In this document: one piece after another, positions 1-64,000 of the stretch
How positions within the stretch are numbered: position 1 is the stretch's first letter
Layout of the letters: every line of letters begins with the position of its first letter
Source of the DNA: an uncultured Actinomycetota bacterium
GTDB lineage: Bacteria > Actinomycetota > Thermoleophilia > RBG-16-64-13
DNA length: 64,000 nt
Reading direction: 5' to 3'
Assembly: GCA_963701105.1 (NCBI GenBank)
Contig: OY969565.1
Span: 1,014,998-1,078,997, forward strand
The notes under the pieces: model-generated
Told to the model about the DNA's origin: nothing
Database searches by the model: none
What the model saw: only the letters and a program-made list of their open reading frames with translations
Translations under genes and position numbers: made by a program

Positions 1-576
1 AACATCGAGCAACGGCAGAAGATTATCGCTTTCATCTTCAAGATTAAGCCTGGCAATTCCCTGTTTTGCAATGGTGTATATGTAAGGAAAATCAAGCTGA
101 TCATCTGAGGCTCCAAGATTTACAAACAAGTCGAACACTTCATTCAGTACCTCATTAGGTCTTGCATCTTTTCTGTCAATTTTATTAATCACCACGATAG
201 GTTTTAATCCCAGATCGAGCGATTTTTTCAAAACAAACTTTGTTTGGGGTAATGGTCCTTCGGCTGCATCAACAAGCAACAGAACGCCATCCACCATTCT
301 AAGAGTTCTCTCAACTTCACCACCAAAATCAGCATGACCGGGGGTATCAATTATGTTAATTTTACAATTTTTATAGTGTATGCTCAGATTTTTTGCAAGG
401 ATTGTAATTCCTCTTTCCTTTTCCAGGGCATTTGAATCCATTATTCGTTTCTCAACCTGCTGGTTTAATCTGAATGCCCCTGTTTGTTTTAACAGGTGAT
501 CTACAAGAGTGGTCTTACCATGATCAACATGAGCTATAATGGCTATATTACGTAAGTCATCTATACGACTAGTCAT
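1..576 (-). CDS. typA: Translational GTPase TypA/BipA, N-terminal part (gene runs off the left window edge)
   Basis: Not in the ORF track because it is open at the edge. Reverse translation from ATG at 576-574 gives [29 protein letters not shown]...[14 protein letters not shown]...[14 protein letters not shown]...VVINKIDR. These are GTPase G1/G3/G4 motifs in the context typical of TypA/BipA rather than LepA or EF-G. Confidence 0.85.
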
Positions 577-664
577 CGAATTCTTTCTTTTAAAAATTAG
601 AAATGAAATATATAGATAAGTGGAGGTTTTTACAATGAATATTGCTTTACACTAAGTGATAATC

Positions 665-955
665 TCACGTAATAATTTGTGTATTAAGCGCAATTTCTTC
701 GAGTACTGAGGAAACTTTAAGACATTCTTTCATATCACCGTTAAACACAACACAACTACCTTTAACATGAACCTCAAAAGCACATGCTCTTGCTTTTTCA
801 TAAGTACAGCCAAGAGCTTTTATCAATTGAAATATAACTTCATCAAAAGTATGCCAGTCATCATTGTAAAGAATAACTTTACAGGAAAGACTAACTTTAA
901 CATCTTCTTTTTCTAAAATATCTAATCGCGATTCTTTTGAAGGTTTTAATTCCAT
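665..955 (-). CDS. clpS: ATP-dependent Clp protease adaptor ClpS
   Basis: 96 aa. The core VILYNDDWHTFDEVIFQLIKALGC...AFEVHVKG matches the ClpS family. Confidence 0.85.
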   Translation of the reverse strand: MELKPSKESRLDILEKEDVKVSLSCKVILYNDDWHTFDEVIFQLIKALGCTYEKARACAFEVHVKGSCVVFNGDMKECLKVSSVLEEIALNTQIIT

Positions 956-1111
956 GTTGCAAAAATATTAAATAAAAAATTGAAATTAAATGAAGTAAAT
1001 AACAAATAAAAGAATTTATGTATCAGTTGATATCGAACGCACCATAGGTTTGATTTTATAGGAGGGTATGATTATTTTTTGTTCTAAATTAACTTAAATA
1101 ACGGAGGATAG

Positions 1112-1864
1112 ATGAAAATAGCAGTATGTGTAAGCCATGTACCGGACACTGCTACTAAAGTAAAAGTTGGGGCAGATGAAAAAACAATTGATCCCTCGGG
1201 AGTTACCTACGTTGTAAATCCATATGATGAGATTGCTATTGAAGAAGCGCTTAAAATGAAGGAAAAATTTGGCGGCGACTCTGAAGTAACCGCAATTAGT
1301 GTCGGCGGAGATTCCAATAAAGAAACAATAAGAAAAGCTCTTGCAATGGGAGTAGATAAAGGAATTTTATTAAAAGATGAAAATTCAAGAGATTCATTCG
1401 GAATTGCAAAAGCACTTGCAGAAGAAATTAAATCACTCGGTTGCGAGTTAGTATTTTGTGGCAAGCAATCTGTTGATTATGACAATTCCGCAGTACCACA
1501 GTTAACTGCAGAATTTTTATCGTATTCATGCATCACAGTAGTAGTCTCGCTGAATATTGATGGAAACAAAGTTACTGCCGAAAGAGAAATTGAGGGAGGA
1601 CGAGAACTTGTTGAAACTGAACTACCGGTAGTTATCGGAGCTCAGAAAGGTCTCAACGAGCCAAGATATGCTTCACTGAAAGGAATAATGGGAGCAAAGA
1701 AAAAAACTATTGAGGAAAAACCGGCAGCACAGGTTGAACAACTTGCGGAGGTAATTAAAATGAATAAACCTCCTGAAAAACAAGCCGGAAGAATCCTTGG
1801 TACCGATTCATCGGCTGTACCGGAATTAGTAAAATTACTTAGAGAAGAAGCAAAAGTTATATAG
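1112..1864 (+). CDS. etfB: Electron transfer flavoprotein beta subunit
   Basis: 250 aa. MKIAVCVSHVPDTATKVKV...NPYDEIAIEEAL is a typical EtfB N-terminus. GGAGG lies upstream and etfA follows 15 nt downstream. Confidence 0.9.
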   Translation: MKIAVCVSHVPDTATKVKVGADEKTIDPSGVTYVVNPYDEIAIEEALKMKEKFGGDSEVTAISVGGDSNKETIRKALAMGVDKGILLKDENSRDSFGIAKALAEEIKSLGCELVFCGKQSVDYDNSAVPQLTAEFLSYSCITVVVSLNIDGNKVTAEREIEGGRELVETELPVVIGAQKGLNEPRYASLKGIMGAKKKTIEEKPAAQVEQLAEVIKMNKPPEKQAGRILGTDSSAVPELVKLLREEAKVI

Positions 1865-1879
1865 GAGTTTAACAAAAAA

Positions 1880-2851
1880 ATGGCAAATAAAATTTTAGCA
1901 ATTCTTGAACAAAGAGAAAATAAATTAAAAAGATCATCATTTGAAGCTGTAAGCGTATCAGCAAAATTAGCCAGAGAATTGAACCTTGAGGCTGAAGCTG
2001 TTGTTATCGGAACCGAAATAGAAAATATTTCTGATATCGGAAAGTACGGAATTAAGAAAGTAATTCATTTTAAAAATGAAAACCTTAAGAATTATTCAAC
2101 TTCTGCCTATACACAAATCATTTGTGATTATGCAAAAGAAACCGGAGCAAATTTTCTCATCTTATCGGGAACGTCTTTAGGTAAAGATCTTGCGCCTCAT
2201 TTAAGCGCCCGGCTGCAGGCTGGCTGCCTGATGGACTGTATTAATCTTAGTACTTCATCCGGAGAAGTTATTGCAACACGACCCGTATATGCAGGTAAAG
2301 CATTGATTGACGTAAAACTCAAAAGTGAAATTAAAATATTGGTATTGAGACCAAATGTTTTTAAAACTGAAGTTAATGAAGACTCAGCAACTGTAGAAGT
2401 TGAAACAAAAAATATTGAAAATCCTGATCTTAAAACAAGGGTTACAGAGATAAAAAAATCTGAAGGTAAGATTGATGTTGCAGAAGCCGATATTATTGTT
2501 TCTGGAGGCAGAGGATTAAAAGCACCTGAAAATTTTCATCTGGTTGAGGAATTAGCAGATACACTCGGTGCTGCTGTAGGAGCATCAAGAGCTGTTGTTG
2601 ATGCCGGATGGAGAGATCATCGTGAACAGGTTGGACAGACAGGTAAAACGGTATCCCCATCCCTTTATATCGCCTGTGGAATTTCCGGTGCAATTCAGCA
2701 CCTTGCAGGAATGAGTTCATCAAAATATATTGTAGCTATTAATAAAGATAAAGAAGCTCCGATTTTTAGTGTTGCGGATTATGGAATTGCGGGTGATGTT
2801 TTTGAAATATTACCAGCTTTGACCGAAGAGATAAAAAAAATAAAATCATAG
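1880..2851 (+). CDS. etfA: Electron transfer flavoprotein alpha subunit
   Basis: 323 aa. The C-terminal FAD-binding signature is present: VSGGRGL...ELADTLGAAVGASRAVVDAGW...QVGQTGKTVSPSLYIACGISGAIQHLAGM. Confidence 0.9.
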   Translation: MANKILAILEQRENKLKRSSFEAVSVSAKLARELNLEAEAVVIGTEIENISDIGKYGIKKVIHFKNENLKNYSTSAYTQIICDYAKETGANFLILSGTSLGKDLAPHLSARLQAGCLMDCINLSTSSGEVIATRPVYAGKALIDVKLKSEIKILVLRPNVFKTEVNEDSATVEVETKNIENPDLKTRVTEIKKSEGKIDVAEADIIVSGGRGLKAPENFHLVEELADTLGAAVGASRAVVDAGWRDHREQVGQTGKTVSPSLYIACGISGAIQHLAGMSSSKYIVAINKDKEAPIFSVADYGIAGDVFEILPALTEEIKKIKS

Positions 2852-2864
2852 GAACGAGGAAAAA

Positions 2865-3452
2865 GTGCAAAAGGTACAATGTGAAATATTGGGATTATCG
2901 TCCAGTCCATCTACAGGCGGAGCCTATGCCATCTTGTTGAAGGAAACAGGAGCAAACAGAAGACTTCCAATTATAATCGGAGCCTTTGAAGCACAGGCCA
3001 TAGCTTTGGAAATTGAAGGCATAAAACCCCCAAGACCTTTAACTCATGATCTCCTAAAACAAATGATTGATAATCTTGGGGCAACCATTATAGAAATAAT
3101 AGTAGATGAATTAAGAGAAAATACTTTTTATGCAAAAATAATTATCGAAGTGTCGGGATTAACAAATGAAGTGGACGCCAGACCGAGTGATGCGATTGCG
3201 CTTGCAGTACGTGCACGTTCACCAATTTACGTTGCCGAATCTGTAATGGAAGCCGCTGCCTTTATTCCATCAGAGGAGACTGAAGGAGAGGTAGTTCAGC
3301 CTGAGCAACATGAGCAGCAGGATGTTCCGAAAACAAAGGAAGCCAGGTTGGCAGCGTTACAGGATAAACTTCGAAAAGCGATTGAAACCGAAGAGTATGA
3401 AAGGGCAGCAAAAATAAGAGATGATATACAGAAGCTGACTGGTAATAATTAA
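2865..3452 (+). CDS. Bifunctional nuclease (BFN/DUF151) family protein with C-terminal UVR motif
   Basis: 195 aa with a GTG start. It carries GAFEAQAIALE, RPLTHDL and ARPSDAIALA, followed by a UVR-like EEYERAAKIRDDIQKL. Confidence 0.75.
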   Translation: MQKVQCEILGLSSSPSTGGAYAILLKETGANRRLPIIIGAFEAQAIALEIEGIKPPRPLTHDLLKQMIDNLGATIIEIIVDELRENTFYAKIIIEVSGLTNEVDARPSDAIALAVRARSPIYVAESVMEAAAFIPSEETEGEVVQPEQHEQQDVPKTKEARLAALQDKLRKAIETEEYERAAKIRDDIQKLTGNN

Positions 3453-3500
3453 TTAAAATGAATTCTAATTAATTTTCTAAGTTTGTAAACAATTGCCACG

Positions 3501-4979
3501 TTAACCAAAAACCTTTTTTCCTATTTTGCATTCAGCACAGTTGTCTTTGCTGCAATAATTTCGGAAAAGATCAATCAGTCCCTGGTATAGTACACTTCTC
3601 TTCCACGCATCATTAAGATTCAGTGTTTCCGAGACTTCATTAACCAGGCTGTTTTCACTTTGCTGATAATAGTTCAGATAAACTGAAAGTACTTTACGTG
3701 ACAAATCCTTCATATTAAACAAATCAAAATAAACTGAAAATGCCGGAAGAATGACATTAATAATTATTTCATCTGCTCTTGAAACACCGACAAAATAATT
3801 AATATTTATATTCGCCTGCTGATCAAAAGTATAATGATTGTGCCAAAACCCGTCACCTTTTACAATCAATTTATTTCTTAGTGAATTGATAATTTGCCTG
3901 TTGCTGTTATAGGTTTCAAAGTCTTTTATTATGGAATGAATAAGTTTTCCCCTGATAATTTGACAAAGTATTCTTACACCGCCTGCTATCCTGACAGTCG
4001 GAAAATTATATGGACGTAATTTTCCAAAATTCCATTGAGTTTTGTGGAATACTTTTCCGTCATAATTATTTTTTTCTATTGACCAGAGTTCTACAAGTTT
4101 ACGTACATACTCAGAAGTTTCTTCATCTTGTATTTCATCGGGCGATGGGAGTAAGCCACTTATATTAAAAAATATTGATTCAAGAATCAGCAAAAATGAT
4201 TCATCCCGATTAAACTTTTTAAGTACACCTATCTCGATACTTGAAGCAAGTCTATGCATAATATCTTTATTTTTCGAAAAACCCAATGCTTCGAACATTG
4301 ATTCATAAATCAGTTGTTCCCAGATTTCAGGATCTGAAAAATCATTGGCGGTAAATTCTCTTTTATAAAAATTATCGTCCGGTTCATAGTTAACAACAGG
4401 TTCTTTTAAGTTTATTTCTTTCAGATAAACCAATTCCTTTAATCTATCAAGTGCTTTATCGCATTTCTGTTTAAATCTTTCAATTCCCAGCTCATAAATA
4501 AAATCGAGTTTTTCCTTTTCGCTCATTTCGGTATTTACCTCTGCACATGGCATCTTATTTATTCTGCCGCTTCTTTCTGAGAGAATTGCCTCTTTAATTT
4601 TTTCACGGATATTTTGATTTAAAAAAGACTCGAGAGAGAATGACTGAACTTTTCTTCCCTCCTGCGTATATACAAATGAATCTCTTCGGGAATTACTGAA
4701 GACAACATGCAGGATTACACTGTTGTATTTTTTATTTAGATGATGACCGTGGGATTTCCAATCTGAATGTGTTCCGTCTATTTCAACATCACCAGTATAC
4801 GTAAGGTTACCAATCTGTATTCTGGCATGCTTAAAATCCGGTCCCCCTGTTGCTTTATTTTCTGTCCCTGAATCAATTATTTTTACAAATTGTTCATCTG
4901 TTGTTCTAAGTTCACTTACAAAATCCTGTTTTTTCCAGATTTCATAGAGAAACTTTTCCAGAATTTTATTCTGTTTCAT
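3501..4979 (-). CDS. DUF2851 family protein
   Basis: 492 aa. The N-terminus EKFLYEIWKKQDF...GGPDFKHARIQI...VEIDGTHSDWKSHGHHLNKKYNSVILHVV fits the DUF2851 signature. The C-terminus carries a CxxC pair (CSKDNCAECKIGKK). Confidence 0.7.
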   Translation of the reverse strand: MKQNKILEKFLYEIWKKQDFVSELRTTDEQFVKIIDSGTENKATGGPDFKHARIQIGNLTYTGDVEIDGTHSDWKSHGHHLNKKYNSVILHVVFSNSRRDSFVYTQEGRKVQSFSLESFLNQNIREKIKEAILSERSGRINKMPCAEVNTEMSEKEKLDFIYELGIERFKQKCDKALDRLKELVYLKEINLKEPVVNYEPDDNFYKREFTANDFSDPEIWEQLIYESMFEALGFSKNKDIMHRLASSIEIGVLKKFNRDESFLLILESIFFNISGLLPSPDEIQDEETSEYVRKLVELWSIEKNNYDGKVFHKTQWNFGKLRPYNFPTVRIAGGVRILCQIIRGKLIHSIIKDFETYNSNRQIINSLRNKLIVKGDGFWHNHYTFDQQANININYFVGVSRADEIIINVILPAFSVYFDLFNMKDLSRKVLSVYLNYYQQSENSLVNEVSETLNLNDAWKRSVLYQGLIDLFRNYCSKDNCAECKIGKKVFG

Positions 4980-4982
4980 GAT

Positions 4983-5471
4983 CTACCTGTTATATTGTCT
5001 GATCACCACGATTTTTTCTGATTGGGATCTTCTGCTGCCCAGGCGGTAAAAAAAGATAATGCTATTAACCGAATCATCAAGGAAAATATTGCGGAATTTA
5101 TATTCCCCCGCATTGACCTGGCTGTACATATCTTTCTTTCTCCCATTATTAAAAAGAAAAATATCTGCACCGGAAATTTTTTTGGGAAGCTCAACTGACA
5201 AGGCTATTATGGCGGAAGTGGTAAAAACTGTATCGTAAACGGAATTTATCCTGAGTTCTGGAAGCTTTGAATCAACCTTTAAGGAGTTGAGCTCATAGAT
5301 CTCGGGAGTTTGATAATCTTGTTTCTCGGACTCCCCAATGTAGTCTTCCGGAGGTTCTTTCACAGCAGATTCCTGCATTTTTCCCTCTTTTATCCAAGAG
5401 GATTGTTTAATGTTAAGAAAACTTACTAATATTAAAATTAATAGTAAAATTATGAAAAGGAATTTCTTCAC
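4983..5471 (-). CDS. Hypothetical membrane-anchored protein
   Basis: 162 aa with an N-terminal hydrophobic helix (FLFIILLLILILVSFL). It is tightly packed between the DUF2851 gene and pyrF (4-nt overlap). No domain recognised. Confidence 0.5.
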   Translation of the reverse strand: MKKFLFIILLLILILVSFLNIKQSSWIKEGKMQESAVKEPPEDYIGESEKQDYQTPEIYELNSLKVDSKLPELRINSVYDTVFTTSAIIALSVELPKKISGADIFLFNNGRKKDMYSQVNAGEYKFRNIFLDDSVNSIIFFYRLGSRRSQSEKIVVIRQYNR

Positions 5472-6286
5472 ATATTCAATTCTTTATTAATTTTTTGATT
5501 TAAAGTGTTTAATTCTTCAGCAGCAATCTCAGCAAAGTTTCTTTCACTACTTTTATATATGATTCCCCTGCTTACATTTATTATAAAATTTAATCGTCCT
5601 GCTTCCCTAAATGAGTTTATTACATCTTCCAAACTTCCACCTTGTGCACCAACACCGGGTAGAAGAACCGGCAAGTCTTCTATAAGCTTCATATTATTTT
5701 TAAGCTCTTCTATTTGAGTTGCCCCGAACACTATCCCGCAATTGTTATCTGTATTCCATGATTTAATTTTTCTTATAACTTCCTGGTATAAATAGTTTCC
5801 ATTCTCTAGTTTTAATTTTTCAAAGTTTTCAGCACCGGGATTGGATGTGAGTGTAAGAATAAAATTTAATTTGTTTTTGAATTCTATAAATGGTTTCAGT
5901 GAGTCTTCGCCCATATAAGGATTAATTGTGGAAGCGTCGCAACCAAAATAATTAAAAATAGAATCCGCGTACATTTTAGCCGTATTCCCAATATCGCCCC
6001 TTTTAGCATCACCAATAATAAGAATATCCTCAGGGATTACATCAATTGTTTGTTTTAAAATTTCAAATCCGCGTGCCCCTGAATTTTCGTAGAATGCAAA
6101 ATTTAGTTTATATGCTGCTGCAGTTTTGTAAGTCTTTTCAATAATCAGTTTATTAAACTCAATGACCTGATTTGGAGATGACTTTAAGTGGGCAGGAATT
6201 CTATTTATATCTGTATCCAGTCCTACACAAATAAATCTTCCTTCTGTATTTTTTCTGGTAAGTTTTTCAGTGGCTTTCATTATCAT
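5468..6286 (-). CDS. pyrF: Orotidine 5'-phosphate decarboxylase (type 2)
   Basis: 272 aa with motifs VGLDT, GDAKRGDIGNT and LPGVGAQGG. Confidence 0.88.
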   Translation of the reverse strand: MIMKATEKLTRKNTEGRFICVGLDTDINRIPAHLKSSPNQVIEFNKLIIEKTYKTAAAYKLNFAFYENSGARGFEILKQTIDVIPEDILIIGDAKRGDIGNTAKMYADSIFNYFGCDASTINPYMGEDSLKPFIEFKNKLNFILTLTSNPGAENFEKLKLENGNYLYQEVIRKIKSWNTDNNCGIVFGATQIEELKNNMKLIEDLPVLLPGVGAQGGSLEDVINSFREAGRLNFIINVSRGIIYKSSERNFAEIAAEELNTLNQKINKELNM

Positions 6287-6819
6287 TTAAAGCTTTTAAA
6301 CATCATTGATTCAACAGGAAATTCTGTTCGTTCAGTATACTTTGCATTTTTCTTTTTATTATATGGAATTTCCACTTCGCCTTTCATTTGAAAATAAATT
6401 ATCTGACCAACAGGCATTCCCGCATAAATTCTAACAGGCTGTTTAACTGAAATTTCCAAGGTCCATGTGTTACAAAAACCGGCATCTCCCTTGCCAGCGG
6501 TGGAATGGATATCAATTCCAAGTCTGCCGACACTGGACTTCCCTTCAACAAAAGGGACATAATTGTATGTTTCGGTATACTCTTCTGTAACTCCAAGGTA
6601 AAGTTTTGATGGAAGCAGCAGGAAACCTTGTTCCGGTATTTCAAATCTGCTTATTTTATTGTGCAGTTTCGCATCAAGTATATCACTATTATAAACAGCA
6701 AGCCACTTACCCAGATGAACATCGTAACTGTTGCTACCCAGATTTTCTCTGCTGAAAGGTTCTATTACAATATTCTTATTATTAATTTCTTCCAGGATTT
6801 GTTTATCGGAAAGTATCAA
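6283..6819 (-). CDS. dcd: dCTP deaminase
   Basis: 178 aa. MILSDKQILEE...IEPF...LGSNSYDVHLG...GRLGIDIHSTAG is the dCTP deaminase/dUTPase fold. It has a 4-nt overlap with pyrF. Confidence 0.85.
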   Translation of the reverse strand: MILSDKQILEEINNKNIVIEPFSRENLGSNSYDVHLGKWLAVYNSDILDAKLHNKISRFEIPEQGFLLLPSKLYLGVTEEYTETYNYVPFVEGKSSVGRLGIDIHSTAGKGDAGFCNTWTLEISVKQPVRIYAGMPVGQIIYFQMKGEVEIPYNKKKNAKYTERTEFPVESMMFKSFK

Positions 6820-6835
6820 TCAAGCTCCATTTATT

Positions 6836-8065
6836 TTAGGTATAATTTTTTCTTGTACGGTAAATATTGGCTACAATACCCAGCATAAACATGTTAACCA
6901 TCAGTGAACTGCCACCGTAACTGACAAATGGCAAAGGTATTCCTATAACAGGCATAATTCCTACTGTCATCCCGATATTTACCATTAAGTGAACAAAATA
7001 TACAGCAAGTATTCCAATTGAAACAAGGCTCAGGAATTCATCCTTAGCTAATGATGCTATCTTGAGAATTTTTATAAATATAACCAGGAACAACATAAGT
7101 GTAATAAAGCTGCCAATGAATCCCAGCTCTTCCCCAATTACACAATAAATAAAATCTGTCCACTGTTCCGGAATAAACTGAAGCTGAGTCTGATTTCCGG
7201 CAAGAAATCCTTTTCCCCAGAAGCCTCCTGATCCGATAGCAACCCTGGCCTGAATAGCATTATAACCTGCACCCAGCGGATCAGCCATTGGGTCTATAAA
7301 TGATCTTATTCTGTTTTGCTGATGAGGACTTAAAACATTATAAACATAATCTGCAAAAAATCCCGCTCCAAGATTTAATGCAAAAATAGATCCGCTAAAG
7401 AAAATATCTTTTTTAAAAACCAGTAACGCAACTGTTACAATTATTAAAGCGGCAATAAAATAGTACATTCCAAACAATGATGACAACGCAACAAATCCAG
7501 GGCTTAATACGATGAATAATCCGAACAGACTGATTCCTTTCCAGAAAATCATTGTTAAGATTATTCCAATGAATACAAGTGCAGTTCCCATATCCGGTTC
7601 CAGCAGTATTAGTCCAACAGGTATAAAACCGATAATAAGCGTAATTACAATATCCTTAAAAGATTCTATATCAGTATTATTCCGGCTGAGAAATGAAGCC
7701 AGCACAAGTATGGTTCCTATTTTTGCCATTTCGGATGGCTGAAAACCCACACTACCCAGGTCAAGCCAGCTTTTGGCTCCTGATATTTGCCTGCCCATAA
7801 TCAGTACAGCTGCTAATAATGCAAGGGATAATAAATACAATGGGATTGCTACAAGCTTAAAGGAATTTATTGGAACAGAGTATGTAATAAAAAAAACAAT
7901 GAATGCTCCAACTCCCCATATTAATTGTTTATCAAAATTACCTGAAGCCGTTGGATGATGGACCGTTGAACTATATATTGCTGCCAATCCTATCCCAAAC
8001 AAAAGTAAGCAAGGAATAAAAATTCCGAAATCAAATTTATCCTGAAGTTTGTAATCAATTCTCAA
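6836..8065 (-). CDS. rodA: Rod shape-determining SEDS glycosyltransferase RodA
   Basis: 409 aa polytopic membrane protein of the FtsW/RodA/SpoVE family (PEQWTDFIY...GEELGFIG, LPFVSYGGSS). It lies directly downstream of mrdA with an 11-nt overlap. Confidence 0.88.
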   Translation of the reverse strand: MRIDYKLQDKFDFGIFIPCLLLFGIGLAAIYSSTVHHPTASGNFDKQLIWGVGAFIVFFITYSVPINSFKLVAIPLYLLSLALLAAVLIMGRQISGAKSWLDLGSVGFQPSEMAKIGTILVLASFLSRNNTDIESFKDIVITLIIGFIPVGLILLEPDMGTALVFIGIILTMIFWKGISLFGLFIVLSPGFVALSSLFGMYYFIAALIIVTVALLVFKKDIFFSGSIFALNLGAGFFADYVYNVLSPHQQNRIRSFIDPMADPLGAGYNAIQARVAIGSGGFWGKGFLAGNQTQLQFIPEQWTDFIYCVIGEELGFIGSFITLMLFLVIFIKILKIASLAKDEFLSLVSIGILAVYFVHLMVNIGMTVGIMPVIGIPLPFVSYGGSSLMVNMFMLGIVANIYRTRKNYT

Positions 8066-9878
8066 AGGATGCGCCTATAATATTCTGATGTAACTTCTGT
8101 TCATACTTTCTCATCTCATCCTGTTTGGTCTTGTTCTTTAAAAGAAATGCTTCAATCATTTTCTTTGCAATAGGGGCAGCGTAAGTCGCACCGAATCCCA
8201 CATTTTCCACAATGACAGCTACTGCTATCTGCGGATTATCGAAAGGGGCAAATGCTATAAATAAGGCGTGATCTTTTCCATGCGGATTCTGAGCAGTTCC
8301 GGTTTTCCCGGCAATTTTAATACTATCCATTTTGATATGGGTAGCAGTTCCGGCACCATTCACAACCAGAAACATCCCTTCTTTAACAATATCAAATACT
8401 TTTTTATTAATACCAAGATCTATTTTATCATATTTAAAAGGGACGAAATCTTTTGTTTTATTATCCAGGTATCCTTTAACCAAATGAGGAGTATACGTCA
8501 CACCGTCATTAGCAATTAATGCAGTATACTGAGCGAGTTGAACAGGTGTAACACTAACTTCACCCTGTCCTATACCAAGGCTGGCCATTATGCTTCTCGG
8601 CCAGTTTGGACCGTATATTTTCTCATAATATTTTGTATCAGGTATGAATCCTTTTGCTTCATCACCAATGTCTATGCCTGTCCTTTTGGCAAACCCGAAC
8701 CTGGAAGCATAATTGTACCAGTTATCAAGTCCAATCTTATAAATAAGGTTATAAAAAAAAGTATTGCAGGATTTTTCAATAGCATGAACAACATTTATAC
8801 TGCCGTGTACACCGTGACACTTAAAAAACCTTCCGAAAGTAAATCCTCCTCCACAATAAAAAGTAGTACTGGGAGTAATTACCCCCATATCAAGAGCAGC
8901 AATTGCCTCCATAACTTTAAAGGTTGATCCCGGGGGTTTGACCGACATAGTTGCCCGGTTAAAGAGAGGTTTTTCTTTATCAGAATAAAGATTACTAAGA
9001 TATTCCCTGGAAGTAACATAGGAAAACCGGTTAAGATCATAATCCGGAAAACTGCCAAGTGCCAACACTTCACCTGTCTTTGGTTCGATAGCTACAAATG
9101 CTCCGCGCATCCCTTTGAATGCTTCTTCCCCTGCCTTTTGAACATCCGCATCAATAGAAAGAACAAGATCATTTCCTTTTACTGAAGGCAGATCAGCACT
9201 TCCGTTTTTAAACCTGCCTATTTCTTTTCTGCGTGAATCAACCAGGACGTAATTATATCCTTTTTCTCCCCTCAGATATTTTTCATAAGTTTTTTCAAGT
9301 CCATTGCTACCCACATAATCACCCGGATCATAATAATCATTATCTTTTTGTAATTGATCCGGTGAAATTTCTTTTGTGTATCCAAACATATGCGAACCCA
9401 TAATTCCGGCAGGATAGCCCCTCTGCATTTCTACTACATAATCAACACCCGGTAAAAATTCCGAATTCTCTTCAAGCCACGAAACAGTTTTAAAATCTAT
9501 TCCTCTCTTTATTCTGATCGGGATATATTTAGAGTATGCTCTGTTGTTAAAGAGAATTTTATTAATATAGCCGGAATCAACATCAAGAACATTTTCAAGA
9601 ATTTTGTTCAGTTTACGATTGTAATCAGCAGGAGTAATTCGTAGTGTATAAGCGGGAAGATTACTTACAACTATCTCTCCATTGCGATCAAGGAAAACGC
9701 CTCTCAAAGGTATTTGTTCAATTGCTTTAATACTATTGCTTGCAGATTTCTCATCATATTCTTTATGATTAACAATCTGCATTTGGAATAATCTAAAAAC
9801 GAGAAGAGCAAAACAGGCAGCAATAGTGAAGAAGATGACAGACTTTCTTTGAACCGATCCGAAATTTGAAGATCTCAA
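8055..9878 (-). CDS. mrdA: Penicillin-binding protein 2 (elongasome transpeptidase)
   Basis: 607 aa with an N-terminal TM helix and a transpeptidase domain carrying STFK, SCN and KTGTA motifs. It sits in the mreBCD-mrdA-rodA context. Confidence 0.9.
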   Translation of the reverse strand: MRSSNFGSVQRKSVIFFTIAACFALLVFRLFQMQIVNHKEYDEKSASNSIKAIEQIPLRGVFLDRNGEIVVSNLPAYTLRITPADYNRKLNKILENVLDVDSGYINKILFNNRAYSKYIPIRIKRGIDFKTVSWLEENSEFLPGVDYVVEMQRGYPAGIMGSHMFGYTKEISPDQLQKDNDYYDPGDYVGSNGLEKTYEKYLRGEKGYNYVLVDSRRKEIGRFKNGSADLPSVKGNDLVLSIDADVQKAGEEAFKGMRGAFVAIEPKTGEVLALGSFPDYDLNRFSYVTSREYLSNLYSDKEKPLFNRATMSVKPPGSTFKVMEAIAALDMGVITPSTTFYCGGGFTFGRFFKCHGVHGSINVVHAIEKSCNTFFYNLIYKIGLDNWYNYASRFGFAKRTGIDIGDEAKGFIPDTKYYEKIYGPNWPRSIMASLGIGQGEVSVTPVQLAQYTALIANDGVTYTPHLVKGYLDNKTKDFVPFKYDKIDLGINKKVFDIVKEGMFLVVNGAGTATHIKMDSIKIAGKTGTAQNPHGKDHALFIAFAPFDNPQIAVAVIVENVGFGATYAAPIAKKMIEAFLLKNKTKQDEMRKYEQKLHQNIIGASFEN

Positions 9879-10367
9879 CTAACCCAAACTCCTCTTAGGG
9901 TAAAAAATAGAAACGATTATACTTATTACAGCTGTGTAAAGCGCCGGCAGTAAAGCCTGTTCAAAAAATAATACAAATATACTTTTACTAAGATCAATTG
10001 TTGAGAAGAACGAGTAAACTATAGAATCAACAAGAGTACAGAGAAGAACTATAAGTGAAAATATATACGATTTAAGATAGACTTCTCTTTTATTTTCGTT
10101 TGAAAAATAACCGGCAATAAATCCAACTACGGTTTTAGAAAGTACCGCACTGCCAAGCAAACTACCGGTAATCATATCAAAAAGAAAACCATAAACAAAT
10201 CCCAGGATAGTTCCGAATATCTGACCGTGTTTCACCGAATAAAATACAAGAAGAATTAAAATTAAGTCCGGTATCACTCCATTAATTGCAACAAGCGGAA
10301 TTACCGTAGTCTGGATTACGAGTATAGGGAAGAACAATAGAATTGAAAATATATACTGAGAACGCAT
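9879..10367 (-). CDS. mreD: Rod shape-determining protein MreD
   Basis: 162 aa with about 5 TM helices, located between mreC and mrdA and abutting both. Confidence 0.8.
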   Translation of the reverse strand: MRSQYIFSILLFFPILVIQTTVIPLVAINGVIPDLILILLVFYSVKHGQIFGTILGFVYGFLFDMITGSLLGSAVLSKTVVGFIAGYFSNENKREVYLKSYIFSLIVLLCTLVDSIVYSFFSTIDLSKSIFVLFFEQALLPALYTAVISIIVSIFYPKRSLG

Positions 10368-11201
10368 TTAGTTCCGATTATAAAAATTTAGTTCGAGATT
10401 ATTTTTCTGTTTGCTTTCAACAATTCCTACCACAAAAACATTTTCCACACTGCTGAAGTCGACAAAAGGTTTTACCTTTGCTTCATTAAAAATACCGGTT
10501 TCAACTTTACTTAAACCTGTAATAACCCCAACCTGAATTGGAACAGGGATAATTGAACTAATTTCTGAAGTTACTATTCTGTCTCCTGCTTCAATATCGT
10601 AAGTTTTGGGTACATCTACTATCACAAGATCTTTACCGTTCCATTTCATCATCCCATCAATTCTGCTGCGTTCATCCTTTACAGTAATTTTAAGATCAAT
10701 ATTTTGAAGAGTTCTTGCAATTGCGTAATCCTGTGAAACTGATATAATTATACCAATTAATCCTTTGTCATTTATTACAGGCATTCCGGGTTTTACACTA
10801 TCTTTAATACCGGCATTTATGGTAATGCTTCCCTGTGATTTTGTTGATAGCTTGGAAACTACAGATGCGGGAATTAAAGGATACTTTACCGAGTCCTTAA
10901 GTGCTAACAGATCTTTCAGTTCATGATTAACAATTCCATATTGCCTAAGCAGGTTTACCTGAAGCATAAGATCTGCATTAACTTTTCTTAACCTCGCATT
11001 TTCATCTTTATAATTGGAAATATTAATGATATCGCTTACAACGGAAGTGACAACAGCAAAACTGCCGAATGCAACAGCTCTGGCTTGTCGTACTTTTGGA
11101 TTTTGATTTTGAGACAGGATGAATAAACTAATAACAAGAAGTATAACAAGGACAATGTATTCTTTAAAATTTTCCCATAAATTAGAAAAAAATCTAAACA
11201 T
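10368..11201 (-). CDS. mreC: Rod shape-determining protein MreC
   Basis: 277 aa with an N-terminal TM helix, a coiled-coil segment (ENARLRKVNADLMLQVNLLRQ) and beta-rich domains. It has a 1-nt overlap with mreB. Confidence 0.85.
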   Translation of the reverse strand: MFRFFSNLWENFKEYIVLVILLVISLFILSQNQNPKVRQARAVAFGSFAVVTSVVSDIINISNYKDENARLRKVNADLMLQVNLLRQYGIVNHELKDLLALKDSVKYPLIPASVVSKLSTKSQGSITINAGIKDSVKPGMPVINDKGLIGIIISVSQDYAIARTLQNIDLKITVKDERSRIDGMMKWNGKDLVIVDVPKTYDIEAGDRIVTSEISSIIPVPIQVGVITGLSKVETGIFNEAKVKPFVDFSSVENVFVVGIVESKQKNNLELNFYNRN

Positions 11202-12226
11202 TAATATCTGCGGTTACGAATTAATACTTTTGAATAATGATTTAAATTATCTATTACCTTGCCGGCACCACGAACAACTGCGGTTAAAGGATCCTCAGCT
11301 ATATGTACAGGAAGATTTGTTTCCATCCTTATGCGTTCATCAAGTCCTTTTAACAACGCACCACCGCCGGTTATCATAACTCCGCGATCCAGAATATCAG
11401 CAGATAATTCAGGAGGGGTTCGTTCAAGTGATTGTCTTACAGCATCAACTATTTGTACAACTGCTTCATTTAGCGCTTCTCTTATTTCAACTGAACTAAC
11501 TTCTGTAGTTTTTGGAATTCCTCCAACCAGGTCTCTTCCTTTAACCTGGATAGTAATTTCCTCTTTCAAAGGTACAGCTGATCCAACTTCACACTTAATC
11601 GCTTCAGCAGTTCTTTCACCAATCAGAATATTATGATTTTTTTTGAAGTACTGCATAATTGCATAATTCATTTCATCACCGGCTATTCGAATTGATTCTT
11701 CATTGACAATGCCGGATAAAGCGATAACTGCTATTTCTGTTGTTCCGCCTCCAATATCAATAATCATATTTCCAACAGGCGCCTCAACATCAATCCCGAT
11801 TCCAATTGCTGCAGCCATCGGTTCAGCAATCAGATGAACTTCCTTTGCACCGGCATGTTCCGCACTATCTCTTACAGCCCTTTTTTCAACTTCAGTTACT
11901 CCGCTTGGAACAGCAACCACAACTCTTCTGGCAGAAAAAGCACCTGCCCTAACCCTTTTAATAAAAGCTCTGATCATTCCTTCTGCAATTTCAAAATCGG
12001 CAATCACACCATCACGCATCGGTCGGGTTACACGGATTTCTTTGTGCTCTCTTCCCTGCATTTCCTTTGCTTTATTTCCAAGGGCAATAATTCTTTTTGT
12101 ATTTTTATCGAAAGCTACAATAGACGGTTCATTAAGAACAATACCCTTATTCTTTACATAAATAAGTGTATTGGCGGTTCCTAAATCTATTGCAATGTCT
12201 GCTGAGAAAAAATCAAATAAACCCAT
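11201..12226 (-). CDS. mreB: Rod shape-determining actin homologue MreB
   Basis: 341 aa with typical MreB motifs: IAIDLGTANTLIYV, DIGGGTTEIAVI and ITGGGALLKGLD. Confidence 0.95.
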   Translation of the reverse strand: MGLFDFFSADIAIDLGTANTLIYVKNKGIVLNEPSIVAFDKNTKRIIALGNKAKEMQGREHKEIRVTRPMRDGVIADFEIAEGMIRAFIKRVRAGAFSARRVVVAVPSGVTEVEKRAVRDSAEHAGAKEVHLIAEPMAAAIGIGIDVEAPVGNMIIDIGGGTTEIAVIALSGIVNEESIRIAGDEMNYAIMQYFKKNHNILIGERTAEAIKCEVGSAVPLKEEITIQVKGRDLVGGIPKTTEVSSVEIREALNEAVVQIVDAVRQSLERTPPELSADILDRGVMITGGGALLKGLDERIRMETNLPVHIAEDPLTAVVRGAGKVIDNLNHYSKVLIRNRRY

Positions 12227-12234
12227 TGTTCCTC

Positions 12235-13761
12235 TTAATGTTTAAAATGTCTTATTCCGGTAAATACCATGGAAATATTATTTTGATTTGCGGCCTCTAT
12301 TACTTCGCTATCCCGTATTGAACCACCAGGTTGAATAACTGAAGTAGCTCCGTATTTTATTATTTCAAGAAGTGTATCGGCAAAAGGGAAAAATGCATCT
12401 GATGCTGCAACTGTACCTGTTAAATCAAGTCCGTGTTCTTCTGCTTTTAATGAAGCGATCTTTGCTGAATCAAGTCGGGACATCTGGCCGGCTCCAACTC
12501 CGAGTGTAGCGTTGTTTTTTACAAACACAATTGCATTTGATTTTGTATGCTTTGAGACTATCCATGCAAACTTAAGGTCATTCAATTCTTTGTTATCCGG
12601 TTTTTTCTCTGTGACAATTTCAAGTTTCTCTTCATTCAGAGTTTCCCTATCAGAATTCTGAACGATTACACCACCAGGGATATTTTTATAATTAAATTTA
12701 TCAACCCGGACTGATTTTAATTGTTTCAATAATCTTCTATCTCTTTTTTTCTTAAGAACCTGAATTGCTTCCTCAGTATAAGAAGGAGCACAGATTATCT
12801 CAAGAAAAATCTCATTTAATTTTTCAGCAAGTGTAGAATCAACCTCTTCTGTAAAAACAACAATACCGCCAAATGCAGAAACCGGATCACATCTTAACGC
12901 TTTTATATATGCCTCTAATACATCTTTGCCTTTAGCTGCTCCTGCAGGATTCTGATGTTTTATAATTACGCAGATTTTATCCCCAAGTTCTTCAGCAAGT
13001 TCAACTGCGGCAAGCAGATCGAGAATATTATTATACGAAAGTTCTTTGCCATGGAGAACATCAAAGTAAGAATGAAAATTACCGTATAATGCAGCTTGCT
13101 GATGAGGATTCTCCCCGTAACGTAAATTCTTTTCTTTTTCAAAATTTACCCTGATATGAGATGGAGGTAATGAAAAATTTTCTTCTAGATAGTTAGAGAT
13201 ATACGTATCATAGTAAGCTGTGTGCGAAAAAGCTTCGACTGCAAGTTTTATTTTTGTACTGTTGGATACTTCACCTTTTTTTATTTCACCAAGGAAAGAA
13301 TCGTACTGAGCCGGATTTGTAAGAACGGAAACAAACTGATAATTCTTTGCAGCTGCTCTTATAAGACTTGGTCCGCCGATATCGATATTTTCAATTATAT
13401 CTTCAAGAGTAGCATCAGGATTTGCAGCAGTCTTTACAAAAGGATAAAGATTTACGCAAACGATATCTATCGGATGGATATCATTCTTTTCAGCTTGTTT
13501 AATATCTTCCTCATTATTTCTCCGCATTAATATTCCACCAAATATTTTTGGATGAAGAGTTTTTACCCTGCCATCAAATATTTCAGGAAATCCGGTAATT
13601 GTGCTGATCTCTATAACTTTTATTTTTTCTGCTGAAAGTTTCCTGGCAGTATTGCCAGTTGCAAGGATCTCATATCCAAGGTCCACCAGATCTCTGGCCA
13701 GTTCTATAATACCTGTTTTATCTGAAACACTTAATAAAGCTGACTTTTTCAAATTACTCAT
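12235..13761 (-). CDS. purH: Bifunctional AICAR transformylase / IMP cyclohydrolase
   Basis: 508 aa. ALLSVSDKTGI...RVKTLHPKIFGGIL...ENPHQQAA...GAGQMSR...QPGGSIRD. Confidence 0.93.
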   Translation of the reverse strand: MSNLKKSALLSVSDKTGIIELARDLVDLGYEILATGNTARKLSAEKIKVIEISTITGFPEIFDGRVKTLHPKIFGGILMRRNNEEDIKQAEKNDIHPIDIVCVNLYPFVKTAANPDATLEDIIENIDIGGPSLIRAAAKNYQFVSVLTNPAQYDSFLGEIKKGEVSNSTKIKLAVEAFSHTAYYDTYISNYLEENFSLPPSHIRVNFEKEKNLRYGENPHQQAALYGNFHSYFDVLHGKELSYNNILDLLAAVELAEELGDKICVIIKHQNPAGAAKGKDVLEAYIKALRCDPVSAFGGIVVFTEEVDSTLAEKLNEIFLEIICAPSYTEEAIQVLKKKRDRRLLKQLKSVRVDKFNYKNIPGGVIVQNSDRETLNEEKLEIVTEKKPDNKELNDLKFAWIVSKHTKSNAIVFVKNNATLGVGAGQMSRLDSAKIASLKAEEHGLDLTGTVAASDAFFPFADTLLEIIKYGATSVIQPGGSIRDSEVIEAANQNNISMVFTGIRHFKH

Positions 13762-13766
13762 AGTTT

Positions 13767-14372
13767 TTATTCAGAAATTTCTACCCGATTATTAATTATA
13801 TGTACTTTTTTCTCCGCAATGCTCTTTATTACCGATGATAAAATCTGATGTTCGATTTTCAATACTCTTTCAGCTATTTCTTCAGGAGTTTTAACATCTC
13901 CAATATCTACACATCTCTGAGCAATTATTGTACCCGTATCGTAAGATTCATCAACAAAATGAACCGAAACACCGGATACTTTTGCAGATGACTTGTAAAC
14001 CGCACGATGAACATTCATCCCGTACATTCCTTTTCCTCCGAATGCCGGAAGTAAAGCAGGATGAATATTAATAATTCGTCCTTTAAAATCTTTAATTACA
14101 TTTTCAGGAATTAGTTTTAGAAAACCAGCGAGTACTATAAGATCGACTTTAAGCTGAGATAAAAAATTGGAGAGGTCCTTATAATTTATAAAACCGTCCT
14201 TTTCACCAAGAGTATAAGTAGGGACGGAATATTTTTTTGCAATTGCGAAGGCGCCACACTCAGACTTATCGCTTATTACAGCTTTTATTTCGATCAGGTC
14301 TGCTAATTCCCGGGACTGTAATATTGACAGAAGATTTGATCCTCTTCCCGAAACAAAAACAGCTAAATTCAA
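13767..14372 (-). CDS. purN: Phosphoribosylglycinamide formyltransferase
   Basis: 201 aa. VFVSGRGSNL...LAGFLKLIP...INIHPALLPAFGG. It lies 5 nt upstream of purH. Confidence 0.9.
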   Translation of the reverse strand: MNLAVFVSGRGSNLLSILQSRELADLIEIKAVISDKSECGAFAIAKKYSVPTYTLGEKDGFINYKDLSNFLSQLKVDLIVLAGFLKLIPENVIKDFKGRIINIHPALLPAFGGKGMYGMNVHRAVYKSSAKVSGVSVHFVDESYDTGTIIAQRCVDIGDVKTPEEIAERVLKIEHQILSSVIKSIAEKKVHIINNRVEISE

Positions 14373-14472
14373 ATCATATTCTTAATTAATATTGGTGAAA
14401 ATTAGCTAAATAGTGAAAGATTGTCAATCAATATAAATCAGAATGGACTTTAAGGTTAATAGGATACAAAAA

Positions 14473-15981
14473 TCAATTTTTTGTACTATCCGCCTGAAAA
14501 ACATAAAGTAAATTTTTCAATTTGTTCTGATAATCGTAATTATTTTCTTCATCCGCTTTCTCAGCAAACGATTTTACCTCCTCAGGGTTACCAAGCTTTT
14601 TATATGCTCTTGCTAAATAATAATAAGAAAAAGGTATTACCCATTTTTCATTTGATGAATTCAGTCCAAGCGCCTGGTTAGCAAGATCAATTGATTCCTG
14701 GTAATTACCCATATAAAACGCCGCTTCACTTTTATAAAGAAATGCTTCGGCTTTTATTTTCTCAGATTGTATCTGAGGAAGAATGGACTGGAGGGAATCA
14801 TAAGCTGCTTTATATTTCCCAGCTTCAATCATATTATAATCGAATATTAAATTGAGTTCTAGAGATGATAAAGTTCTTTTTGCATACATCTCACCTTTTC
14901 GTTTTGCATATATGTCATCGTCAAGATCCATATTACCATTCTGTGCTTTTTCAAAATACTTTACTGCTTCCTCTCTCTCCCCGGTAGCTTCATAGCATAT
15001 TGCAAGCCGGTAGCTTGCAATTCCGGCATAGTCATTATTATCAGCCTGGTCGAGAAAATGGATATAGTATGTTTTAGCAGAATCCAGCTGATTATTGCGA
15101 AAATTAATATCTCCTTTCAAAAAATATGAGAAAGAAGTGATTTGATTGAATTGTTTGTCTCCAACTTTAATAACCTTCACCAGCAATTTATTAGCTTCTG
15201 TTAACTTTCTTTGTTTCATCAGTAGAACTGCATAAGAGTAATTGAAGAGGATATTTTCAGGGTATTTTCTGATAAGTTTTTTCAGAATAGCAGCAGAAGA
15301 TTCATAGTCGATAAGAAAATCCATATCAATCTGGGCAAGATAATACTTCGCTTCAACTTTTGCGTACTTTCCTCCCTCGGCCACGGTTTCAAGGTACTTA
15401 ACTCCAAGATCTTTTTCACCGCTTATACCAACAAGATTTAAAGCCCATTTGAAAGAGGCCGGAATTTGTGCAATCGCAAAATTGTAAAGTCCAAGTCCAA
15501 GATATGCATCTGTTCTTGCAGGATTTATTTCAAGAGATTGATTCAGATAAGTTTCAGATTTTTTTGTAGCCCATGCAGCATCAAGAAAATTACCGGCTTT
15601 ACCGAATGCAATTGCCCTGTAGTTATAATTTGCCCCGAGAAAATAAAGAGCCATTTCGTTCTTTTCGTTTTTATCCAGAAGGGCATCTCCCTTTTCCAGT
15701 GCCATATCAGAATATTTTTCAAATGAGTCAAGATCATCTTTATTATTGCCACCAAGGTAATACCACAAATAAATGCTCGATTCGAAGTGATATCCGCGCG
15801 GATCATCTGGGTATTTTTCTATTATATTTTTAAAAGTTTGATCAGCCTGGTTCCAGTCGAAATTATAACAGGCCTCAAGTCCTTTTAATATTTGTTTTTC
15901 AATCTCCTGCTGACAAAAGAGAATTGAGTTAGATAATAAAAATATGGTTAATGCGGCTAGTATAAATTTAATTGAAGACAT
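14473..15981 (-). CDS. Secreted tetratricopeptide-repeat protein
   Basis: 502 aa with a signal-like N-terminus (FILAALTIFLLSNSILFCQ) and repeated A-x-x-Y-(F/Y)-x-x-A TPR-like helices throughout. Confidence 0.6.
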   Translation of the reverse strand: MSSIKFILAALTIFLLSNSILFCQQEIEKQILKGLEACYNFDWNQADQTFKNIIEKYPDDPRGYHFESSIYLWYYLGGNNKDDLDSFEKYSDMALEKGDALLDKNEKNEMALYFLGANYNYRAIAFGKAGNFLDAAWATKKSETYLNQSLEINPARTDAYLGLGLYNFAIAQIPASFKWALNLVGISGEKDLGVKYLETVAEGGKYAKVEAKYYLAQIDMDFLIDYESSAAILKKLIRKYPENILFNYSYAVLLMKQRKLTEANKLLVKVIKVGDKQFNQITSFSYFLKGDINFRNNQLDSAKTYYIHFLDQADNNDYAGIASYRLAICYEATGEREEAVKYFEKAQNGNMDLDDDIYAKRKGEMYAKRTLSSLELNLIFDYNMIEAGKYKAAYDSLQSILPQIQSEKIKAEAFLYKSEAAFYMGNYQESIDLANQALGLNSSNEKWVIPFSYYYLARAYKKLGNPEEVKSFAEKADEENNYDYQNKLKNLLYVFQADSTKN

Positions 15982-16009
15982 TTATCGATTTTTTCTGTAT
16001 GGATGAATG

Positions 16010-17680
<1,671 letters not shown>

Positions 17681-18023
17681 CTAAGTTTTATTTACAATTT
17701 TTATTTAATAATTATTAAATAAAATATTTTATCAATTATAAGAAATGATTCCGTTTAGGGTCCACAAAAAATAAATATTAGTGATTTATTAAGATGAAAT
17801 CCTAAATAGATTCTGAGGATACAATTTACAAGTAAATGATTAAACCTTATTAGTATATTAATTATTTGTTCTAATCATAAAAAACCATCGTATACGTTAT
17901 TGGATATAACTTAACTTTAATAAAATGTAATGGGACACAAAATCTAATTTTGTTTTTTGAATCAATTTAATAATTCTGTTTAATTTTTATATTAAGATAT
18001 CCATGAAATAATAATTTATTCTT

Positions 18024-19271
18024 ATGAATCCAAAAAGAGTCGTAATAATCGGCGGCGGCTTTGGTGGAATTACAGCTGCACGTCATTTGAATACCACTGA
18101 TCTTCAAATCACTTTAATTGACAGAACTAACTATCATTTATTTCAACCTCTTTTGTACCAGGTTGCAACGGCAGCACTTTCTCCGGGAGACATTGCCGTT
18201 CCTATTCGCGCTGTATTAAGCAAAAAGGAAAATACAGAAGTAATAATGTCAGAAGTTATTTCTATTGATAAGGATAAAAAACAAATTCATTTTAAAGACA
18301 GACGTATTGAGTTCGATTATTTAATAGTTGCACCGGGTGCAAGTCATTCATATTTCGGCAATAATGAATGGGAGAAATTTGCACCTGGGTTAAAAACTTT
18401 AAGCGATGCATTATCAATCAGAGAAAGAATTTTAATTTCTTTTGAAAAAGCTGAAATGATTTCCGACCCTGAAGGCAGGGTTAAGTACCTGACATTTGTA
18501 ATAGTTGGAGGCGGACCAACCGGAGTTGAAATGGCCGGCGCAATTGCAGAAATAGCAAAAAAAACTATGCTGCGCAATTTCAAAAATATTCGTCCGGAAG
18601 AAACAAGGGTTATTTTGGTTGAAGGAGCACCGAGAGTATTAACTGCATATTCAGAAAAATTATCGGAAAGTGCAAAACAGGCCCTTACAGAACTTGGCGT
18701 TAAAGTTATTACTGATAAAATGGTTACAAACGTAAATTCTAATGGTGTTCAGCTTAAAGATGAATTAATTGAAACAGAAAATATAATCTGGGCTGCCGGA
18801 AATGAGGCTTCTCCACTGCTAAAATCTCTTAACGTTGATCTTGACAAGGCAGGAAGAGTTGTTGTTGAAAAAGATTTAAGTATAAAAAATCATTCCGAAA
18901 TATTTGTAATCGGAGATGCAGCACAGGTTAAAGATGAACATGATGAACTGTTACCCGGAATAGCCCCGGTTGCAATGCAGCAGGCAAAGTATATTTCAAA
19001 CCTCATTAATAATAATGTTTCACCGGAAAGAAGAAAACCTTTTCATTATTTTGATAAAGGAATGATGGCAACGATAGGTAAAGCTAAAGCAGTTGCAAGA
19101 ATAAGGAAATTGGAATTTAAAGGATTTATTGCCTGGTTTCTCTGGTCGTTCATACACATCTTTTTTCTGATCACATTCAGAAACAGATTCAGAGTTATGG
19201 CGGAATGGATATGGCATTATATTACAGGCAGAAGAGGTGTAAGATTAATTACCAGAAAGAAAAACGATTAA
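18024..19271 (+). CDS. ndh: Type II NADH:quinone oxidoreductase (NDH-2)
   Basis: 415 aa with two dinucleotide-binding motifs (VIIGGGFGG, VGGGPTGVE) and a C-terminal membrane-association helix. Confidence 0.85.
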   Translation: MNPKRVVIIGGGFGGITAARHLNTTDLQITLIDRTNYHLFQPLLYQVATAALSPGDIAVPIRAVLSKKENTEVIMSEVISIDKDKKQIHFKDRRIEFDYLIVAPGASHSYFGNNEWEKFAPGLKTLSDALSIRERILISFEKAEMISDPEGRVKYLTFVIVGGGPTGVEMAGAIAEIAKKTMLRNFKNIRPEETRVILVEGAPRVLTAYSEKLSESAKQALTELGVKVITDKMVTNVNSNGVQLKDELIETENIIWAAGNEASPLLKSLNVDLDKAGRVVVEKDLSIKNHSEIFVIGDAAQVKDEHDELLPGIAPVAMQQAKYISNLINNNVSPERRKPFHYFDKGMMATIGKAKAVARIRKLEFKGFIAWFLWSFIHIFFLITFRNRFRVMAEWIWHYITGRRGVRLITRKKND

Positions 19272-19697
19272 ATGAATATTATTTTTTTCAATTTATTTCG
19301 AACAACCTGAAAATAATTTTTCAGAATCAAAACTTTTATTATTTGTTTAAGTGCTTTAGATACCCTAAAAATCCCTGTTGGGAAATAAGATAATTATTCA
19401 CTATTACTTTCAATAAATCCTATCAACTAATTGAATTTTATTTTAGTAAGTTATAAACAACATGATTAAGATCTTTTTATGAGCTTTAAGTCAGTATCAT
19501 AGTACTTTATCAAACTATTATTTTCTGCTTATGTAGGATCAGTTGTTGGTGATTTGGTAAAATCTTTGGTATCCATAAAACTAGGTATTTCTTTAAGGCT
19601 CTCAAGTTTAAATCTTTACAATGAAATTATCACCTGAAAATCTGTGATTCTCCTTTTCGCAGCAATTGGTATTATTTTCTTCATTCTATTTAAATAA
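18930..19697 (+). repeat. Direct repeat copy 1 (3' end of ndh, intergenic spacer and degenerate small ORF)
   Basis: Aligns by eye with 26044-26725. The ndh-derived part has about 21 substitutions, one 1-nt gap and one 9-nt gap over about 340 nt (hand count). The distal part is more diverged, and copy 1 carries about 80 nt extra around 19300-19380. Confidence 0.85.
19479..19697 (+). pseudogene. Degenerate copy of the small membrane-protein gene at 26504-26725
   Basis: Same frame and similar length (73 versus 74 codons), but with in-frame TAG (19500-19502, where the intact copy has TGG) and TGA (19635-19637). Confidence 0.7.
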
Positions 19698-19745
19698 TTA
19701 GGATAAACTAAATCGAAGAATAAAACGCGAATAAAAATCAAAGAA

Positions 19746-19782
19746 TAAATCCGTTATTCCAAGGAATGGATTTATTTTGCTT
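19746..19782 (+). terminator. Possible intrinsic terminator
   Basis: Imperfect inverted repeat ATAAATCCgttATTCC-aa-GGAATGGATTTAT followed by TTTTGCTTTC. It contains a bulge, so the call is weak. Confidence 0.35.
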
Positions 19783-19887
19783 TCAAATACTAATATAAAA
19801 ATTTGTGATGGGGATTAATTATTCGCTCGGAAATATCTGATAACTTTATTTTATGCATTCAAAAATTACCGGAATGAATTAAGAAAT

Positions 19888-20850
19888 ATGGGAGAATTCT
19901 TTAATTCAATAAGTAAATTTTTTTCATCTCTTTTCTACTCGGGCTCGGATGAAGCCTATAATATAAATAATATGTTCCTGCAGTATATGATGCTTGCAGG
20001 CGTTATCGTATTAATTGTTGCGGGATCTATTACTGTTGCAGCTATAATTTACAGGTCTAAAAAAAGACCTGCTCAGCCCAGACAAATTTTCGGAAATAAA
20101 AAGCTTGAATTCACATGGACTGTTGTGCCGTTACTTGCTGTAACATTCTTTTTCTTTCTTGCAGTAAGAACTATGTCTGAAATAAACGCTCCTTTTAATA
20201 AAAAGTCGCAGCCGGATATTGTAATAATAGCACATCAGTGGTGGTGGGATATAAGATATCCAAAATATGATGTGATTACTGCTAACGAACTACACATCCC
20301 AGTTGGGAAAAAATTATTAATGCGCGTTGAATCTGCAGATGTAATTCACGACTGGTGGGTTCCAGAACTTGGAAGAAAAATAGATGCTGTACCGGGTCAG
20401 TTAAATTATAACTGGATAGAGGCTGATACTGCTGGAGTTTATGCAGGAACCTGCAGTGAGTACTGCGGAATGGAGCATGCCTGGATGAGGATTATGGTAG
20501 TGGCGCAGGATAAGAATAACTTTAATAACTGGATAAAGAACCAGCAGAAAATACCTGAAGTACCGGTAAACAAACCTTCCCGAATAGGTGCGATTCTATT
20601 TCAGAAAAAAACTTGTGCTAACTGCCATTCAATAAACGGAACTCCTGCAGATTCGCATATTGGACCAGACCTCACGCATCTTGGATCACGTGCAACCCTT
20701 CTCTCGGGAATGCTCAAAAATAACAGAGTGAATTTAGCAAGATGGCTGAAAAATCCACAGAAAGTAAAAGAGGGGGCGCACATGCCGAATTTTATTCTCA
20801 GCAAAGAAGAGATAAATGCCCTTGTATCTTATCTGGAAGGATTAAAATGA
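19888..20850 (+). CDS. coxB: Cytochrome c oxidase subunit II with fused C-terminal cytochrome c domain (caa3 type)
   Basis: 320 aa with two N-terminal TM helices, a CuA motif (CSEYCGMEHAWM) and a C-terminal heme c motif (CANCH). Confidence 0.9.
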   Translation: MGEFFNSISKFFSSLFYSGSDEAYNINNMFLQYMMLAGVIVLIVAGSITVAAIIYRSKKRPAQPRQIFGNKKLEFTWTVVPLLAVTFFFFLAVRTMSEINAPFNKKSQPDIVIIAHQWWWDIRYPKYDVITANELHIPVGKKLLMRVESADVIHDWWVPELGRKIDAVPGQLNYNWIEADTAGVYAGTCSEYCGMEHAWMRIMVVAQDKNNFNNWIKNQQKIPEVPVNKPSRIGAILFQKKTCANCHSINGTPADSHIGPDLTHLGSRATLLSGMLKNNRVNLARWLKNPQKVKEGAHMPNFILSKEEINALVSYLEGLK

Positions 20851-22517
20851 ATTTAAAATTAAATATACCGGAATCTTCTGAGCCATTGCCTAATTTACGG
20901 TCGTCGAACGGTCTTTTATCCTGGATTACAACTGTTGATCATAAACAAATCGGAATAATGTACTTATGTGCTGCAGTTATATTTTTTCTGCTTGGATTTT
21001 CTGAAGCTCTACTTATGCGTATCCAGCTTATGCGTCCTGAAAATAGTTTTCTGTCACCTGAAGCATACAACCAGATATTTACGATGCATGGTACTACGAT
21101 GATTTTTATGGTTCTTACACCCATGCTTTTAGGATTTGCCACTTATCTCCTGCCGCTGATGATCGGTGCTAATGAGATGGCTTTTCCACGGCTGAATGCA
21201 TTCAGTTTCTGGATTTTCCTCTTCGGCGGTTTCTTGCTCTATTTCAGTTTTTTTGCAGGAGGAGCACCGGATGTAGGCTGGTTTAGTTATGCTCCTTTAA
21301 GCGAGACTAATTTCAGTATTTCTCCAGGTGTGAATTACTGGGCTTTTAGTATTATCCTGATGGGAGTTGGAAGCATTGGAGCTGCACTGAATTTTGTTTC
21401 TACTACTCTGACAATGCGAACAAAAGGACTGTCTATGACTAAGCTCCCCCTGTTCGTCTGGATGGTATTCGTAAATGCATTTTTAATGCTGGCAGCCTTT
21501 CCTGTGCTTAATGCAGGTCTGGCAATGATTTTAATAGATCGTATGCTTAATGCACATTTTTTCACAACAGCTACGGGCGGTTCAGCAGTACTCTGGCAGC
21601 ACCTATTCTGGACATTTGGTCATCCTGAAGTGTACATTCTTGCGTTACCAGCTTTTGGAATAGCATCAGAAGTTATCCCTGTATTTTCACGCAAGCCTAT
21701 ATTCGGATATGAATTTGTGGCCGCTTCAACTGTTGCTATTGCACTGCTTTCGTTCGGGGTGTGGGCTCACCATATGTTTGCAATGGGACTCGGGACAACA
21801 TTTAATGCATTTTTTGCTGCAACAAGCATGTTGATTGCAGTCCCAACTGGAGTTAAAATATTTAACTGGATTGCAACAATGTGGGGAGGTTCCATACAGT
21901 TTAAAACTGCGATGCTTTTTGCAACAGCTTTTTTGATTGAATTCACTATCGGCGGATTAAGCGGTGTGGGTTTCGCAATAGTTCCGATTGATTGGAGACT
22001 CACCGATACTTATTTCGTAGTTGCACATATACATTATGTATTCATTGGTGCTTCCTTGATGTGCGGATTTGCAGGTGCTTATTACTGGTTCCCAAAAATT
22101 ACAGGCAGAATGCTTTCGGAAAAACTGGGTAAATGGCATTTCTGGACATTCATTATCGGATTTAACGGGACATTTTTTGTTTTTCATCTGTTGGGATTAC
22201 TCGGTATGCCAAGGAGAGTTTTCACATATCCTGACCTGCCTTATTTTGGTTCCCTTAATATGTTTTCCACTCTGAGTTCATTTGTGCTGGGATTCTCTAT
22301 CCTGATCTTCATTTATAATATCTATTACAGCCTAAAAAAAGGGAAACCGGCAGGAGATAATCCCTGGCAGGCATGGACTCTTGAATGGCTTACAACTTCA
22401 CCGCCGCAGCTCAGAAATTTTAAGGATATACCACTTGTTAAAAGCCGGAGACCTTTATATGATTTAAATAATCCTGAGGCACCTGACTGGAAAATAAAAG
22501 CAGGGAAAGCAAAATAG
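20847..22517 (+). CDS. coxA: Cytochrome c oxidase subunit I
   Basis: The ORF track begins at 20742 inside coxB. I place the start at ATG 20847, which forms an ATGA overlap with the coxB stop (MNLKLNIP...). Heme-copper oxidase signatures are present: WTFGHPEVYILALP, WAHHMF, HYVFIG. Confidence 0.92.
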   Translation: MNLKLNIPESSEPLPNLRSSNGLLSWITTVDHKQIGIMYLCAAVIFFLLGFSEALLMRIQLMRPENSFLSPEAYNQIFTMHGTTMIFMVLTPMLLGFATYLLPLMIGANEMAFPRLNAFSFWIFLFGGFLLYFSFFAGGAPDVGWFSYAPLSETNFSISPGVNYWAFSIILMGVGSIGAALNFVSTTLTMRTKGLSMTKLPLFVWMVFVNAFLMLAAFPVLNAGLAMILIDRMLNAHFFTTATGGSAVLWQHLFWTFGHPEVYILALPAFGIASEVIPVFSRKPIFGYEFVAASTVAIALLSFGVWAHHMFAMGLGTTFNAFFAATSMLIAVPTGVKIFNWIATMWGGSIQFKTAMLFATAFLIEFTIGGLSGVGFAIVPIDWRLTDTYFVVAHIHYVFIGASLMCGFAGAYYWFPKITGRMLSEKLGKWHFWTFIIGFNGTFFVFHLLGLLGMPRRVFTYPDLPYFGSLNMFSTLSSFVLGFSILIFIYNIYYSLKKGKPAGDNPWQAWTLEWLTTSPPQLRNFKDIPLVKSRRPLYDLNNPEAPDWKIKAGKAK

Positions 22518-22520
22518 AAT

Positions 22521-23060
22521 ATGAAAAAGTATAAAGTAATGATGGCGTTATTTATTGCATCTGAAGCACTGTTCTTTGTTTCATTAATTGTCTCCTATGT
22601 GTATTATAACCACGGGAATGCATCCTCAACAGCCAAATACCTTGATATACAAAAAACCGGGCTGTTCACGATTGCCCTAATATTAAGCAGCGTAACAGTC
22701 CATATAGCTGGTTCTGAACTTGATAAAGGGAAACGTAAAATCGGATGGTTGATAATTACAATAATTCTTGGATTAATATTTCTCGTTGGCCAGGGTATAG
22801 AGTACGCTCATCTATACAGCTTAAATATAACTTTTAATCAGAATATTTTCGGATCAAGTTTCTTTACGCTTACGGGCTTCCATGGGTTACATGTTCTGCT
22901 CGGACTAATCGTCCTTACAATTATGGCATTTATGATAAATTCCGGAAGCTATCAGAAAGTTGAGTCAAAGGCTTTCAATTCAGCAATAATGTACTGGCAT
23001 TTTGTTGACGGTGTCTGGATAGTAGTTTTTAGTGTTGTTTATTTATGGGCGGTGGCATGA
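22521..23060 (+). CDS. coxC: Cytochrome c oxidase subunit III
   Basis: 179 aa with 5 TM helices. FFTLTGFHGLHVLLGLI and MYWHFVDGVWIVVF are typical of subunit III. Confidence 0.85.
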   Translation: MKKYKVMMALFIASEALFFVSLIVSYVYYNHGNASSTAKYLDIQKTGLFTIALILSSVTVHIAGSELDKGKRKIGWLIITIILGLIFLVGQGIEYAHLYSLNITFNQNIFGSSFFTLTGFHGLHVLLGLIVLTIMAFMINSGSYQKVESKAFNSAIMYWHFVDGVWIVVFSVVYLWAVA

Positions 23061-23881
23061 CTTTAGAAATTCTTTTAAGTAATTACTGGCACTTTAATAT
23101 TCCCTCTGCTGTCATTTTTGCGGTTCTGATTACATTTCATTTTGTAACCAACAGTTACAGATTTACAAAAAAGAGCATCAATTTTTTAATCGGGTTATTT
23201 CTTTTCATTCTGCTTACTTTTTCACCCCTGGAATTCATAGGTCATTATTACTTGTTCAGTGCGCATATGATTGAGCACATTTTGATCTTGCTTGTAATTC
23301 CGCCTCTTCTGCTTACAGGTACTGATAAAGAGTTCCTGCGGCAATTATTTGAAAGACCTGGATTCCGTAAATTTGGAAATTTTTTCTTTCATCCTATAAC
23401 CGCATGGCTTTTTGGTGTGGGTTCAATGTGGATATGGCATGCACCTCTTTTATTTATATCTATGATGCATAACCCTATAGTACATGTAATTGAAATGATT
23501 TCTCTTTTAACCTTCGGGCTTATTTTTGCATGGCCGGTATTCGCACCCATACGGTTTAAGAAATTAAATCCTCTGACAGCATCTTTATTTCTTTTCTCTG
23601 CATGTATTGGATGTACTATACTTGGAATTTTTATCACCTTTGCTCCCTCGGGATTTTATTCAGCATACATGACAGGAAATAATTTATCAATTCTCAATTT
23701 CCTTCAGTATAATATGGGAATAACACCGGATGTAGATCAGCAGGCTGCAGGATTAATTATGTGGGTTCCTGCTTGTCTTATTTATCTAACTCTAATAATG
23801 ATTTTAATGGCGAAGTGGTACAGTAAACCGGCAGAAGAGAGAGAAGATGACTTGCAATCTGACCGTTTTCATTTACCTTAA
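23057..23881 (+). CDS. ctaG: Cytochrome c oxidase assembly factor CtaG (Caa3_CtaG membrane family)
   Basis: Polytopic membrane protein (HMIEHILILLVIPPLLL motif). The start is preferred at ATG 23057, which forms an ATGA overlap with the coxC stop. The ORF track starts 12 nt earlier. Confidence 0.7.
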   Translation: MTLEILLSNYWHFNIPSAVIFAVLITFHFVTNSYRFTKKSINFLIGLFLFILLTFSPLEFIGHYYLFSAHMIEHILILLVIPPLLLTGTDKEFLRQLFERPGFRKFGNFFFHPITAWLFGVGSMWIWHAPLLFISMMHNPIVHVIEMISLLTFGLIFAWPVFAPIRFKKLNPLTASLFLFSACIGCTILGIFITFAPSGFYSAYMTGNNLSILNFLQYNMGITPDVDQQAAGLIMWVPACLIYLTLIMILMAKWYSKPAEEREDDLQSDRFHLP

Positions 23882-23899
23882 TAATGAAGGTGCTTATAT

Positions 23900-24121
23900 A
23901 TGGAAGAAACTAAAATGAAACAAATAGCTGAGGAATATGGTTACGAACTAACACCGGCTGAACCTGAAGAACTTCCCAAACCAACTTTATGGCCCATTGT
24001 TCTGGCTTTCGGACTCATATTTTTCTTTTGGGGCTTTCTGACATCTTTTATTATTTCAGGAGTAGCATTAGTAATAGTTGTTTTTGGATTGATGGGCTGG
24101 ATTAAGGAATTTAAATTATGA
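23900..24121 (+). CDS. Small two-TM protein of the respiratory operon
   Basis: 73 aa with two hydrophobic helices. Its stop overlaps the Rieske gene start (ATGA at 24118). No family recognised. It could be an accessory oxidase or bc subunit. Confidence 0.5.
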   Translation: MEETKMKQIAEEYGYELTPAEPEELPKPTLWPIVLAFGLIFFFWGFLTSFIISGVALVIVVFGLMGWIKEFKL

Positions 24122-24630
24122 AAGCCATATTATCTGAAAAAATAAACAGAAGGAGTTTCCTTACAAAAATTTTATTAGGCTTCAGCGGGTTAATTGCTGC
24201 ACTTGTCTCAATTCCTGTAATAGGTAGTTTGATTGCCCCGCTGGTCCGGTCAACACCCTCAGTATGGAGAAAAATTGGAAATGTATCCGATTTTGAAACA
24301 GGAAAAACGGTAATGGTTAAGTTCAGAAATGCATCACCACTGCCCTGGTCGGGGGAAACTTCCTTAACAGCCAGTTGGCTCCGTAAGAATTCCGATTCGG
24401 ATTTTGTAGCATTTGCAGTTAACTGTGCCCATCTCGGTTGCCCGGTAAGATGGATAGCGGACTCTGAACTTTTTCTATGTCCATGTCACGGCGGTGTTTA
24501 TAATAAGGATGGATCACGGGCAGCTGGTCCTCCGCTGACAGGATTATCTCATTATCAGGTGAGAATACGAAATGGAGAGGTGGAAATACTCACTGGTCCT
24601 GTTCCTATTACAAATCTTGGGAACGGATAG
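24118..24630 (+). CDS. Rieske [2Fe-2S] protein of a cytochrome bc-type complex
   Basis: 170 aa with an N-terminal Tat-like/TM segment (RRSFLTKILLG) and the cluster motifs CAHLGCPVRW and CPCHGGVY. Confidence 0.88.
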   Translation: MKAILSEKINRRSFLTKILLGFSGLIAALVSIPVIGSLIAPLVRSTPSVWRKIGNVSDFETGKTVMVKFRNASPLPWSGETSLTASWLRKNSDSDFVAFAVNCAHLGCPVRWIADSELFLCPCHGGVYNKDGSRAAGPPLTGLSHYQVRIRNGEVEILTGPVPITNLGNG

Positions 24631-24632
24631 TA

Positions 24633-26051
24633 ATGGGTAAAATTAAAAAATTATGGAATTGGATTGATGACAGAACGGGCATTTCAGAAACGCTAGGCCC
24701 GCTGGCTAAACATCTTGTTCCGCCAGGTAGTAAATGGACTTATGTATTCGGCAGCGCTACTTTGTTCGCTTTTATACTGCAGGTAGTAACAGGAGTTGCC
24801 CTTGCTTTAATGTACCAGCCTACCTCAGAAACTGCTTATGAATCATTAAAATATATTTCCAACCAAGCTTTGCTAGGAAATGTGTTGAGAGGCATACACT
24901 ACTTTGGTGCCTCTGCTATGATAATACTGATTGGTATTCATATGATCCGGGTTTTTCTTGTAGCCGCATATAAATATCCTAGGGAAATGAGCTGGCTTAC
25001 GGGAATAGTATTATTCGTCCTTACACTGGGAATGGGTTTTACAGGTCAACTTCTTCGCTGGGATAGTAATGGTATCTGGTCTGCAATAGTTGCTGCAGAA
25101 CAGGCTGGCAGACTTCCCATTATCGGAACTGAGGTTGCACGCTTCTTGCTTGCTGGCGATACAATAGGCGGAGCCACTTTAAGCCGTTTCTTTTCTTTTC
25201 ATGTATTTTTAATACCTGCACTGCTTTTTGGTTTAATTGGATTACACCTGTTTCTCGTAATTCGTAATGGTATTTCAGAACCTCCCAAATCCGGCAGAAA
25301 AGTTGATCCTAAAACCTACAGAAGCTGGTATAAAAATATGCTGGAGAAAGAAGGAGTTCCATTCTGGCCTAACGCTGCCTGGAGGGATATGCTGTTCGGA
25401 CTTGTTGTGGTTGTTATTGTCCTTATTCTTGCTGTCTGGTTTGGAGCACCCAAAATAGGTGCACCCCCTGACCCTTCTAATATCAATTCCAATCCTCGTC
25501 CAGACTGGTATTTCCTCTGGATCTTTGCATTGTTTGCATTGATGCCTCCATCAATTGAGTCGTATGTTATTGCATTCGGGCCGATAATAGTTGGACTGAT
25601 ACTTTTCCTTCTGCCATTAATATTTAATAAAGGTGAACGTAGTCCTGTCCGGCGTCCATGGTCAATTATTATTGTTTTATTTATAGTTACTATGATAGCA
25701 ACTTTATGGAATGTCGGTATTAAAGCTCCCTGGTCACCGCATTTTAATGTAAAACCCTTACCTGCACACATTGTTGGAAACATAGATGACATTTCTAAAC
25801 AGGGTGCAGATCTTTTTTATCATAAAGGCTGTTTGTACTGTCACACAATTTCCGATTATGGTGGTAAGCGCGGACCGGATTTGAGTACTGTTAGTGATCG
25901 GTTGACCCCGGATGAATTAAAAATAAGAATTGTAAACGGAGGAAAATATATGCCTCCTTATGGACCAAGTCTGTCCTCCGATGAATTAAATAAGATTATC
26001 AGTTTCCTAAAAACAAGAAAGACTGAGATAAAACAGATACCTGAAAGATGA
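24633..26051 (+). CDS. Cytochrome b (b6 plus subunit-IV-like part) fused to a C-terminal monoheme cytochrome c
   Basis: 472 aa. Heme-ligand His pairs sit in helices (GIHYFGASAMIILIGIHMIR; FSFHVFLIPALLFGLIGLHL), a PDWYFL motif is present, and the C-terminal CLYCH...YMPPYG is a cytochrome c module. Confidence 0.85.
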   Translation: MGKIKKLWNWIDDRTGISETLGPLAKHLVPPGSKWTYVFGSATLFAFILQVVTGVALALMYQPTSETAYESLKYISNQALLGNVLRGIHYFGASAMIILIGIHMIRVFLVAAYKYPREMSWLTGIVLFVLTLGMGFTGQLLRWDSNGIWSAIVAAEQAGRLPIIGTEVARFLLAGDTIGGATLSRFFSFHVFLIPALLFGLIGLHLFLVIRNGISEPPKSGRKVDPKTYRSWYKNMLEKEGVPFWPNAAWRDMLFGLVVVVIVLILAVWFGAPKIGAPPDPSNINSNPRPDWYFLWIFALFALMPPSIESYVIAFGPIIVGLILFLLPLIFNKGERSPVRRPWSIIIVLFIVTMIATLWNVGIKAPWSPHFNVKPLPAHIVGNIDDISKQGADLFYHKGCLYCHTISDYGGKRGPDLSTVSDRLTPDELKIRIVNGGKYMPPYGPSLSSDELNKIISFLKTRKTEIKQIPER

Positions 26052-26052
26052 G

Positions 26053-26375
26053 CATGATGAACTGTTATCGGGAATAGCTCCGGTTGCATGCAGCAGGCAA
26101 AGTATATTTCAAACCTCATTAATAATAATGTCTCACAGGAAAGAAGAAGACCTTTTCATAAAGGAATGATGGCAACGATAGGTAAAGTCAAAGCAGTTAC
26201 CAGGATAAGAAAATTGAAATTTAAAGGATTTATCGCATGGTTTCTCTGGTCGTTCATACACATCTTTTTTCTGATCACATTCAGAAACAGATTCAGAGTT
26301 TTGGCGGAATGGATATGGTATTATATTACAGGCAGAAGAGGTGTAAGATTGATTACCAGAAAGAAGAACGATTAG
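26053..26375 (+). pseudogene. 3'-terminal fragment of an ndh paralogue
   Basis: Corresponds to about the last 110 codons of ndh. The 5' portion and FAD/NAD domains are missing. A 1-nt deletion (GCAATGCAG to GCATGCAG) and a 9-nt deletion are present. The 95-aa ORF at 26088-26375 is the residual frame. Confidence 0.8.
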
Positions 26376-26503
26376 TTGAATATTATTTTTTTAAGTTATT
26401 TCGAACACATTAAGAATGATTATTACTATTACTTTCAATCAATCCTTGCAACTAATTGAATTTTATTTTAGTAAGTTGTAAACAACATAATAAAGATCTT
26501 TAT

Positions 26504-26725
26504 ATGAGCTTTAGGTCAGTATCCTGGTACTTAATCAAACTATTATTTTCTGCTTATGTGGGATCAGTTGTTGGTTATTTGGTGAAATCTTTGGTCTCTT
26601 CCAGAACAGATTACTTTCTTGATGCTATCTCTCCCGTAATTTTATATAATGAAATTGCCTCAGGAAATGTTATAATTATCTTCTTCGCGATTCTTGGGGC
26701 AGTCATCTTTATTATGTTCAAATAA
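26504..26725 (+). CDS. Small membrane protein (hypothetical)
   Basis: The ORF track starts at TTG 26456. ATG 26504 (MSFRSVSWYLIKLLFSAYVGSVVGYLV...) is more plausible. Two hydrophobic segments are present. Confidence 0.45.
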   Translation: MSFRSVSWYLIKLLFSAYVGSVVGYLVKSLVSSRTDYFLDAISPVILYNEIASGNVIIIFFAILGAVIFIMFK

Positions 26726-26833
26726 TTTCAAGCTAAGTCTATTCTTCCTCCTATATTTAAACTTCAGAACATATTTTTAATAACTGTTCAAAGACACATT
26801 CAGAAAAAATAAAAATATTGCAGTGTGATCTTT

Positions 26834-27382
26834 TCAGATATTAAATACCTGTTTAAGAGTAAACTTAAGTGTATCATTTACAGGAATTAGAAGAAGTGAT
26901 GGTCGCTCGACTTTAAATTCAGTCAGACTAATATTAAAAAATCCGTTAACAATTAATTTATTATCGGACCAATCAGAAACTGCTTTAATAATAATATCTT
27001 TTGTAACACCGTGAAAAGTAAGCTTTCCATACACTTTAAGACTATCGCCGTTTGACCCCACACTTGTACTTAGAAAAGTTGCATTCGGATCTGAGATAGC
27101 ATCAATTACCTCCATGGCGTGTGAGTCCCTGTTCGAATTACCTGAATTGAATGATGCCACGGCTACTTTAACCAGAACATTCTTAATTTCCCTGGTTTTG
27201 GGGTCAGCATAAATTAAACAAAGAGATTCTTTACTTACACCTTCAACTTCGTGAAGCGGATGAGTTAATTTATAGGTTATAAAAGATTCATTTTTAACGG
27301 CTTCATATTTCTGAGGTTGAGCAGTTATAACCGAAGCGGGTATTAATATACTTAAGATTAAAAATACTATGTAAAGTTTCAT
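26834..27382 (-). CDS. YceI-like periplasmic polyisoprenoid-binding family protein
   Basis: 182 aa with a signal peptide. FITYKLTHPLHEVEGVS...FNSGNSNRDSHAMEVID...LTFHGVTKDI is typical of the YceI family. Confidence 0.75.
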   Translation of the reverse strand: MKLYIVFLILSILIPASVITAQPQKYEAVKNESFITYKLTHPLHEVEGVSKESLCLIYADPKTREIKNVLVKVAVASFNSGNSNRDSHAMEVIDAISDPNATFLSTSVGSNGDSLKVYGKLTFHGVTKDIIIKAVSDWSDNKLIVNGFFNISLTEFKVERPSLLLIPVNDTLKFTLKQVFNI

Positions 27383-27395
27383 TTTGTACGCCTTA

Positions 27396-28109
27396 TTAAA
27401 ATGTTACTACAATCATGGCTGATGCAAATACTGCCGTTGTTATATACCCGGCTATCTGGTGGTAATGCGCTTTATCAATATTGAAATGTCTTCGTCCACC
27501 TATCATTGAGCCAAGTATCGGTGTTAGTATCATGCCTGCAACATGAATCCATGCAAGTGTTTTATGCAGTGTAGTGGTACTATTTTCTTCGCGTCTTATT
27601 AATGGAGGCGGTGAGAGAATTGCCAGCAGCCCGGTAAATGAGTATGAAACGATTGTCGCTGCTACTAATGATTGGTGGGTGTCTCCCATCCTCCTGTTTC
27701 CATCAATTACACGCTGACCGAAATAATCAGCGGTGAGCATCAACGCCAGTGTTGCGAAGCCTCCAATCTGGTGAGTTGTTAACATTGCACGCCGGATTTT
27801 GAGTTCGTGTTCCCTTTCCTGCGGGGAAAGCGGACTAACTAAACCTATCTTTCTTGTTAAACCATTTTCTCCCCAAAGAAAATTTTCCATAAAACTTATA
27901 TTTTCAGGCAGTAGTTTTGGTTCTGTTTCAGCCATTAATGAATCTACATTCCCAAAAACAGATTCGGTAGAATCAAAATCGTTTAGAGGAATTAAAGATT
28001 CTGTTACGTCCGAAGATCTCCTGACTAAATAATTCCTGAAAGCCAGAGATTGAGCAGGTAAAAAGGTTGAGGCCGAGAAGAAAATAATAATTATGACAAA
28101 CGATTTCAT
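27396..28109 (-). CDS. Membrane protein with His-bearing TM helices (hypothetical)
   Basis: Start preferred at ATG 28109 (MKSFVIIIIFFSASTFLPAQS signal). The C-terminal half has about 4 TM helices containing conserved-looking His (HQIGGFATLALM, LAWIHVAGMI, YHQIAGYI). It is adjacent to the YceI gene. Confidence 0.5.
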   Translation of the reverse strand: MKSFVIIIIFFSASTFLPAQSLAFRNYLVRRSSDVTESLIPLNDFDSTESVFGNVDSLMAETEPKLLPENISFMENFLWGENGLTRKIGLVSPLSPQEREHELKIRRAMLTTHQIGGFATLALMLTADYFGQRVIDGNRRMGDTHQSLVAATIVSYSFTGLLAILSPPPLIRREENSTTTLHKTLAWIHVAGMILTPILGSMIGGRRHFNIDKAHYHQIAGYITTAVFASAMIVVTF

Positions 28110-28412
28110 AGGAGTATTTAGAAAGCTTTTTGTATCAGGCTGATAAAAAAGAAGAGAACAAAAACACAAAGGGATCTTCATTTTTTCTCCACAAGTGATT
28201 TAAAATAAAAAAAGCAACCTTTGAAATAATTGCTATCAGCCTGGATTTTCCTCGCATAATAACAGGCTTCTAACAAATTTCTATAAACGTTGCTTTCTTA
28301 ATTATTGCCGATTAAAGTATTTCTAAGTTCAATTATTTCCAATACTTAAATAGTTATACTTGATTACTATCACAGGATGAAAAATTAATATCGAATTATC
28401 CTGTCAGCTGTT

Positions 28413-29204
28413 CTAAGTCTTAAGCTTTGCTTTTTTTATCACTATGAAAACTACTGCAATTGAAAGAAGTCCGGATGCCAGCACAAGCATAAGTACAAGC
28501 AAATCATTTCCTTTAGGAATAAAGCTGTAGCAAGTCTGCAAAACTTTTTCGATAGTGGAAGTAACTTCACCATTACCGGCTTTTTTAATAGCAAGTTCAA
28601 AATTAGATCGAAGTATTTTAAAATTGCCGCTCTTCTCATATCCCGGATCAAGGTATTGAACTATTTTTCCTGATCTATCTAAGAATATCAGAACACCCTT
28701 GTGTAAAAAACCTCCATAGCTCCTTTTAAATTCAAACCCTGCTGCGTCAGTCAGAGCATAAATACTGGTACTGTCACCCGTAAGAAAAACCCAGGATGAA
28801 TCGGGAATCTTTCGATCTGCCATTCCTATCATTGCCCGTTTTTTCCCCGCAGCCATTTCAGGAGTTTCATTCTGATCAATACTAATACTGATGATATTGT
28901 AATCTTTTCCGGGTTCATATTTAACCTTGCCAATAACATCCGAAATTTCCAGCATCAGGGGAGTACAAATTCCTGCACACTGGTAATAACAGAAATCAAG
29001 TACAGTTGGTTTGTTAACCAGATCTTTTAAAAATACTCTTTTCCCATCAGAGTTTGTAAAAGCTAAATTTAAAGGAATTTTCCTACCGAGGTGATGTACT
29101 ATTTCTGCCGAATCATAATCAGCATAAGTTGAAGAAATTGAAAAAGAAAGAGTCAGCAGGAAAATGAATGCAAAAAATTTAAATACTTCTAAGTTTGTTC
29201 TCAT
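28413..29204 (-). CDS. SCO1/SenC-family thioredoxin-fold copper chaperone
   Basis: 263 aa with a signal/anchor, a thioredoxin-like core with CAGIC (CxxxC) and a downstream His (FLHKG), and a C-terminal TM helix. Confidence 0.7.
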   Translation of the reverse strand: MRTNLEVFKFFAFIFLLTLSFSISSTYADYDSAEIVHHLGRKIPLNLAFTNSDGKRVFLKDLVNKPTVLDFCYYQCAGICTPLMLEISDVIGKVKYEPGKDYNIISISIDQNETPEMAAGKKRAMIGMADRKIPDSSWVFLTGDSTSIYALTDAAGFEFKRSYGGFLHKGVLIFLDRSGKIVQYLDPGYEKSGNFKILRSNFELAIKKAGNGEVTSTIEKVLQTCYSFIPKGNDLLVLMLVLASGLLSIAVVFIVIKKAKLKT

Positions 29205-29319
29205 AATTTATTTGTTCGTGCTTATTTTTTATTTATTAAGTACCAATTGTTGGAAAATTAATTAACCTCGGATTTAATTATTAAGATGATTGAAAATCCG
29301 ATAAGTTTCAAAAAGTAAT

Positions 29320-29667
29320 TTATTTCAATAATTTTTGCCCGAGTAAATAAACTAAAACATGATGAACAACTGATATTGAAACCAATGCCCAGCACAATAA
29401 CACCTGACCAACAGAAAATAAGGCATATGCCGCCAATCCTGAAATAATAATTTCTTCAGCCAAACGTAAATATTCTGCAATAGTTCCGGCATTCCGGAAG
29501 TCAACAACTCCCCAGATGCCGAATAATAAAAGAGGTGCACTGACTCCAAATAGAATTTTTGCAGTAACATTTTTTCCTGAAGTTATACCCCAGTAAGCAA
29601 ATGCGGCAACAATTCCGGATTCCATTATTCCTCTCAAAGCAATATTAATATTAGATAATAATTTCAA
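29320..29667 (-). CDS. DUF2568/YrdB-like small membrane protein
   Basis: 115 aa with 4 TM helices. AFAYWG...PLLLFGIWGVVDF resembles DUF2568. Confidence 0.5.
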   Translation of the reverse strand: MKLLSNINIALRGIMESGIVAAFAYWGITSGKNVTAKILFGVSAPLLLFGIWGVVDFRNAGTIAEYLRLAEEIIISGLAAYALFSVGQVLLCWALVSISVVHHVLVYLLGQKLLK

Positions 29668-29719
29668 TTCATATTTTCATCTTAATTAAAAATATAATTC
29701 AAGCAATAAAAATATTATT

Positions 29720-31045
29720 TTAGCTTGTACCCGTTTTGGAATCTTTAATATCCGGTTTAATCTTACGGTTCGTTCTGAATTCCCTGTAAATAAATTCAAC
29801 TAGAAATGACAATCCGAACATAACAACTAGTACCCACATATTTTGGGGTGACGTTTTTATAGTTTGAAAGATTAAAAATCCTAATGCTATTAAACAAAAT
29901 ATAATTCCTGTAAGAGGCATCCACCTGTTGGAACCGGTTTTTTTGTGCATTCGATAATTCGCAGCATTAACTGCTGCAAATACCAGGAGGAATCCGGCAC
30001 TACCCATTGTAGATATCCCGCTCAGGTCGAAAAGATTAGCTACAAGTAAAGTTAACACTGCCGTGATCAGAAGACCCTCAATGGGTTTGTTCCATATTTT
30101 ATTTTCCAACCGTGCAGGTAGTTCGCCGTCTTTAGCAATAACAAAACTTACTCTTGCGGCGCCGTACAAAGTTGCATTTATTGCTGAGCCGGTTGAAAGA
30201 ACTGCAGCGACTGCAATTAATGTAAAACCAAAATTTCCCATAAAAGGTTTTGCAGCTTCTGCTAAAGCATAATCTTTTGCCTCAATAATTTTCGGGACAG
30301 CAAGATTTCCAATGGTAACAGCAGCAATAAGCACATAAAGTATAATAACAAAAACTACTGCAGAATAATAAGCTCTTGGCAACGTCTTCTTCGGATTGTT
30401 AACATTACCCGCGGTATTAGCAATCAGTTCAAATCCCTCATATGCCAGAAAAATAATCATTCCCCCGGCAAACAGTTCGAGTGAACTGCTCCAGTTTACC
30501 GGTTTTAAATTCTGAGGGTCGATTGAACTAAACCCTATGCCTACAAATACTAGAAGTATAATTAGTTTAACAGCAACAATATATTCTTCTGCCTCACCCA
30601 CAAACTTAGCCCCGACTACATTCAGAAAAGTAAATAAAATAATTGATCCGCTTATAAGAATATGTTTCCAGATTTCATTTCCGCCAGGAATTAAACTTGC
30701 CCCATAACTGCCGAAAGCAAATGAATAAAGTGAGAGCATAACAATGTAGCTTAACCACAACAGAACATTCATTCCACCAGTAAATAAACCCCCACCATAC
30801 GCCTGGTTTAAAAACTCAACAGTACCTCCCTGGCTGGGGAAGGTTAAAGATAATTTGGTGTAAGAGTATGAAGTTATTAACGCTATAATTCCGGCTAAAA
30901 GGAATGCAACGGGTGTTCCCCCGTGGGCTAATTTTACGGCTAATCCGAGGACGGCAAAAATTCCGCCTCCAACCATCCCCCCGATTCCTATAGCAGTAAC
31001 AGATAAATATCCAATTTTTCCGTCCCCAGTTGAAGATTTGCTCAA
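29720..31045 (-). CDS. APC-family amino acid permease
   Basis: 441 aa with about 12 TM helices and an N-terminal GIGGMVGGGIFAVLG motif typical of the APC superfamily. Confidence 0.8.
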   Translation of the reverse strand: MSKSSTGDGKIGYLSVTAIGIGGMVGGGIFAVLGLAVKLAHGGTPVAFLLAGIIALITSYSYTKLSLTFPSQGGTVEFLNQAYGGGLFTGGMNVLLWLSYIVMLSLYSFAFGSYGASLIPGGNEIWKHILISGSIILFTFLNVVGAKFVGEAEEYIVAVKLIILLVFVGIGFSSIDPQNLKPVNWSSSLELFAGGMIIFLAYEGFELIANTAGNVNNPKKTLPRAYYSAVVFVIILYVLIAAVTIGNLAVPKIIEAKDYALAEAAKPFMGNFGFTLIAVAAVLSTGSAINATLYGAARVSFVIAKDGELPARLENKIWNKPIEGLLITAVLTLLVANLFDLSGISTMGSAGFLLVFAAVNAANYRMHKKTGSNRWMPLTGIIFCLIALGFLIFQTIKTSPQNMWVLVVMFGLSFLVEFIYREFRTNRKIKPDIKDSKTGTS

Positions 31046-31137
31046 GAGTTTTCCATGTCAATTATTATTTTTAATAATTTTTATTTTAATCAAAAACTAT
31101 TTCTATACCTGTGATTGAATCAACATTTAGGATTATA

Positions 31138-31974
31138 TTATTTTTTATCTCTCCATTCCTTCAGCATCTTCTTCATATTATCGAAATCAAAGGGTTGATT
31201 TTCCAACTTTGAACCATATTCTATTGCTTTCTCCATTGTGGCTATTGCTTCATCCTGCATGTTCATCTTTGCAAGATACTGTGCTTTAATTCTCTGGTTC
31301 CAGTAATTTTCATTTATCAGTTCAGAAGCCCTGATCCATCTGAAACCTTCCTCCAGGTTTACGTTATTCTGAAGACAATAAGTTGAAGCAGAATTTAGAT
31401 CTGCCCAGCTATTTAAATTCCTAGCACTTTCAAGAACAAGATTTTGTGTCTCAACTTCTACGTGAAATGAAATTTTTAGTTTCTCCCAAATCAGGTTTAC
31501 ATTTGCACTGTTCTCATCCATATCAGTAATTGTAAACGCCATTCTTTCTGTAAAAGGATTCTCTTCAGGTTTTACTTTAATTCTCAGAGCATCTTTAGAA
31601 TCATCATAGGTCATCGGATCATCAACTTTAGTATCTTTACTGAAAATAATTTCCCATTCTTCTTTACCGGGAATTGTGTGGATGCCGTAAGTTCCTGCAG
31701 CAAGTTCATTTCCATTTACTTTTACAGTTGTGCTGAATGTTATTGAAGTAACCTCATTAGCACCGGTTCTCCATATTTCACCATAAGGAACAAGTTCACC
31801 CCAGATTGTTCGTCCTTTAACACCCGGACTGCTATAATCAATAGTAATTTTTGTAATCCCTACTACCTGGCTTACCGTGGCATCCGGACTTGGCCTTGGA
31901 GTGCTGAAATTCTGTGCACTACTAATCTCAGCAAAAAGAAACATTACAATTATCGTTAAGAAATAATTACGCAT
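31138..31974 (-). CDS. DUF2911 domain protein
   Basis: 278 aa with a signal peptide. GRTIWGELVPYGEIWRTGANEVTSITF...LAAGTYGIHTIP matches the DUF2911 signature. The C-terminal region is helical. Confidence 0.7.
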   Translation of the reverse strand: MRNYFLTIIVMFLFAEISSAQNFSTPRPSPDATVSQVVGITKITIDYSSPGVKGRTIWGELVPYGEIWRTGANEVTSITFSTTVKVNGNELAAGTYGIHTIPGKEEWEIIFSKDTKVDDPMTYDDSKDALRIKVKPEENPFTERMAFTITDMDENSANVNLIWEKLKISFHVEVETQNLVLESARNLNSWADLNSASTYCLQNNVNLEEGFRWIRASELINENYWNQRIKAQYLAKMNMQDEAIATMEKAIEYGSKLENQPFDFDNMKKMLKEWRDKK

Positions 31975-32147
31975 AAAACTCCTACAGATTTATTATGATT
32001 ATTAAATATTTTTTTGTGGAAAAGTTCAGATGATGGAATTAAGATAATTATTGTTTATCTCTAATCCAATTTATTAATAGAGTGGAATGCTGAATCTTAG
32101 GGAAAATATTTATTAATTTCTGGATAAAATCATTCTCATTGTTCCGG

Positions 32148-33986
32148 TTATTGTGTGAACTCTGCTATTTGCTGAATAAAAGTCAGATCTTCAGGTACGG
32201 CATTGTCTATCCTTAATTGAATAAGTCCTGTACCGGCAGGACCTCCGTAATTTTTAATCCACGCAGTTGCTTCCCCAATTTCATTCAAAGCTAATACTGT
32301 TGTTACTTCTTTGGGATCTACTCCACCGAATCCTGTCCACCATTGGTTGAGTCCGAGCTTTTTTCCATCAGTCGTTGGAAAGCTGCAGTATAATCCGCGC
32401 AGTGCATCGGTTACAGTCCCTTTATAGTGAACATCCAGAATTTTTGAAGCCACCGTATAATCGATTGAGACCAATTTATCTGTTTTAGGATCTCTTATAT
32501 AACCCAAAGGGTTTGTACCTAATACTAAAGCTTTTCCACCTGAGGATAAATATTTTCTGAACAAATTCCGGTTTGATGAATCTGGAACAACAGAGTATGG
32601 AATTTTATTGCTTGCAAATATTACCACACCTGGTTTTTTGTCGTTTATCCTTTTATTAAAATATGCAGCGAGTTCTTTGCTTTCCAGCAATTCATATCCT
32701 TGTGAAACAAAATAATTTTTTATTGTTACATCAATTCCATTTTTAAACCACTTGTACCCCGACGTATCTTCCCAGAAAACAGCCTTCAATAATTTATTGT
32801 TAATCGGTCCCCCGTTTCCGTTTAAAGCATATATATAGCCATCATCGCAGCCAAAGCATATCACATCATTAAACAGTACGGGGGATGAAAGTATCCATTT
32901 TCTAAATTTGAAGGACCAGTTTTCTTCCCCTGTTCTAAGGTCCAGCTGATAAAGTTTGCCAACACCATCACCGAAATAAAGGTGATTACCTGAAATTGCG
33001 GGAGAACCCCACACAAGTCCGCTGGTATTATACCGCCAGATTTCTTTTCCGGTATAAAGGTCAACAGCCTGAACAAAATGACCATCTGACGAACCGGTGT
33101 AAACTGTTCCGTTCGATATCGCCGGAGTCGAAATTACCCACGAAACTTCATGATCAAATGTCCACATCTCTCTCCCTGTTTCAGCATTCAGTGCATAGAG
33201 AAAACCATCCCTTCCGCCAAAGCAAACGATATCATCTTCAACTGCAGGTGATGAGATTACTGCAGACCTGTCAAATGATTCTTCACCCATATTGTTTTGA
33301 GTTGCTCCGCCTTTGGTATCATACTCCCAAACCAGGGATCCATTGTCTGAATTAAGTGAATAAAAATGACCGTTCACATCACCGAATAAAACTGAATTTT
33401 TATAAACTGCCGGGGAAGATCTCACTCTACTGCCTGCAAAATACTTCCAGATAAGTGAACCATCATTTTTATTTAACGCATAAAGGTTTCCGTCCCCGCT
33501 GCCAAAATAAATTTCATTTTCTGAAACTGCCGGCGATGATAACAAGTAATCGAATGCCCACTTATAGGGTAAATCAATTCCTGTTTTAAATTTCCAGTTT
33601 AATTTACCGCTGGATGCATTCACAGAATAAAGGTAATTATCCGAACTAAGGAAGAATACGTTTCCCTTATCATCAATTGCCGGTGAGGAATTTACAGGTC
33701 CGCCAGTGTTAAATTTCCAGGTCAGTTCACCAGTTTCAGAATTCAACGCGTATAAATTATTATCCGTACTTCCGATAAAAACTTCACCATTACAATATAG
33801 CGGAGTTGATCTTACTGCACCGTCAGTTCTGAACGACCATGCAAATTCCTTCGGGCTGCCTATATATTCTGATTCATAAACCCCAGTGTGCGTAACATTT
33901 CCTCTGAACATATAGTGGGCTGCTGACTGAGGAGAACTTAAAGATGACATAAACACTGCGATTAGAACGGCAGATAATTTTTTCAT
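32148..33986 (-). CDS. PQQ-like beta-propeller repeat protein with extra C-terminal domain
   Basis: 612 aa with a signal peptide. It has more than 8 repeats of the G-x-LYALN...G-x-x-W pattern (BamB/PQQ-like), then an unrelated region of about 220 aa. Confidence 0.75.
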   Translation of the reverse strand: MKKLSAVLIAVFMSSLSSPQSAAHYMFRGNVTHTGVYESEYIGSPKEFAWSFRTDGAVRSTPLYCNGEVFIGSTDNNLYALNSETGELTWKFNTGGPVNSSPAIDDKGNVFFLSSDNYLYSVNASSGKLNWKFKTGIDLPYKWAFDYLLSSPAVSENEIYFGSGDGNLYALNKNDGSLIWKYFAGSRVRSSPAVYKNSVLFGDVNGHFYSLNSDNGSLVWEYDTKGGATQNNMGEESFDRSAVISSPAVEDDIVCFGGRDGFLYALNAETGREMWTFDHEVSWVISTPAISNGTVYTGSSDGHFVQAVDLYTGKEIWRYNTSGLVWGSPAISGNHLYFGDGVGKLYQLDLRTGEENWSFKFRKWILSSPVLFNDVICFGCDDGYIYALNGNGGPINNKLLKAVFWEDTSGYKWFKNGIDVTIKNYFVSQGYELLESKELAAYFNKRINDKKPGVVIFASNKIPYSVVPDSSNRNLFRKYLSSGGKALVLGTNPLGYIRDPKTDKLVSIDYTVASKILDVHYKGTVTDALRGLYCSFPTTDGKKLGLNQWWTGFGGVDPKEVTTVLALNEIGEATAWIKNYGGPAGTGLIQLRIDNAVPEDLTFIQQIAEFTQ

Positions 33987-34287
33987 TTTTGAATTACCTT
34001 GATTTATTTCCCGATTAAAATATTTTTTTACCGGAAATATTAAAAGTAAGTGATCATTGATTTCGACCGTTCATAAATTTCATTGCTTTATTTAATTATT
34101 GATAGATATGACTTAAGTTTTACTGTAAACATTTGAATTCATAGTAAATGCCTTTCAAAATTTTAAGACTCAAAAATTGTTGTCAGAATTAATGTAATCG
34201 GTAAAAATTGAAATGACATTTTCCCGGGTGAATAGGATTATTTTAACAGGATATTTTATTATCTAAATAAAAAGCCAGGCTGAAGAG

Positions 34288-34632
34288 ATGAAGATATTAT
34301 TACTTACCTTTTTATTTTCCTCTGCTGTTATATTTGCACAAAATCCTGATCCTGCATTCAATCCTATGACTGCCCCGGGAGCAATAGGCATTGACCGGGA
34401 TCAGCAGCATACTCTTTTCTGGGTTAATCCTTTGGGTGTTCAATATAATGAATGCTATTTTAGTTGTAACTCATTGTTGGTCGCCAACCTGGACACTGCA
34501 GTAAGAATTCAGAATGGTTATCCTGCAAATGTAAATAGTGAAGTTTCACTAAATTCTTTAGTACAGAATACGCAATATTACCGGCGAATAGTAGAATATA
34601 ATTCATCAGGCAATTGCCTTTCACTCTTATGA
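34288..34632 (+). CDS. Hypothetical secreted protein
   Basis: 114 aa with a signal peptide (LLLTFLFSSAVIFAQ). No family recognised. Confidence 0.45.
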   Translation: MKILLLTFLFSSAVIFAQNPDPAFNPMTAPGAIGIDRDQQHTLFWVNPLGVQYNECYFSCNSLLVANLDTAVRIQNGYPANVNSEVSLNSLVQNTQYYRRIVEYNSSGNCLSLL

Positions 34633-34697
34633 TACCTATTTATCAATTATTATTTTATGTTAATACCGGGAAATAATTTTACAGGATAATTTAAATT

Positions 34698-35186
34698 ATG
34701 GGACAAATGGAATTTTTTACGATCGGCGTCTATGGTTCCACTGCAGATTCATTCTTCAAGAAACTTACCGAAAATAATATTGATACCTTCTGCGATATCC
34801 GCCAGCGTCGCGGAGTAAGAGGATCTGAATATTCATTTGTAAACAGTAAACGCTTGCAGGATAGATTAGCAGAGCTTAAAATAAAATATATTCACATAAC
34901 AGAACTTGCCACACCTGATGCAATAAAGAAAATTCAATATGAAGCTGACAAAAAACAAAATACCGGGCAGAGAAAACGTGAGATACTATCTCGGGAATTT
35001 ATAGATGCATATACCAAAGAAATAGTAAGTAAATTCGACTTCAACGAATTTATTAGTCAGTTAAAATCAACAGGTTGTGCGCGAATAGTTTTGTTTTGCG
35101 TTGAAAAGAACCCTCTCGCCTGTCATCGGTCTATTGTTGCTGAACACCTGCATAAATTTTACAGTTTTTCAATTAAAGATTTATAA
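34698..35186 (+). CDS. DUF488 family protein
   Basis: 162 aa. FFTIGVYGSTADSFFKKL...DIRQRRGVRG...LFCVEKNPLACHRSIVAEHL is typical of DUF488. Confidence 0.75.
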   Translation: MGQMEFFTIGVYGSTADSFFKKLTENNIDTFCDIRQRRGVRGSEYSFVNSKRLQDRLAELKIKYIHITELATPDAIKKIQYEADKKQNTGQRKREILSREFIDAYTKEIVSKFDFNEFISQLKSTGCARIVLFCVEKNPLACHRSIVAEHLHKFYSFSIKDL

Positions 35187-35249
35187 AAGAAGCTGTTCTT
35201 TTATTTAAATCCCTTTATAAAATTCGATTAATAACTACCGGACGAAAAT

Positions 35250-35447
35250 ATGAAAGAAAAAACAGATACACTCATAGAATTAATTCGTGAGGAATGTGTA
35301 AAAGAGTTTATCCGTGCTTATGAGGAAGCAGGAATAAAAGGATTATGCGAAGACGGACGGATTGAATACGCTGTTGATTCTGTACGGTCTCTCGACTTAA
35401 AAAAGATAATCAAGGACATTCATCCTGATATCTTTGATGTCGATTAA
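35250..35447 (+). CDS. Hypothetical small protein
   Basis: 65 aa, acidic and helical, with no recognisable domain. Confidence 0.35.
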   Translation: MKEKTDTLIELIREECVKEFIRAYEEAGIKGLCEDGRIEYAVDSVRSLDLKKIIKDIHPDIFDVD

Positions 35448-35497
35448 CTAAAGAAAGATAAACCTGGTTATTTTAATAATATTTAATTGGTGACCAA

Positions 35498-35764
35498 ATG
35501 CAAAACACGTGTGGACATATTAAAAATATAAAAACCGAACCTGAGCCAAATACCCCTGAAGGCTGTGAGGAATGTTTAAAATCAGGTGACGATTGGGTTC
35601 ATTTAAGATTATGCCTTATCTGTGGACATGTTGGATGCTGTAATAATTCTAAAAACAAACACGCAACCAGGCATTTCCATGAAACAAATCATGGTGTCAT
35701 AAAATCTTTTGAACCGGGTGAAAACTGGAAGTGGTGTTATATAGATAAATTATTTATCGACTGA
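35498..35764 (+). CDS. UBP-type zinc-finger domain protein
   Basis: 88 aa. CEECLKSGDDWVHLRLCLICGHVGCC...KHATRHFHETNHGV is the zf-UBP Cys/His pattern. Confidence 0.75.
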   Translation: MQNTCGHIKNIKTEPEPNTPEGCEECLKSGDDWVHLRLCLICGHVGCCNNSKNKHATRHFHETNHGVIKSFEPGENWKWCYIDKLFID

Positions 35765-36336
35765 GATGAAAAAGGTGACAGATTTAATTTGGCCTGAACT
35801 GCTCATGGAAAATTGAATAGAAACCGATGACCTTCTGTATTTGTCTTCTCAAATAATTTTACCTAACCCGCCCGATTATACACGTTAAAACTGTGTGTTT
35901 CTCCAATTTTTACAAGATAGTTGCGTCTAACACATAATAAAATCCTTAAATACTCCATTATTCAGATGGTATAGTTTATGCTTATCTTTAGCCGAATACT
36001 TTTTCGAATTTATAAGTTTGTGGGGAGATGTTTAAATCGGATTCAACTGTTTATTCTTTAACCAAAAAGAATTTACTTAGCTGTTATTTTTCTTATCTAT
36101 TTAAAAAGATATCCTCACCGGACTATCCTATCCCTTATTTAATACAAAAATCTTCCGGGACATTAATGTTCAACCATCACTGATCAATAACTTTTTCAAA
36201 TCGTTTTATGCTGAAAATATGTGGATTGGACGGCGTGTTGTTCTCACAGCGAGAAAGAATTTATTCACTTTAAATTTAATTGAACGAATATTTCATAAAA
36301 ACTAATGATCCATTCACTTTAAAAAGAAAAAATAAG

Positions 36337-37425
36337 ATGAAAAAGAAAAACATTTTTTTTATTTACCCTGTAATTATACTTGGTATTTTACTGTTTACAT
36401 TAAACAGTTGTAACAAAAATGATACTAATACAAATCCTGCAGATATAAACCCTGAACCGGGCCCGGGCTGGTCTGTTTTAGGAAATCTTGATATCCCCAA
36501 TGTTTATGCTATTTATATAGATAAGAATGAAAATCTTTTTGCCGCAGGCGCTTTTACCAACAGCAACGGAAACCGCTACATAGCAAAATGGGATGGCTCC
36601 AACTGGAGTGAAGTAGGAACATTAAATATTAACGGGAATGTCTTCACAATTTGCGGTGATCCTAACGGGAATCTTTATATCGGGGGAGCATTCACTAATA
36701 ACAGCGGAAATACATACGTTCTCAAATGGAACGGAAGCAGCTGGATCGATATAGGCAGCGCACCTTCAAGTGGTTATATACAATCACTCGTGTCGGATGC
36801 AGGCGGCAGTATATATATGGCCGCACTCGGACTAAATTTTGACGGGACTATCTCCGGTAATGCGAGTGTCGTTACGTGGAATGGAATTGGTTGGACAAGA
36901 ATGGGCAGTTTCCTGAATACTTACATCAACACTTTATATATAGATGCATCTGGTAATATTTATGCAGGCGGCGGCGGTCTCTCAACTGCACCGAACGGAG
37001 GATATATGGCAAAGTGGAACGGCAGTGACTGGGATCAGATGGGTGACTTAAATAATTTTGAACAAGTTTATACAGTTTGCACAGACGCTAATGGAAATTT
37101 ATACGCAGGAGGCGGGTTTGATTTTCAAAGTGGATTTGTAGTTAAATGGAATGGCAGCAGCTGGAATGATATGGGTCTGAATGCAAATGATAAAGTTAAA
37201 TCTCTCTGCAGTGATGACACCGGTAACTTATATGCCGGAGGCAGCTTCTATAATAACAAAAACAAATTTTACGTTGCCAAATGGGACGGAAGCAGCTGGA
37301 GTGATCTTGGATTAGATGCATATTCCGGTATAAACAGTCTGGTATATTCTGGTGGTAAATTATATGCTGCAGGGTTTTTAGAGTTTATTTTAAATAACGG
37401 CCATTACGTAGCCGTATATAAATAA
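36337..37425 (+). CDS. Lipoprotein with six W-(N/D)-G-S-x-W repeats (predicted beta-propeller)
   Basis: Start preferred at ATG 36337 (MKKKNIFFIYPVIILGILLFTLNSC lipobox). Six units of about 45-50 aa each contain G-N-(L/I)-Y-(A/I)-G-G-x-F and (A/L/V)-(K/T)-W-(N/D)-G-S-x-W-x-x-(M/L/I/V)-G. Confidence 0.65.
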   Translation: MKKKNIFFIYPVIILGILLFTLNSCNKNDTNTNPADINPEPGPGWSVLGNLDIPNVYAIYIDKNENLFAAGAFTNSNGNRYIAKWDGSNWSEVGTLNINGNVFTICGDPNGNLYIGGAFTNNSGNTYVLKWNGSSWIDIGSAPSSGYIQSLVSDAGGSIYMAALGLNFDGTISGNASVVTWNGIGWTRMGSFLNTYINTLYIDASGNIYAGGGGLSTAPNGGYMAKWNGSDWDQMGDLNNFEQVYTVCTDANGNLYAGGGFDFQSGFVVKWNGSSWNDMGLNANDKVKSLCSDDTGNLYAGGSFYNNKNKFYVAKWDGSSWSDLGLDAYSGINSLVYSGGKLYAAGFLEFILNNGHYVAVYK

Positions 37426-37603
37426 AGCTTTAATAAATGTGAGGCAGGATTTTATTTCCGGAAATCTCATACCGGGATAATTTTAGGAATGTATTAATTT
37501 ATTCAACTTTTCCTCAATTAACTCCGCCGGTTAATGGAAGTTAAATTCTGACTTCTATACGCCCGGGTTATTGCTGGTAATAATTTGCAGATATTAATAT
37601 TAA

Positions 37604-38511
37604 TTATTTTGTTTTAATAAAAGTTCCATCCTGTAATTCTTCAAATGCTTTTCTTAGTTCCGCCTGCGTATTCATCACAATCGGTCCGTACCAGGCTACA
37701 GGTTCCTTTAATGGTTTACCGGAAATTAAAAGGAAACGGATTCCTTCTTCTCCTGCCTGAACTGAAACTTCATCTCCATTATCGAATAAAATCAGCGACC
37801 GGTTATCTGCTTCTACCGGGGGATTTGTATCAAGCCACCCGACACTTTCTGTCGGTACACTTAAAGGACCGGAGGCATTACAGAATTTTCCTGATCCTGC
37901 AAAGACATATGCAAAAGCATTATTCCTCGTATCAATCTTTAGTGATTTTCGTTTACGCGCAGGAACAGAAACATCTATATAAACAGGGTTAGCCGCAATC
38001 CCATCAACAGGGCCTTTCTTCCCCCAGAAATCTCCGCAAATAAGCCTTACATGTGTTCCGTCATCATCTGTCACTTCGGGTATATCCTTGGAATCTATTC
38101 CCTGGTAACGTGGGGCTGTCATCTTTAAGTGCTGACGGAAGATTTGCCCAGAGCTGAAATCCGTGCATCCTCCCTTTCGGATCTCCTTTTGGCATTTCCT
38201 GGTGAATAATTCCGCTTCCTGCTGTCATCCACTGAATATCGCCCAGATGATATAACTCCTTTATTTCCCATGCTGTCGCCATGTTCAACACTCCCGGCAA
38301 GAACATAGGTAATAGTTTCAATACCGCGGTGGGGGTGCCAGGGAAATCCTGCCAGGTAGTCTTCCGGATTTTCATTACGGAAATCATCGAGGAGAAGGAA
38401 CGGATCAACTTCAGACGGATCTCCAAAACCAATTGCCCTGCGAAGATTAACACCGGCACCTTCAACAGTAGGCTGGGCTTTTAATATTTTTTTTACCGGT
38501 CGGATAGACAT
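37604..38511 (-). pseudogene. Pirin family protein, split into three ORFs by two +1 frame shifts
   Basis: Frame a (38125-38511) is good up to HPHRGIETITYVLAGSVEHGDSMGNKGVI. Frame b carries GDIQWMTAGSGIIHQEMP...GFQLWANLPSALK. Frame c (37604-38122) carries MTAPRYQGI... through to the C-terminus. The breaks lie at about 38242-38244 (CCC) and about 38124-38126 (TTT). Confidence 0.8.
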
Positions 38512-38684
38512 AAATACCTCCTGCTATTATCAATAAATTAAATCAATTTTCAATTCAGTTTTTTGATCTGTGATTACTATTACCATTATTTAAATCTGTA
38601 CTTAGATTATTCCTGAAATAAATAATTATAACTGATCCGAAGACGGCAAATGATTTAGTAGTCTGGTTGATTCAAATATAAGAA

Positions 38685-41318
38685 TTAACCTGCCTGGCTG
38701 AAATACCGGTGAAATATTTTATTATTTTTAATAAAATTTCTGTAGAAAAATACTTTCACTACATCATTAAAAACAAACCAGGCTAATGCATAACCGGTTA
38801 CAATCAGTCCCCATTTCCATCCGACAGCCGGTACAAAAATTCCATACACCCCAACGAGTAAACCAAACAATGCCGTAGTCAATGATGCAAGTAAAAGTGA
38901 TTTTGAAGGAAACGGTTTTTTAAAAAACCAGTCGTTTGTTCTTGTATTAAAAATTGTTGCATGCCCAGCAATTATCAGCTTGGTAAAAATAGCTGATTGA
39001 ATTAATGACTGAGATAAACCGGAATAAGTTTCGAGCAGAAAAAATATTAAGAATGAGGAAATTACACCCGCAACTCCTAACATAGTAGAAAGACCAAATA
39101 ATTCCCTGTTGTTCCACTTAACCGGGAAAGGATCAATTTTAGTGTTATCATATGCTATTGTTATTATAGGAATATCATTTAACAATGCCAGTATAATAAT
39201 CATAATAGGGGTAACAGGGTAAAAATTAAAAATTAATATCGAGAGAGTCATAAAAAATATAACCCTGATTGTTTCAGCAATCCTGTATACAGCATAACTG
39301 TTCATTCTTTCAAAAATTACGCGTGCCTGTTTAATAGCATCGATAATTACTGAAATTCCGGGAGCCATTAAGACAAGATCCGCTGCTGCTCTGGCAGCAT
39401 CCGTTGCACCTGCAACTGCTATCCCCGCGTCTGCTTTTTTTAAAGCCGGGGCATCGTTTACTCCGTCCCCCGTCATTCCGACAATATGATTTCCTTTCTG
39501 CAGCTGCTCCACAATTGTATATTTATCTTCAGGAAAAACCTGTGCGAACCCTCCTGCACCTTCAATAATTTTTATCAACTCCGAATCATGCTTTTTGCTC
39601 TTTTCTTTTCCGGGATTTTCATTTTGAACGGTATTTTCAAAATCTTTGCTAACTTCTTTTGCAAGCTCTTTAATTTTGCTTTCAGGTAATTCAGGATTTA
39701 TCTGCTGATGAATTGTTCTTGCAAGTATTTCAGTTAGTTTAATAAATTCTGCATTGCTTCCGTTTTTTAATTCATCAGCTTCAAGTACATTTGGGTTTAA
39801 ACCCAGCTGGGTTGAAATCTGTTTTGCAATTGCTACATTATCACCAGTAACCATTTTTACGTTTAACCCAAGTTTATTAGCTTCCGCAATTGTTTCTTTT
39901 GCATCATCACGAGGCGGATCGTACAGGGGTATAATGCCGACGAATGTATAATTATCATTTTCATCCATCATTACCGCAGTCCCAAGAGTTCTGTAGCCTT
40001 TATCTGCAAATTCATTAACAGTTTTAGAGATGATTTTACTATCACTGTTTTTTGATGCCAGTTTTAATATAACTTGCGGTGCACCCTTTGTAATTGTTAT
40101 CTTCTTACCGTCCCTGACCACAATTGCTTCTGTTCTTTTATTAACCGGATCAAACGGAGTAAACTTTTCGATTTTATAATTCTCTAATTCTTTATAAATG
40201 TCGTTCTTTTTTAAATAATCGAAGATGGGCAATTCGATGGGATCATTATTTTCTTCTTTTGATGCCAACGCGGCATATATCATTAAATCATTGATTTGAA
40301 ATTCCGGATAAGTAACCGGATCAGCAACCGTCATCTGGTTCTTAGTAAGCGTTCCTGTTTTATCAGAACATAGTATATCAATACCTGCAAGTTCTTCTAT
40401 GGATGCGAGCCGGCTGACAATTGCCTGCTTCTTTGAAAGATTTATTGCACCAACAGCCATTGTAACAGTTAAAACAGCGGGCAATGCAACCGGGATTGCA
40501 GCTACGGTAAGAACAAGAGTAAATCTTAAAATGTTAATCATATCTTCGTGCCGGTACAAAGCAGTTAAAATTATCAACACCACCATGGCAAGGGTTGTGA
40601 AAATAAGATAATTGCCGACTTTGATTACCATCTTCTGGAAATGACTCTTCTGTTCTTTCTCAGCCTTTACAACAAGGGATACCGTTTTTCCGAAATAAGT
40701 ATTTAATCCGGTCAGCGTAACTACAGAAAGCATTTCCCCCTGTTTAGCTACTGAGTTTGCATAAGCAATATCGTTGCTGTGTTTTGTTACAGGCAGAGAT
40801 TCACCAGTTAAAGCTGATTGATCAATTTGTATATACTCACCCTCGATCAATTTTAAATCAGCAGGAAGAATTTCACCTATTTTAATTTTTATAATATCAC
40901 CCGGGACAAGTTCCTTTGCATCAACTGATTTAAATGTTCCGTTCCTGAGAACAGTAGCCTTCTTAGCAAGTTTCTGCTTTAAAACACTTAATGCGCTGAG
41001 GGCTTTACTCTCCTGCCAGAGATCGATAATTGCATTAACAAAAAGAAGAGTGGTAATAATTCCGAAGTCTTCCCACTTCTGAACTGCCGCAGATAAGATG
41101 GCGGCGATTTCAATCATCCAGGGAATTGGCCCCCAGAATCTTCTTAGTACTCTGTGTAAAAATGTTTCTTCCTTTTCAGGAATTTCATTCAGTCCGTATT
41201 TTTTTATTCTTTCAATTACTTCAGAATCGCTTAACCCTTTTTCTTTATTCGTCTTTAATTCTTTTAATACTTCATCGATATTTTTTGATTGGAAATTGTC
41301 CTGAATAGTATTATTCAT
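38685..41318 (-). CDS. P-type ATPase, plasma-membrane H+-ATPase-like (P3A) subfamily
   Basis: 877 aa with DKTGTLT, TGES and GDGVNDAPALKKAD motifs. The N-terminal WGPIPWMIEIAAILSA...IDQSALTGESLPV closely follows the P3A proton-pump pattern. Confidence 0.8.
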   Translation of the reverse strand: MNNTIQDNFQSKNIDEVLKELKTNKEKGLSDSEVIERIKKYGLNEIPEKEETFLHRVLRRFWGPIPWMIEIAAILSAAVQKWEDFGIITTLLFVNAIIDLWQESKALSALSVLKQKLAKKATVLRNGTFKSVDAKELVPGDIIKIKIGEILPADLKLIEGEYIQIDQSALTGESLPVTKHSNDIAYANSVAKQGEMLSVVTLTGLNTYFGKTVSLVVKAEKEQKSHFQKMVIKVGNYLIFTTLAMVVLIILTALYRHEDMINILRFTLVLTVAAIPVALPAVLTVTMAVGAINLSKKQAIVSRLASIEELAGIDILCSDKTGTLTKNQMTVADPVTYPEFQINDLMIYAALASKEENNDPIELPIFDYLKKNDIYKELENYKIEKFTPFDPVNKRTEAIVVRDGKKITITKGAPQVILKLASKNSDSKIISKTVNEFADKGYRTLGTAVMMDENDNYTFVGIIPLYDPPRDDAKETIAEANKLGLNVKMVTGDNVAIAKQISTQLGLNPNVLEADELKNGSNAEFIKLTEILARTIHQQINPELPESKIKELAKEVSKDFENTVQNENPGKEKSKKHDSELIKIIEGAGGFAQVFPEDKYTIVEQLQKGNHIVGMTGDGVNDAPALKKADAGIAVAGATDAARAAADLVLMAPGISVIIDAIKQARVIFERMNSYAVYRIAETIRVIFFMTLSILIFNFYPVTPIMIIILALLNDIPIITIAYDNTKIDPFPVKWNNRELFGLSTMLGVAGVISSFLIFFLLETYSGLSQSLIQSAIFTKLIIAGHATIFNTRTNDWFFKKPFPSKSLLLASLTTALFGLLVGVYGIFVPAVGWKWGLIVTGYALAWFVFNDVVKVFFYRNFIKNNKIFHRYFSQAG

Positions 41319-41747
41319 TTAAGTTAAGCCTCCCTCTTAAAATTATTATCTCATATATTTTTCAAATACTATCACAAAGATCTGGTTATACCGGTTATTA
41401 ATTAATTAATAATTCCGGTTCACCAAATGTGATTTATTTATGATCATAAAATTATATGCAAATCAAATTGAGCAATGTGTTAATGATCAATAGAAATGGA
41501 AGGCGGGTTCACAGTTTTTAATATCCACCGCATTGAGGATATTCCTTATCAGAACTACAGGGAATTATTGCAAACCACCCTTCAAACTGTATTAATGGTT
41601 AAAGTTTGTTGATTTTAATAGTATTGAATAAATCAACAGTAGTTTTATCAATTATGAAAACTAAAAAGCTTTTGTCCTCTAGGAACAGGGAAACACCCAG
41701 GCTAATTCATTAAATAAATAGAAATTATAAAATAAAAATAATGGCAT

Positions 41748-41773
41748 ACTATATGAGTAGTTACTCATATAGT
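41748..41773. promoter_or_regulatory. Perfect 12-2-12 palindrome, putative ArsR/SmtB operator
   Basis: ACTATATGAGTA-gt-TACTCATATAGT, 28 nt upstream of the arsR-family start. An extra copy of TTACTCATAT lies at 41777-41786. Confidence 0.6.
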
Positions 41774-41800
41774 CAATTACTCATATGATTGGAGTTAAAG

Positions 41801-42118
41801 ATGCAGAAGACACAGGAAGAATTAAAAGCGAATATTTTAAGCGCACTTGCTCACCCTAACAGGATTCGCATCCTCGAATTTTTAAAGAATGGAGTTAAAT
41901 GCAATTGTGAGATTGCACCTGTGTTAGATCTTGAGCAGTCGAATCTTTCAAGACATATGAAGATTCTGGTACAGGAAGGTATTGTCATGTCCTGGAAGGA
42001 TGGTCTGAGAGTTAATTATAAAATAACAGACGACAGAATAATTGACATAATAAACACTGCGGGTAGTGTTGCTCGTAAAGAAGCAAAAAAAAGGATTAAA
42101 ATTCTTGACAAAGTCTAA
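41801..42118 (+). CDS. ArsR/SmtB family transcriptional regulator
   Basis: ATG 41801 is preceded by GGAG (41791-41794); the ORF track starts at TTG 41789. LSALAHPNRIRILEFL...CNCEI...LEQSNLSRHMKIL is a winged-HTH ArsR signature. Confidence 0.85.
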   Translation: MQKTQEELKANILSALAHPNRIRILEFLKNGVKCNCEIAPVLDLEQSNLSRHMKILVQEGIVMSWKDGLRVNYKITDDRIIDIINTAGSVARKEAKKRIKILDKV

Positions 42119-42138
42119 AATAAAATGGGAGAAATAAA

Positions 42139-42384
42139 ATGAACATTAAGGTACTTGGTCCGGGCTGTATGAACTGCCAGACTCTTGAAAAAAGAACAAA
42201 AGCAGCAGTAAAAAATTTGAATGTTGAAGCTGAAATTGAAAAAGTAACTGACATGCAGCAAATAACCTCCTACGGTATTATGCTTACCCCGGGTCTGATA
42301 GTGGATGATAAAATTGTAGTTCAGGGGAAGGTTCCCACAGTTGAACAGATTCAGGATATTCTGAAACAACATCAATCTAATTAA
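42139..42384 (+). CDS. Small thioredoxin-fold redox-active disulfide protein (TM0996/MTH895-like)
   Basis: 81 aa. MNIKVLGPGCMNCQTLEK carries the CxxC motif, with a GIMLTPGLIVDDK tail. Confidence 0.8.
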   Translation: MNIKVLGPGCMNCQTLEKRTKAAVKNLNVEAEIEKVTDMQQITSYGIMLTPGLIVDDKIVVQGKVPTVEQIQDILKQHQSN

Positions 42385-42400
42385 TTCGGCATACACATTT

Positions 42401-43704
42401 ATGAACTGGAAAGAACAATATAAACCGTTTTTATGGATCGCCGGGTTCTTCCTGTTTGCATACTATATGCCGATAGGAAATGAATCATTTAATAAATCAA
42501 TAGTTGAAGCTTTTGCTCTCGCAAAATGGTACGCCCAGGAACACGTTCTTCTTTGTCTTGTGCCTGCTTTTTTTATTGCAGGAGTTATTGCGGTTTTTAT
42601 CAGCCAGGCAGCGGTAATAAAATATTTTGGAGCAAACGCTGTAAAATGGAAAGCTTATCTTGTTGCTTCAGTTTCAGGAACTATACTTGCTGTTTGTTCC
42701 TGTACTGTACTTCCTCTTTTCTCATCAATTCACAAACGCGGCGCGGGTTTAGGACCCGGTATTGCTTTTCTTTATTCCGGTCCTGCAATAAATATACTTG
42801 CTATTATTTTAACTGCACGCGATACTCGGAATTGAACTTGGCATTGCAAGAGTTATCGGGGCAGTATGCATTCAGCGTAATTATCGGTCTGATAATGGCA
42901 TTTATTTACAGGAAAGAAGAAAAGGAAAAAGCGGAGAACCAGTTAGCTTTGCCTGAAGTTGAAGAAACACGTCCCCTCTGGCAGACGGCACTTCACTTCT
43001 TTATTCTTGTTGCCATACTTGTTTTTGTGAACTGGGGAAAGCCGGATACTTCAGAAGGTTTCTGGTTTCTGCTTTTTGCAAACAAGTGGTTTATAACTTC
43101 AGTCTTCGGAATAGGTTTTGCACTTTCCATGGCTTACATCATCAAGGTAAAGAAAATTTTCGTGCTGAGCGGGACAATAGCAGTAATCATTGCTGCAGTT
43201 ATCTTTTATAACAATCCTGTTATTCCTTTTGTCATTGCAGTAGTTGCTACTACACTTGCACTAACCTTTTCAAAAGATGAACCAAATCAATGGCTTGGCG
43301 AGACATGGGGATTTACAAAACAGATTATGCCTTTACTTGGTGCAGGTGTCCTGGTTGCAGGATTTTTACTTGGTTCCAATAATGGTAACGGCGGAATAAT
43401 ACCAAATGAATGGATATCAGCTCTCGTCGGAGGTAATTCAATTTTCTCAAATTTCTTTGCGTCAATAACCGGTGCATTTATGTATTTCGCAACTTTAACT
43501 GAAATTCCTATTCTGCAGGGACTGATACACAGCGGAATGGGTAAAGGTCCGGCACTTGCATTACTTCTTGCAGGACCTGCATTATCGCTTCCCAATATGC
43601 TTGTTATCCGCAGTGTAATCGGAACCCAAAAAACACTTGTTTACGTTAGTCTTGTAGTAGTGATGGCTACAGTAAGCGGGTTGATGTACGGATCAATTTT
43701 TTAA
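42401..43704 (+). pseudogene. Permease (DUF318/YraQ-like, usual partner of the small redox protein), with two +1 frame shifts
   Basis: Frame A (42401-) ends ...GPAINILAIILTAR. The expected continuation ILGIELGIARVIGAV reads from 42822 (+1), and AFSVIIGLIMAFIYRKEE... reads from 42868 (+2) through to 43704. The first 105 aa of the 392-aa track ORF are out-of-frame read-through. Confidence 0.75.
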
Positions 43705-43716
43705 GAAAGAAAATTT

Positions 43717-44391
43717 ATGAACTTAAAAACGGTGGTTGCAGTTATTAGTTTATTCTGTTTTTCAGCCTTTGTGTCGGCACAGGTTCCACAGCAGATTGAA
43801 AAAACTGCTTCTGATATTATCATTTCACTTTCACAGGATAAAACCTTATCCGGATCAGAATTTGATTTGCTTGATTCAATTCTCAATGCACCTGCGAATG
43901 AGAATGATCTGCAAAATAAATACCTAACCACAACAGCATCATTCGATAGTCTGAAGGAACAACTGGATGGAATGGAAACACAGTTTAATAATATTTCCAG
44001 AGATTCCTCTCTTGTTTTATTTAACCAGTTTTACCTGCATTTCAGTAATACTTTTTACAATTACTTTAAGGATAAATTTTCCTCTTCACCTAAAACTAAA
44101 ATTATTTTCTTCAGCGCTTCGGTTTCGTGCCCCTGCACGCTTGAGATGTGTAAAAACCAGTTAGTTGATATTCTGAAATTCAGAAGAGATAATATTGATA
44201 AATATGATTTCTGGGTTATCGATTCCTACTGGAATAATGATCTTCAAATAAAATATGATACTTTCTTTGCCCCTTCAGTTCTTGTACTTAATAGTAATAA
44301 CGAAATAATTCACAAAATTGAATACGATGAAAAGATGATAAATAATTTAACAGATTTTTTAACAGCAAATAATAAAGCGGGAGAAAAATAA
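43717..44391 (+). CDS. Secreted protein with C-terminal thioredoxin-like region (hypothetical)
   Basis: 224 aa with a signal peptide. The C-terminal half carries IIFFSASVSCPCT (CxC) in a Trx-like beta-alpha context. Confidence 0.45.
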   Translation: MNLKTVVAVISLFCFSAFVSAQVPQQIEKTASDIIISLSQDKTLSGSEFDLLDSILNAPANENDLQNKYLTTTASFDSLKEQLDGMETQFNNISRDSSLVLFNQFYLHFSNTFYNYFKDKFSSSPKTKIIFFSASVSCPCTLEMCKNQLVDILKFRRDNIDKYDFWVIDSYWNNDLQIKYDTFFAPSVLVLNSNNEIIHKIEYDEKMINNLTDFLTANNKAGEK

Positions 44392-44392
44392 A

Positions 44393-44626
44393 ATGGTAGT
44401 AAAAATTCTTGGAACCGGATGTAAAAAATGTCAGACACTCGAAGCTAAAGTGAGGGCTCTGATTGCCTTAAATAATATTGATGCCAATGTTGAAAAGGTT
44501 ACAGATATAAATGAAATGGTGCGGTACGGTATAATGATGACGCCGGGTTTAGTTATAAATGAAGAGATTAAGAGTTTTGGAGTAATACCTAAAGACGATC
44601 AATTACTTAACTGGTTAAGAGGGTAA
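44393..44626 (+). CDS. Second small thioredoxin-fold redox-active disulfide protein
   Basis: 77 aa. MVVKILGTGCKKCQTLE...GIMMTPGLVINEE is a paralogue of 42139-42384. Confidence 0.8.
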   Translation: MVVKILGTGCKKCQTLEAKVRALIALNNIDANVEKVTDINEMVRYGIMMTPGLVINEEIKSFGVIPKDDQLLNWLRG

Positions 44627-44629
44627 AAA

Positions 44630-45013
44630 ATGAAAAGGATTTATCTTTTATTATTGTTTCTTGTTCTTGCTATATCGATTACCTCTTACCCTCAAAAGAA
44701 AACAGGCGATAAACCCGGGGTAACATTCATTGAACTGGGTTCTGTTAATTGCATTCCTTGCAAAATGATGCAGCCTGTAATGAAATCTGTTGAGGAGAAA
44801 TACGGAACTCAGGTAAAAGTTATTTTTTACGATGTATGGAAAACAGACCAGAAAAAATATGCACACCAATACGGAATTAAGCTGATACCAACACAGGTAT
44901 TCCTTGATAAAAATGGTAAGGAATTTTTCAGGCACGAAGGTTTCTATCCTGAAGCAGAAATAGATAAGCTGCTTAAGACAAAAGGGTTGTCTCCGGTTAA
45001 CAAAGAAGGCTGA
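44630..45013 (+). CDS. Periplasmic thioredoxin family protein
   Basis: 127 aa with a signal peptide. VTFIELGSVNCIPCKMM carries the CxxC motif, and ...IPTQVFLDKNGKE is a Trx-fold motif. Confidence 0.8.
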   Translation: MKRIYLLLLFLVLAISITSYPQKKTGDKPGVTFIELGSVNCIPCKMMQPVMKSVEEKYGTQVKVIFYDVWKTDQKKYAHQYGIKLIPTQVFLDKNGKEFFRHEGFYPEAEIDKLLKTKGLSPVNKEG

Positions 45014-45014
45014 T

Positions 45015-45716
45015 ATGTTTGAAGGAATTTTTACAGCACTATATGAGGCAATGACCGGCACAGTATGGCTGGCTGTTGCGGCTTCTTTCGGCTGGGGAGT
45101 TTTAAGCATTCTGCTCTCCCCGTGTCATCTTTCCAGTATTCCCCTTGTTGTCGGATTTATCAGTTCGCAGGGAAAAATAACAGTTAAACGAACATTTAAT
45201 ATTTCCCTCCTGTTCTCATTAGGTATTCTTATAACTATCGCAGCTATCGGAATAATTACTGCATCCCTCGGAAGATTAATGGGAGACATTGGTGTTTATG
45301 GAAATTACCTCGTAGCTGTTATCTTCTTTATTGTGGGTTTGTATTTGCTGGATATTATTAAAATTGACTGGAACAGCATTGGATTGAAACAAACCAGGAC
45401 TAAAGGCTTATTAGCTGCATTAATCCTGGGATTATTATTTGGATTAGCTTTAGGTCCGTGCACTTTTGCGTATATGGCGCCTGTCCTGGGAATAGTTTTT
45501 CAAACCGCACAAACAAATTATTTGTTAGCGTTAATTTTTCTTCTGGCGTTCGGAACAGGTCATTGTTCTGTTATTGTAGGAGCAGGGACATTAACCGGTA
45601 AAGTGCAAAAGTACCTCGACTGGTCTGAGGGATCAAAAACAATTTTGATAATTAAAAAAGTTTGCGGGGTGCTGGTAATACTCGGCGGAGTTTATATGAT
45701 TGCCACGGCTGTTTAA
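45015..45716 (+). CDS. ccdA: Cytochrome c biogenesis / thiol-disulfide electron transporter CcdA (DsbD core) family
   Basis: 233 aa with 6 TM helices. The conserved Cys-Pro-type positions are present (LLSPCHLSSIP and ALGPCTFAYMAP). Confidence 0.8.
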   Translation: MFEGIFTALYEAMTGTVWLAVAASFGWGVLSILLSPCHLSSIPLVVGFISSQGKITVKRTFNISLLFSLGILITIAAIGIITASLGRLMGDIGVYGNYLVAVIFFIVGLYLLDIIKIDWNSIGLKQTRTKGLLAALILGLLFGLALGPCTFAYMAPVLGIVFQTAQTNYLLALIFLLAFGTGHCSVIVGAGTLTGKVQKYLDWSEGSKTILIIKKVCGVLVILGGVYMIATAV

Positions 45717-45936
45717 TATTTTTTAATTCGGTTTTAATTTAGAGTATACACTAGTTAATCGCTAATCTTCAAATTCTGACACCATCTCTCTGAATCTCCC
45801 CTGTCCCATTTTCTTATCTATATAAATTTAATCCGGGCTGCCACACATTTCTTCAATCATTAATTCTATTCAATACCTGAAACCACTAAAAATAATTATC
45901 TCCTGTTAAAAATGATCTTTATGGCAAAGTGAGTAT

Positions 45937-45954
45937 TTGTCAAAAACCTGACAG
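45937..45954. promoter_or_regulatory. TGTCA-N6-TGACA palindrome (site 1)
   Basis: TTGTCA-aaaacc-TGACAG, 67 nt upstream of the CDS at 46021. Confidence 0.45.
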
Positions 45955-46020
45955 TAATAACTTTCACGGAAAGCTATGTTTACCAGCGAAACAAAAAAAT
46001 AATTATAAAGGAAATAAATA

Positions 46021-46479
46021 ATGAAAACTCGATTCTCACTTCAATCCGTACTGACAGCAGGGGCAATTGCAACAGCAGCAATGACACTATTTACTTATAT
46101 GGCTCCTTTAATGGGATTTGAAATGAATATTCCCAAAATGCTGGCACATACAATGGGTGCGCCATTAATTATCGGCTGGGCTGTTCATTTTATGATAGGT
46201 GAAATACTGGCTATTAATTTCGCAGCAATTTTCTTACAGGAAACTCATCAGAATTCCAATATTAAGAGCGGAGCAATATTCGGGCTAATCCCCTGGATGG
46301 CTTCCCAATTAATGGTTATGCCGATGATGAGTGTATTAGGAGGAGGAAACTATTTTGATGGACTCTTTTCGGGTTCAATATTAATTGCCATGGCAAGCCT
46401 TGCGGGACATTTAATTTACGGAGCTGTTCTTGGAAGAATATACAAACCGCAAATCATTTCTGCTGAAGCCACAGCTTAA
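46021..46479 (+). CDS. Membrane protein (hypothetical; paralogue of 47729-48400)
   Basis: 152 aa with 4 TM helices. It shares GW-x-x-HF-x-x-G and (G/A)HL-x-(Y/F)G-x-x-LG motifs with the 223-aa protein. Confidence 0.55.
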   Translation: MKTRFSLQSVLTAGAIATAAMTLFTYMAPLMGFEMNIPKMLAHTMGAPLIIGWAVHFMIGEILAINFAAIFLQETHQNSNIKSGAIFGLIPWMASQLMVMPMMSVLGGGNYFDGLFSGSILIAMASLAGHLIYGAVLGRIYKPQIISAEATA

Positions 46480-46501
46480 ATAATAATATCATTCAGTTAA
46501 G

Positions 46502-46520
46502 GCTGTCTCTCCATGACAGC
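46502..46520. promoter_or_regulatory. GCTGTC-N7-GACAGC inverted repeat (variant operator, or terminator of the 46021 gene)
   Basis: Located 23 nt after the 46479 stop and about 50 nt before osmC. The half-sites resemble the TGTCA/TGACA sites but the spacing is 1 nt shorter. No U-tract follows. Confidence 0.3.
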
Positions 46521-46568
46521 TTTAACGTATCAAAAAAAACAAACGTATTCTTAAATAAAAAACGGAAG

Positions 46569-47000
46569 ATGAATATGGCAACTCAAATTAAAATTAAAAA
46601 TATCCAGGAAGGTTACCAGAGTATAATTACAAACGGCAGACATTCAATCATTGGTGATGAACCTTTAAGTTCCAAAGGAACTGACCTGGGATTAAATCCA
46701 ACTGAACTGGTTTTATCCGGTTTGGCAATGTGTAAGGTTACAACTATCCGGTTTGTCGCAAGGAAAAACGGTTGGCAGATAGGGGATGTTGAAGCAAATT
46801 TGAAACAGGAGGTTACGAGAGATGCGAATGGAATGAAAACTAACGTAAAAATTGAAATAAAAATTGAAGGTGACATAGATGACGAACAGAAAGCTGAACT
46901 CCTGAGACAAGCTGATAAATGTTACGTACACCGGATGCTTAAAGGCGAATGGGAAATAAATTCTTCGCAATTGAAAGAACCGGAATTGGTTAACAATTAA
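46569..47000 (+). CDS. osmC: OsmC/Ohr family peroxiredoxin-like protein
   Basis: 143 aa. GTDLGLNPTELVLSGLAMCKV and ...ADKCYVHRML carry the two conserved Cys of the OsmC family. Confidence 0.75.
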   Translation: MNMATQIKIKNIQEGYQSIITNGRHSIIGDEPLSSKGTDLGLNPTELVLSGLAMCKVTTIRFVARKNGWQIGDVEANLKQEVTRDANGMKTNVKIEIKIEGDIDDEQKAELLRQADKCYVHRMLKGEWEINSSQLKEPELVNN

Positions 47001-47057
47001 CAGGAGCCGGATAATTGAAGAGTTTATCATTGAAACGAAAAGAACATTTCTGCACGA

Positions 47058-47075
47058 CTGTCAATTACTTGACAG
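47058..47075. promoter_or_regulatory. TGTCA-N6-TGACA palindrome (site 2)
   Basis: CTGTCA-attact-TGACAG (half-sites perfectly symmetric), about 100 nt upstream of the DUF302 gene. Confidence 0.45.
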
Positions 47076-47177
47076 ATAATTCTGAGTTCAGACTTTAAGT
47101 TGACTATTAGATAACTGATACTTCCGGTTTTTAAACATTAGCCGGAAATAATTAAAACAAAATAACGGAGTAATATT

Positions 47178-47659
47178 ATGAGAAAGATGAATCTGAGCTT
47201 CGCCTCATTGTTAATTGCGTCTTTACTGTTTACAAGTGCATTTGTTAAATCAGGCGATGTAGCTGCTCAAACTTCCGGTCTTGTAACAATGCAATCAAAA
47301 GAATCTTTTGATCAGACTATTAAAGACCTTAAACAGTTAATATCAAAAAACGGAATGATGGTCTTATCAGAGATTGATCAGGGCAAAATCTTATCGATGA
47401 CAGGCTTATCATTAAAAGCACAATCATTGTTTGTCGGCAACCCGCAGATAGGAAATAAATTATTCAGTGCTAGACCGCGCTGTCGGTATCGCTGTGCCTG
47501 TAAGGCTTAATATTTATGAGGGTAAGGACGGCAAAACTTATATCAATTATGTAAAGCCCTCCGATCAGCTATCATTCCTTCAAAGAGGATGAAATTCAGA
47601 AGACAGCAAAAATGCTCGATCAGAAGTTTGAGCAATTAACGGGAATGGTTGCAAAATAA
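47178..47659 (+). pseudogene. DUF302 domain protein, with two +1 frame shifts
   Basis: Frame 1 is good to ...LFVGNPQIGNKLFSA. Frame +1 (from about 47473) gives DRAVGIAVPVRLNIYEGKDGKTYINYVKPSDQL. Frame +2 (by 47579) gives FKEDEIQKTAKMLDQKFEQLTGMVAK and the stop at 47657-47659. A terminator follows. Confidence 0.75.
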
Positions 47660-47672
47660 AAATAGTATGAAG

Positions 47673-47703
47673 ACGGTCGGTGTAAACCGGCCGTTTATTT
47701 TTA
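47673..47703 (+). terminator. Intrinsic terminator
   Basis: ACGGTCGG-tgtaaa-CCGGCCGT forms an 8-bp stem with one G-U pair, followed by TTATTTTTAT. It lies 14 nt after the reconstructed DUF302 stop. Confidence 0.7.
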
Positions 47704-47728
47704 TAATAAAAAACCGGGAGCTTGATAA

Positions 47729-48400
47729 ATGAAAAAAGAATATTTGAAATTGTTACTCAGTATTTTAGTAATGATTGCTGCGGGATTAAGTCCGAATTTG
47801 TTTGTGATAGCCCAGGCAGGATATGCAAATTTAAGTGACCTCGCAATAACATATTTAATACCTTCAATCATATTGATTTTAGCAATTTTATCGGCAGGCT
47901 ATTTCACAGGACTTAAAGATTTCAGCCTTCAGGTAAGAAACGGAATTATAGCCGGTTTTGCCGGTACGATCGGATTGGAAATTGTACGTGAGATTGGATT
48001 TCACCTGGGAGGAATGCCCGGTGATATGCCGAAACTTTTAGGCGTACTGCTTCTTAATCAATTTGCTCTCGGACCTGATACTTTATCGAATATTGCCGGA
48101 TGGTCATATCATTTCTGGAACGGAGCTTCCTTTGGAATTATTTACAGTCTTTTATTAGGCAGAGGCAGTAAGTGGCTTGGAATAGGATACGGACTTATGG
48201 TAGGTATCGGCTTCATGATTAGTCCTGCGGTTGTTGCAATGGGTGTAGGCAGGTTCGGAGTTGAATTTGGCATCGGGTTCCCTGTTACTGTTATACTTGC
48301 TCACCTGGCTTTCGGATCACTACTCGGTATTGTTATTTATAAGCTGAATGATAAAAGTATGAGCTTGTTCGGTGCTATAAAGAAAGCTATGAACAAATAA
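47729..48400 (+). CDS. Membrane protein (hypothetical; paralogue of 46021-46479)
   Basis: 223 aa with about 6 TM helices. See the shared motifs listed for 46021-46479. Confidence 0.55.
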   Translation: MKKEYLKLLLSILVMIAAGLSPNLFVIAQAGYANLSDLAITYLIPSIILILAILSAGYFTGLKDFSLQVRNGIIAGFAGTIGLEIVREIGFHLGGMPGDMPKLLGVLLLNQFALGPDTLSNIAGWSYHFWNGASFGIIYSLLLGRGSKWLGIGYGLMVGIGFMISPAVVAMGVGRFGVEFGIGFPVTVILAHLAFGSLLGIVIYKLNDKSMSLFGAIKKAMNK

Positions 48401-48405
48401 CGGGA

Positions 48406-48651
48406 CTACCCAGGTAAAAGGGAAGATAATTTTAATTTAGCCAGAAGTTTATTCTCATCAATATCGCCGTACGCGAATAATTCATCATCAATCAATAATG
48501 CAGGCGCAATCGAGATGCCCCTCTGTTTATAATCCTTAATATTAACCACATCCAGATTTACATTTTTATTCCGGGAAACAAATTGTTTCATCTGTGCCTC
48601 AACCCTTTTGCACGTGCTGCAGTTATTCGTTGTAACTAAAGTCAGATTCAT
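48406..48651 (-). CDS. Small thioredoxin/glutaredoxin-like protein
   Basis: 81 aa. LVTTNNCSTCKRVE carries the CxxC motif, with ...SIAPALLIDDELF. Confidence 0.65.
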   Translation of the reverse strand: MNLTLVTTNNCSTCKRVEAQMKQFVSRNKNVNLDVVNIKDYKQRGISIAPALLIDDELFAYGDIDENKLLAKLKLSSLLPG

Positions 48652-48689
48652 TTTTTATTTGAAAAATATAATATATAGTCCTTATTAAA

Positions 48690-48707
48690 TTGTCAAATAC
48701 AGGACAT
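48690..48707. promoter_or_regulatory. TGTCA-N6-GGACA near-palindrome (site 3)
   Basis: TTGTCA-aataca-GGACAT, about 40 nt upstream of the minus-strand start at 48651 and directly 3' of the crp-family stop. Confidence 0.35.
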
Positions 48708-48710
48708 TAT

Positions 48711-49400
48711 TTAATTTAAATAGTTCTTTAATAAAACAAGATCATTAATTACTAATTTTTTCCGGTCAAAATTAATAATGTTTTTATCCCTTAACTCCGT
48801 AAGAATGTAGTTTACCGTTTGCCTTGAACAGGCGGTCAGTTCTGCAATATCCTGGTGTTTAAGAAAGGGTTTTATAAATATCTGCCTGCCGACAGACTTC
48901 CCGTTTTTATCTGCCATTCTTAAAAGAAAGGAAATAATCCTTTGATTAGCATCCTTGAATACGAGATCTTCAATTCTCTCGGAAAAACTTTTTAGTTTCA
49001 GACCAAAGAGTTTTGTCATTTTTATATTCAATGAAGGATTTTTACTTATGAACTCACCCAGATCTTTTTTATTAATTGCACAAATCAAGGCAGGTTCAAT
49101 GGTAACAGCAAAATCAGTCCTTTCCTTTTCATCCAGGAAAGCCATTTCACCGAAAATCTCACCGGGGTTAATTATAGTAATTATGCTTTCATCTCCCTCG
49201 GGAGTGTACTTAACAATTTTTACTCTTCCGTTCTTTAAGAAAAAGATGGCGTTAGAGGGTTCGTTTGCAAAATAGATAGGTTCATTTTTGGTTAAATCCC
49301 GCATAGATGTAATGCGCATTAACTCCATCTTATCATCTTCGTTCAAATCTTTGAAGAGATTAAAGTTTTCCAGGTACCATAGTTTTGTTTTATCCGCCAT
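48711..49400 (-). CDS. Crp/Fnr family transcriptional regulator
   Basis: 229 aa with a cNMP-binding beta-barrel (FFLKNGRVKIV...GEIFGEMAF) and a C-terminal HTH (QDIAELTACSRQTVNYILTELR). The N-terminal Cys cluster typical of FNR sensu stricto is absent. Confidence 0.85.
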   Translation of the reverse strand: MADKTKLWYLENFNLFKDLNEDDKMELMRITSMRDLTKNEPIYFANEPSNAIFFLKNGRVKIVKYTPEGDESIITIINPGEIFGEMAFLDEKERTDFAVTIEPALICAINKKDLGEFISKNPSLNIKMTKLFGLKLKSFSERIEDLVFKDANQRIISFLLRMADKNGKSVGRQIFIKPFLKHQDIAELTACSRQTVNYILTELRDKNIINFDRKKLVINDLVLLKNYLN

Positions 49401-49520
49401 TCATATCCAAATAACAAATGAATAAAACTAAATATAAATAGTTTTTTGTAAATTATTTGCAGTTATCATTTATGAGGATTTTCAATCCAAGGGAATAAGG
49501 TAAAGCAGAAAACGAAATAA

Positions 49521-49570
49521 TTCTTAGCGCCTTTGCAGTAAAAAAATAATCACCGCCAAGACGCGAAGAA
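49521..49570 (-). terminator. Possible terminator / REP-like hairpin after the tricorn-like gene
   Basis: TTCTTAGCGCCTTTG...(21 nt)...CAAGACGCGAAGAA is an imperfect inverted repeat (about 12 of 14 positions pair). On the minus strand it is followed by TTATTTCGTTTTC. Confidence 0.35.
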
Positions 49571-49649
49571 CTTTTTAATTTCTTTTATCCTCGTGTCTTA
49601 GTGATAAAACATAGCTGCGTTGATCATTTTTATCTGTGTCGTCAGTGTT

Positions 49650-52600
49650 CTATTGCCCTATCTGTTTCATCAGCTCATCAACAGCTTTCTTCAACTGTGC
49701 ATCTGTTCCTTTTGCACGGTAGTCCGGAGCATTCTCAACCACAAAATCAGGAGTAGCGGCTTCGTCTTCCATATCATTATTTGTCTTCTTTATATACCAT
49801 CCTCTGCCGGGCAGACGAACAAACGTACCATCAACCATACTTCTTCCGCCTGTGGAAATAACAGCACCGAAAGTTGGTTTACCGACAAGCTTCCCTATTC
49901 CCAAAGTCTGGTAAGCGTGAGAAAATATTTCCGCATTCGAATAACTGTTCTCATTGCACATAGCAATACTTGGTTTTATCCACGCTGTGTAAGGAAGCCT
50001 TTCACCAAGAGGATAATAACCTGTGAACTTAAGATGATCTTTTGCAAGGTTGTCTGCTGCACCTCGTCGGGATTGTGTACGCGTGCTGTTTGTAATTAAG
50101 GACAAGCATAAGATAATCCGTTGTCCAGCCGCCGCCGTTGTAGCGTACATCAACAACAATTGCATCTTTGCCGTTACCCGTTGCCTGAAGTTCTCTTTCA
50201 AATTCCTCAAAACTTTCCCAGCCCATTGCTTTTATATGAATATAGCCGATCCTTCCTTTTGAATATTCATCTGTTAATTTTTTCCTGTCCTGCACCCACT
50301 CATTATACAGAAGATCTTTTATATTATTTACGGGACGAATTATTACTTCTCTTGTTTTACCTTCTTTTGATTTAACTTCAAGCAGAACTCTTTCATCTGC
50401 TGTGTTTACAAACTTTGAGTAGAAATTAATATTTCCGCCGACATCTTCACCATTTACTTGTGTAATTACATCACCGGCTTCAAGTTTGCTTTCTGTTTTA
50501 TCTGCAGGACTTTCGGGTATAACCCGTTCAACAAGAATTCCGCCGTCTGCATTTCCTATTTCTATTCCGAGTAAGCCTGTAACTTCTTTCTGTGTTTCCT
50601 CACGGTCGCTTCCGTACATTCCCATATGGCTTGCGTTTATCTGCCCCAGCATAAAATTAAACATATACCTGAAGTCGCGGCTTGTTGAAGCAGCCATTAC
50701 CCAGGGTTTGTACTTCGCTTTAATTGCATTCCAGTCGTGACCATTAAAACCGGGATCATAAAAACCGTCTCTTATCATTCTCCACGATTCCTCAAAGATC
50801 TGTTCTTTTTCTTTTGAAAAATCTATCTGCATCTTTGCTGCATAAGAAAGACCTTCCTCTTTCTTTTTATCGAGATCAACTTTTGAAAGCTTACCTTCTC
50901 CTTTAAACAAATATATATTTTTTACATTCTTATCCGGGAGCAAAGAAGAATATGCATCGCTTCCTTTTATAATTGATTCAAAATCTTTTCCGTCCCACTT
51001 AATGCTGTAAAGCGAATAATCAAGTTTCTTTCCCTTACCCGATGAATAAGGAGCAGTAAAGTAAAATGTTTCACCGTCTGCGGAGATAATTACATTTCTT
51101 TCATCGCCGGGCATTGAAGTAACCTGGACTAATCTTTTATATATATCAGGGAAATCTATTTCAACTTCTTTTACTTTGGCTGAATCTTTATCTTTTTTCT
51201 TATCCTTTTTCTCTTCTTTCGGTTTTTCGGATTCATCCCAGTCCTGCTGAGTTTTTTCCCAATCGGCTTTCTTCAGCCAAACAAACCAGACATCCGCACT
51301 GTTGTTATTCCTGTCTGAAATAAATCCAAGTTTCGAACCATCAGGACTCCAGAACGGCTGACCGTCGTGCCTTGGATGCATACTTACATTTACTGCTTCG
51401 TGCGAGTTATCTGCAGCCTGTATAAAAATTTCATCATTGAAATAAAGATCGGTCTTTGAGTAAGCAAGCCATTTTGAATCAGGACTCCATGCTAAATCTA
51501 CCGGACCGGCCCAGTCATCAGATAATATTTTTTCATCGGAAAGCTTTCCGTCTTTATCAATCATTGCTGTAATAAGCTGACCGTTGCCGCGAAGGTAAGC
51601 GATCATCTTTCCGTCGGGCGACATTGATAATTCCGATTCATCTTTATCTGTGTTTGTTATTCTATCAACTTTATGCTTTAAGCTTTTAAATATGTTCGTT
51701 TCTTTTTTATCAGAAGAAGAAACAGCGTAAATATCAAACTCGCCTGCTTCATCCGAAGTAAAAACAAGAACGGAATCATTTACCCATTGCGGGTTTTCAT
51801 CTCTTGCAGGACTTTTGGTAAGGTTAACAGTAAGACTTTTATCTTTATCATTTTCTGTTACAAAAATATCTCCGCGTACTGCAAGAGCAATATATTTTCC
51901 GTTTGGTGAAAGTGAAAACTCCGATGCTTTTGAAGTGAGAGTTTTCCATTCATAAGGATCGAGCTTGTAATCCGATGCAACATCAATTGAAAGCTTGTTT
52001 AAGTTTGTTCCGTCTGAATTAATTGTGTAGAGATTCATATCCTTTTCCAGCACAAGCCTGTTTCCATTGCTGCTTACACTGAAATTACGCACGCCGTCAT
52101 CTGTAAAAGTTGTTACTGCACTTTCGGTTAATTTCTCACCGTTGGCACCGAGAGATATTTTATGAACATTGTATTTTCCGCTTGCAGAGCTGATGTAATA
52201 AATAGTGCGTTCGCCTCCCCATTCGGGTGAATAATCGTTGCCGGCAAAATCTGTAAGCTGAATATATTTTTTGTCTTTTGTGTCGTACAGCCAGATATCC
52301 CTGTTTGCAGAGCCGCGGTATTCTTCACGCGTAATACGGCAGTCTCCTTTTGTAAAAGCAATAAATCTTCCGTCGGGAGATTCTGCAGGATCGTAGCCGA
52401 ATGCATCGAGCGCTCTTTCAGGAGTTCCGCCGTTTGGTGATGCCGTATAAATTTCAGGCGACCATTCTACCGAGTTATAATTTCTTCGTAGTTGTAAAAT
52501 ATATTTTCCCGCTGTTGGACCAGCTTGATATAACATCGCCGGTTGAGTGGTAAGTAAGTCTTAAAGGAACTCCGCCGGCAGCATCCGCAACATAAATATC

Positions 52601-52867
52601 TGAGTTGCCGAACCTGTCACTGTTAAAAGCAATTTTATTTCCGTCCGGGCTCCACACACTATTAGTTTCTATTCCTTCGTGCTCGGTTATCCTGTCTGCT
52701 TTGCCGCCGGAAGAAGAAACAGTCCATATATCTCCCTGGTATGAAAAAGCAATCTTTGAGCCGTCTTTGTTAATTGAAGGATACAGAAGCAGAGGCTGGT
52801 TCTGCGGAAATGCGATTGAAGAAAGTAAAATAAGAACAGTGAAAAAGGCTAATGGTTTTAACATCAT
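49650..52867 (-). pseudogene. Tricorn-like protease (PD40/beta-propeller, PDZ and S41 peptidase domains), with two +1 frame shifts
   Basis: Three consecutive ORFs (52475-52867, 50029-52536, 49650-50210) together encode one protein of about 1070 aa: signal peptide, WSPDG repeats, PDZ (GDVITQVNGEDV), then the S41 core (DVRYNGGGW...NENSYSNAEIF). The breaks lie near 52481-52487 and 50066-50070. Confidence 0.8.
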
Positions 52868-52904
52868 TAACTCCCGGTATTTATGAGCGAATGAAATGAT
52901 ATTG

Positions 52905-52947
52905 TCATCCCGAACCTGCCTGCCGGCAGGCAGGCTCGTTTCAGGAT
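52905..52947. repeat. GC-rich palindromic element
   Basis: A perfect 20-nt palindrome CCTGCCTGCC|GGCAGGCAGG (52915-52934) is embedded in imperfect outer arms TCATCCCGAA...GTTTCAGGAT. It sits in the AT-rich spacer 38 nt upstream of the tricorn-like start. Confidence 0.6.
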
Positions 52948-53004
52948 CTTCCTAAAATTGAAATTCCAAAATCAATTGGATTACAAATATAAAATTTTCA
53001 TTAA

Positions 53005-53032
53005 AAATTGCGGAGTATAAAAGGATGAACGG
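53005..53032 (+). repeat. Short direct repeat, copy 1 (AAATTGCGGAGTATAAAAGGATGAACGG)
   Basis: Shares an identical 19-mer TTGCGGAGTATAAAAGGAT with 54647-54665. The two copies flank the SpoIIE-type gene. Confidence 0.7.
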
Positions 53033-53103
53033 TAATAAAATATTTTAAGTGAAAAGAAACTTGATCTCCATTTGCCATGACTATTATTTAATTCAAATGT
53101 TGC

Positions 53104-54522
53104 TTACCTGCTGTCCACAATTACAAAAGTGATATCATCCTGCTGCGGAGTTTTTTTATCCTGCCATAATTTTAATTCACTCAAAAATACTTTCCCTAAC
53201 TCATCTGCAGCAAGATTTTTGTTACTACTAATTAACTCATCTAAACGTTTATTTCCAAATTCATCTCCTGCAGCATTCCTGGATTCAGTAAGACCATCTG
53301 TATAAAGCAGGAAGCGTCATTGTGTTTTGAATGCAAAGCTACGCTCAGGATATTCTGTCTCTGTTGAAACTCCAAAAAGCAAACCATTGCTTTCGACCGA
53401 CTCAAGCTTTCCAGCAGAAGAATTCCAGTAAAGTAATGGCGGATGACCTGCTGCTGCATATCTGGCTAAATATTTTTCTGAATCAATATAAAGATAAGCG
53501 GCAGTTACAAACTGTCCGTGAAGCTGGCTGCCAAGTATTTTACCAAGCTGACTCAGTACTTCACCCGGATATTTTGCAGCATCTATAACCGACTGCATTG
53601 CAATTTTTATCATCGAGGCAATTAAAGCTGCAGGAACCCCATGACCCGAAACATCAGCAATAAGAAAACCGGCTTCGTGTGGACTGATCTCAATAAAATC
53701 ATAAAAATCACCTGCCACTGAAGTCATCGGGTAATAAGCAGCAGCTATATTTAATCCTTTTATCTCAGGTACATTAGCGGGAAGAATTGAAGTCTGTATC
53801 TGCCGGGCGGTCTCCATTTCATTTTCAATTGTAATCAGTTTTCGTTCATTAGTAAAGATTATGTTTGCTGCTGTGTAAGCCAGCGCTAAAAGTAAAACCG
53901 CAAAACCAAACCAGCCGGTAAATGGATAAGTCTCGTAACCAACGAGTCCTGATAAATTTGTGTACAGTGCTTCAACTATAAAAATAATTGTACCAACAGC
54001 CAGCACACCGCGGTTGGGAAGAACAAGGTACTTATCCGCTAATGATTTTACCGAAAGAACAACTACTAGAAATATCAGGGTTGCTGCTGCCAAAAGACTA
54101 TTGGGAAGCATAAAAGCTTGTGAATTACCTGTAATAAAAAACCAGGCGATACCCAGAACAGCGATGACCAATGCAGCAATGATCATAACTATAATTATTG
54201 TGCGGACTTTTTCCCTGGTTAAATACACCCACGTGAGCAGAGCAAAAACCAGTATCAAATAACTTATTATTACATCTGCTGCTGGAATAATGCTTTGAAT
54301 GAACTGGGGAAAGAATATATTAACTGCTTCCGATTCAATTAATAACCTTAACCCGTAAGCCCCGCTCCACGCTGCAAGCCATATTAATATCCTGATGTCT
54401 CTCCCGCGTCGCAGCAATGCAATAGAAACAGATACCAGTCCGACCAGTAAAAAGAATGTGCCGAAGATAATTTCCCCGAGCTGCTGACTGAGTTGACTAA
54501 TGTTCTGCATTTCATTTTGCAT
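53104..54522 (-). pseudogene. Membrane-bound SpoIIE/PP2C-type protein phosphatase with an in-frame TGA
   Basis: The 401-aa ORF has about 8 N-terminal TM helices and a PP2C domain (GDFYDF, ADVSGHG). It stops at TGA 53317-53319. The same frame continues RFLLYTDGLTESRNAAGDEFG...DDITFVIVDSR to TAA 53104-53106, which supplies the missing C-terminal PP2C motifs. Confidence 0.75.
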
Positions 54523-54642
54523 TTGTTAAGACTATTGTTTTCCCTGTTTTATATGCAGGTTTAAATGCTGCAACACTGTTTTTAATATTTAAACTAATTT
54601 ACTAAAAATCCGGATGTACTATCTTAGCCAATGTCTTAAACA

Positions 54643-54671
54643 AAATTTGCGGAGTATAAAAGGATAAACGG
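54643..54671 (+). repeat. Short direct repeat, copy 2 (AAATTTGCGGAGTATAAAAGGATAAACGG)
   Basis: See copy 1. The 13-mer TATAAAAGGATGA of copy 1 recurs at 55937-55949. Confidence 0.7.
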
Positions 54672-54712
54672 CGGGATAATAGTTTGAATGTAAAGATAAG
54701 ATTCTCTTTCAG

Positions 54713-54747
54713 CAGTGCAGCGCGGGTTCACATCCCCGGCTGCACTG
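54713..54747 (-). terminator. GC-rich hairpin downstream of the 85-aa gene
   Basis: CAGTGCAGC-g-CGGG ttcacatc CCCG-GCTGCACTG forms 13 bp with one bulge, 43 nt after the stop at 54790. There is no clear U-tract. Confidence 0.4.
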
Positions 54748-54789
54748 AGATCTGTCGGTTTTGGCTTATATGCTTTTATTAAACCTTGT

Positions 54790-55047
54790 TTAAATAGTTG
54801 CAACCGGCGCACTGATTACACCGGCTTTCTGAATATCTGCCTGCCTTGCGGGATCGTTCATCATTTTATCAAAAACTTCCGGACCGGGAGCTTCAAAGAT
54901 CATTGTTACATCATTAGGATTTTTAAGCGATGTGTAAAGCCCATTAAGCTTAACGCCCGCTTTTGCACGGTTGGGCTCATCTGTGTCAAAGACCTTTTTC
55001 CATTCTTTAAAGTTTTTAACTTCGTGCTGAACAATTACTGTAACCAT
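54790..55047 (-). CDS. Small hypothetical protein (possibly a ferredoxin-like alpha/beta fold)
   Basis: 85 aa. MVTVIVQHEVKNFKEWKKVFD... has protein-like composition. It is preferred over the overlapping 146-aa plus-strand ORF, which is Cys/Phe-rich and low-complexity. Confidence 0.5.
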   Translation of the reverse strand: MVTVIVQHEVKNFKEWKKVFDTDEPNRAKAGVKLNGLYTSLKNPNDVTMIFEAPGPEVFDKMMNDPARQADIQKAGVISAPVATI

Positions 55048-55161
55048 TTCTTAACCTTTCATATATTTATACATAAATTAAACGTGATGATACCACGCCG
55101 TTTACTAAGTTATATCCAATCCCGACATTATAAAGTTTGTTACCGCGACGATTAATAAACA

Positions 55162-55740
55162 CTAATTTTTTTTAGACCACGGCGGTACAATGTGGTTTGT
55201 CCTTGCATAAGCAATGGACTGACCAAGGTGCTCGTGCGGATGAGTTGCAGTAAGCATTAATATTTGTGCTTTTGTAAACTTTCCGAACGGCAGCTCTACT
55301 GTTGTATCGAAGTCGGTGGCGGTGTAGTTTGAAAGAAAATTTGCGGCATCGGCATAAGATTTTTTCAAAAAGGTCATTATTTCCGCTTTATCTGTCATTG
55401 TTTTTTCAAGGTCCTGGTTTTCAGTGCCGGGTATTAATTCTTTCGGCATAGGCAAGCCCAGGTAAGAAAGAAAAAAATAATTACTCATTGCAAGATGAAC
55501 ATAAACTTCACTGACTGACCTGACTCCCTCTTCAGGTCTCCAGCTGTAATCTTCTGAAGGCATAGCATCAGCAAGCTGAATAACCTTATCGAATGTCTCC
55601 TTCAGATCATCAGAAACTAATTTAACTAATGAATATGACGGGCTGCTGTCCGCTTTACCTGTCATATCCTGTGCGGACAATTTGAACACTACCGGACTGC
55701 AGAGCAAAAGCACAAATAGCACCAGAGTAAACCGCGGCAT
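55162..55740 (-). CDS. DinB family protein
   Basis: 192 aa with a signal-like N-terminus. His-triad-like positions are present (VYVHLAMSNY, THPHEHLGQ). Confidence 0.7.
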   Translation of the reverse strand: MPRFTLVLFVLLLCSPVVFKLSAQDMTGKADSSPSYSLVKLVSDDLKETFDKVIQLADAMPSEDYSWRPEEGVRSVSEVYVHLAMSNYFFLSYLGLPMPKELIPGTENQDLEKTMTDKAEIMTFLKKSYADAANFLSNYTATDFDTTVELPFGKFTKAQILMLTATHPHEHLGQSIAYARTNHIVPPWSKKN

Positions 55741-56048
55741 ATATCCTCCTAAAAATTACGGAGCAATTAATATTAAATGTTTATTATGGAATTGTTTGTA
55801 TAACGGAGAAAAAAATAGTAAAACGTTTGTTACTCTGCAACTATTCACCAGTGATTATTTTTATAAGTTATCAATTTTTTACCGGTATATGCTTTAGCGC
55901 ACTTGCTGTATGTTAACAAAAGAATAGTTGTAATATTATAAAAGGATGATGAGTTGGGTGATGGGTTGGGGAAATAAATTTCGTTTTTCTTTTACAATGA
56001 AATTTTTTTTAAATTTTTTTAATAATTCATTTGTGAAGGTTAAAATGA

Positions 56049-56396
56049 CTATTCATAATTTCTCATTTCATTTCTGACTTTCGTTAACAAATTAATCATT
56101 CCCTTTCTAGACTCATCTATAAACGAAATAAAAGCTTTCATTTCATTTTCCAACTCTTTATTTAATCTATCGATCTCTTTTTGGATATTATCCTTGTAGT
56201 CACTTTCTTGGAGATTAGTATTAAGATTGTGAAAAAAATCTAGAGAAGTTACTACCACTTTTAAATTTGATAAACATTTTAGAAAATTTATCATCCCTTC
56301 ATTGTTCCAAAATGAATCATCGATATCAAAGTACAATAGAAAAGAATTCGCAATTTGATTGGATGCTTCTTGGAGTTTATTTAATTGAATGGTCAA
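56049..56396 (-). CDS. Helical hypothetical protein, probably the 3' part of a larger disrupted gene
   Basis: 115 aa with a TTG start. The frame stays open upstream without a start codon. A second frame from about 56690 to 56400 encodes IDCSIFTVVIGKVLHLIQQSKQHKY...LGSIARLYEQAPVLEK with similar helical character. Confidence 0.35.
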   Translation of the reverse strand: MTIQLNKLQEASNQIANSFLLYFDIDDSFWNNEGMINFLKCLSNLKVVVTSLDFFHNLNTNLQESDYKDNIQKEIDRLNKELENEMKAFISFIDESRKGMINLLTKVRNEMRNYE

Positions 56397-56744
56397 AGAA
56401 TTATTAAGGGCATTAAATACATCTCTTTCGATACCTTTTCCAAAACAGGTGCTTGTTCATATAATCTGGCGATTGAACCAAGAAGATTTGCAGATAGATA
56501 CCACTGCGAAACTGCTGCATATGCCACTTCTAATTTCTTAGTAAAAAAAGTTTTCTGAATTGAGTATTTATGCTGTTTAGACTGCTGTATAAGATGGAGT
56601 ACTTTACCGATTACAACTGTGAATATTGAACAATCAATCTAACAAGGATCGCATCAAAATGTATTAATATTCGACTCCATTGTAGCACCAAGAATTTAAT
56701 GCTTAAGCTATCTTTAACTTTTATCAAAAAAGGTAGTTAATTAT

Positions 56745-57376
56745 CTAGTTTTCTATTACTACCGAAATTGTCAGGATTATTTTTTTATTTTTATTTTCTT
56801 TAAATAAAATAAATTCATTATAATTCTTTTTCCAAGAGTATCTTAAACGAAACTTATATATTGATGTTGCGAATATTAAACCGAGAATGAAAAATGAAAG
56901 ATTTAACCAAAGTAGAAATGTGGTGCAATAACAATCGCAATGGAAGGCTAAGATTATAAAAGAAATTAATCCACCAAACTTAGATTCAAAAACAAATGAT
57001 AGAAACCGCTTTGTGTCTCGGTTTTTATCTTTGAGTCTGATTCAAGTGTGTAATAAAATATATAGTACTCTTCTTCCACTTCTCTGTCCGTTTTGCCTCT
57101 GTATAATTCAGGATTGTTTTTTCGCATTAGAGTTGTTGGAAGATCCTTTACGATACCGCGAAATAATCTGGGATAATCTATTGAATATAGAGCTCCTCCA
57201 ATGAATATTGAAAACACAACGAAGATTATCCCACTTATAACATCATTATTGAAACATTTCTCATCTAACTCAAAACAATTCTTTAAGATAACATAAAAAA
57301 TTGAAGTTAAATAAAAGCCAGGGATAATAATTCTTAATATTTCATACAATTTGAAGGAAGACATAATACTATTCAT
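56745..57376 (-). pseudogene. Small multi-TM membrane protein, apparently frame-shifted; candidate effector of the TIR cluster
   Basis: ATG 57376 is preceded by AAGGAA. Two TM helices (ILRIIIPGFYLTSIFYVIL, VISGIIFVVFSIFIGGALY) are followed by a soluble loop, and the ORF stops at 56966 inside a hydrophobic stretch. The +2 frame continues LISFIILAFHCDCYCTTFLLWLNLSFFILGLIFATSIYKF... to TAG 56745-56747, adding two more TM helices. Confidence 0.5.
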
Positions 57377-57413
57377 ATTTATTTCCTTATTAACCAACTT
57401 TGAGTTTTCAAGA

Positions 57414-57905
57414 TTAAATATTATTTCTGATTTCTATTGCCTTATCAATCCAAGATTCAATGTTTTCTTTTATATGATCATAAATGTAAGTACTTGTTAT
57501 AAAAGGGGGATCATAACATTTAACAATTGATGACATAGTTTTATCTCCGATAGTGAAATCATCAAATGGATTACTTCCTTTGTTACATTGGTTCCCATTT
57601 ACATCTTTAAGATTATGAACGTAAACACGAAAAATTCTACGTCCATCATCCCAAGCTTTTTTGATTTCATATTTAATCCATTTACGCCCTGCTGTGTTTT
57701 CACCTACAAATACTATTACACAAGATTTCCCCAACATATTGTCACCTATCCATTTTTTTATAGCATCAACTCCACCATTTGTAACTTCCTCCCATTTGTT
57801 TGTTGTGGCGACACTATTCCCTTCAATTTTTCCCATATTTCTAATCTGTGAGGCTCTCCAGTTATCGGGTTTATAGTGAAAACTAGTAAAAACTTTTTTA
57901 GCCAT
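57414..57905 (-). CDS. TIR-like domain protein (DUF1863 / ThsB-like)
   Basis: 163 aa. KVFTSFHYKPDNWRASQIRN and ...VIVFVGENTAGRKWIKYEIKKA show the beta-A strand motif plus W-x-x-x-E, typical of MTH538/DUF1863 TIR-like proteins. Confidence 0.75.
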   Translation of the reverse strand: MAKKVFTSFHYKPDNWRASQIRNMGKIEGNSVATTNKWEEVTNGGVDAIKKWIGDNMLGKSCVIVFVGENTAGRKWIKYEIKKAWDDGRRIFRVYVHNLKDVNGNQCNKGSNPFDDFTIGDKTMSSIVKCYDPPFITSTYIYDHIKENIESWIDKAIEIRNNI

Positions 57906-57931
57906 ATTTTCTCTTAAAATATTTTAATCAA

Positions 57932-58108
57932 CTAATTTTTTAATATATAATCTGCAATATTATCCTTTATCTCAAATGCGATACCAATATATTGGTCAAT
58001 ATCTTTTTCAAAGTCATCCCAAGTAACACAAAAAATATATGAGAAATATCCATAATAAATAGCGGAACCATTACAATCAGATGTTTGAGGTTTTTTCAAA
58101 TTAAACAT
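57932..58108 (-). CDS. 58-aa ORF: separate small gene or detached C-terminus of the upstream TIR-like gene
   Basis: Below the ORF-track cutoff. It encodes MFNLKKPQTSDCNGSAIYYGYFSYIFCVTWDDFEKDIDQYIGIAFEIKDNIADYILKN. Its tail resembles the C-terminal helix of the 57414 protein (YDHIKENIESWIDKAIEI). Confidence 0.35.
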   Translation of the reverse strand: MFNLKKPQTSDCNGSAIYYGYFSYIFCVTWDDFEKDIDQYIGIAFEIKDNIADYILKN

Positions 58109-58119
58109 GTTATCTCTAA

Positions 58120-58581
58120 TTATTTTAAATAAGATAATGTGTTATAAAAAATACTATTGCAAGCTTCGTTATATGTCATAAAATAACTATAATTATTAAA
58201 TTCATCTGGCAGAACAACTAATAATACAGCATTTGTTTCGCTTGTTCTTTTATCTCTAGTTAATTCTCTAAGTGAGTATGAAATCTCCCAAGGAATCCAT
58301 TGATAAGATTCTGGTTTTCCTTCCTCTTTCATCCCTTTAGATATAAAGATGATAGTTACACTACTGTCGAATATCTTTCCTTTTAATTTTGTTGCAATTG
58401 TTTCATCTTTAAATTCTTCTAAACTCTCATTATCATTTTCTCCTGTGTATAAATGGTCCTCTTCATCCAGTAAATCTTGAAGTTTATCAACATAATCTCT
58501 AGCAGTTGTAAAAATATTAGTATTAAGCTTATAAACTTTAGAATCTGAATACTTATATGTTACAAAAATCTTTTTACCCAT
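58120..58581 (-). CDS. TIR-like domain protein (second ThsB-like paralogue)
   Basis: Start preferred at ATG 58581 (GGAG 8 nt upstream). The ORF track starts at 58653, abutting the upstream stop. [11 protein letters not shown]...[10 protein letters not shown]...[12 protein letters not shown] shows the TIR beta-A strand and W-x-x-x-E motif. Confidence 0.65.
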
Positions 58582-58653
58582 TTTTTTTCTCCATGAATTA
58601 TAACCACATTTTTCTGAGCAAATCCTTAAAAAGTGACAAATAAGTATATTCAT

Positions 58654-59190
58654 TTAAAAGCGAACATCCGGATGAGGAATAATACGATCATAAATCAACC
58701 TGGCAGCAGCACCAGTACTGGCAACAGGTAAAATTAGCGATCCAGGATGTGATAGTTTAAACAAATCAAATTCTTTTTCTACTCCTTCCATTCCACCAAT
58801 AAAGATGCCTACCTTGAAGTCATTATCTTCAAACATTTTTTTTCTCATTGACATCAAACTACTTTCCAAATCATTTTTTTCCGGAATTATAACGATATCT
58901 TCAAAATCAAAATTATCATCTGGGAAATGTTCACGATAAAAATTAGATTGATATATAGTTAAGTGTTCTTTTAAACTTACGTCAAGATTATTCATGACAT
59001 ATCTGATCAGAGGTGTGATTGAAGGATGTCCACCCCGAATTAATTTTGCACGTGGAATTACTATACTTGCCAATGCTCTTATTGAATCTCTTATAGCAAT
59101 GATATCTGCAGTGTTATAATATTTTTTATCCCGCTTTGGATCAGGTATACTTGCAGATAAAAATATTTTATTTAAATATTCCTTAGCCAC
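58654..59190 (-). CDS. Stand-alone SLOG/LOG-like Rossmannoid nucleotide-binding protein
   Basis: 178 aa. KIFLSASIPDP, RGGHPSITPL and VGIFIGGMEGVEKEF (a GGxxGxxxE motif as in LOG/SLOG) are present, with LPVASTGAAA. There is a 19-nt overlap with the upstream TIR gene. The assignment is motif-based only. Confidence 0.55.
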   Translation of the reverse strand: MAKEYLNKIFLSASIPDPKRDKKYYNTADIIAIRDSIRALASIVIPRAKLIRGGHPSITPLIRYVMNNLDVSLKEHLTIYQSNFYREHFPDDNFDFEDIVIIPEKNDLESSLMSMRKKMFEDNDFKVGIFIGGMEGVEKEFDLFKLSHPGSLILPVASTGAAARLIYDRIIPHPDVRF

Positions 59191-60086
59191 TTCTCTCTTT
59201 CAAAAAATTTAATACTACGAACTGGTAAATATTTATCTAACCAATCAAGATGGTCCAACCATTTTTTTCGAATATTTATATGATCAAACAATAAAAAAAT
59301 CTCTTTTATTTTTTTTGATTTTATTTGGTTTACTAATTCTTCTGATTGGTTGTACGTAAAAGCTTGAGGAATTCCAATAGTCGGAATAATTAAAAATTGC
59401 TCCGTATTGTTTTTTTTAATAACTAGTAATTTATTTGCTTGAAGTGTGATCTTCACTTTGAGTTTTTTAGCTGAATTTATAAATTCATTTGTGATATTTG
59501 ATTGTCGAGCCATCAGACTTCTAGCTCTTAAAGATTCAACCTGAGAAATTAATTTCCTAAGAGTAGTTTCAGTGGGATAACTATCTTTATCAGAATACAA
59601 TTTATTACCAAAACTATTAATTATCAGTTTATATGGTATACTCAATTTTGCAAAGTCTTCAAGATTATGTTTAGGCCATACAATTTGAAGAATACCAATA
59701 GACATTGAATTTGCCTTAGCAAGTTCCTGTTTTGTCCAATTACTGTCTAAGAATCCTGGCGTATTAAGCAAAACAACAACATCAGTATCGGTTAGCCTAT
59801 GCCACAATTCTTCCTGAAATACGTCAGTTGGCCTAACGCTATGAGTATCTAAAAATACATCAAACCCCGAAGCTTCTAATTTTTCGAACAGTTGAATGGC
59901 AACTAATCTTGATTCATTTCTACGATAGCTAATAAATATTCTTCGAGCAATTCTAAGTAAACCAAAACCTTCCAAAATGGAACTAACTACGGATTCAAAA
60001 TTGACAGTTGTTTTTAACTCTATTCCATTAATCTCGTATAAGAGACTTGGTACAGAATTTCTAAAATCCTTTGAAATCATGAACAA
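59172..60086 (-). CDS. TIR domain protein with uncharacterised C-terminal domain of about 130 aa
   Basis: 304 aa. RIFISYRRNESRLVAIQLFEKLEASGFDVFLD...DVVVLLNTPGFLDSNWTKQELAKA is a canonical TIR. The start is TTG 60086 or ATG 60080. Confidence 0.8.
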   Translation of the reverse strand: MFMISKDFRNSVPSLLYEINGIELKTTVNFESVVSSILEGFGLLRIARRIFISYRRNESRLVAIQLFEKLEASGFDVFLDTHSVRPTDVFQEELWHRLTDTDVVVLLNTPGFLDSNWTKQELAKANSMSIGILQIVWPKHNLEDFAKLSIPYKLIINSFGNKLYSDKDSYPTETTLRKLISQVESLRARSLMARQSNITNEFINSAKKLKVKITLQANKLLVIKKNNTEQFLIIPTIGIPQAFTYNQSEELVNQIKSKKIKEIFLLFDHINIRKKWLDHLDWLDKYLPVRSIKFFEREKWLRNI

Positions 60087-60321
60087 CAGGGAGTACTAAT
60101 ACAGAATCATTTAGTAGCATTCTCAAACTAATAATATCATTATGTATTCCTGCATTTTTGCCAAAATATAAACAGAATGAAGGCCGGTTTTTTTTATAAT
60201 AATTATTGATATTATTTCTATCAAGAACAATTATGGAATTTTTATCAATCTCTAATTCATTAATATGTTTAAAAAAAACTTTTAGTAATTCAGATCGAAA
60301 GGGAATATAATCTCCCAACAA
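60061..60321 (-). CDS. Hypothetical 86-aa ORF, possibly the frame-shifted N-terminus of the TIR protein
   Basis: Only a TTG start is available, with no obvious SD. It overlaps the 59172-60086 ORF by 26 nt in the +1 relation. Confidence 0.3.
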   Translation of the reverse strand: MLGDYIPFRSELLKVFFKHINELEIDKNSIIVLDRNNINNYYKKNRPSFCLYFGKNAGIHNDIISLRMLLNDSVLVLPVVHDFKGF

Positions 60322-60362
60322 AAATTAATTGATACTTATATATCATATAATATTCATTAGTG

Positions 60363-60956
60363 TTATTGCCATAACCATTGCTTCAATGGAGTAATATATC
60401 TTATTCCTTCTTTATTTCTGGGTTTACAAAAATAGTACCCTGGAGCAATCAATTCATTTGTACTCACGAATTTATTATTTCCGTTTTCATAATCAATACT
60501 TGGATAGATTTGAAGATATTCATTACCTTTATAATAAGAATCTAGACTATCTTGATCCTTAATTGGTAGAATTGCTATATGGTTTGGAAATTTGTATGTA
60601 TCTCCAATTCCTAATTCCCAGTTACACCAATATGACTCAATAGCATTGTTAGTAGCAATAAAAATAAATTTATTACAAAAGTCGATAACTTCTTTTATTC
60701 TTAATGCCGTATCGCTTGAAGCCTGAGATGGTAATTTATTATCCATAATATCTATATATGTATTTACACCTATTTTTTTTAACAAACCAATTATACCTCT
60801 GAGTTCATTAACATCATCATGATTGTGAGATAAAAAAACTGCCGGAATATAAGACGACTCATATCTAGAACTAAATTTTTGAGAGGCTTTCAGTGATTCG
60901 TTAATGAATGATTCCGTAACTCTATTGTCATCAAAATGCCCACGTTCAAAAATCAT
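60363..60956 (-). CDS. TIR domain protein (first gene of the array)
   Basis: 197 aa. PAVFLSHNHDDVNELRGIIGLLKKIGVNTYID...FIFIATNNAIESYWCNWELG is the bacterial TIR_2-type pattern. Confidence 0.8.
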   Translation of the reverse strand: MIFERGHFDDNRVTESFINESLKASQKFSSRYESSYIPAVFLSHNHDDVNELRGIIGLLKKIGVNTYIDIMDNKLPSQASSDTALRIKEVIDFCNKFIFIATNNAIESYWCNWELGIGDTYKFPNHIAILPIKDQDSLDSYYKGNEYLQIYPSIDYENGNNKFVSTNELIAPGYYFCKPRNKEGIRYITPLKQWLWQ

Positions 60957-61205
60957 GTGATATTAATTTTTTTTATGAAAAACAAAAATGTATTTGGATG
61001 TAAAGTTTTTTAATTTCGCGGGACCCTTGAGAAAGCACATCAGCAATAATACCCCGTGAAAGCGCCCGGGCAGCAACCTCCGGGAGGTTACTCATCATAA
61101 TTTCAATCACCGGCTAAAATACTCCAAATAAAGTAAACAGGCAATAAGAAAATTCAAAAGTAATAAAGGAATTAGGAAGCTGGATTGATGAGAAGAATAC
61201 ATAAC

Positions 61206-61980
61206 TTATGGGTTACTCAGTTCACTTACAAAATCAATCCGATGTTCCTCTTTTTTCAGTAACATTGCTGCCTGTTGTTTTAGTATATCTTTTATCTCAG
61301 TGTATTTAAGGGAATTCTCTGCAAACCGCATCATATCATAACTGCCGTAAAATGATTCCCAGTTATCCGGAAATATTACAATTTGTATAACACGCGGTGC
61401 CCCGATCCTTGGCTGAAAACCTTCGATTGGATAAGGATAATTTATCTCTTTCAGAAGTGCTATGTATTTTTTTTGTAAAGTATTAAAATTTTTTTCATAC
61501 GCCGGTTTAATAGTATAATCTGTAACCAATGCCTTTGGATTGGTGGTTGTATTCATAGATTTCACGGAGCCTAAAAAATTATCCTGCTGTAAAACCATAT
61601 CTCTTACAATCTCAAAATCAGTTTCCAGCAGAAGGTTTATTGCCTCCTTATAAGATTGTTCGAATTTCGTTTGATTCAATAAATTATAAAATTCAGATTT
61701 ATCCGGAATGTCTTCTAAACTATCGGCAAAAAGTATAAGCCAGTAATTAAATGAATTTTCACGATAAACCAGCCAGAAAAAATTATCCTGGTGTGAGGTT
61801 TTATAAATTTCGGTTATCGATCTTAACAGCTTTTTCCCATCGGCTTGTATCGGCAGGATTTACTTTAAATACTGTTTCCCTTATATAAATATCAAGGTTA
61901 TCTTTCTGAGTCTCATTCTGCGCCCGGCATTGAATTGCCTGCACAAAAAATATAATGAAAATGAGTAAACAGCTTTTCAA
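61206..61980 (-). pseudogene. Secreted hypothetical protein with one +1 frame shift
   Basis: TTG 61980 is preceded by AAGGAG and opens a 59-codon signal-peptide ORF (KSCLLIFIIFFVQAIQC...), which stops at 61801. The +1 frame is open from about 61860 and runs into the 157-aa track ORF (61206-61679). The likely slip lies at the T5/A5 run 61831-61835. Confidence 0.55.
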
Positions 61981-62089
61981 AGATTGTTCTCCTTATAACA
62001 TGTTAAAGTCTATTGCTTAAAAACTCAGGTTTAGTAGTAACGTATAATAAATTTATTACTTAGTTCACAGGATACATTTCATTTAAATG

Positions 62090-62635
62090 TTATCTCAGTT
62101 TACCGATCTGAATACTTAGAGTAACTCCCTCAAATGTTTTTTCAGGATTTATATCTGCAAAAAAATACAAACCGAGCCCGAGCGGGTTTACAGGATGCCA
62201 GAATAATTCTGCCTCCAGTGGTAATCCTATTGTAGGACCAATACTTTTATTTTTTTCATTACTGAACAATCCTGCATACTTAGTTCCCGACATCACCGCA
62301 AGTCCTGCTCCGATTGATGTAAACAATGCAGAGGAAGTCAAAGTGTATCCGTACAGCAGCCCGTAATCATTAAGCGTCCTGTCAAACAAAACTCCGACTG
62401 AAGTCAGCCTGAAAGAAAAAAGATTAAGATTATGCCGGTATGTAAAATTGAGATTGAAAGCGAGAGGCAGACTGTTGTCATCTGTCTTTGCTCCTATTCC
62501 CGTACCCAGAGTACCCCAAAAGAAATCTGCATTGGCTGATTCTTCTTCTTTTTTCTGTGAGTAAGTGAAACTGAGCGAGGATAGTAAATACAGCAGTACA
62601 AATAAAGTAACACCCTTACTATTTAACAGTTGCAT
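62090..62635 (-). CDS. Putative outer-membrane beta-barrel protein
   Basis: 181 aa with a signal peptide, alternating hydrophobic beta-strand pattern and a C-terminal aromatic-rich strand (GVTLSIQIGKLR). AGGAGG lies upstream. Confidence 0.5.
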   Translation of the reverse strand: MQLLNSKGVTLFVLLYLLSSLSFTYSQKKEEESANADFFWGTLGTGIGAKTDDNSLPLAFNLNFTYRHNLNLFSFRLTSVGVLFDRTLNDYGLLYGYTLTSSALFTSIGAGLAVMSGTKYAGLFSNEKNKSIGPTIGLPLEAELFWHPVNPLGLGLYFFADINPEKTFEGVTLSIQIGKLR

Positions 62636-62913
62636 ATGACCTCCTTAAATTATCTTTATCCGAATAAGATATAAAAGGGATTTTACAGGATTTTTTGACG
62701 AACCCTTAGAAATACATTATCAACTATTCCCCGTAAAAGCTTTACACTGTTTAGTATTTTTCTGTACTAATAATAATTCAATTAATTTATTTAGGCAAAG
62801 AGATTCTAACTGAATTAAAAGGATGAGACTGCCTCAAAGAATAGTTTATATAAAAACTAACCTGGTTTATATAGTAAAAATGATGACACAGCCTCATTCC
62901 TGATGAACTTAAA

Positions 62914-63210
62914 CTATTTTGTTACAGTGACAGTTTTAGGATATACTGTAACAATTCCGGTAACTATTCCAATAACAAAATCGACAAAGCTATGCTGGGT
63001 TACAATTGTATAATTATCTGCTCCTCCAGCCATTGCCTTTGCATCAACAGTTGAAAGTGGAACCAGTCCCCACAAAATATACCACTGTTTTGCACTCATT
63101 TCTGTATTGCTTTGCGCTCCATTGCCAACAATAAATTTTTGGGTGAAACACCCGGCAGAAGAGAAGGCAAACATACCCAGGATTAATAGGGTAAGAATTT
63201 TTTTCTTCAT
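62914..63210 (-). CDS. Bor/Iss-family lipoprotein
   Basis: 98 aa with a lipobox (FSSAGC). KQWYILWGLVPL...VDAKAMAGGADNYTIVTQHSFVDFVI...VTVT follows the Bor family pattern. Confidence 0.65.
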   Translation of the reverse strand: MKKKILTLLILGMFAFSSAGCFTQKFIVGNGAQSNTEMSAKQWYILWGLVPLSTVDAKAMAGGADNYTIVTQHSFVDFVIGIVTGIVTVYPKTVTVTK

Positions 63211-63223
63211 TTGTGCAACCTTT

Positions 63224-63841
63224 CTATAGTTTATGATTAGTTAGTTTAATTGAACCGATAGATGATTCAATCGATTTTACTTCATTTGGATAACTGTTTT
63301 TAAGAGTGGAATAATCAAATTCAATTATCTGGTTCACATCATTAATAATTAAAATCTTAAATGTTATTACTTCATTGTCGGTAATTAAAAACTGGGTGAC
63401 CGGTATATCGTCTTTTAAATAATCTGCTCTCTTTAAGCTGGTCTTACCATATTTTTTCAGCAATTCTTTTTCAAGATTATTGATGACATTATTCAGGGAA
63501 TCCGCATTTACCTTTATTGCAGTAACGTTAAGTATACTTCCACTGCTGCTGTCTGAAAATACTTTTAACGGAATAATTTTTATTTCTTCAGCGACCGGCT
63601 GATCCTTCATCAAATAACTCAACGAATCAAATAAACTTCCTGATATTGCTCCCCAGTTAACAGGAGGATTAAAAGAAATATTATATTCATTTAAATCAAT
63701 TTTATCTGCAATTAAATTCTGATCGATGTTAAACTTCAACTCTTCTTTGGAGGCAGGTGAATCATTTTTATCTGAGCAGGAATAGATGGACAGGACAAAT
63801 AGAATTGAAATACAAATATGATATAATTTGTTTTTATTCAA
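63224..63841 (-). CDS. Hypothetical lipoprotein
   Basis: 205 aa with a signal peptide and lipobox-like LSIYSCSD. No family recognised. Confidence 0.45.
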   Translation of the reverse strand: MNKNKLYHICISILFVLSIYSCSDKNDSPASKEELKFNIDQNLIADKIDLNEYNISFNPPVNWGAISGSLFDSLSYLMKDQPVAEEIKIIPLKVFSDSSSGSILNVTAIKVNADSLNNVINNLEKELLKKYGKTSLKRADYLKDDIPVTQFLITDNEVITFKILIINDVNQIIEFDYSTLKNSYPNEVKSIESSIGSIKLTNHKL

Positions 63842-64000
63842 TAGTTTAGAGGATAAAATATTTATACGTTGTTTAATAAAGATAACTTCTATTCTAAAGA
63901 AATAATTTCATAAAATATTTCTGTTTGTCACTTTAAATCGTTTGAATTATGGATTATTTAAGATAAGCAATCCCAAACTCAAAAAAAAATTATGCTTCCA

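Follow-up and report, generated by a model that had tools for sequence, protein, structure and literature searches.

A caa3 oxidase and cytochrome bc gene module between direct repeats of its probable target at a bacterial ndh locus

Introduction

The closest described counterparts of the locus reported here are homology-facilitated illegitimate recombination (HFIR), Campbell integration, the merodiploidy that arises in transformation, and integrase-mediated islands. The primary papers on HFIR are said to be those of de Vries and Wackernagel and of Prudhomme et al., both from 2002. As far as the definition in PMC3240628 goes, HFIR brings in one end of a DNA fragment by homology and the other by an illegitimate join, and does so without mobile-element machinery. 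Deletion of recipient DNA is predicted for the assay of that paper, which also describes inserts acquired by single crossover with 109-950-bp duplications of the homologous target. Campbell integration, as known from suicide plasmids, leaves sub-kilobase direct repeats of the target on both sides of the insert and is in principle reversible by recombination between them. Inter-chromatid integration during transformation gives merodiploidy (Johnston et al. 2013, PMC3784515), in which the ends of one fragment pair at different positions on two sister chromatids and the interval between them is duplicated. In an integrase-mediated island, a partial copy of a gene 3′ end stands at the far side of the inserted block.

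Here we describe a respiratory gene module that resembles each of these systems in part. It lies in a window, meaning the whole stretch of DNA analysed, of 64,000 nucleotides from a metagenome-assembled genome, and it is bracketed by two copies of the 3′ end of ndh and the DNA that follows it. The original prediction for this locus had proposed either a circular DNA integrated by a single crossover or a duplication-insertion event.

Results

All features are on the plus strand unless stated otherwise. A direct repeat occurs in the same orientation at 18930-19572 (643 nt) and 26044-26597 (554 nt), with copies that are 91-93% identical. BLAST aligns 18930-19304 with 26044-26407 (90.9% identity with gaps counted, E 1e-140) and 19386-19570 with 26411-26595 (90.9%, E 6e-66), and self-BLAST of the 64-kb window finds no further repeat except a 37-nt palindrome. 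Pairwise alignment thus places the repeat where it had been predicted, with a correction to its extent. The predicted recurrence of 18930-19697 at 26044-26725 holds as far as 19572 and 26597, and the remainder is merely 59.5% identical, with homology still visible at the protein level. The left copy consists of ndh codons 303-415, the spacer and the 5′ 94 nt of a small ORF. Identity between the copies is 93.4% in ndh, 87% in the spacer and 91.5% in the 5′ half of the small ORF. The ndh figure, from 21-22 substitutions in 333 nt with one 1-nt and one 9-nt gap, agrees with the approximately 94% first counted by hand, and the start of the repeat at codon 303 agrees with the roughly 113 terminal codons that had been said to be repeated. 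The right copy owes its length of 554 nt to deletions of 79, 9 and 1 nt. The largest removed a spacer stretch of ~79 nt (19322-19399) that the left copy and the sister genome retain and every right copy has lost by deletion; it is bounded by the short direct repeats ATAATTTTT (19313-19321) and ATAATTATT (19390-19398).

The intact ndh (18024-19271) encodes a type II NADH dehydrogenase of 415 aa (Pfam Pyr_redox_2, 1e-50, and NDH2_C). Its product is 92% identical to that of ndh in the sister genome, L003, and the upstream neighbours TPR and pyrG are the same in both, which identifies it as the predicted functional copy and orthologue of the sister gene. The second ndh sequence (26044-26375) is a 5′-truncated pseudogene fragment of codons 303-415 with a 1-nt deletion at 26087 and the 9-nt deletion. 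An ORF of 95 aa (26088-26375) is still open in the window strain only; in L001, frameshifts of -1 and +1 give four in-frame stops, and the L113 group carries a +1. Ten substitutions are derived in the right fragment, half of them at codon positions 1-2 and half at position 3.

The small ORF shows the reverse arrangement. Its intact native copy is on the right (26504-26725) and encodes 73 aa with two hydrophobic segments by hydropathy and no match in Pfam or NCBIfam. It is 96% identical to the L003 protein, and its 3′ half is 98.4% identical at the nucleotide level. The left counterpart (19479-19697) is a chimeric pseudogene with a recipient-type 5′ part up to ~19572 and a foreign 3′ tail at ~19573-19697; it contains stops at 19500-19502 and 19635-19637 and two frameshifts, -1 and -2. 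In the L113 group the whole left pseudogene is deleted. The tail is 59-60% identical to the native type of the window (W) and L003, 62-66% identical to all other lineages, and retains the ancestral motif KT.YF.KA. The tail is thus foreign and appears to have arrived with the module. Both redundant halves of the duplication, the small ORF on the left and the ndh fragment on the right, are decaying pseudogenes, apparently under relaxed selection.

Between the copies lies a putatively foreign block of 6.47 kb (19573-26043) comprising the small-ORF tail, a spacer and seven respiratory genes. Pfam confirms that the repeat brackets exactly the seven genes named by the original prediction. coxB (19888-20850) encodes cytochrome c oxidase subunit II with a C-terminal cytochrome c domain of the caa3 type (COX2, COX2_TM, Cytochrom_C). 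It is followed by coxA (20847-22517; subunit I, COX1 3.5e-156), which encodes 556 aa from an ATG at 20847, a start taken from gene calls in relatives. Next are coxC (22521-23060; subunit III, COX3) and ctaG (23057-23881; caa3 oxidase assembly factor, Caa3_CtaG 3e-41). The gene at 23900-24121 encodes a membrane protein of 73 aa with a weak Cyt_c_ox_IV match below the curated cut-off; its position is conserved in all module relatives and it may be a small oxidase subunit. A Rieske iron-sulfur protein (24118-24630; Pfam Rieske) and a full-length cytochrome b of 472 aa with a fused C-terminal cytochrome c domain identified by Pfam (24633-26051) complete the set. More than 15 related loci keep these seven genes in the same order. 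With its identifying domains all above Pfam cut-offs, the module is predicted to be an operon for a caa3-type cytochrome c oxidase and a cytochrome bc-type complex.

Pfam finds no integrase, recombinase or transposase domains in the insert or its flanks, the insert holds no plasmid gene, and no mobility genes occur within 10 kb. The best plasmid matches to the insert are at most 66% identical, and the only inverted repeats at the locus are weak ones (70-74% complementary). An integrative mobile element (island, ICE or prophage) or a composite transposon is not supported, with no mobility domains and only these weak inverted repeats. To the right, yceI, a gene for a 261-aa protein (p261) and sco, encoding a SCO1/SenC copper chaperone, form the native flank on the minus strand (26834-29204), collinear with the sister genome.

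The two ends of the block differ in kind. At the left junction J1 (19570-19576), the sequence changes within the small ORF from recipient type to foreign: its match to the right copy and L003 falls from 91.5% to 59.5% identity, and both the reading register and the stop position are preserved. As the recipient-type left copy turns into a foreign small-ORF tail past 19572, the left join is best read as an in-register crossover within the small ORF. The foreign segment had been expected to begin after this ORF; it begins inside it, at ~19573. The right junction J2 (26043-26044), identical in all strains, joins the cytochrome b 3′ end to ndh codon 303. These sequences are unrelated, microhomology could amount to at most ~2-3 A residues, and the join appears to be illegitimate. 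For its last codons and its TGA stop (26049-26051), cytochrome b uses ndh-derived sequence in a frame other than that of ndh, giving an end of ...KQIPER* in place of the native ...NSPTE*, ...KQTSE* or ...KQSSE*. The protein is nonetheless the same length as in relatives.

Relatives carry the two components of the locus separately. In L003 the order is ndh-small ORF-yceI-p261-sco-aaperm with no module at the locus, and flank proteins are 92-98% identical to those of the window. Five genomes more distant than L003 (L004, L005, L054, L092 and L093) likewise read pyrG-ndh-small ORF-...-sco and have no module here. This empty site is what the comparison proposed with the original prediction had sought, and it supports an insertion of the module specific to this lineage, with part of the target left in duplicate. 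Loci of a second type, in L085, L087 and L090, read pyrG-small ORF-module-sco without ndh, and in L116 and L117 sco directly follows cytochrome b. The window locus thus appears to merge a type N locus (ndh, no module) with a type M locus (module, no ndh).

The closest relatives of the module proteins are type M genomes. Compared with L116 and L117, CoxA is 95%, CoxC 90% and cytochrome b 90-93% identical, against 81% for sco; compared with other type M genomes, cytochrome b is 81-86%, CoxA 80-86% and sco 79-84% identical. That the module is closer than the flanking sco to L116/L117-type genomes points to transfer, the flank in this comparison being one full gene (sco) and a partial aaperm. The phylogenetic check suggested for coxA and cytochrome b yields a module phylogeny in disagreement with the flanks. 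A donor with a near-identical module or small-ORF tail was not found, the best cytochrome b outside the species complex being 92.8% identical and the contigs too short to include the small ORF; we therefore infer the type of the donor.

Both repeat copies are, by their site patterns, of the recipient (W) type, the left one throughout its length. Across the repeat, 41 sites are specific to L003, 19 to the left copy and 17 to the right, and each W copy has the other, and not the sister species, as its nearer relative. At the 15 sites that set L003 apart from both copies, outgroup polarisation identifies six states as shared and derived in the copies and four as derived in L003, and the right copy of the L113 group is W-type at 14 of these 15 diagnostic sites. 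The changes are unevenly placed: in the ndh part 11 are right-specific and 6 left-specific, and the spacer and small ORF together have 6 right-specific and 13 left-specific ones.

Within the left copy, 19004-19017 is a gene-conversion tract from right to left, with four W-specific changes in 14 nt that equal the derived states of the right copy. It is bounded by markers at 18965 and 19024, and the left copy of L001 and L003 retain the ancestral states. Such conversion could inflate the apparent sisterhood of the copies and blur dating. It also shows the repeats to be recombinationally active, which makes the predicted loss of the module by recombination between them plausible; loss itself was not observed. 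The insertion is common to lineages ~4-5% apart, as are J2, the 79-nt deletion and a +1 insertion, and these shared features indicate a single origin. The L003 split is at ~7%. Presence of the module is polymorphic within this recombining species complex, whose lineages exchange flanking DNA.

Discussion

Our results make it probable that a type M module recombined into a type N locus, with the target duplicated by a homologous left join and an illegitimate right join. The ancestral locus, in an uncultured soil Ignavibacteria lineage, would have been pyrG-ndh-small ORF-yceI-p261-sco, and the incoming DNA, from a related Ignavibacteria lineage, pyrG-small ORF-coxBAC-ctaG-73aa-Rieske-cyt b/c-sco. 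On the left, an in-register crossover at ~19572 would have linked the small-ORF alleles of donor and recipient. On the other side, cytochrome b would have been joined illegitimately, 1-3 codons from its native stop, to ndh codon 303 (26043/26044). In recipient coordinates the left join is 643 bp downstream of the right one, so that the ndh 3′ end, the spacer and the small-ORF 5′ half would come to flank the 6.47-kb insert on both sides. The left side would have an intact ndh and an intact, full-length cytochrome b, and the native small ORF would survive intact on the right. The redundant pieces, namely the chimeric small ORF upstream of the module and the ndh fragment downstream of it, would then decay, with occasional gene conversion between the copies. 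For the physical route, we infer either a single step, in which the incoming fragment bridged two sister chromosomes, or a clean allelic replacement and, after it, an event with a sibling chromosome that involved a single crossover or one-sided homology. Experiments offer precedents both for inserts between 0.1-1 kb duplications of a homologous target (PMC3240628) and for inter-chromatid integration in transformation (PMC3784515).

The likeness to HFIR lies in the pairing of the small-ORF crossover with the cytochrome b-ndh join and the lack of mobile-element machinery. However, the homologous anchor is short and ~60-65% identical overall, and the 643 bp of recipient between the joins are duplicated and not deleted as the assay predicts (PMC3240628). 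For the duplication to arise, a second copy of the target was needed, for instance on a sister chromosome or in a sibling genome. Transformation-derived merodiploidy (PMC3784515) differs in that both pairings are homologous and the tandem repeats span 100-900 kb, whereas here one join is illegitimate and the 0.64-kb repeat flanks heterologous DNA. Unlike an integrase-mediated island, the locus has no integrase or mobility gene, and its repeats are ~550-640 bp long and 91-93% identical and not short att cores. Moreover, the intact ndh is the upstream native copy, and the copy at the far side is a duplicate of the recipient allele that is decaying.

A circular DNA carrying the module together with ndh-3′/small-ORF homology, integrated by one homologous crossover, is a possible though less favoured explanation. 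A single crossover would give exactly this architecture, in which direct repeats enclose the insert and relatives have the empty site, and E. coli integrants with one-sided homology are mostly single crossovers with 109-950-bp duplications (PMC3240628). The skew of derived changes in opposite directions in the two halves of the repeat would agree with a crossover close to the ndh stop, the circle coming from a slightly diverged sibling, and it agrees with relaxed selection as well. This half of the original prediction falters on the copies themselves, one of which should be donor-type, while both copies of 18930-19572 are of recipient type. The homology on the circle would have to be W-type, nearer to the ndh of the window than the sister species is, yet already fused to the foreign tail and the cytochrome b end, so the donor of the module could not have been the immediate source of the circle, and an earlier chimeric chromosome in the same population would be needed. 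The insert also has no replication, integrase or mobilisation genes of the kind a vector would bring, and no close plasmid match. A Campbell crossover could therefore have acted only at the end of a history of two steps, and the sequence cannot separate that last step from an inter-chromatid homology-plus-illegitimate join.

A duplication older than the L003 split, with later loss of the module from L003 through recombination between the repeats, is unlikely. A deletion of this kind would give exactly the L003 gene order, the repeats do recombine, the lineages exchange flanking DNA, and the insertion is nearly as deep as the split. Yet the L003 ndh 3′ end is ancestral at the six polarised sites where the W copies and all right pseudogenes are derived, L003 is W-type at none of the 15 diagnostic sites, and its agreement with the left and right copies is interleaved in place of a single switch. 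With five further relatives lacking the module at the locus, a single gain is also more parsimonious.

An ancestral ndh-small ORF-module arrangement in the family, with the repeat produced by internal duplication and no transfer at all, seems very improbable. That sco, a copper chaperone for oxidase assembly, remains even in module-less genomes, and that ndh and the module share a single locus throughout the family, is a hint of an ancestral module there. Internal duplication nevertheless explains neither the drop in the left small ORF from 91.5% in its 5′ half to 59.5% in its 3′ half nor the discordance between module and sco, and no unduplicated ndh-small ORF-module locus occurs among the 80 ndh loci and the cytochrome b contexts examined. 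An assembly artefact, namely a chimeric contig from co-occurring type N and type M strains, might be suspected in a metagenome-assembled genome whose counterparts differ by single-base indels, but is effectively refuted by the same structure or inner junctions in six independent assemblies from different samples, assemblers and archives (the window, L001, L002, L113, L114 and L115), including lineages 1-5% diverged and L002 contigs that read through both J1 and J2.

Under the preferred history of a homologous left join and an illegitimate right join, this locus is a clear natural instance of a type of event already known, and not a new system.

Results

A direct repeat brackets the respiratory module, with its left copy at 18930–19572 and its right copy at 26044–26597. 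It was recovered by repeat search, MAFFT alignment and self-BLAST of the window, which bears out the original prediction that such a repeat is real. The repeat falls into two parts, 18930–19304 against 26044–26407 (90.9% identity counting gaps, E 1e-140) and 19386–19570 against 26411–26595 (90.9%, E 6e-66), and self-BLAST of the window gave no other comparable self-match. The earlier hand count for the ndh-derived part, 21 substitutions with one 1-nt and one 9-nt gap, was matched. Codon 303 of ndh is the first codon of the repeat, and the cytochrome b stop (26049–26051) sits within ndh-derived sequence in a different frame. Pfam agrees with the seven genes previously placed between the copies, namely COX2 with a cytochrome c domain, COX1, COX3, Caa3_CtaG, a 73-aa membrane protein, a Rieske protein and cytochrome b with a fused cytochrome c domain; the NDH-2 upstream of the insert is full-length. 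The only other self-match in the window is a 37-nt near-perfect AT-rich palindrome between pyrG and ndh (17693–17731), a possible operator or bidirectional terminator. A promoter and terminator scan of 17600–27000 returned fewer hits than shuffled controls, none of them usable.

L001, a 113-kb ENA contig from a separate sample, is 98.8% identical to the window and carries both copies, while L002, a Logan contig, is 99.97% identical and spans both inner junctions. Three NCBI and JGI assemblies (L113–L115, the L113 group) share this architecture at only about 95–96% identity to the window. With the structure or its junctions present in six assemblies, an assembly artefact is ruled out. Single-base indel differences from L001 and L002 occur at window positions 22077, 22879 and 32148–34070. 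Those of L001 split coxA and a PQQ/MJECL34 gene found as a single ORF in the window strain (640 aa) and in L113 (612 aa), and L002 has one additional base in coxC. These differences are probably assembly errors and private 1-nt indels need caution; those private to L001 were down-weighted as evidence of decay, since L001 indels also split genes intact in the window strain and L113.

Alignment of both copies of two strains with L003, a sister genome, defined four segments. Segment A, the ndh 3' end, is 93.4% identical between left and right copies and 89.5% between the right copy and L003; the corresponding values are 87% and 76% for segment B, the spacer, and 91.5% for both comparisons in segment C, the first 94 nt of the small ORF. 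Segment D, the 3' half of the small ORF, is only 59.5% identical between the copies and 98.4% identical between the right copy and L003. In-register translation of left segment D gives a small-ORF homologue with the same stop position, 59–60% identical to the native type and 62–66% to every other lineage, which retains ancestral residues replaced in the clade of the window strain and L003. Left segment D is a foreign tail that arrived with the module. The small ORF itself had no Pfam or NCBIfam match in a family search. The left small ORF is disrupted by two in-frame stops (19500 and 19635) and two frameshifts, and every right copy lacks a 79-nt spacer stretch, deleted between 9-nt direct repeats, that the left copy and L003 retain. 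Thus the functional ndh lies on the left and the functional small ORF on the right; the other copies, a right ndh fragment and a left small ORF, are pseudogenes.

Searching species-representative genomes with ndh placed the organism in the Ignavibacteria as an uncultured member. Related loci are of two types. In L003 the order is TPR-pyrG-ndh-small ORF-yceI-p261-sco-aaperm, without the module and with flank proteins 92–98% identical to those of the window strain, and further loci of this kind (type N) were found in L004, L005, L054, L092 and L093. The nearest cytochrome b relatives (type M; L085, L087 and L090) have TPR-pyrG-small ORF-coxBAC-ctaG-73aa-Rieske-cytochrome b-sco-aaperm at the same chromosomal position, with no ndh. 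The window combines both types. Among 80 ndh loci, ndh adjoins the module only in the window's lineage, and no unduplicated ndh-small ORF-module locus was found among these loci and additional contexts. By flanking-gene identities, type N (L005, L054) and type M (L087, L090) genomes fall in one clade, and the two states have therefore alternated more than once at the locus. The SCO1/SenC copper chaperone gene sco (28413–29204 in the window) stays beside the small ORF in module-less loci (L005, L054, L092, L093), which hints that the oxidase operon was ancestrally here in the family and then lost from type N. An ndh orthologue (77% amino acid identity) lies elsewhere in L091 (10001–11242), flanked by DsbD-like and acetyltransferase genes, so ndh is not fixed at the pyrG locus in the family. 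In the type M locus L083 (11483–17301) the module is followed by a convergent second cluster encoding a 647-aa cytochrome b with two cytochrome c domains, a Rieske protein and several cytochromes c.

Site patterns over segments A–C (41 L003-specific, 19 left-specific and 17 right-specific) make the left and right copies each other's closest relatives. At the 15 sites of the ndh segment where both copies differ from L003, polarisation with L004, L005, L054 and L006 as outgroups gave six shared-derived in both copies, four derived in L003 and five ambiguous. At 14 of these 15 sites the L113 group's right pseudogene copy is of the window-strain type, and one duplication of a window-type ndh therefore gave rise to all right copies. 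The L003 allele does not descend from this duplicated structure, which argues against L003 as a deletion derivative. The inserted block thus spans 19573–26043; its left junction (19570–19576) is a crossover in register within the small ORF, and its right junction (26043/26044) is an illegitimate join. Cytochrome b keeps the full length of its relatives (472 aa), and the replacement is confined to its stop and the one to three codons before it.

Beyond the species complex, L116 and L117 carry the module's nearest relatives, and in both sco directly follows cytochrome b. Identities to the window strain are 90–93% for cytochrome b, 95% for CoxA, 90% for CoxC and 81% for the flanking sco, compared with 81–86%, 80–86%, 75–79% and 79–84%, respectively, for other type M genomes. 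This discordance between module and flank, to which few flanking genes contribute, matches the prediction of transfer from a type M lineage resembling L116/L117. Within the window's 90% cytochrome b cluster these two genomes are the best donor leads (90–93%), and their contigs end before the small ORF. No closer donor emerged from a JGI metagenome scan with CoxB (best match 73%) or from a plasmid search (best match 66%). Composition was rejected as a sign of foreign origin: GC3 is slightly higher in the module (0.31–0.36) than in the flanks (0.25–0.33), and cox genes of type M genomes exceed their own flanks in GC3 to the same extent, which makes the signal a property of the genes themselves and uninformative on origin. 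In the Bacteroidota species Fulvitalea axinellae, a 309-kb plasmid record (NZ_AP025318.1, 204911–210240) aligns with 36% of the module query (about 66% nucleotide identity), over annotated coxB, ctaD, subunit III, assembly protein and cytochrome b genes.

The ndh part of the repeat has 11 right-specific and six left-specific changes, while the spacer and small ORF have 13 left-specific and six right-specific, a pattern suggesting that the redundant halves of the repeat are under relaxed selection. The right ndh fragment has two deletions in the window strain, one of 1 nt (confirmed by L002) and one of 9 nt. In L001 it has a 1-nt deletion and a 1-nt insertion leading to four in-frame stops, and in the L113 group only the insertion, with 12 private substitutions. 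The L113 group has also lost the entire left small-ORF pseudogene, between AGAATCAAAAC (19323–19333) and AGAATAAAAC (19717–19726). At 19004–19017 the left copy has four window-strain-specific changes in 14 nt, all equal to the derived states of the right copy, which points to gene conversion between the repeats. The right ndh fragment was rejected as a conserved small gene, its frame being broken differently in L001 and the L113 group; right-branch substitutions are five nonsynonymous and five synonymous, and neutrality is not rejected (P = 0.12). A 95-aa ORF with an NDH2_C domain (26088–26375) is open in the window strain only. There the right copy has a 9-nt in-frame deletion where L001 has its 1-nt deletion, and is without the +1 insertion common to L001 and the L113 group; each difference restores the frame. 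The open ORF could reflect chance, assembly error or weak selection, and its expression downstream of cytochrome b is a weaker side possibility.

The flanks are mosaic. L113 clusters with the window strain in pyrG and yceI and with L003 in sco, aaperm and DUF2911, from which it follows that the lineages swap DNA across the locus by homologous recombination and that the module is polymorphic in a recombining complex. The 261-aa gene between yceI and sco (27396–28181) differs by 3.8% between the window strain and L003 and by about 25% at nucleotide level in the L113 group, where it is called at only 179 aa (L113 10990–11529); this looks like allelic replacement in the mosaic right flank. Divergence between the window strain and L001 is uneven over 17906–36034 (2.5% in the ndh 5' part, 0% at 19573–19887, 0.68% in the module and 0.85–1.5% in the right flank), with the window strain holding most derived states, a pattern consistent with either recent recombination or a sweep that covered the module.

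Discussion

Our results describe a left join guided by homology, a right join that is illegitimate, and recipient sequence duplicated over 643 bp. The original prediction of a single crossover holds as regards insertion with target duplication and a polymorphic module. Its donor circle bearing its own ndh homology is not supported, as both repeat copies are of recipient type and a circle straight from the donor cannot explain the structure. Two routes are left, which the sequence does not separate. In one step, an incoming fragment may have bridged two sister chromosomes in a single event, comparable to pneumococcal inter-chromatid integration (PMC3784515), although here one end is illegitimate. 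In two steps, a clean replacement would first have produced ndh-chimeric small ORF-module-sco; an excised circle would then have recombined with a type N sibling by one crossover, or the second step would have been a one-sided-homology event with such a sibling. In E. coli laboratory experiments, one-sided homology commonly yields single crossovers with 109–950-bp duplications (PMC3240628). No integrase, transposase or plasmid gene lies in or near the insert, and a plasmid search returned no close match for the module. The structure is a well-documented case of a known class of recombination event rather than a new mechanism or system. Outside laboratory systems, natural insertions of this homology-plus-illegitimate kind that duplicate the target may be rare.

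The interleaving of types N and M in one clade and the mosaicism of flanks among the window strain, L113 and L003 also prompt a broader reading, which we regard as improbable: that the pyrG–sco interval is a recombination hot spot in the family, with the conserved small ORF as a shared homology handle for swapping NDH-2 and the oxidase/bc operon between lineages. If true, the 0.6-kb repeats would make aerobic respiration an excisable trait, polymorphic at population level.

For annotation, the 'extra' ndh fragment and the left small ORF should be treated as recombination scars, not genes. The locus presents a well-resolved natural case in which a whole respiratory operon (bc-type complex and caa3 oxidase) appears to have entered a chromosome without a mobile element, and the two junctions, the empty site, a candidate type of donor locus and the later decay of the scar can all be read. 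One lineage of a soil species complex thereby has a complete NADH-to-oxygen chain at a single locus, where its sister is without the module; this may bear on oxygen adaptation.

Follow-up and report, generated by a model that had tools for sequence, protein, structure and literature searches.

A probable type III Thoeris locus with four TIR genes, a stand-alone SLOG gene and an adjoining membrane-protein gene

The 64-kb window (the whole stretch of DNA analysed here) carries on its minus strand, at 57.4-61.0 kb, four genes for TIR-fold proteins and one for a stand-alone SLOG protein, as identified by profile searches, next to a gene for a small membrane protein. Does this array represent a new, split sensor/effector form of TIR-based immunity, as a first-pass annotation had proposed, or does it belong to a described type of Thoeris, and does the membrane protein take part in it? 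We consider it likely, with good confidence, that the locus is a type III Thoeris system and that the membrane gene is a bystander. The features, from the upstream end, are the following.

60363..60956, minus strand: TIR-A, accessory ThsB-type TIR protein, 197 aa, intact
59172..60321, minus strand: ThcB4, core three-domain TIR protein, ~390 aa in its family
58598..59190, minus strand: ThcA (= ThsD), stand-alone SLOG cluster-3 protein, main ORF 58654-59190 (178 aa)
57932..58581, minus strand: TIR-C, accessory ThsB-type TIR protein, 219 aa in the comparison contig L001
57414..57905, minus strand: TIR-D, accessory ThsB/DUF1863-type TIR protein, 163 aa, intact
56781..57376, minus strand: four-helix membrane protein, ~200 aa, with weak similarity to Csx27; a neighbour, probably outside the system
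56049..56727, minus strand: two neighbouring ORFs, a helical one of 115 aa (56049-56396) and one of ~111 aa (56396-56727)

Assignment of the locus

The first-pass annotation had read four TIR-fold proteins and one separate SLOG protein from the letters of the sequence, and these folds were confirmed by Pfam, PADLOC and NCBIfam; its link to Thoeris-type TIR signalling was correct, given the ThsB-family, ThcA and ThcB4 profile matches. Profile searches, which it had suggested as a check, returned significant TIR and SLOG matches for the array proteins, and ThsB models of PADLOC, suggested likewise, matched all four TIR proteins. TIR-A was recognised by Pfam TIR_2 (2e-8) and PADLOC ThsB PDLC00423 (8e-59), the 304-aa ThcB4 ORF at 59172-60086 by TIR_2 (3e-13), the ThcB4 pieces by ThsB PDLC00434 (2e-93 and 1.4e-11), the TIR-C ORF at 58120-58653 by Pfam ThsB_TIR (2.6e-5), the N- and C-terminal pieces of TIR-C by PDLC00428 (2e-56 and 5e-11), and TIR-D by ThsB_TIR (6.8e-25) and PDLC00433 (2e-70). 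The SLOG protein (58654-59190) matched Pfam LD_cluster3 (SLOG cluster 3, PF18180) at 7.8e-54. Among solved structures, TIR-A matched the TIR protein 8btn (7e-17, with W-E-L-G aligned), TIR-C matched 9vyl, a "putative cyclic ADP-D-ribose synthase TIR1" (5e-74), and TIR-D matched 8wcf (5e-38) and BcThsB (6lhy/9b7d, 2e-16). By these PADLOC and PDB matches the accessory proteins A, C and D belong to families that serve as ThsB elsewhere.

The subtype follows from two NCBIfam equivalog models with curated cut-offs. The SLOG protein scored 223 bits against NF058525, "Thoeris type III ThcA" (cut-off 110), and the long TIR protein, in its 304-aa piece, 351 bits against NF058526, "ThcB4" (cut-off 220), of which positions 6-88 are matched by the remaining 86-aa piece. 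Distant members encoded on a Sinorhizobium plasmid and in Bacteroidota also pass these cut-offs. TIR-A, -C and -D matched no NCBIfam type III model, and the same was true of the accessory TIRs in those further type III loci that were tested. As had been noted beforehand, SIR2, Macro, protease and nuclease domains were not found in the array by profile searches, and a tblastn search with a SIR2-SLOG ThsA returned no match within the window.

Type III Thoeris was published in 2024 (van den Berg et al., 2024, Cell Host & Microbe 32:1427, as cited in later papers) and is described in these as comprising several TIR proteins and a SLOG-only effector, with signalling that they call uncharacterised. 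Since ThcA and ThcB4 pass the models of this published type, the view that the locus is not a described subtype was overturned; the annotation had itself named assignment by search tools to a defined Thoeris subtype as an outcome speaking against that view, and the NCBIfam type III models make this assignment.

A conserved ThcB4-ThcA core with exchangeable TIR genes

Relatives of ThcA occur in 401 species genomes, and 80 of their loci were fetched for comparison. ThcB4 lies directly upstream of ThcA on the same strand in 79 of the 80, and in 62 of these 79 the start of ThcA overlaps the stop of ThcB4 by 19 nt, exactly as in the window. The full order A-ThcB4-ThcA-C-D recurs in many of the loci (L005, L006, L010, L018, L023, L026 and L031). 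Usually two to four TIR genes are present per locus. ThcB4 is the sole TIR within 4 kb in six of the 80, and there it would also have to serve as sensor and signal generator, or use TIRs encoded elsewhere. Pairwise-identity matrices of ThcA and ThcB4 are strongly correlated (r=0.83), whereas those of ThcA and A, C or D are less so (0.34-0.45), which indicates that the ThcB4-ThcA core has been inherited as a unit while the accessory TIRs were shuffled. The conserved core is ThcB4 followed by ThcA, and around it lie A, C and D, three TIR genes of ThsB type that can be exchanged. One of the related loci (L033) comes from Sediminibacterium magnilacihabitans DSM 22423, whose multi-TIR defence island (six ThsB, ThsA and ThsD) is shown in a figure of a 2025 preprint. 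One preprint reports no abortive-infection phenotype for type III, which sits uneasily with an output that simply depletes NAD.

ThcB4 has three domains: an alpha/beta domain at the N-terminus, the TIR domain, and a C-terminal domain specific to the family (an AF2 model of the homologue P0129 has a pLDDT of 79). The Glu of the W-x-x-x-E motif, pointed out earlier in all four TIR proteins, was upheld by alignments and by conservation. In ThcB4 the putative catalytic residue (NWTKQELA) aligns with SARM1 E642 and is kept in 77/77 homologues from related loci; in the accessory proteins it aligns with the Y-E-I, W-E-L and W-E-I motifs of solved ThsB/TIR structures and is retained in 59/59 homologues of TIR-A (WCNWELG), 43/44 of TIR-C (QWIPWEIS) and 59/59 of TIR-D (KWIKYEIK).

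Proposed mechanism and the role of ThcA

Beyond the combination of TIR with SLOG, the mechanism is one that we infer. One or more TIR proteins would detect phage infection and, by means of the conserved Glu, might convert NAD+ into an ADP-ribose-derived signal, which ThcA could bind in the counterpart of the pocket that takes up 3'cADPR in the SLOG domain of ThsA. The output could then pass through ThcB4, the obligate partner of ThcA, whose TIR domain might for instance be triggered to act as an NADase. This last step we put forward only tentatively, as a possibility somewhat short of an even chance. Its main alternative would be that ThcA is itself catalytically active in the manner of LOG proteins.

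In that case ThcA would be the effector, a nucleotide N-glycosidase that is activated by the TIR signal and depletes or modifies a nucleotide pool, and ThcB4 merely another sensor TIR. ThcA belongs to the SLOG/LOG superfamily (PF18180), and its family alignment shows invariant GGHPxITP and GGMEGxxxE motifs and an invariant Arg; we take the two motifs to resemble the GGGxxGxM and PGGxGTxxE motifs of LOG proteins. The invariant residues R116, G136 and E140, however, align with positions of the ThsA SLOG domain which we equate with R371, G399 and E403 of BcThsA, residues that contact 3'cADPR. In the ThsA sensor these positions bind a ligand and are not catalytic, and the motifs therefore do not discriminate between a sensor and an enzyme. 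The similarity of ThcA to the ThsA SLOG domain covers 62 columns only in hhalign (43% probability), and ThcA scored 20.5 bits against STALD, below the cut-off of 24. An enzymatic role gains no structural support from a low-confidence model of ThcA, for which no significant structural match was found, and it leaves unexplained the near-obligate pairing of ThcA with ThcB4 through the 19-nt overlap and their co-evolution. On the other side, ThcA/ThsD is termed the effector in the literature, the type VIII Thoeris system has a nucleotide-hydrolase effector, and a non-lethal effect on nucleotides would suit the lack of abortive infection reported for type III. We regard this explanation as unlikely, even if it is the most serious competitor of an output through ThcB4.

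Frameshifts

The ORFs of the first-pass annotation do all lie on the minus strand at the positions it gave, but several turned out to be fragments of frameshifted genes. As assembled, ThcB4 falls into two pieces by tblastn frames, 60061-60321 (86 aa) and 59172-60086 (304 aa), being split at about 60065-60075, and a further 1-nt indel at 60308 removes its first ~10 codons. The last ~20 aa of ThcA (196 aa in the family alignment) are encoded in another frame (58598-58656), past a T-run at about 58657 in which the frame shifts by 1 nt, TIR-C is interrupted at 58136 and at 57945 by single-nucleotide indels relative to the near-identical contig L001, and the membrane gene is frameshifted at about 56972.

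With three of the five system genes and the neighbouring membrane gene interrupted, the locus might be a decaying, non-functional remnant, and its low G+C content (0.29-0.31, against 0.33-0.41 in the surroundings) is what would be expected of acquired, possibly dispensable DNA. A comparison with L001, an independent assembly 98% identical to the window, makes this improbable. Over 8.2 kb, 32 small indels of 1-2 nt separate the two, some in one direction and some in the other, and each assembly has intact frames where the other has interrupted ones: only the window has an open TIR-A, and only L001 an open TIR-C. The housekeeping flank, with 19 of these indels in 2.9 kb, is no less affected than the defence part, with 13 in 5.3 kb, so that read or assembly errors are the likelier source. 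Housekeeping genes, such as those for a tricorn protease and a SpoIIE phosphatase, are likewise split. Indels aside, every invariant family residue examined is retained. We therefore conclude that the frameshifts in the array most likely are read or assembly errors; the two that both assemblies share, one in the membrane gene and one near the C-terminal end of ThcA, could be real.

The membrane gene and the small neighbouring ORFs

In the proposal of the first-pass annotation ThcA would sense the TIR signal and activate the separate membrane protein, which would damage the membrane and kill or arrest the cell. The gene does lie 3' of TIR-D on the same strand at a distance of about 16-37 nt, ThcA itself carries no effector domain, the membrane protein shows similarity to Csx27, which is known as an accessory membrane protein from type VI-B CRISPR defence (PADLOC, 1.3e-6 to 1.7e-7, the latter for the full-length relative P0122), and types II and VII Thoeris are precedents in the literature for TIRs with membrane effectors; yet the idea is very improbable and did not survive comparison, as none of the 80 related ThcA loci holds a homologue (phmmer, and a 3-sequence profile at E<10), only about 9/80 have a small multi-TM ORF of any kind in the same-strand gene run, and many consist just of ThcB4 and ThcA, or of TIR genes and ThcA, bordered by opposite-strand genes. 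The family amounts to three clusters in a database of 5.8 billion protein clusters (the window protein and two relatives), and neither relative has TIR or SLOG genes around it. Pfam yielded no family match, SLATT included.

Like Csx27, the window protein is about 200 aa long, and its family shows two hydrophobic segments towards the N-terminus and two towards the C-terminus, as read from the alignment. By contrast, the window copy, at 22.8 bits, falls short of the 65 bits that the NCBIfam Csx27 model requires, and a Cas13b-sized gene was not found at 38-64 kb of the window. The membrane gene is thus most likely an unrelated neighbour of the Thoeris operon. The two small ORFs at 56049..56727 matched no family in Pfam, PADLOC or NCBIfam and had no homologue in the 80 related loci or beside the membrane-protein homologues; they are unrelated neighbours of the system, the ~111-aa ORF being broken in the window and intact in L001.

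Relation to other Thoeris types

With types II and VII (Macro-TM and SLATT) the locus would share a path from TIR signal to membrane damage only if the membrane gene were involved, and it differs from them in having neither a Macro nor a SLATT domain and in that this gene does not accompany the system in the related loci. From type I, with its SIR2-SLOG ThsA and ThsB, it is distinguished by the absence of a SIR2 domain anywhere in the window and by a SLOG protein that belongs to cluster 3 rather than STALD and is separate, paired with a dedicated three-domain TIR protein. It resembles type I in that its TIRs belong to the same ThsB families and in its candidate SLOG sensor, which, as judged from its sequence, keeps the putative Arg/Gly/Glu ligand-contact positions. 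With type III it shares a stand-alone SLOG protein and a ThcB4 that each pass their equivalog model, further TIR genes in one operon, and an array lacking a SIR2, Macro or caspase effector. It departs from other members of this type in its identity of about 60% to the nearest relatives, its origin from an uncultured organism whose genome looks Bacteroidota- or Ignavibacteria-like, its frames broken as assembled and the rare membrane gene that adjoins it. Within such a type III system, ThcB4 and ThcA would together constitute a split TIR-SLOG effector, for which TIR-A, -C and -D may act as interchangeable sensors.

Identity of the array

As judged from its profile matches, the minus-strand TIR array of the window is a type III Thoeris locus, one further example of that system, from an uncultured genome. 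The stand-alone SLOG protein ThcA scores 223.1 bits against the NCBIfam model NF058525 (“Thoeris type III anti-phage system protein ThcA,” cut-off 110), and a 304-aa fragment of the long TIR protein ThcB4 scores 351.4 bits against NF058526 (“ThcB4,” cut-off 220), both of them curated equivalog models. Our description of type III is drawn from these models and from citing papers. In the latter, type III is credited to van den Berg et al. (2024) and presented as several TIR-domain proteins with a SLOG-domain effector, its signalling being uncharacterised; the TIR genes are named thcB in a citing paper, the SLOG domain is said not to be the STALD one found in type I, the effector is reported to have been renamed ThsD, TadIII-1 is given as a known phage inhibitor and type III is referred to as phage-tested. 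The window has the type III features, i.e., a stand-alone SLOG gene, thcB4 directly upstream of thcA and several TIR genes per operon. Passing of the NCBIfam cut-offs, together with the description in the citing papers, places the locus in a named system. The first-pass annotation had regarded the architecture as not being a described subtype, a claim that has to be given up, since the tools assign the locus to a defined and published Thoeris subtype.

ORFs of the array and just upstream of it (positions in the window, E-values in brackets):
61206-61679, ORF of 157 aa just upstream of the array, inside a low-G+C patch
60363-60956, minus, TIR-A: Pfam TIR_2 (2e-8), PADLOC ThsB (8e-59)
60061-60321, minus, 86-aa ORF with the ThcB4 N-terminus: positions 28-94 of 396 in the PADLOC model, 6-88 of 375 in the NCBIfam model
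59172-60086, minus, ThcB4 main piece, 304 aa: Pfam TIR_2 (3e-13) followed by a C-terminal part, PADLOC ThsB (2e-93)
58654-59190, minus, ThcA: SLOG cluster 3, Pfam PF18180 (7.8e-54), no second domain
58120-58653, minus, TIR-C N-terminal piece: ThsB-type TIR, PF08937 (2.6e-5), PADLOC ThsB (2e-56)
57932-58108, minus, 58-aa ORF with the TIR-C C-terminus: PADLOC match
57414-57905, minus, TIR-D: ThsB-type TIR, PF08937 (6.8e-25), PADLOC ThsB (2e-70)

The Pfam and PADLOC searches recover the four TIR-fold genes on one strand and the single stand-alone SLOG gene that had been read from the bare sequence, and the PADLOC ThsB models, which match all four TIR proteins, bear out the link to Thoeris made there. 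The Glu of the W-x-x-x-E motif, putatively catalytic and needed for signal production or NADase competence, is indeed kept in all four: that of ThcB4 aligns with E642 of SARM1, those of TIR-A, TIR-C and TIR-D align with equivalent motifs in solved ThsB/TIR structures, and it is retained in 59/59, 77/77, 43/44 and 59/59 homologues of the four TIR families in related loci. A set of residues is likewise highly conserved in the family alignment of ThcA. TIR-D also matches the PADLOC candidate PDC-M50B (3.7e-59).

SIR2, Macro, protease and nuclease domains, already reported as missing in the first reading, were not detected in the array ORFs by profile searches, and the SIR2-SLOG ThsA of Sediminibacterium magnilacihabitans DSM 22423 (source of locus L033) found no tblastn match within the 64-kb window. 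A multi-TIR island of S. magnilacihabitans with six ThsB, ThsA and ThsD is shown in a figure of a 2025 preprint. Thoeris type I, in which a SIR2 NADase is fused to a STALD-type SLOG domain in ThsA, is rejected, as the array ORFs lack SIR2, the ThsA search was empty and the STALD score (20.5 bits) stays below the cut-off of 24. Type II, with an effector composed of a Macro domain and transmembrane helices, is also rejected, as a Macro domain is absent from every ORF searched.

Conservation of the ThcB4-ThcA pair

Relatives of ThcA form 2366 clusters at E ≤ 1e-5 and occur in 401 of 185,579 species genomes. ORFs were mapped in 80 fetched ThcA loci, chiefly from Bacteroidota, and in 79 of them the gene for ThcA (~196 aa) is immediately preceded, without a change of strand, by one for ThcB4 (~390 aa), with an overlap of 19 nt in 62 of the 79 that is identical in the window. 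Most loci carry two to four TIR genes, the full order A-ThcB4-ThcA-C-D recurs in seven (L005, L006, L010, L018, L023, L026 and L031), and a Sinorhizobium plasmid encodes four TIR proteins with ThcB4 and ThcA, the latter two passing the same NCBIfam models. Pairwise-identity matrices of ThcA correlate with those of ThcB4 at r = 0.83, as opposed to 0.34-0.45 for the accessory TIR families. NCBIfam type III models exist for ThcA and ThcB4 only, and neither the window nor loci L066 and L085 have accessory TIRs that match one. On these sequence comparisons the conserved and co-evolving unit is the overlapping ThcB4-ThcA pair, the other TIRs being exchangeable. No separately encoded effector gene is conserved with the pair across the 80 loci. 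By hhalign the ThcB4 and ThcA families show no relationship to each other. A phmmer search with the C-terminal domain of ThcB4 against 1.84 billion representatives returned 202 hits, nearly all of ThcB4 length with the domain in the same position and none of them an informative fusion; as far as this search reaches, the domain is specific to the ThcB4 family.

Many type III loci are accompanied by a four-gene module (L060:11349-14385) encoding a MazG+MazG_C protein (295 aa), a protein with a 5-hmdU-DNA-kinase-like helical domain (338 aa), a ThsB/DUF1863-type TIR protein (164 aa) and Nmad2 (214 aa). The module was scanned with Pfam in L060, and eight other loci (L016, L043, L044, L048, L050, L072, L074 and L077) were assigned to it from matching gene sizes and order. 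It may represent a TIR-linked nucleotide-modification defence module.

In a Flavobacteriia locus (L066:6048-16609), a type I restriction-modification operon houses a ThcB4-ThcA-C-A cassette, which is bordered by HsdM/HsdS at one end and by a Schlafen/AlbA_2 protein and HsdR at the other, so that two defence systems are nested. This arrangement was Pfam-scanned in L066; L037, L056, L058, L065, L069, L070, L078 and L079 were assigned to it from similar gene sizes.

The membrane gene and the surroundings of the array

The gene run continues past TIR-D with a membrane gene, whose product had been proposed as a split effector. Members of its four-helix family are very rare, with three clusters in a database of 5.8 billion:
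56781-57376 of the window, minus
L082:10001-10627, contig of a relative
L083:281-886, contig of a relative

The two relatives (208 and 201 aa, 81% and 66% identity) have no TIR or SLOG genes nearby, and their neighbours are unrelated to the small ORFs of the window. Homologues of the membrane protein were found in none of the 80 related loci, neither by phmmer nor with a three-sequence profile at E < 10, so that the effector proposal is not supported. As a conserved gene set, the array thus held up in its ThcB4-ThcA pair and in the recurring A-ThcB4-ThcA-C-D order, but not with respect to the membrane gene. Only about 9 of the 80 loci contain a small multi-TM ORF of whatever type within the run of genes on the same strand, and many loci end at opposite-strand genes immediately behind their TIR and SLOG genes. 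For the two small ORFs downstream, none of the loci examined yielded a relative. The 157-aa ORF (61206-61679) is without match in Pfam, PADLOC and NCBIfam and without homologue in the 80 loci. The low-G+C patch (0.29-0.31, vs. 0.33-0.41 elsewhere) is flanked by genes annotated as housekeeping; a search of the window for island borders turned up neither a tRNA gene nor a convincing repeat at the flanks.

Tight spacing is the sole argument for including the membrane gene and the two small ORFs, and tight same-strand packing can wrongly pull a neighbouring gene into a system; we treat them as neighbours in the low-G+C patch and not as part of the system. That ThcA is a free-standing receptor with exchangeable separate effectors, having recruited here a Csx27-like membrane protein and perhaps the two small ORFs, we consider highly improbable; if true, the locus would derive from type III Thoeris and have its output split between a SLOG sensor and a membrane effector. 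The similarity to Csx27 is weak (PADLOC 1.7e-7 for a full-length relative; 22.8 bits for the window copy in NF040557, cut-off 65), and a Csx27 identity is rejected on this score and on the housekeeping neighbours at 38-64 kb of the window, whereas Csx27 is an accessory of type VI-B CRISPR encoded beside cas13b. The family sits outside any CRISPR type VI-B context. Thoeris type VII, which has a SLATT-domain membrane effector adjoining a TIR gene, is rejected too, as neither SLATT nor any other Pfam family is matched by the membrane protein or by its full-length relatives. The L082 copy adjoins a 272-aa ORF (HerA/FtsK-type ATPase-like by eye), a 354-aa multi-TM protein and a DUF5131 gene.

Frameshifts and assembly quality

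As assembled, the genes for ThcB4, ThcA and TIR-C are frameshifted, so that several of the listed ORFs are gene fragments, and the membrane protein (~200 aa) is split near 56972. Between the window and a near-identical metagenomic contig (L001; 98% identity over 8.2 kb) there are 32 small indels of 1-2 nt, running either way, 19 of them in 2.9 kb of housekeeping flank and 13 in 5.3 kb of the defence part, and genes open in one assembly are broken in the other, each way round. Housekeeping genes of the window are split as well, namely a tricorn-like protease (52475-52867 and 50029-52536, Peptidase_S41 domain cut) and a SpoIIE phosphatase (53317-54522, domain cut), which suggests that the window as a whole comes from a noisy assembly, probably of long reads. 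Noisy long-read assemblies can mimic pseudogenes. A “deletion-only” repair merging the window with L001 was rejected because it breaks TIR-A, i.e., the errors run both ways. Read or assembly error is thus the likelier source of the frameshifts, as far as a comparison of sequences can tell, and the locus is probably intact in vivo and mis-assembled here.

Two shifts are common to both assemblies, one at the ThcA tail and one in the membrane gene, and these could be real or systematic errors. The former lies in a T4 run (CGCTTTTAAATG; window 58654-58660 and L001:2550-2556), identical in the two independent assemblies, and the final ~20 residues matching the family C-terminus are encoded in another frame right after the stop. 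Either the homopolymer has caused a systematic error here, or the C-terminal helix is truly truncated.

Signalling and output

By analogy with other Thoeris types, the TIR proteins would turn NAD+ into an ADP-ribose-derived signal upon infection. TIR-D matches BcThsB (2e-16) and TIR-C matches PDB 9vyl, “putative cyclic ADP-D-ribose synthase TIR1” (5e-74); a literature search found no paper describing PDB codes 9VYL, 8WCF and 8BTN. Since TIR-C and TIR-D belong to accessory families that serve as ThsB elsewhere, the signal may be a cADPR isomer. ThcA probably binds it in a pocket homologous to that of the ThsA SLOG domain, as suggested by the alignment of R116, G136 and E140 with ThsA SLOG positions. 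These positions we take to be R371, G399 and E403 of BcThsA, which contact 3'cADPR.

Structure prediction was of no help, and ThcA remained without significant match. The AlphaFold2 model of ThcA, built from a 17-sequence alignment, is of low confidence (mean pLDDT 69, residues 13-40 below 50) and had no Foldseek match in the PDB below E = 1e-3, while the ThcA profile gave marginal matches to ThsA SLOG among PDB sequences (E = 0.12-1.2). In the AlphaFold2 model of a full-length ThcB4 homologue (pLDDT 79), three alpha/beta domains are accompanied by a long helix; when the whole chain was submitted to Foldseek, its only matches were the SARM1 TIR and double-Rossmann proteins of a generic kind (TM 0.16-0.25), and of the three modelled domains only the TIR is given an identity.

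As no separate effector gene is conserved, the output has to come from ThcA, ThcB4 or a host factor. The lack of an effector domain in ThcA and of a conserved effector gene lead us to favour output through ThcB4, which would form with ThcA a split TIR-SLOG effector. The chief rival reading gives ThcA itself a LOG-like enzymatic activity. It is kept alive by one preprint in which abortive infection is reported to be absent from the type III phenotype, which argues against simple lethal NAD depletion. The locus thus adds one type III example and little that is new in kind, but the choice between ThcA, ThcB4 and a host factor is a concrete and testable statement, and the finding of a core pair narrows the output mechanism of type III Thoeris.

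Follow-up and report, generated by a model that had tools for sequence, protein, structure and literature searches.

The question raised by this locus is how a SLOG protein that has no output domain of its own, and that is encoded among TIR genes, might mediate defence. The window, that is, the whole stretch of 64,000 nucleotides that was analyzed, comes from an uncultured Actinomycetota bacterium, and the gene considered here had been presented in an initial annotation, made from the sequence letters, as a stand-alone SLOG/LOG-like gene lying in a TIR array and translationally coupled to one of its members. The list of open reading frames bears out the gene as such: it runs on the minus strand from a GTG start, and its 178-aa product is a single domain to which, as had been stated, no output domain is fused. 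TIR genes are found on both sides of it. The features concerned are the following, all of them on the minus strand.

58654 to 59190, minus strand: thcA (named ThsD by Yirmiya et al. 2025), in its assembled form 178 aa from a GTG start and without the conserved C-terminal helix.
About 58598 to 58660, minus strand: displaced 3′ end of thcA, with the conserved C-terminal helix in the -1 frame (three-frame translation compared with the homologue alignment).
59172 to 60346, minus strand: thcB4 (TIR gene B), coding for a TIR protein of roughly 390 aa, with two frameshifts (at about 60315 and about 60073).
60363 to 60956, minus strand: TIR gene A, ThsB-type, 197 aa, intact (Pfam TIR_2; PADLOC ThsB PDLC00423, E 8e-59).
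57924 to 58581 (end approximate), minus strand: TIR gene C, ThsB-type, of about 219 aa, in which 1-nt deletions near 58137 and 57947 split the reading frame.
57414 to 57905, minus strand: TIR gene D, ThsB_TIR, 163 aa, intact (Pfam ThsB_TIR, E 6.8e-25; PADLOC PDLC00433, E 2.3e-70).
56745 to 57376, minus strand: 4-TM gene resembling Csx27, with a frameshift near 56970 (PADLOC and NCBIfam matches to Csx27/tm_4 weak); not a conserved component.

The family to which the thcA product belongs was established with profile models. The NCBIfam equivalog NF058525.1, "Thoeris type III anti-phage system protein ThcA", matched the window ORF at E 2.2e-66 over model positions 1–163 of 184 (223.1 bits, the cut-off being 110), as did Pfam PF18180, LD_cluster3 (SLOG cluster 3), at E 7.8e-54 (182.4 bits, the gathering threshold being 25). 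Together with the structural matches to ThsA described below, these results confirm a stand-alone protein of the SLOG superfamily, and they show the ORF to be a member of the ThcA equivalog family, the SLOG protein of type III Thoeris. More than 2,300 ThcA homologues were found, the closest ones from genomes being mostly of Bacteroidota, with a few of Ignavibacteria. The type III Thoeris system is already described, and the window gene is an ordinary orthologue of a named component of it. A literature search on the names ThcA and ThcB4 returned only papers on cannabinoids and thyroid cancer, a single-sequence search of the PDB with ThcA gave noise only (IMPDH, E 0.1), and tblastn of phage genomes gave no match.

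The motifs pointed out in the initial annotation (KIFLSASIP, GGHP and IGGMEGVEKE) are present, and in a 65-sequence family alignment they fall on invariant or near-invariant columns (F10, S14, P16, G53, G54, H55, P56, G132, G133, M134, G136 and E140). The invariant polar residues of ThcA are unusually many: R20, H55, T59, Q81, S82, N93, S111, R116 and E140. A housekeeping LOG or a DprA was considered as the identity of the protein and rejected: the Pfam LOG model (Lysine_decarbox) did not match the window ORF at E ≤ 1, nor did the Pfam DprA model, and the locus is a horizontally acquired, low-GC defence island. The outcome that was to speak against the SLOG assignment, namely best matches in an unrelated fold or in a housekeeping LOG, was hence looked for and did not occur.

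Concerning the TIR gene upstream of thcA, it was identified as thcB4, which in the window is broken by frameshifts into three pieces, namely a stub of the N terminus and ORFs of 86 and 304 aa. The 304-aa ORF matched the NCBIfam ThcB4 model NF058526.1 with 351 bits against a cut-off of 220 (model positions 86–371 of 375), the 86-aa ORF matched positions 6–88 of the same model, and the N-terminal MIYKYQLIFVG was found in yet another frame; the match to the PADLOC ThsB model PDLC00434 is split in the same way. In ThcB4, the W..E motif of the TIR catalytic type is conserved in at least 95% of 75 orthologues, and its N- and C-terminal regions are also conserved and have no Pfam match. The conserved Glu is equally compatible with a signal-producing TIR and with an effector TIR.

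The start of thcA overlaps the stop of this upstream TIR ORF (59172–60086) by 19 nt, as had been noted, and the coupling proposed on that ground is strengthened by comparison with 81 related loci, of which 80 are from genomes and one is from a metagenome contig. ThcB4 homologues occur in 80 of the 81, and in each of the 80 loci that allowed both genes to be located the ThcB4 gene lies directly upstream of the SLOG gene; in 62 of these 80 the overlap is exactly 19 nt, and in 60 of those 62 the thcA start codon is ATG. Three natural fusions, P0243 (600 aa), P0356 (572 aa) and P0263 (735 aa), contain both equivalog domains, ThcB4 and ThcA, each fusion having been found as several distinct sequences from independent sources. 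As judged from this conserved arrangement, ThcA is predicted to be co-translated with ThcB4. The ThcB4–ThcA pair is the fixed core across the 81 loci, and the other TIR genes vary.

The state of the window copy deserves separate consideration. Homologues of ThcA are 189–199 aa long and end in a conserved helix (..RLxNDYAYMALFRDLL..), which the window ORF, stopping at residue 178, does not include; this shortfall may be an assembly error. In the three-frame translation the helix is encoded directly past the stop, in the -1 frame, and therefore thcA carries a 1-nt frameshift, which lies in a T run at CGCTTTTAAATG. Because this frameshift displaces the helix from the frame, the abutment of the thcA stop on the next TIR-like ORF, to which the initial annotation had drawn attention, is an artefact; that TIR gene really starts at Met25 of the ORF as listed (about 58581), which is also where the match to the PADLOC ThsB model sets in. 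A programmed frameshift at TTTTAAA by which the helix would be read was judged unlikely (by eye only), because the site offers no canonical X XXY YYZ heptamer in the zero frame and because the helix is in frame in 80 orthologues.

The frameshifts of thcA, thcB4, TIR gene C and the membrane gene, together with a change of Trp52 to Arg in ThcA, could alternatively be real mutations of a decaying, non-functional remnant. The column of residue 52 is Trp in at least 90% of the family, and an independent contig (ENA contig L001, 97.8% identical to the window), which itself has Trp at this residue, shares the thcA frameshift, identically, and that of the membrane gene. These observations make decay quite conceivable, if not the reading that we favour. 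Against it, in both of the frameshifts common to the two contigs a homopolymer is one base short (T5 to T4 and G3 to G2), as is typical of systematic errors in long reads, and the genes broken in the window differ from those broken in L001, where TIR gene C is intact (219 aa). At the 5′ end of thcB4 the two contigs differ in indel state at one and the same site. Housekeeping genes of the window are broken as well, a tricorn-like S41 protease being in three pieces and a SpoIIE phosphatase being truncated. With one more TIR gene and several housekeeping genes thus frameshifted in addition to thcA and thcB4, indel errors of the assembly are a more likely cause of the broken frames of thcA, thcB4 and TIR gene C than decay of the system. 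It may nevertheless be that the window copy is non-functional.

One of the two roles first proposed for ThcA was that it senses the TIR product and acts through a separate partner such as the membrane protein encoded at 56745–57376. The two genes are neighbours on one strand, the encoded membrane protein resembles Csx27, an accessory protein of CRISPR VI-B, and membrane effectors are used by other Thoeris types. However, among the 81 loci the membrane gene is present only in the near-identical contig L001, being absent from all 80 genome loci, and its sole intact relative, P0413 (208 aa, 78% identical and aligning across the frameshift), is found in a context without TIR genes. Because of this lack of co-occurrence, the membrane protein is not a plausible partner of ThcA, and we regard an action of ThcA through it as barely credible. 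The possibility that the membrane protein is a SLATT domain was also discarded, as it gave no SLATT Pfam match and only weak similarity to Csx27/tm_4.

Concerning the fold of ThcA, AF2 models of the window protein and of a homologue of full length reached pLDDT values of 90.9 and 92.5, respectively. In the Foldseek comparison that had been suggested as a check, the window model retrieved BcThsA 8btp first (E 1e-3, probability 1.0, TM 0.55) and then EcThsA, SeThsA and DprA, which upholds the relation to the ThsA SLOG domain, and the full-length model retrieved DprA, LOG, the Moco carrier protein and PpnN. The E-values of the ThcA models are weak throughout (1e-3 to 1e-2), and comparison with viral structures yielded weak DprA-like and SLOG matches only. 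The models show for ThcA a predicted SLOG Rossmannoid fold, closest to ThsA's SLOG domain and to DprA, with the invariant residues, including the GG..G...E motif, on loops that follow beta-strands.

The type I effector ThsA (SIR2 plus a STALD-type SLOG; PDB 6LHX, 8BTP and 7UXT) is thus the best structural match of the window model, and both ThsA and ThcA are partnered with ThsB-type TIR genes. In a profile alignment of HMMs that stays below threshold (E 0.05–0.35), the invariant G136 and E140 of ThcA pair with G399 and E403 of BcThsA, residues which contact 3′cADPR (10.1101/2022.05.07.491051). Since this residue alignment is sub-threshold, it speaks of resemblance rather than of membership. 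ThsA has an N-terminal SIR2 domain, whereas ThcA gave no SIR2 match; the STALD Pfam model reaches 20.5 bits on ThcA, below its cut-off of 24 and over residues 133–171 only, the clade of ThcA being LD_cluster3; PADLOC ThsA models give E 0.006–0.03; and the sequence identity between ThsA and ThcA is 16–22%. DprA/Smf gave the highest TM-scores of any ThcA match (0.53–0.56), but ThcA lacks a DprA Pfam match and a competence context and its gene is always paired with a TIR gene.

The N-glycosidases LOG and PpnN share with ThcA the SLOG Rossmannoid fold (TM about 0.45–0.55) and a glycine-rich loop with a conserved Glu after it, although their context is housekeeping and that of ThcA is a defence island. 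This likeness bears on the other role first proposed, that of a LOG-like enzyme processing the nucleotide signal. According to this alternative, ThcA would itself be the effector or a signal-processing N-glycosidase, and ThcB4 would serve it as the dedicated synthase of its signal; after binding the TIR product, ThcA would hydrolyse a nucleotide pool, or it would convert the product into an active or inactive signal. Real N-glycosidases do exist in the SLOG superfamily, and the structural matches of ThcA include LOG 5zbl and PpnN 9hs2. The unusually rich set of invariant polar residues listed above would suit an enzyme, the published nomenclature makes the SLOG protein the effector of type III, type VIII Thoeris has a nucleotide-hydrolase effector, and Aravind's group has proposed the existence of SLOG domains which cleave ribosyl N-glycosidic bonds in ADPR derivatives (PMC9503650). 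On the other hand, besides the absence of a Pfam LOG match, the LOG signature PGGxGTxxE is changed in ThcA to GGMEGVxxE, longer by one residue and with Val where LOG has Thr, and the best structural matches of the window model are the non-catalytic SLOG domains of ThsA. As the Glu in common with LOG is purely a ligand contact in ThsA, its conservation is no argument for catalysis. Considering all this, an enzymatic ThcA served by ThcB4 seems to us unlikely, albeit a serious contender.

Concerning the accessory TIR genes, homologues of gene A occur in 73 of the 81 loci, of gene D in 58 and of gene C in 45, and their number and order differ between loci. The sensor thsB genes of type I Thoeris are likewise variable (10.1101/2021.01.06.425286). 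Among the loci compared there is no conserved effector beyond ThcB4–ThcA, the neighbouring genes (restriction-modification, GmrSD, Schlafen, HNH) being different from one locus to another. Some ThcA islands also hold a separate SLOG-patatin or SIR2-SLOG effector and, therefore, ThcB4–ThcA could be accessory to those.

The type III Thoeris of Pseudomonas aeruginosa L0872 was reportedly described by van den Berg et al. in Cell Host & Microbe in 2024. Like the window, it combines several TIR genes with a stand-alone SLOG protein, which agrees with 10.64898/2025.12.03.692087, where type III is described in general as a set of multiple TIR proteins accompanied by an effector with a SLOG domain. Using the L0872 sequences of Table S1 of the same source, TIR1 was found to correspond to window gene A at 44% identity (E 3.5e-25), TIR2 to gene D at 40% (E 4e-20) and TIR4 to ThcB4 at 52% (E 6e-34). 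TIR3 has no close counterpart among the window TIR genes; gene C, the two parts of which match PADLOC PDLC00428 on separate ORFs (positions 1–145 and 159–215), is closer to a type IX Thoeris TIR (36% identity) than to TIR3. The host is different, and the window, in contrast with L0872, has thcA, thcB4 and gene C frameshifted. The link of the window thcA to L0872 comes from the ThcA and ThcB4 models and the TIR genes, and not from a direct SLOG-to-SLOG alignment. An island of Sediminibacterium magnilacihabitans is listed in 10.64898/2025.12.03.692087 with six ThsB, ThsA, ThsD and DUF2188; it is one of the loci compared here (L033), and the only candidate left in it for ThsD is the LD_cluster3 protein. 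In the published working label, it is the SLOG protein (ThsD), and not ThcB4, that is called the effector. The locus may be annotated as type III Thoeris, consisting of ThcA, ThcB4 and three accessory TIR genes of the ThsB type.

The literature, to the extent of its available text, describes type III signalling as uncharacterised. The explanation that we consider best, and hold to be probable, is that thcA encodes the stand-alone SLOG protein of a type III Thoeris system in a horizontally acquired low-GC island, acting as a sensor subunit together with ThcB4. During infection, a nucleotide derived from ADP-ribose would be made from NAD+ by one of the variable TIR proteins of the ThsB type (in the window A, C or D), and this nucleotide would be bound in the putative SLOG pocket of ThcA. 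As the sensor subunit of a two-protein ThcB4–ThcA module, ThcA would then turn on the output, most likely the NAD+-consuming TIR domain of ThcB4, leading to abortive infection. In this view the pair would correspond to the TIR-SLOG and SIR2-SLOG effectors of Thoeris, divided over two proteins. A variant in which ThcA edits the TIR product enzymatically into a new signal appears less likely.

The more specific proposal that ThcA is the receptor and the TIR domain of ThcB4 the executioner, by NAD+ depletion and not as a synthase, is advanced only tentatively, as a possibility. A known parallel is type IX ThsJ, which carries TIR and SLOG in one protein and which the natural ThcB4–ThcA fusions (572–735 aa) resemble; in the window and in most genomes, unlike ThsJ, TIR and SLOG are encoded by separate overlapping genes, and ThcB4 differs from ThsJ in its extra conserved terminal regions. 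In the type IX system, 3′cADPR from its TIR failed to activate the effector when added to the medium.

The last alternative is that ThcA is a stand-alone buffer or regulator which does not pass the signal on but sequesters basal TIR product, thereby setting the threshold of activation, or restrains ThcB4. It would be in keeping with a ligand-binding domain that has no output domain, and mutations of the SLOG pocket of ThsA cause auto-activity (PMC10022894), so SLOG domains can act as brakes. However, the strict one-to-one coupling and the natural fusion to ThcB4 fit a subunit better than a free sponge, and most loci lack any other recognisable effector to be buffered. Such a role is therefore considered very improbable.

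For the window alone these results carry little weight, as it holds an ordinary, possibly mis-assembled orthologue of a component of a published system. It is the comparative data that point to ThcB4–ThcA as one functional unit, because the pair forms a fixed core with a 19-nt overlap and recurrent fusions, while the accessory TIR genes vary and no other effector is conserved. If true, the split TIR-SLOG effector would assign a mechanism to type III Thoeris, and it would explain how a SLOG protein without an output domain acts as an "effector". The comparative data thereby give a concrete, testable hypothesis of how an output-less SLOG protein could mediate defence.

The ORF under study was present as described in the initial annotation, on the minus strand, among the following genes.

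58654-59190, minus strand: thcA, 178-aa SLOG ORF, GTG start in the ORF list
59172-60346, minus strand: thcB4, TIR gene directly upstream of thcA, fragmented
60363-60956, minus strand: accessory TIR gene A
57924-58581, minus strand: accessory TIR gene C
57414-57905, minus strand: accessory TIR gene D

The first 19 nt of thcA overlapped the 3′ end of the upstream TIR ORF 59172-60086, in agreement with the overlap first noticed. The three motifs pointed out earlier all fell on columns that are invariant, or nearly so, in an alignment of 65 family members: KIFLSASIP (F10, S14, P16), GGHP (G53, G54, H55, P56) and IGGMEGVEKE (G132, G133, M134, G136, E140). The product matched Pfam PF18180 LD_cluster3 ("SLOG cluster3 family", E 7.8e-54), more than 2,300 homologues occurred in the protein collection, and the NCBIfam equivalog NF058525.1 ("Thoeris type III anti-phage system protein ThcA") gave 223 bits versus a cut-off of 110. 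Judged by these sequence matches, thcA is not a chance ORF. The upstream TIR gene corresponded to NF058526.1 ThcB4: a 304-aa ORF scored 351 bits (cut-off 220) over model positions 86-371, the 86-aa ORF 60061-60321 covered positions 6-88, and a short N-terminal piece lay in the third frame.

Type III Thoeris, first reported by van den Berg et al. 2024, is described by Yirmiya et al. (bioRxiv 10.64898/2025.12.03.692087), who renamed its effector ThsD. BLASTP with the four TIR-domain sequences of the P. aeruginosa L0872 system (Table S1 of the same source) paired TIR1 with window TIR gene A (44%, E 3.5e-25), TIR2 with TIR gene D (40%, E 4e-20) and TIR4 with ThcB4 (52%, E 6e-34). The published island of Sediminibacterium magnilacihabitans DSM 22423 contains six ThsB, ThsA, ThsD and a DUF2188 protein (10.64898/2025.12.03.692087). 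That island is locus L033 of our set, in which six TIR genes and a DUF2188 protein accompanied a ThsA of SIR2-STALD type; the one remaining protein was an LD_cluster3 SLOG, so the published ThsD belongs to the LD_cluster3/ThcA family. By homology, the window ORF is orthologous to a component that already has published names: LD_cluster3 in Pfam, ThcA in NCBIfam and ThsD of type III Thoeris.

AlphaFold2 models of window ThcA (178 aa, pLDDT 90.9) and of a full-length homologue (P0012, 196 aa, pLDDT 92.5) both showed beta-strands alternating with helices, as for a Rossmannoid fold. In the structural search proposed in the initial annotation (Foldseek against the PDB), the window model matched first BcThsA with a 3′cADPR analogue (8btp, E 1e-3, probability 1.0, TM 0.55), followed by EcThsA, SeThsA and then DprA; the best matches of the homologue were DprA, Moco carrier protein, type-I LOG with AMP, and PpnN. 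Every one of these matches is customarily assigned to the LOG/DprA (SLOG) group. Since the E-values were weak, ThcA is a divergent SLOG clade and belongs to none of STALD, LOG or DprA. A rival proposal is that ThcA itself is a LOG-type enzyme or effector.

When the family profile was compared with PDB sequences, ThcA 135-140 (eGVxxE) aligned to BcThsA 398-403 (KGVQSE). The putative pocket motif of ThcA is conserved and in common with the cADPR-binding SLOG of ThsA. In the structure of BcThsA with 3′cADPR, the ligand is bound at its distal ribose hydroxyls by E403 and at its diphosphate by the backbone of G399 (10.1101/2022.05.07.491051). On a secondary-structure map, most invariant ThcA residues fell at beta-strand ends or in the following loops or helix starts; two, S111 and R116, lay inside a helix. 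In folds of this kind, nucleotides usually bind at that face, on which these residues of ThcA would lie.

The pairing with ThcB4 was followed in 81 loci (80 genome loci plus a metagenome contig, L001). ThcB4 homologues (~390 aa) were found in 80/81, and wherever both genes could be placed (80 loci) thcB4 immediately preceded the SLOG gene; accessory TIR homologues varied in number and order (73 loci with A, 58 with D, 45 with C). The overlap was exactly 19 nt in 62/80 loci, with an ATG start in 60 of these; the GTG start in the window is due to a synonymous-context change in thcB4. In enterobacterial conjugative plasmids, 2 nt separated the two genes. When a profile was searched against 1.84 billion representative proteins, 1,372 relatives were retrieved, three of them ThcB4-ThcA fusions (600, 572 and 735 aa), each with both equivalog domains; as every fusion recurs in several distinct sequences whose sources and contigs are independent, they are no one-off artefacts. 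The predicted translational coupling of ThcA to ThcB4 is thus conserved, and the two are also naturally fused. With this coupling, the SLOG family match (LD_cluster3, ThcA) and the ThsA-like fold, the core of the initial annotation, both observation and interpretation, proved right. The TIR W...E motif of ThcB4 (E207) was kept in at least 95% of 75 orthologues, and its conserved N- and C-terminal regions had no Pfam match. Alternatively to the reading preferred below, ThcB4 could be a dedicated signal synthase only.

Among the neighbours across the 81 loci, which include type I restriction-modification genes, GmrSD, Schlafen/AlbA, HNH and others, no further conserved gene family was found beside the pair. 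In L066, a type I restriction-modification operon holds thcB4-thcA and the accessory TIR genes as an insert that separates hsdM/hsdS from hsdR, together with a Schlafen/AlbA gene; at the equivalent position L069 carries a GmrSD gene, and L037, L056-L058, L065, L067, L069, L070, L078 and L079 (mostly Flavobacteriia) show a similar arrangement, judged from gene sizes and order. Adjoining type III Thoeris in L044 (9045-12071) is a four-gene cassette with Pfam matches to MazG_C, HMUDK_hel (the helical domain of 5-hmdU DNA kinase), a TIR gene of ThsB type and Nmad2, matched by gene sizes and order in L016, L043, L048, L060, L072, L073 and L074; it may be a separate TIR-containing module tied to nucleotide modification. 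On the large conjugative E. coli plasmid NZ_CP034659.1 (L082, 2297-3913), a gene annotated "CBASS cGAMP-activated phospholipase" lies among TIR genes, immediately beside thcB4-thcA, and encodes SLOG (LD_cluster2) and patatin domains; a gene with this annotation and position occurs on the large conjugative plasmid pKLVA-1 of Klebsiella variicola (L083). The SLOG-patatin protein is probably a TIR-signal effector, not a CBASS one. One further cluster (P0242, with members P0411 and P0412; 392-397 aa) combines a ThcA-type SLOG with a zinc ribbon and the receiver domain of a response regulator, an architecture unlike Thoeris, and is called "CheY-like protein" in one source.

Nearly all ThcA homologues have 189-199 aa and a conserved C-terminal helix (..RLxNDYAYMALFRDLLxxYI), and window ThcA terminates 18 residues short. 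Translation of the downstream DNA recovered this helix intact in the -1 frame past the stop, ending near 58598, which means that the thcA frame is shifted by 1 nt within a run of T (CGCTTTTAAATG). The stop was earlier said to abut the next TIR-like ORF; that ORF is over-extended, the PADLOC ThsB model beginning at its Met25 (~58581). The same frameshift was carried by L001 (ENA ERZ25039549 contig_30042), an independent contig 97.8% identical over 8.3 kb (window 52887-61195). In this stretch 27 indels separate the two, and different genes are broken in each.

thcB4: two frameshifts in the window; in L001 frameshifted near the 5′ end, otherwise than in the window, and called as 315 aa
TIR gene C: frameshifted in the window; intact in L001 (219 aa)
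TIR gene A: intact in the window; broken in L001
DinB: intact in the window; C-terminus out of frame in L001
SpoIIE phosphatase: truncated in the window (SpoIIE model positions 3-121 of 192); split into two genes in L001
49650-52867 (minus strand) and 53317-54522: broken housekeeping genes of the window (tricorn-like S41 protease, membrane SpoIIE phosphatase)

At the 5′ end of thcB4 (~60315), window and L001 have differing but equally frame-breaking indel states at one site. Three overlapping ORFs share the S41 protease, one matching Peptidase_S41 model positions 1-61 and another positions 81-165, and the broken housekeeping genes suggest many indel errors in the window assembly. The frameshifts common to both contigs (thcA and the membrane gene described below) are homopolymer undercounts by one base (T5 to T4, G3 to G2). 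Because of the differing broken genes, the damaged housekeeping genes and these undercounts, systematic sequencing error seems the likelier cause; real decay of the locus is less probable, though still a serious contender. Codon 52 of window thcA (59035-59037) is CGG (Arg), versus TGG in L001; the W of the LIWGGHP motif is at least 90% conserved in the family, and Arg52 may reflect either a true substitution or a wrong base.

Further downstream lie the following genes.

56745-57376, minus strand: membrane gene, Csx27-like, ~4-TM, frameshifted
56049-56396 and 56393-56727, minus strand: a pair of small ORFs beyond the membrane gene on its downstream side

The membrane gene is broken at a GGG to GG site in window and L001 alike, and could be aligned over the break with P0413, an intact relative of 208 aa (78% identity). 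The suggestion that its product partners ThcA did not hold as a conserved feature: among the 81 loci the gene occurs only in L001, and that of P0413 (L084, 8001-8627) has a HerA-like ATPase fragment and a DUF5131 gene as its neighbours, with no TIR genes alongside. One small ORF encodes a 115-aa protein whose C-terminal half is charged and repetitive, and the other is what remains of a 111-aa ORF intact in L001; both lack a family match and, among the 81 loci, occur only there. The Thoeris island (window 56000-61000) has 27-31% GC versus 37-42% in the housekeeping flanks, consistent with horizontal acquisition; no tRNA genes were found in the 64,000-nt window.

Family membership, the SLOG fold, the pocket motif shared with ThsA, and the coupling to and fusion with ThcB4 are the observations from which a mechanism may be proposed. 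Multiple thsB genes serve as infection sensors in type I Thoeris (10.1101/2021.01.06.425286). In type III, the variable ThsB-type TIR proteins would likewise sense infection and produce an NAD+-derived nucleotide, which ThcA would bind, acting as one unit with ThcB4. In the version we prefer, the output would be the TIR domain of ThcB4, by NAD+ depletion, and ThcB4-ThcA would then be a split analogue of the effectors ThsA (SIR2-SLOG) and type IX ThsJ (TIR-SLOG). In a further rival reading, ThcA would be a buffer or brake. For the mechanism of type III Thoeris, in which the residual interest of the locus lies, the coupling and fusion of ThcB4 and ThcA offer a testable hypothesis.
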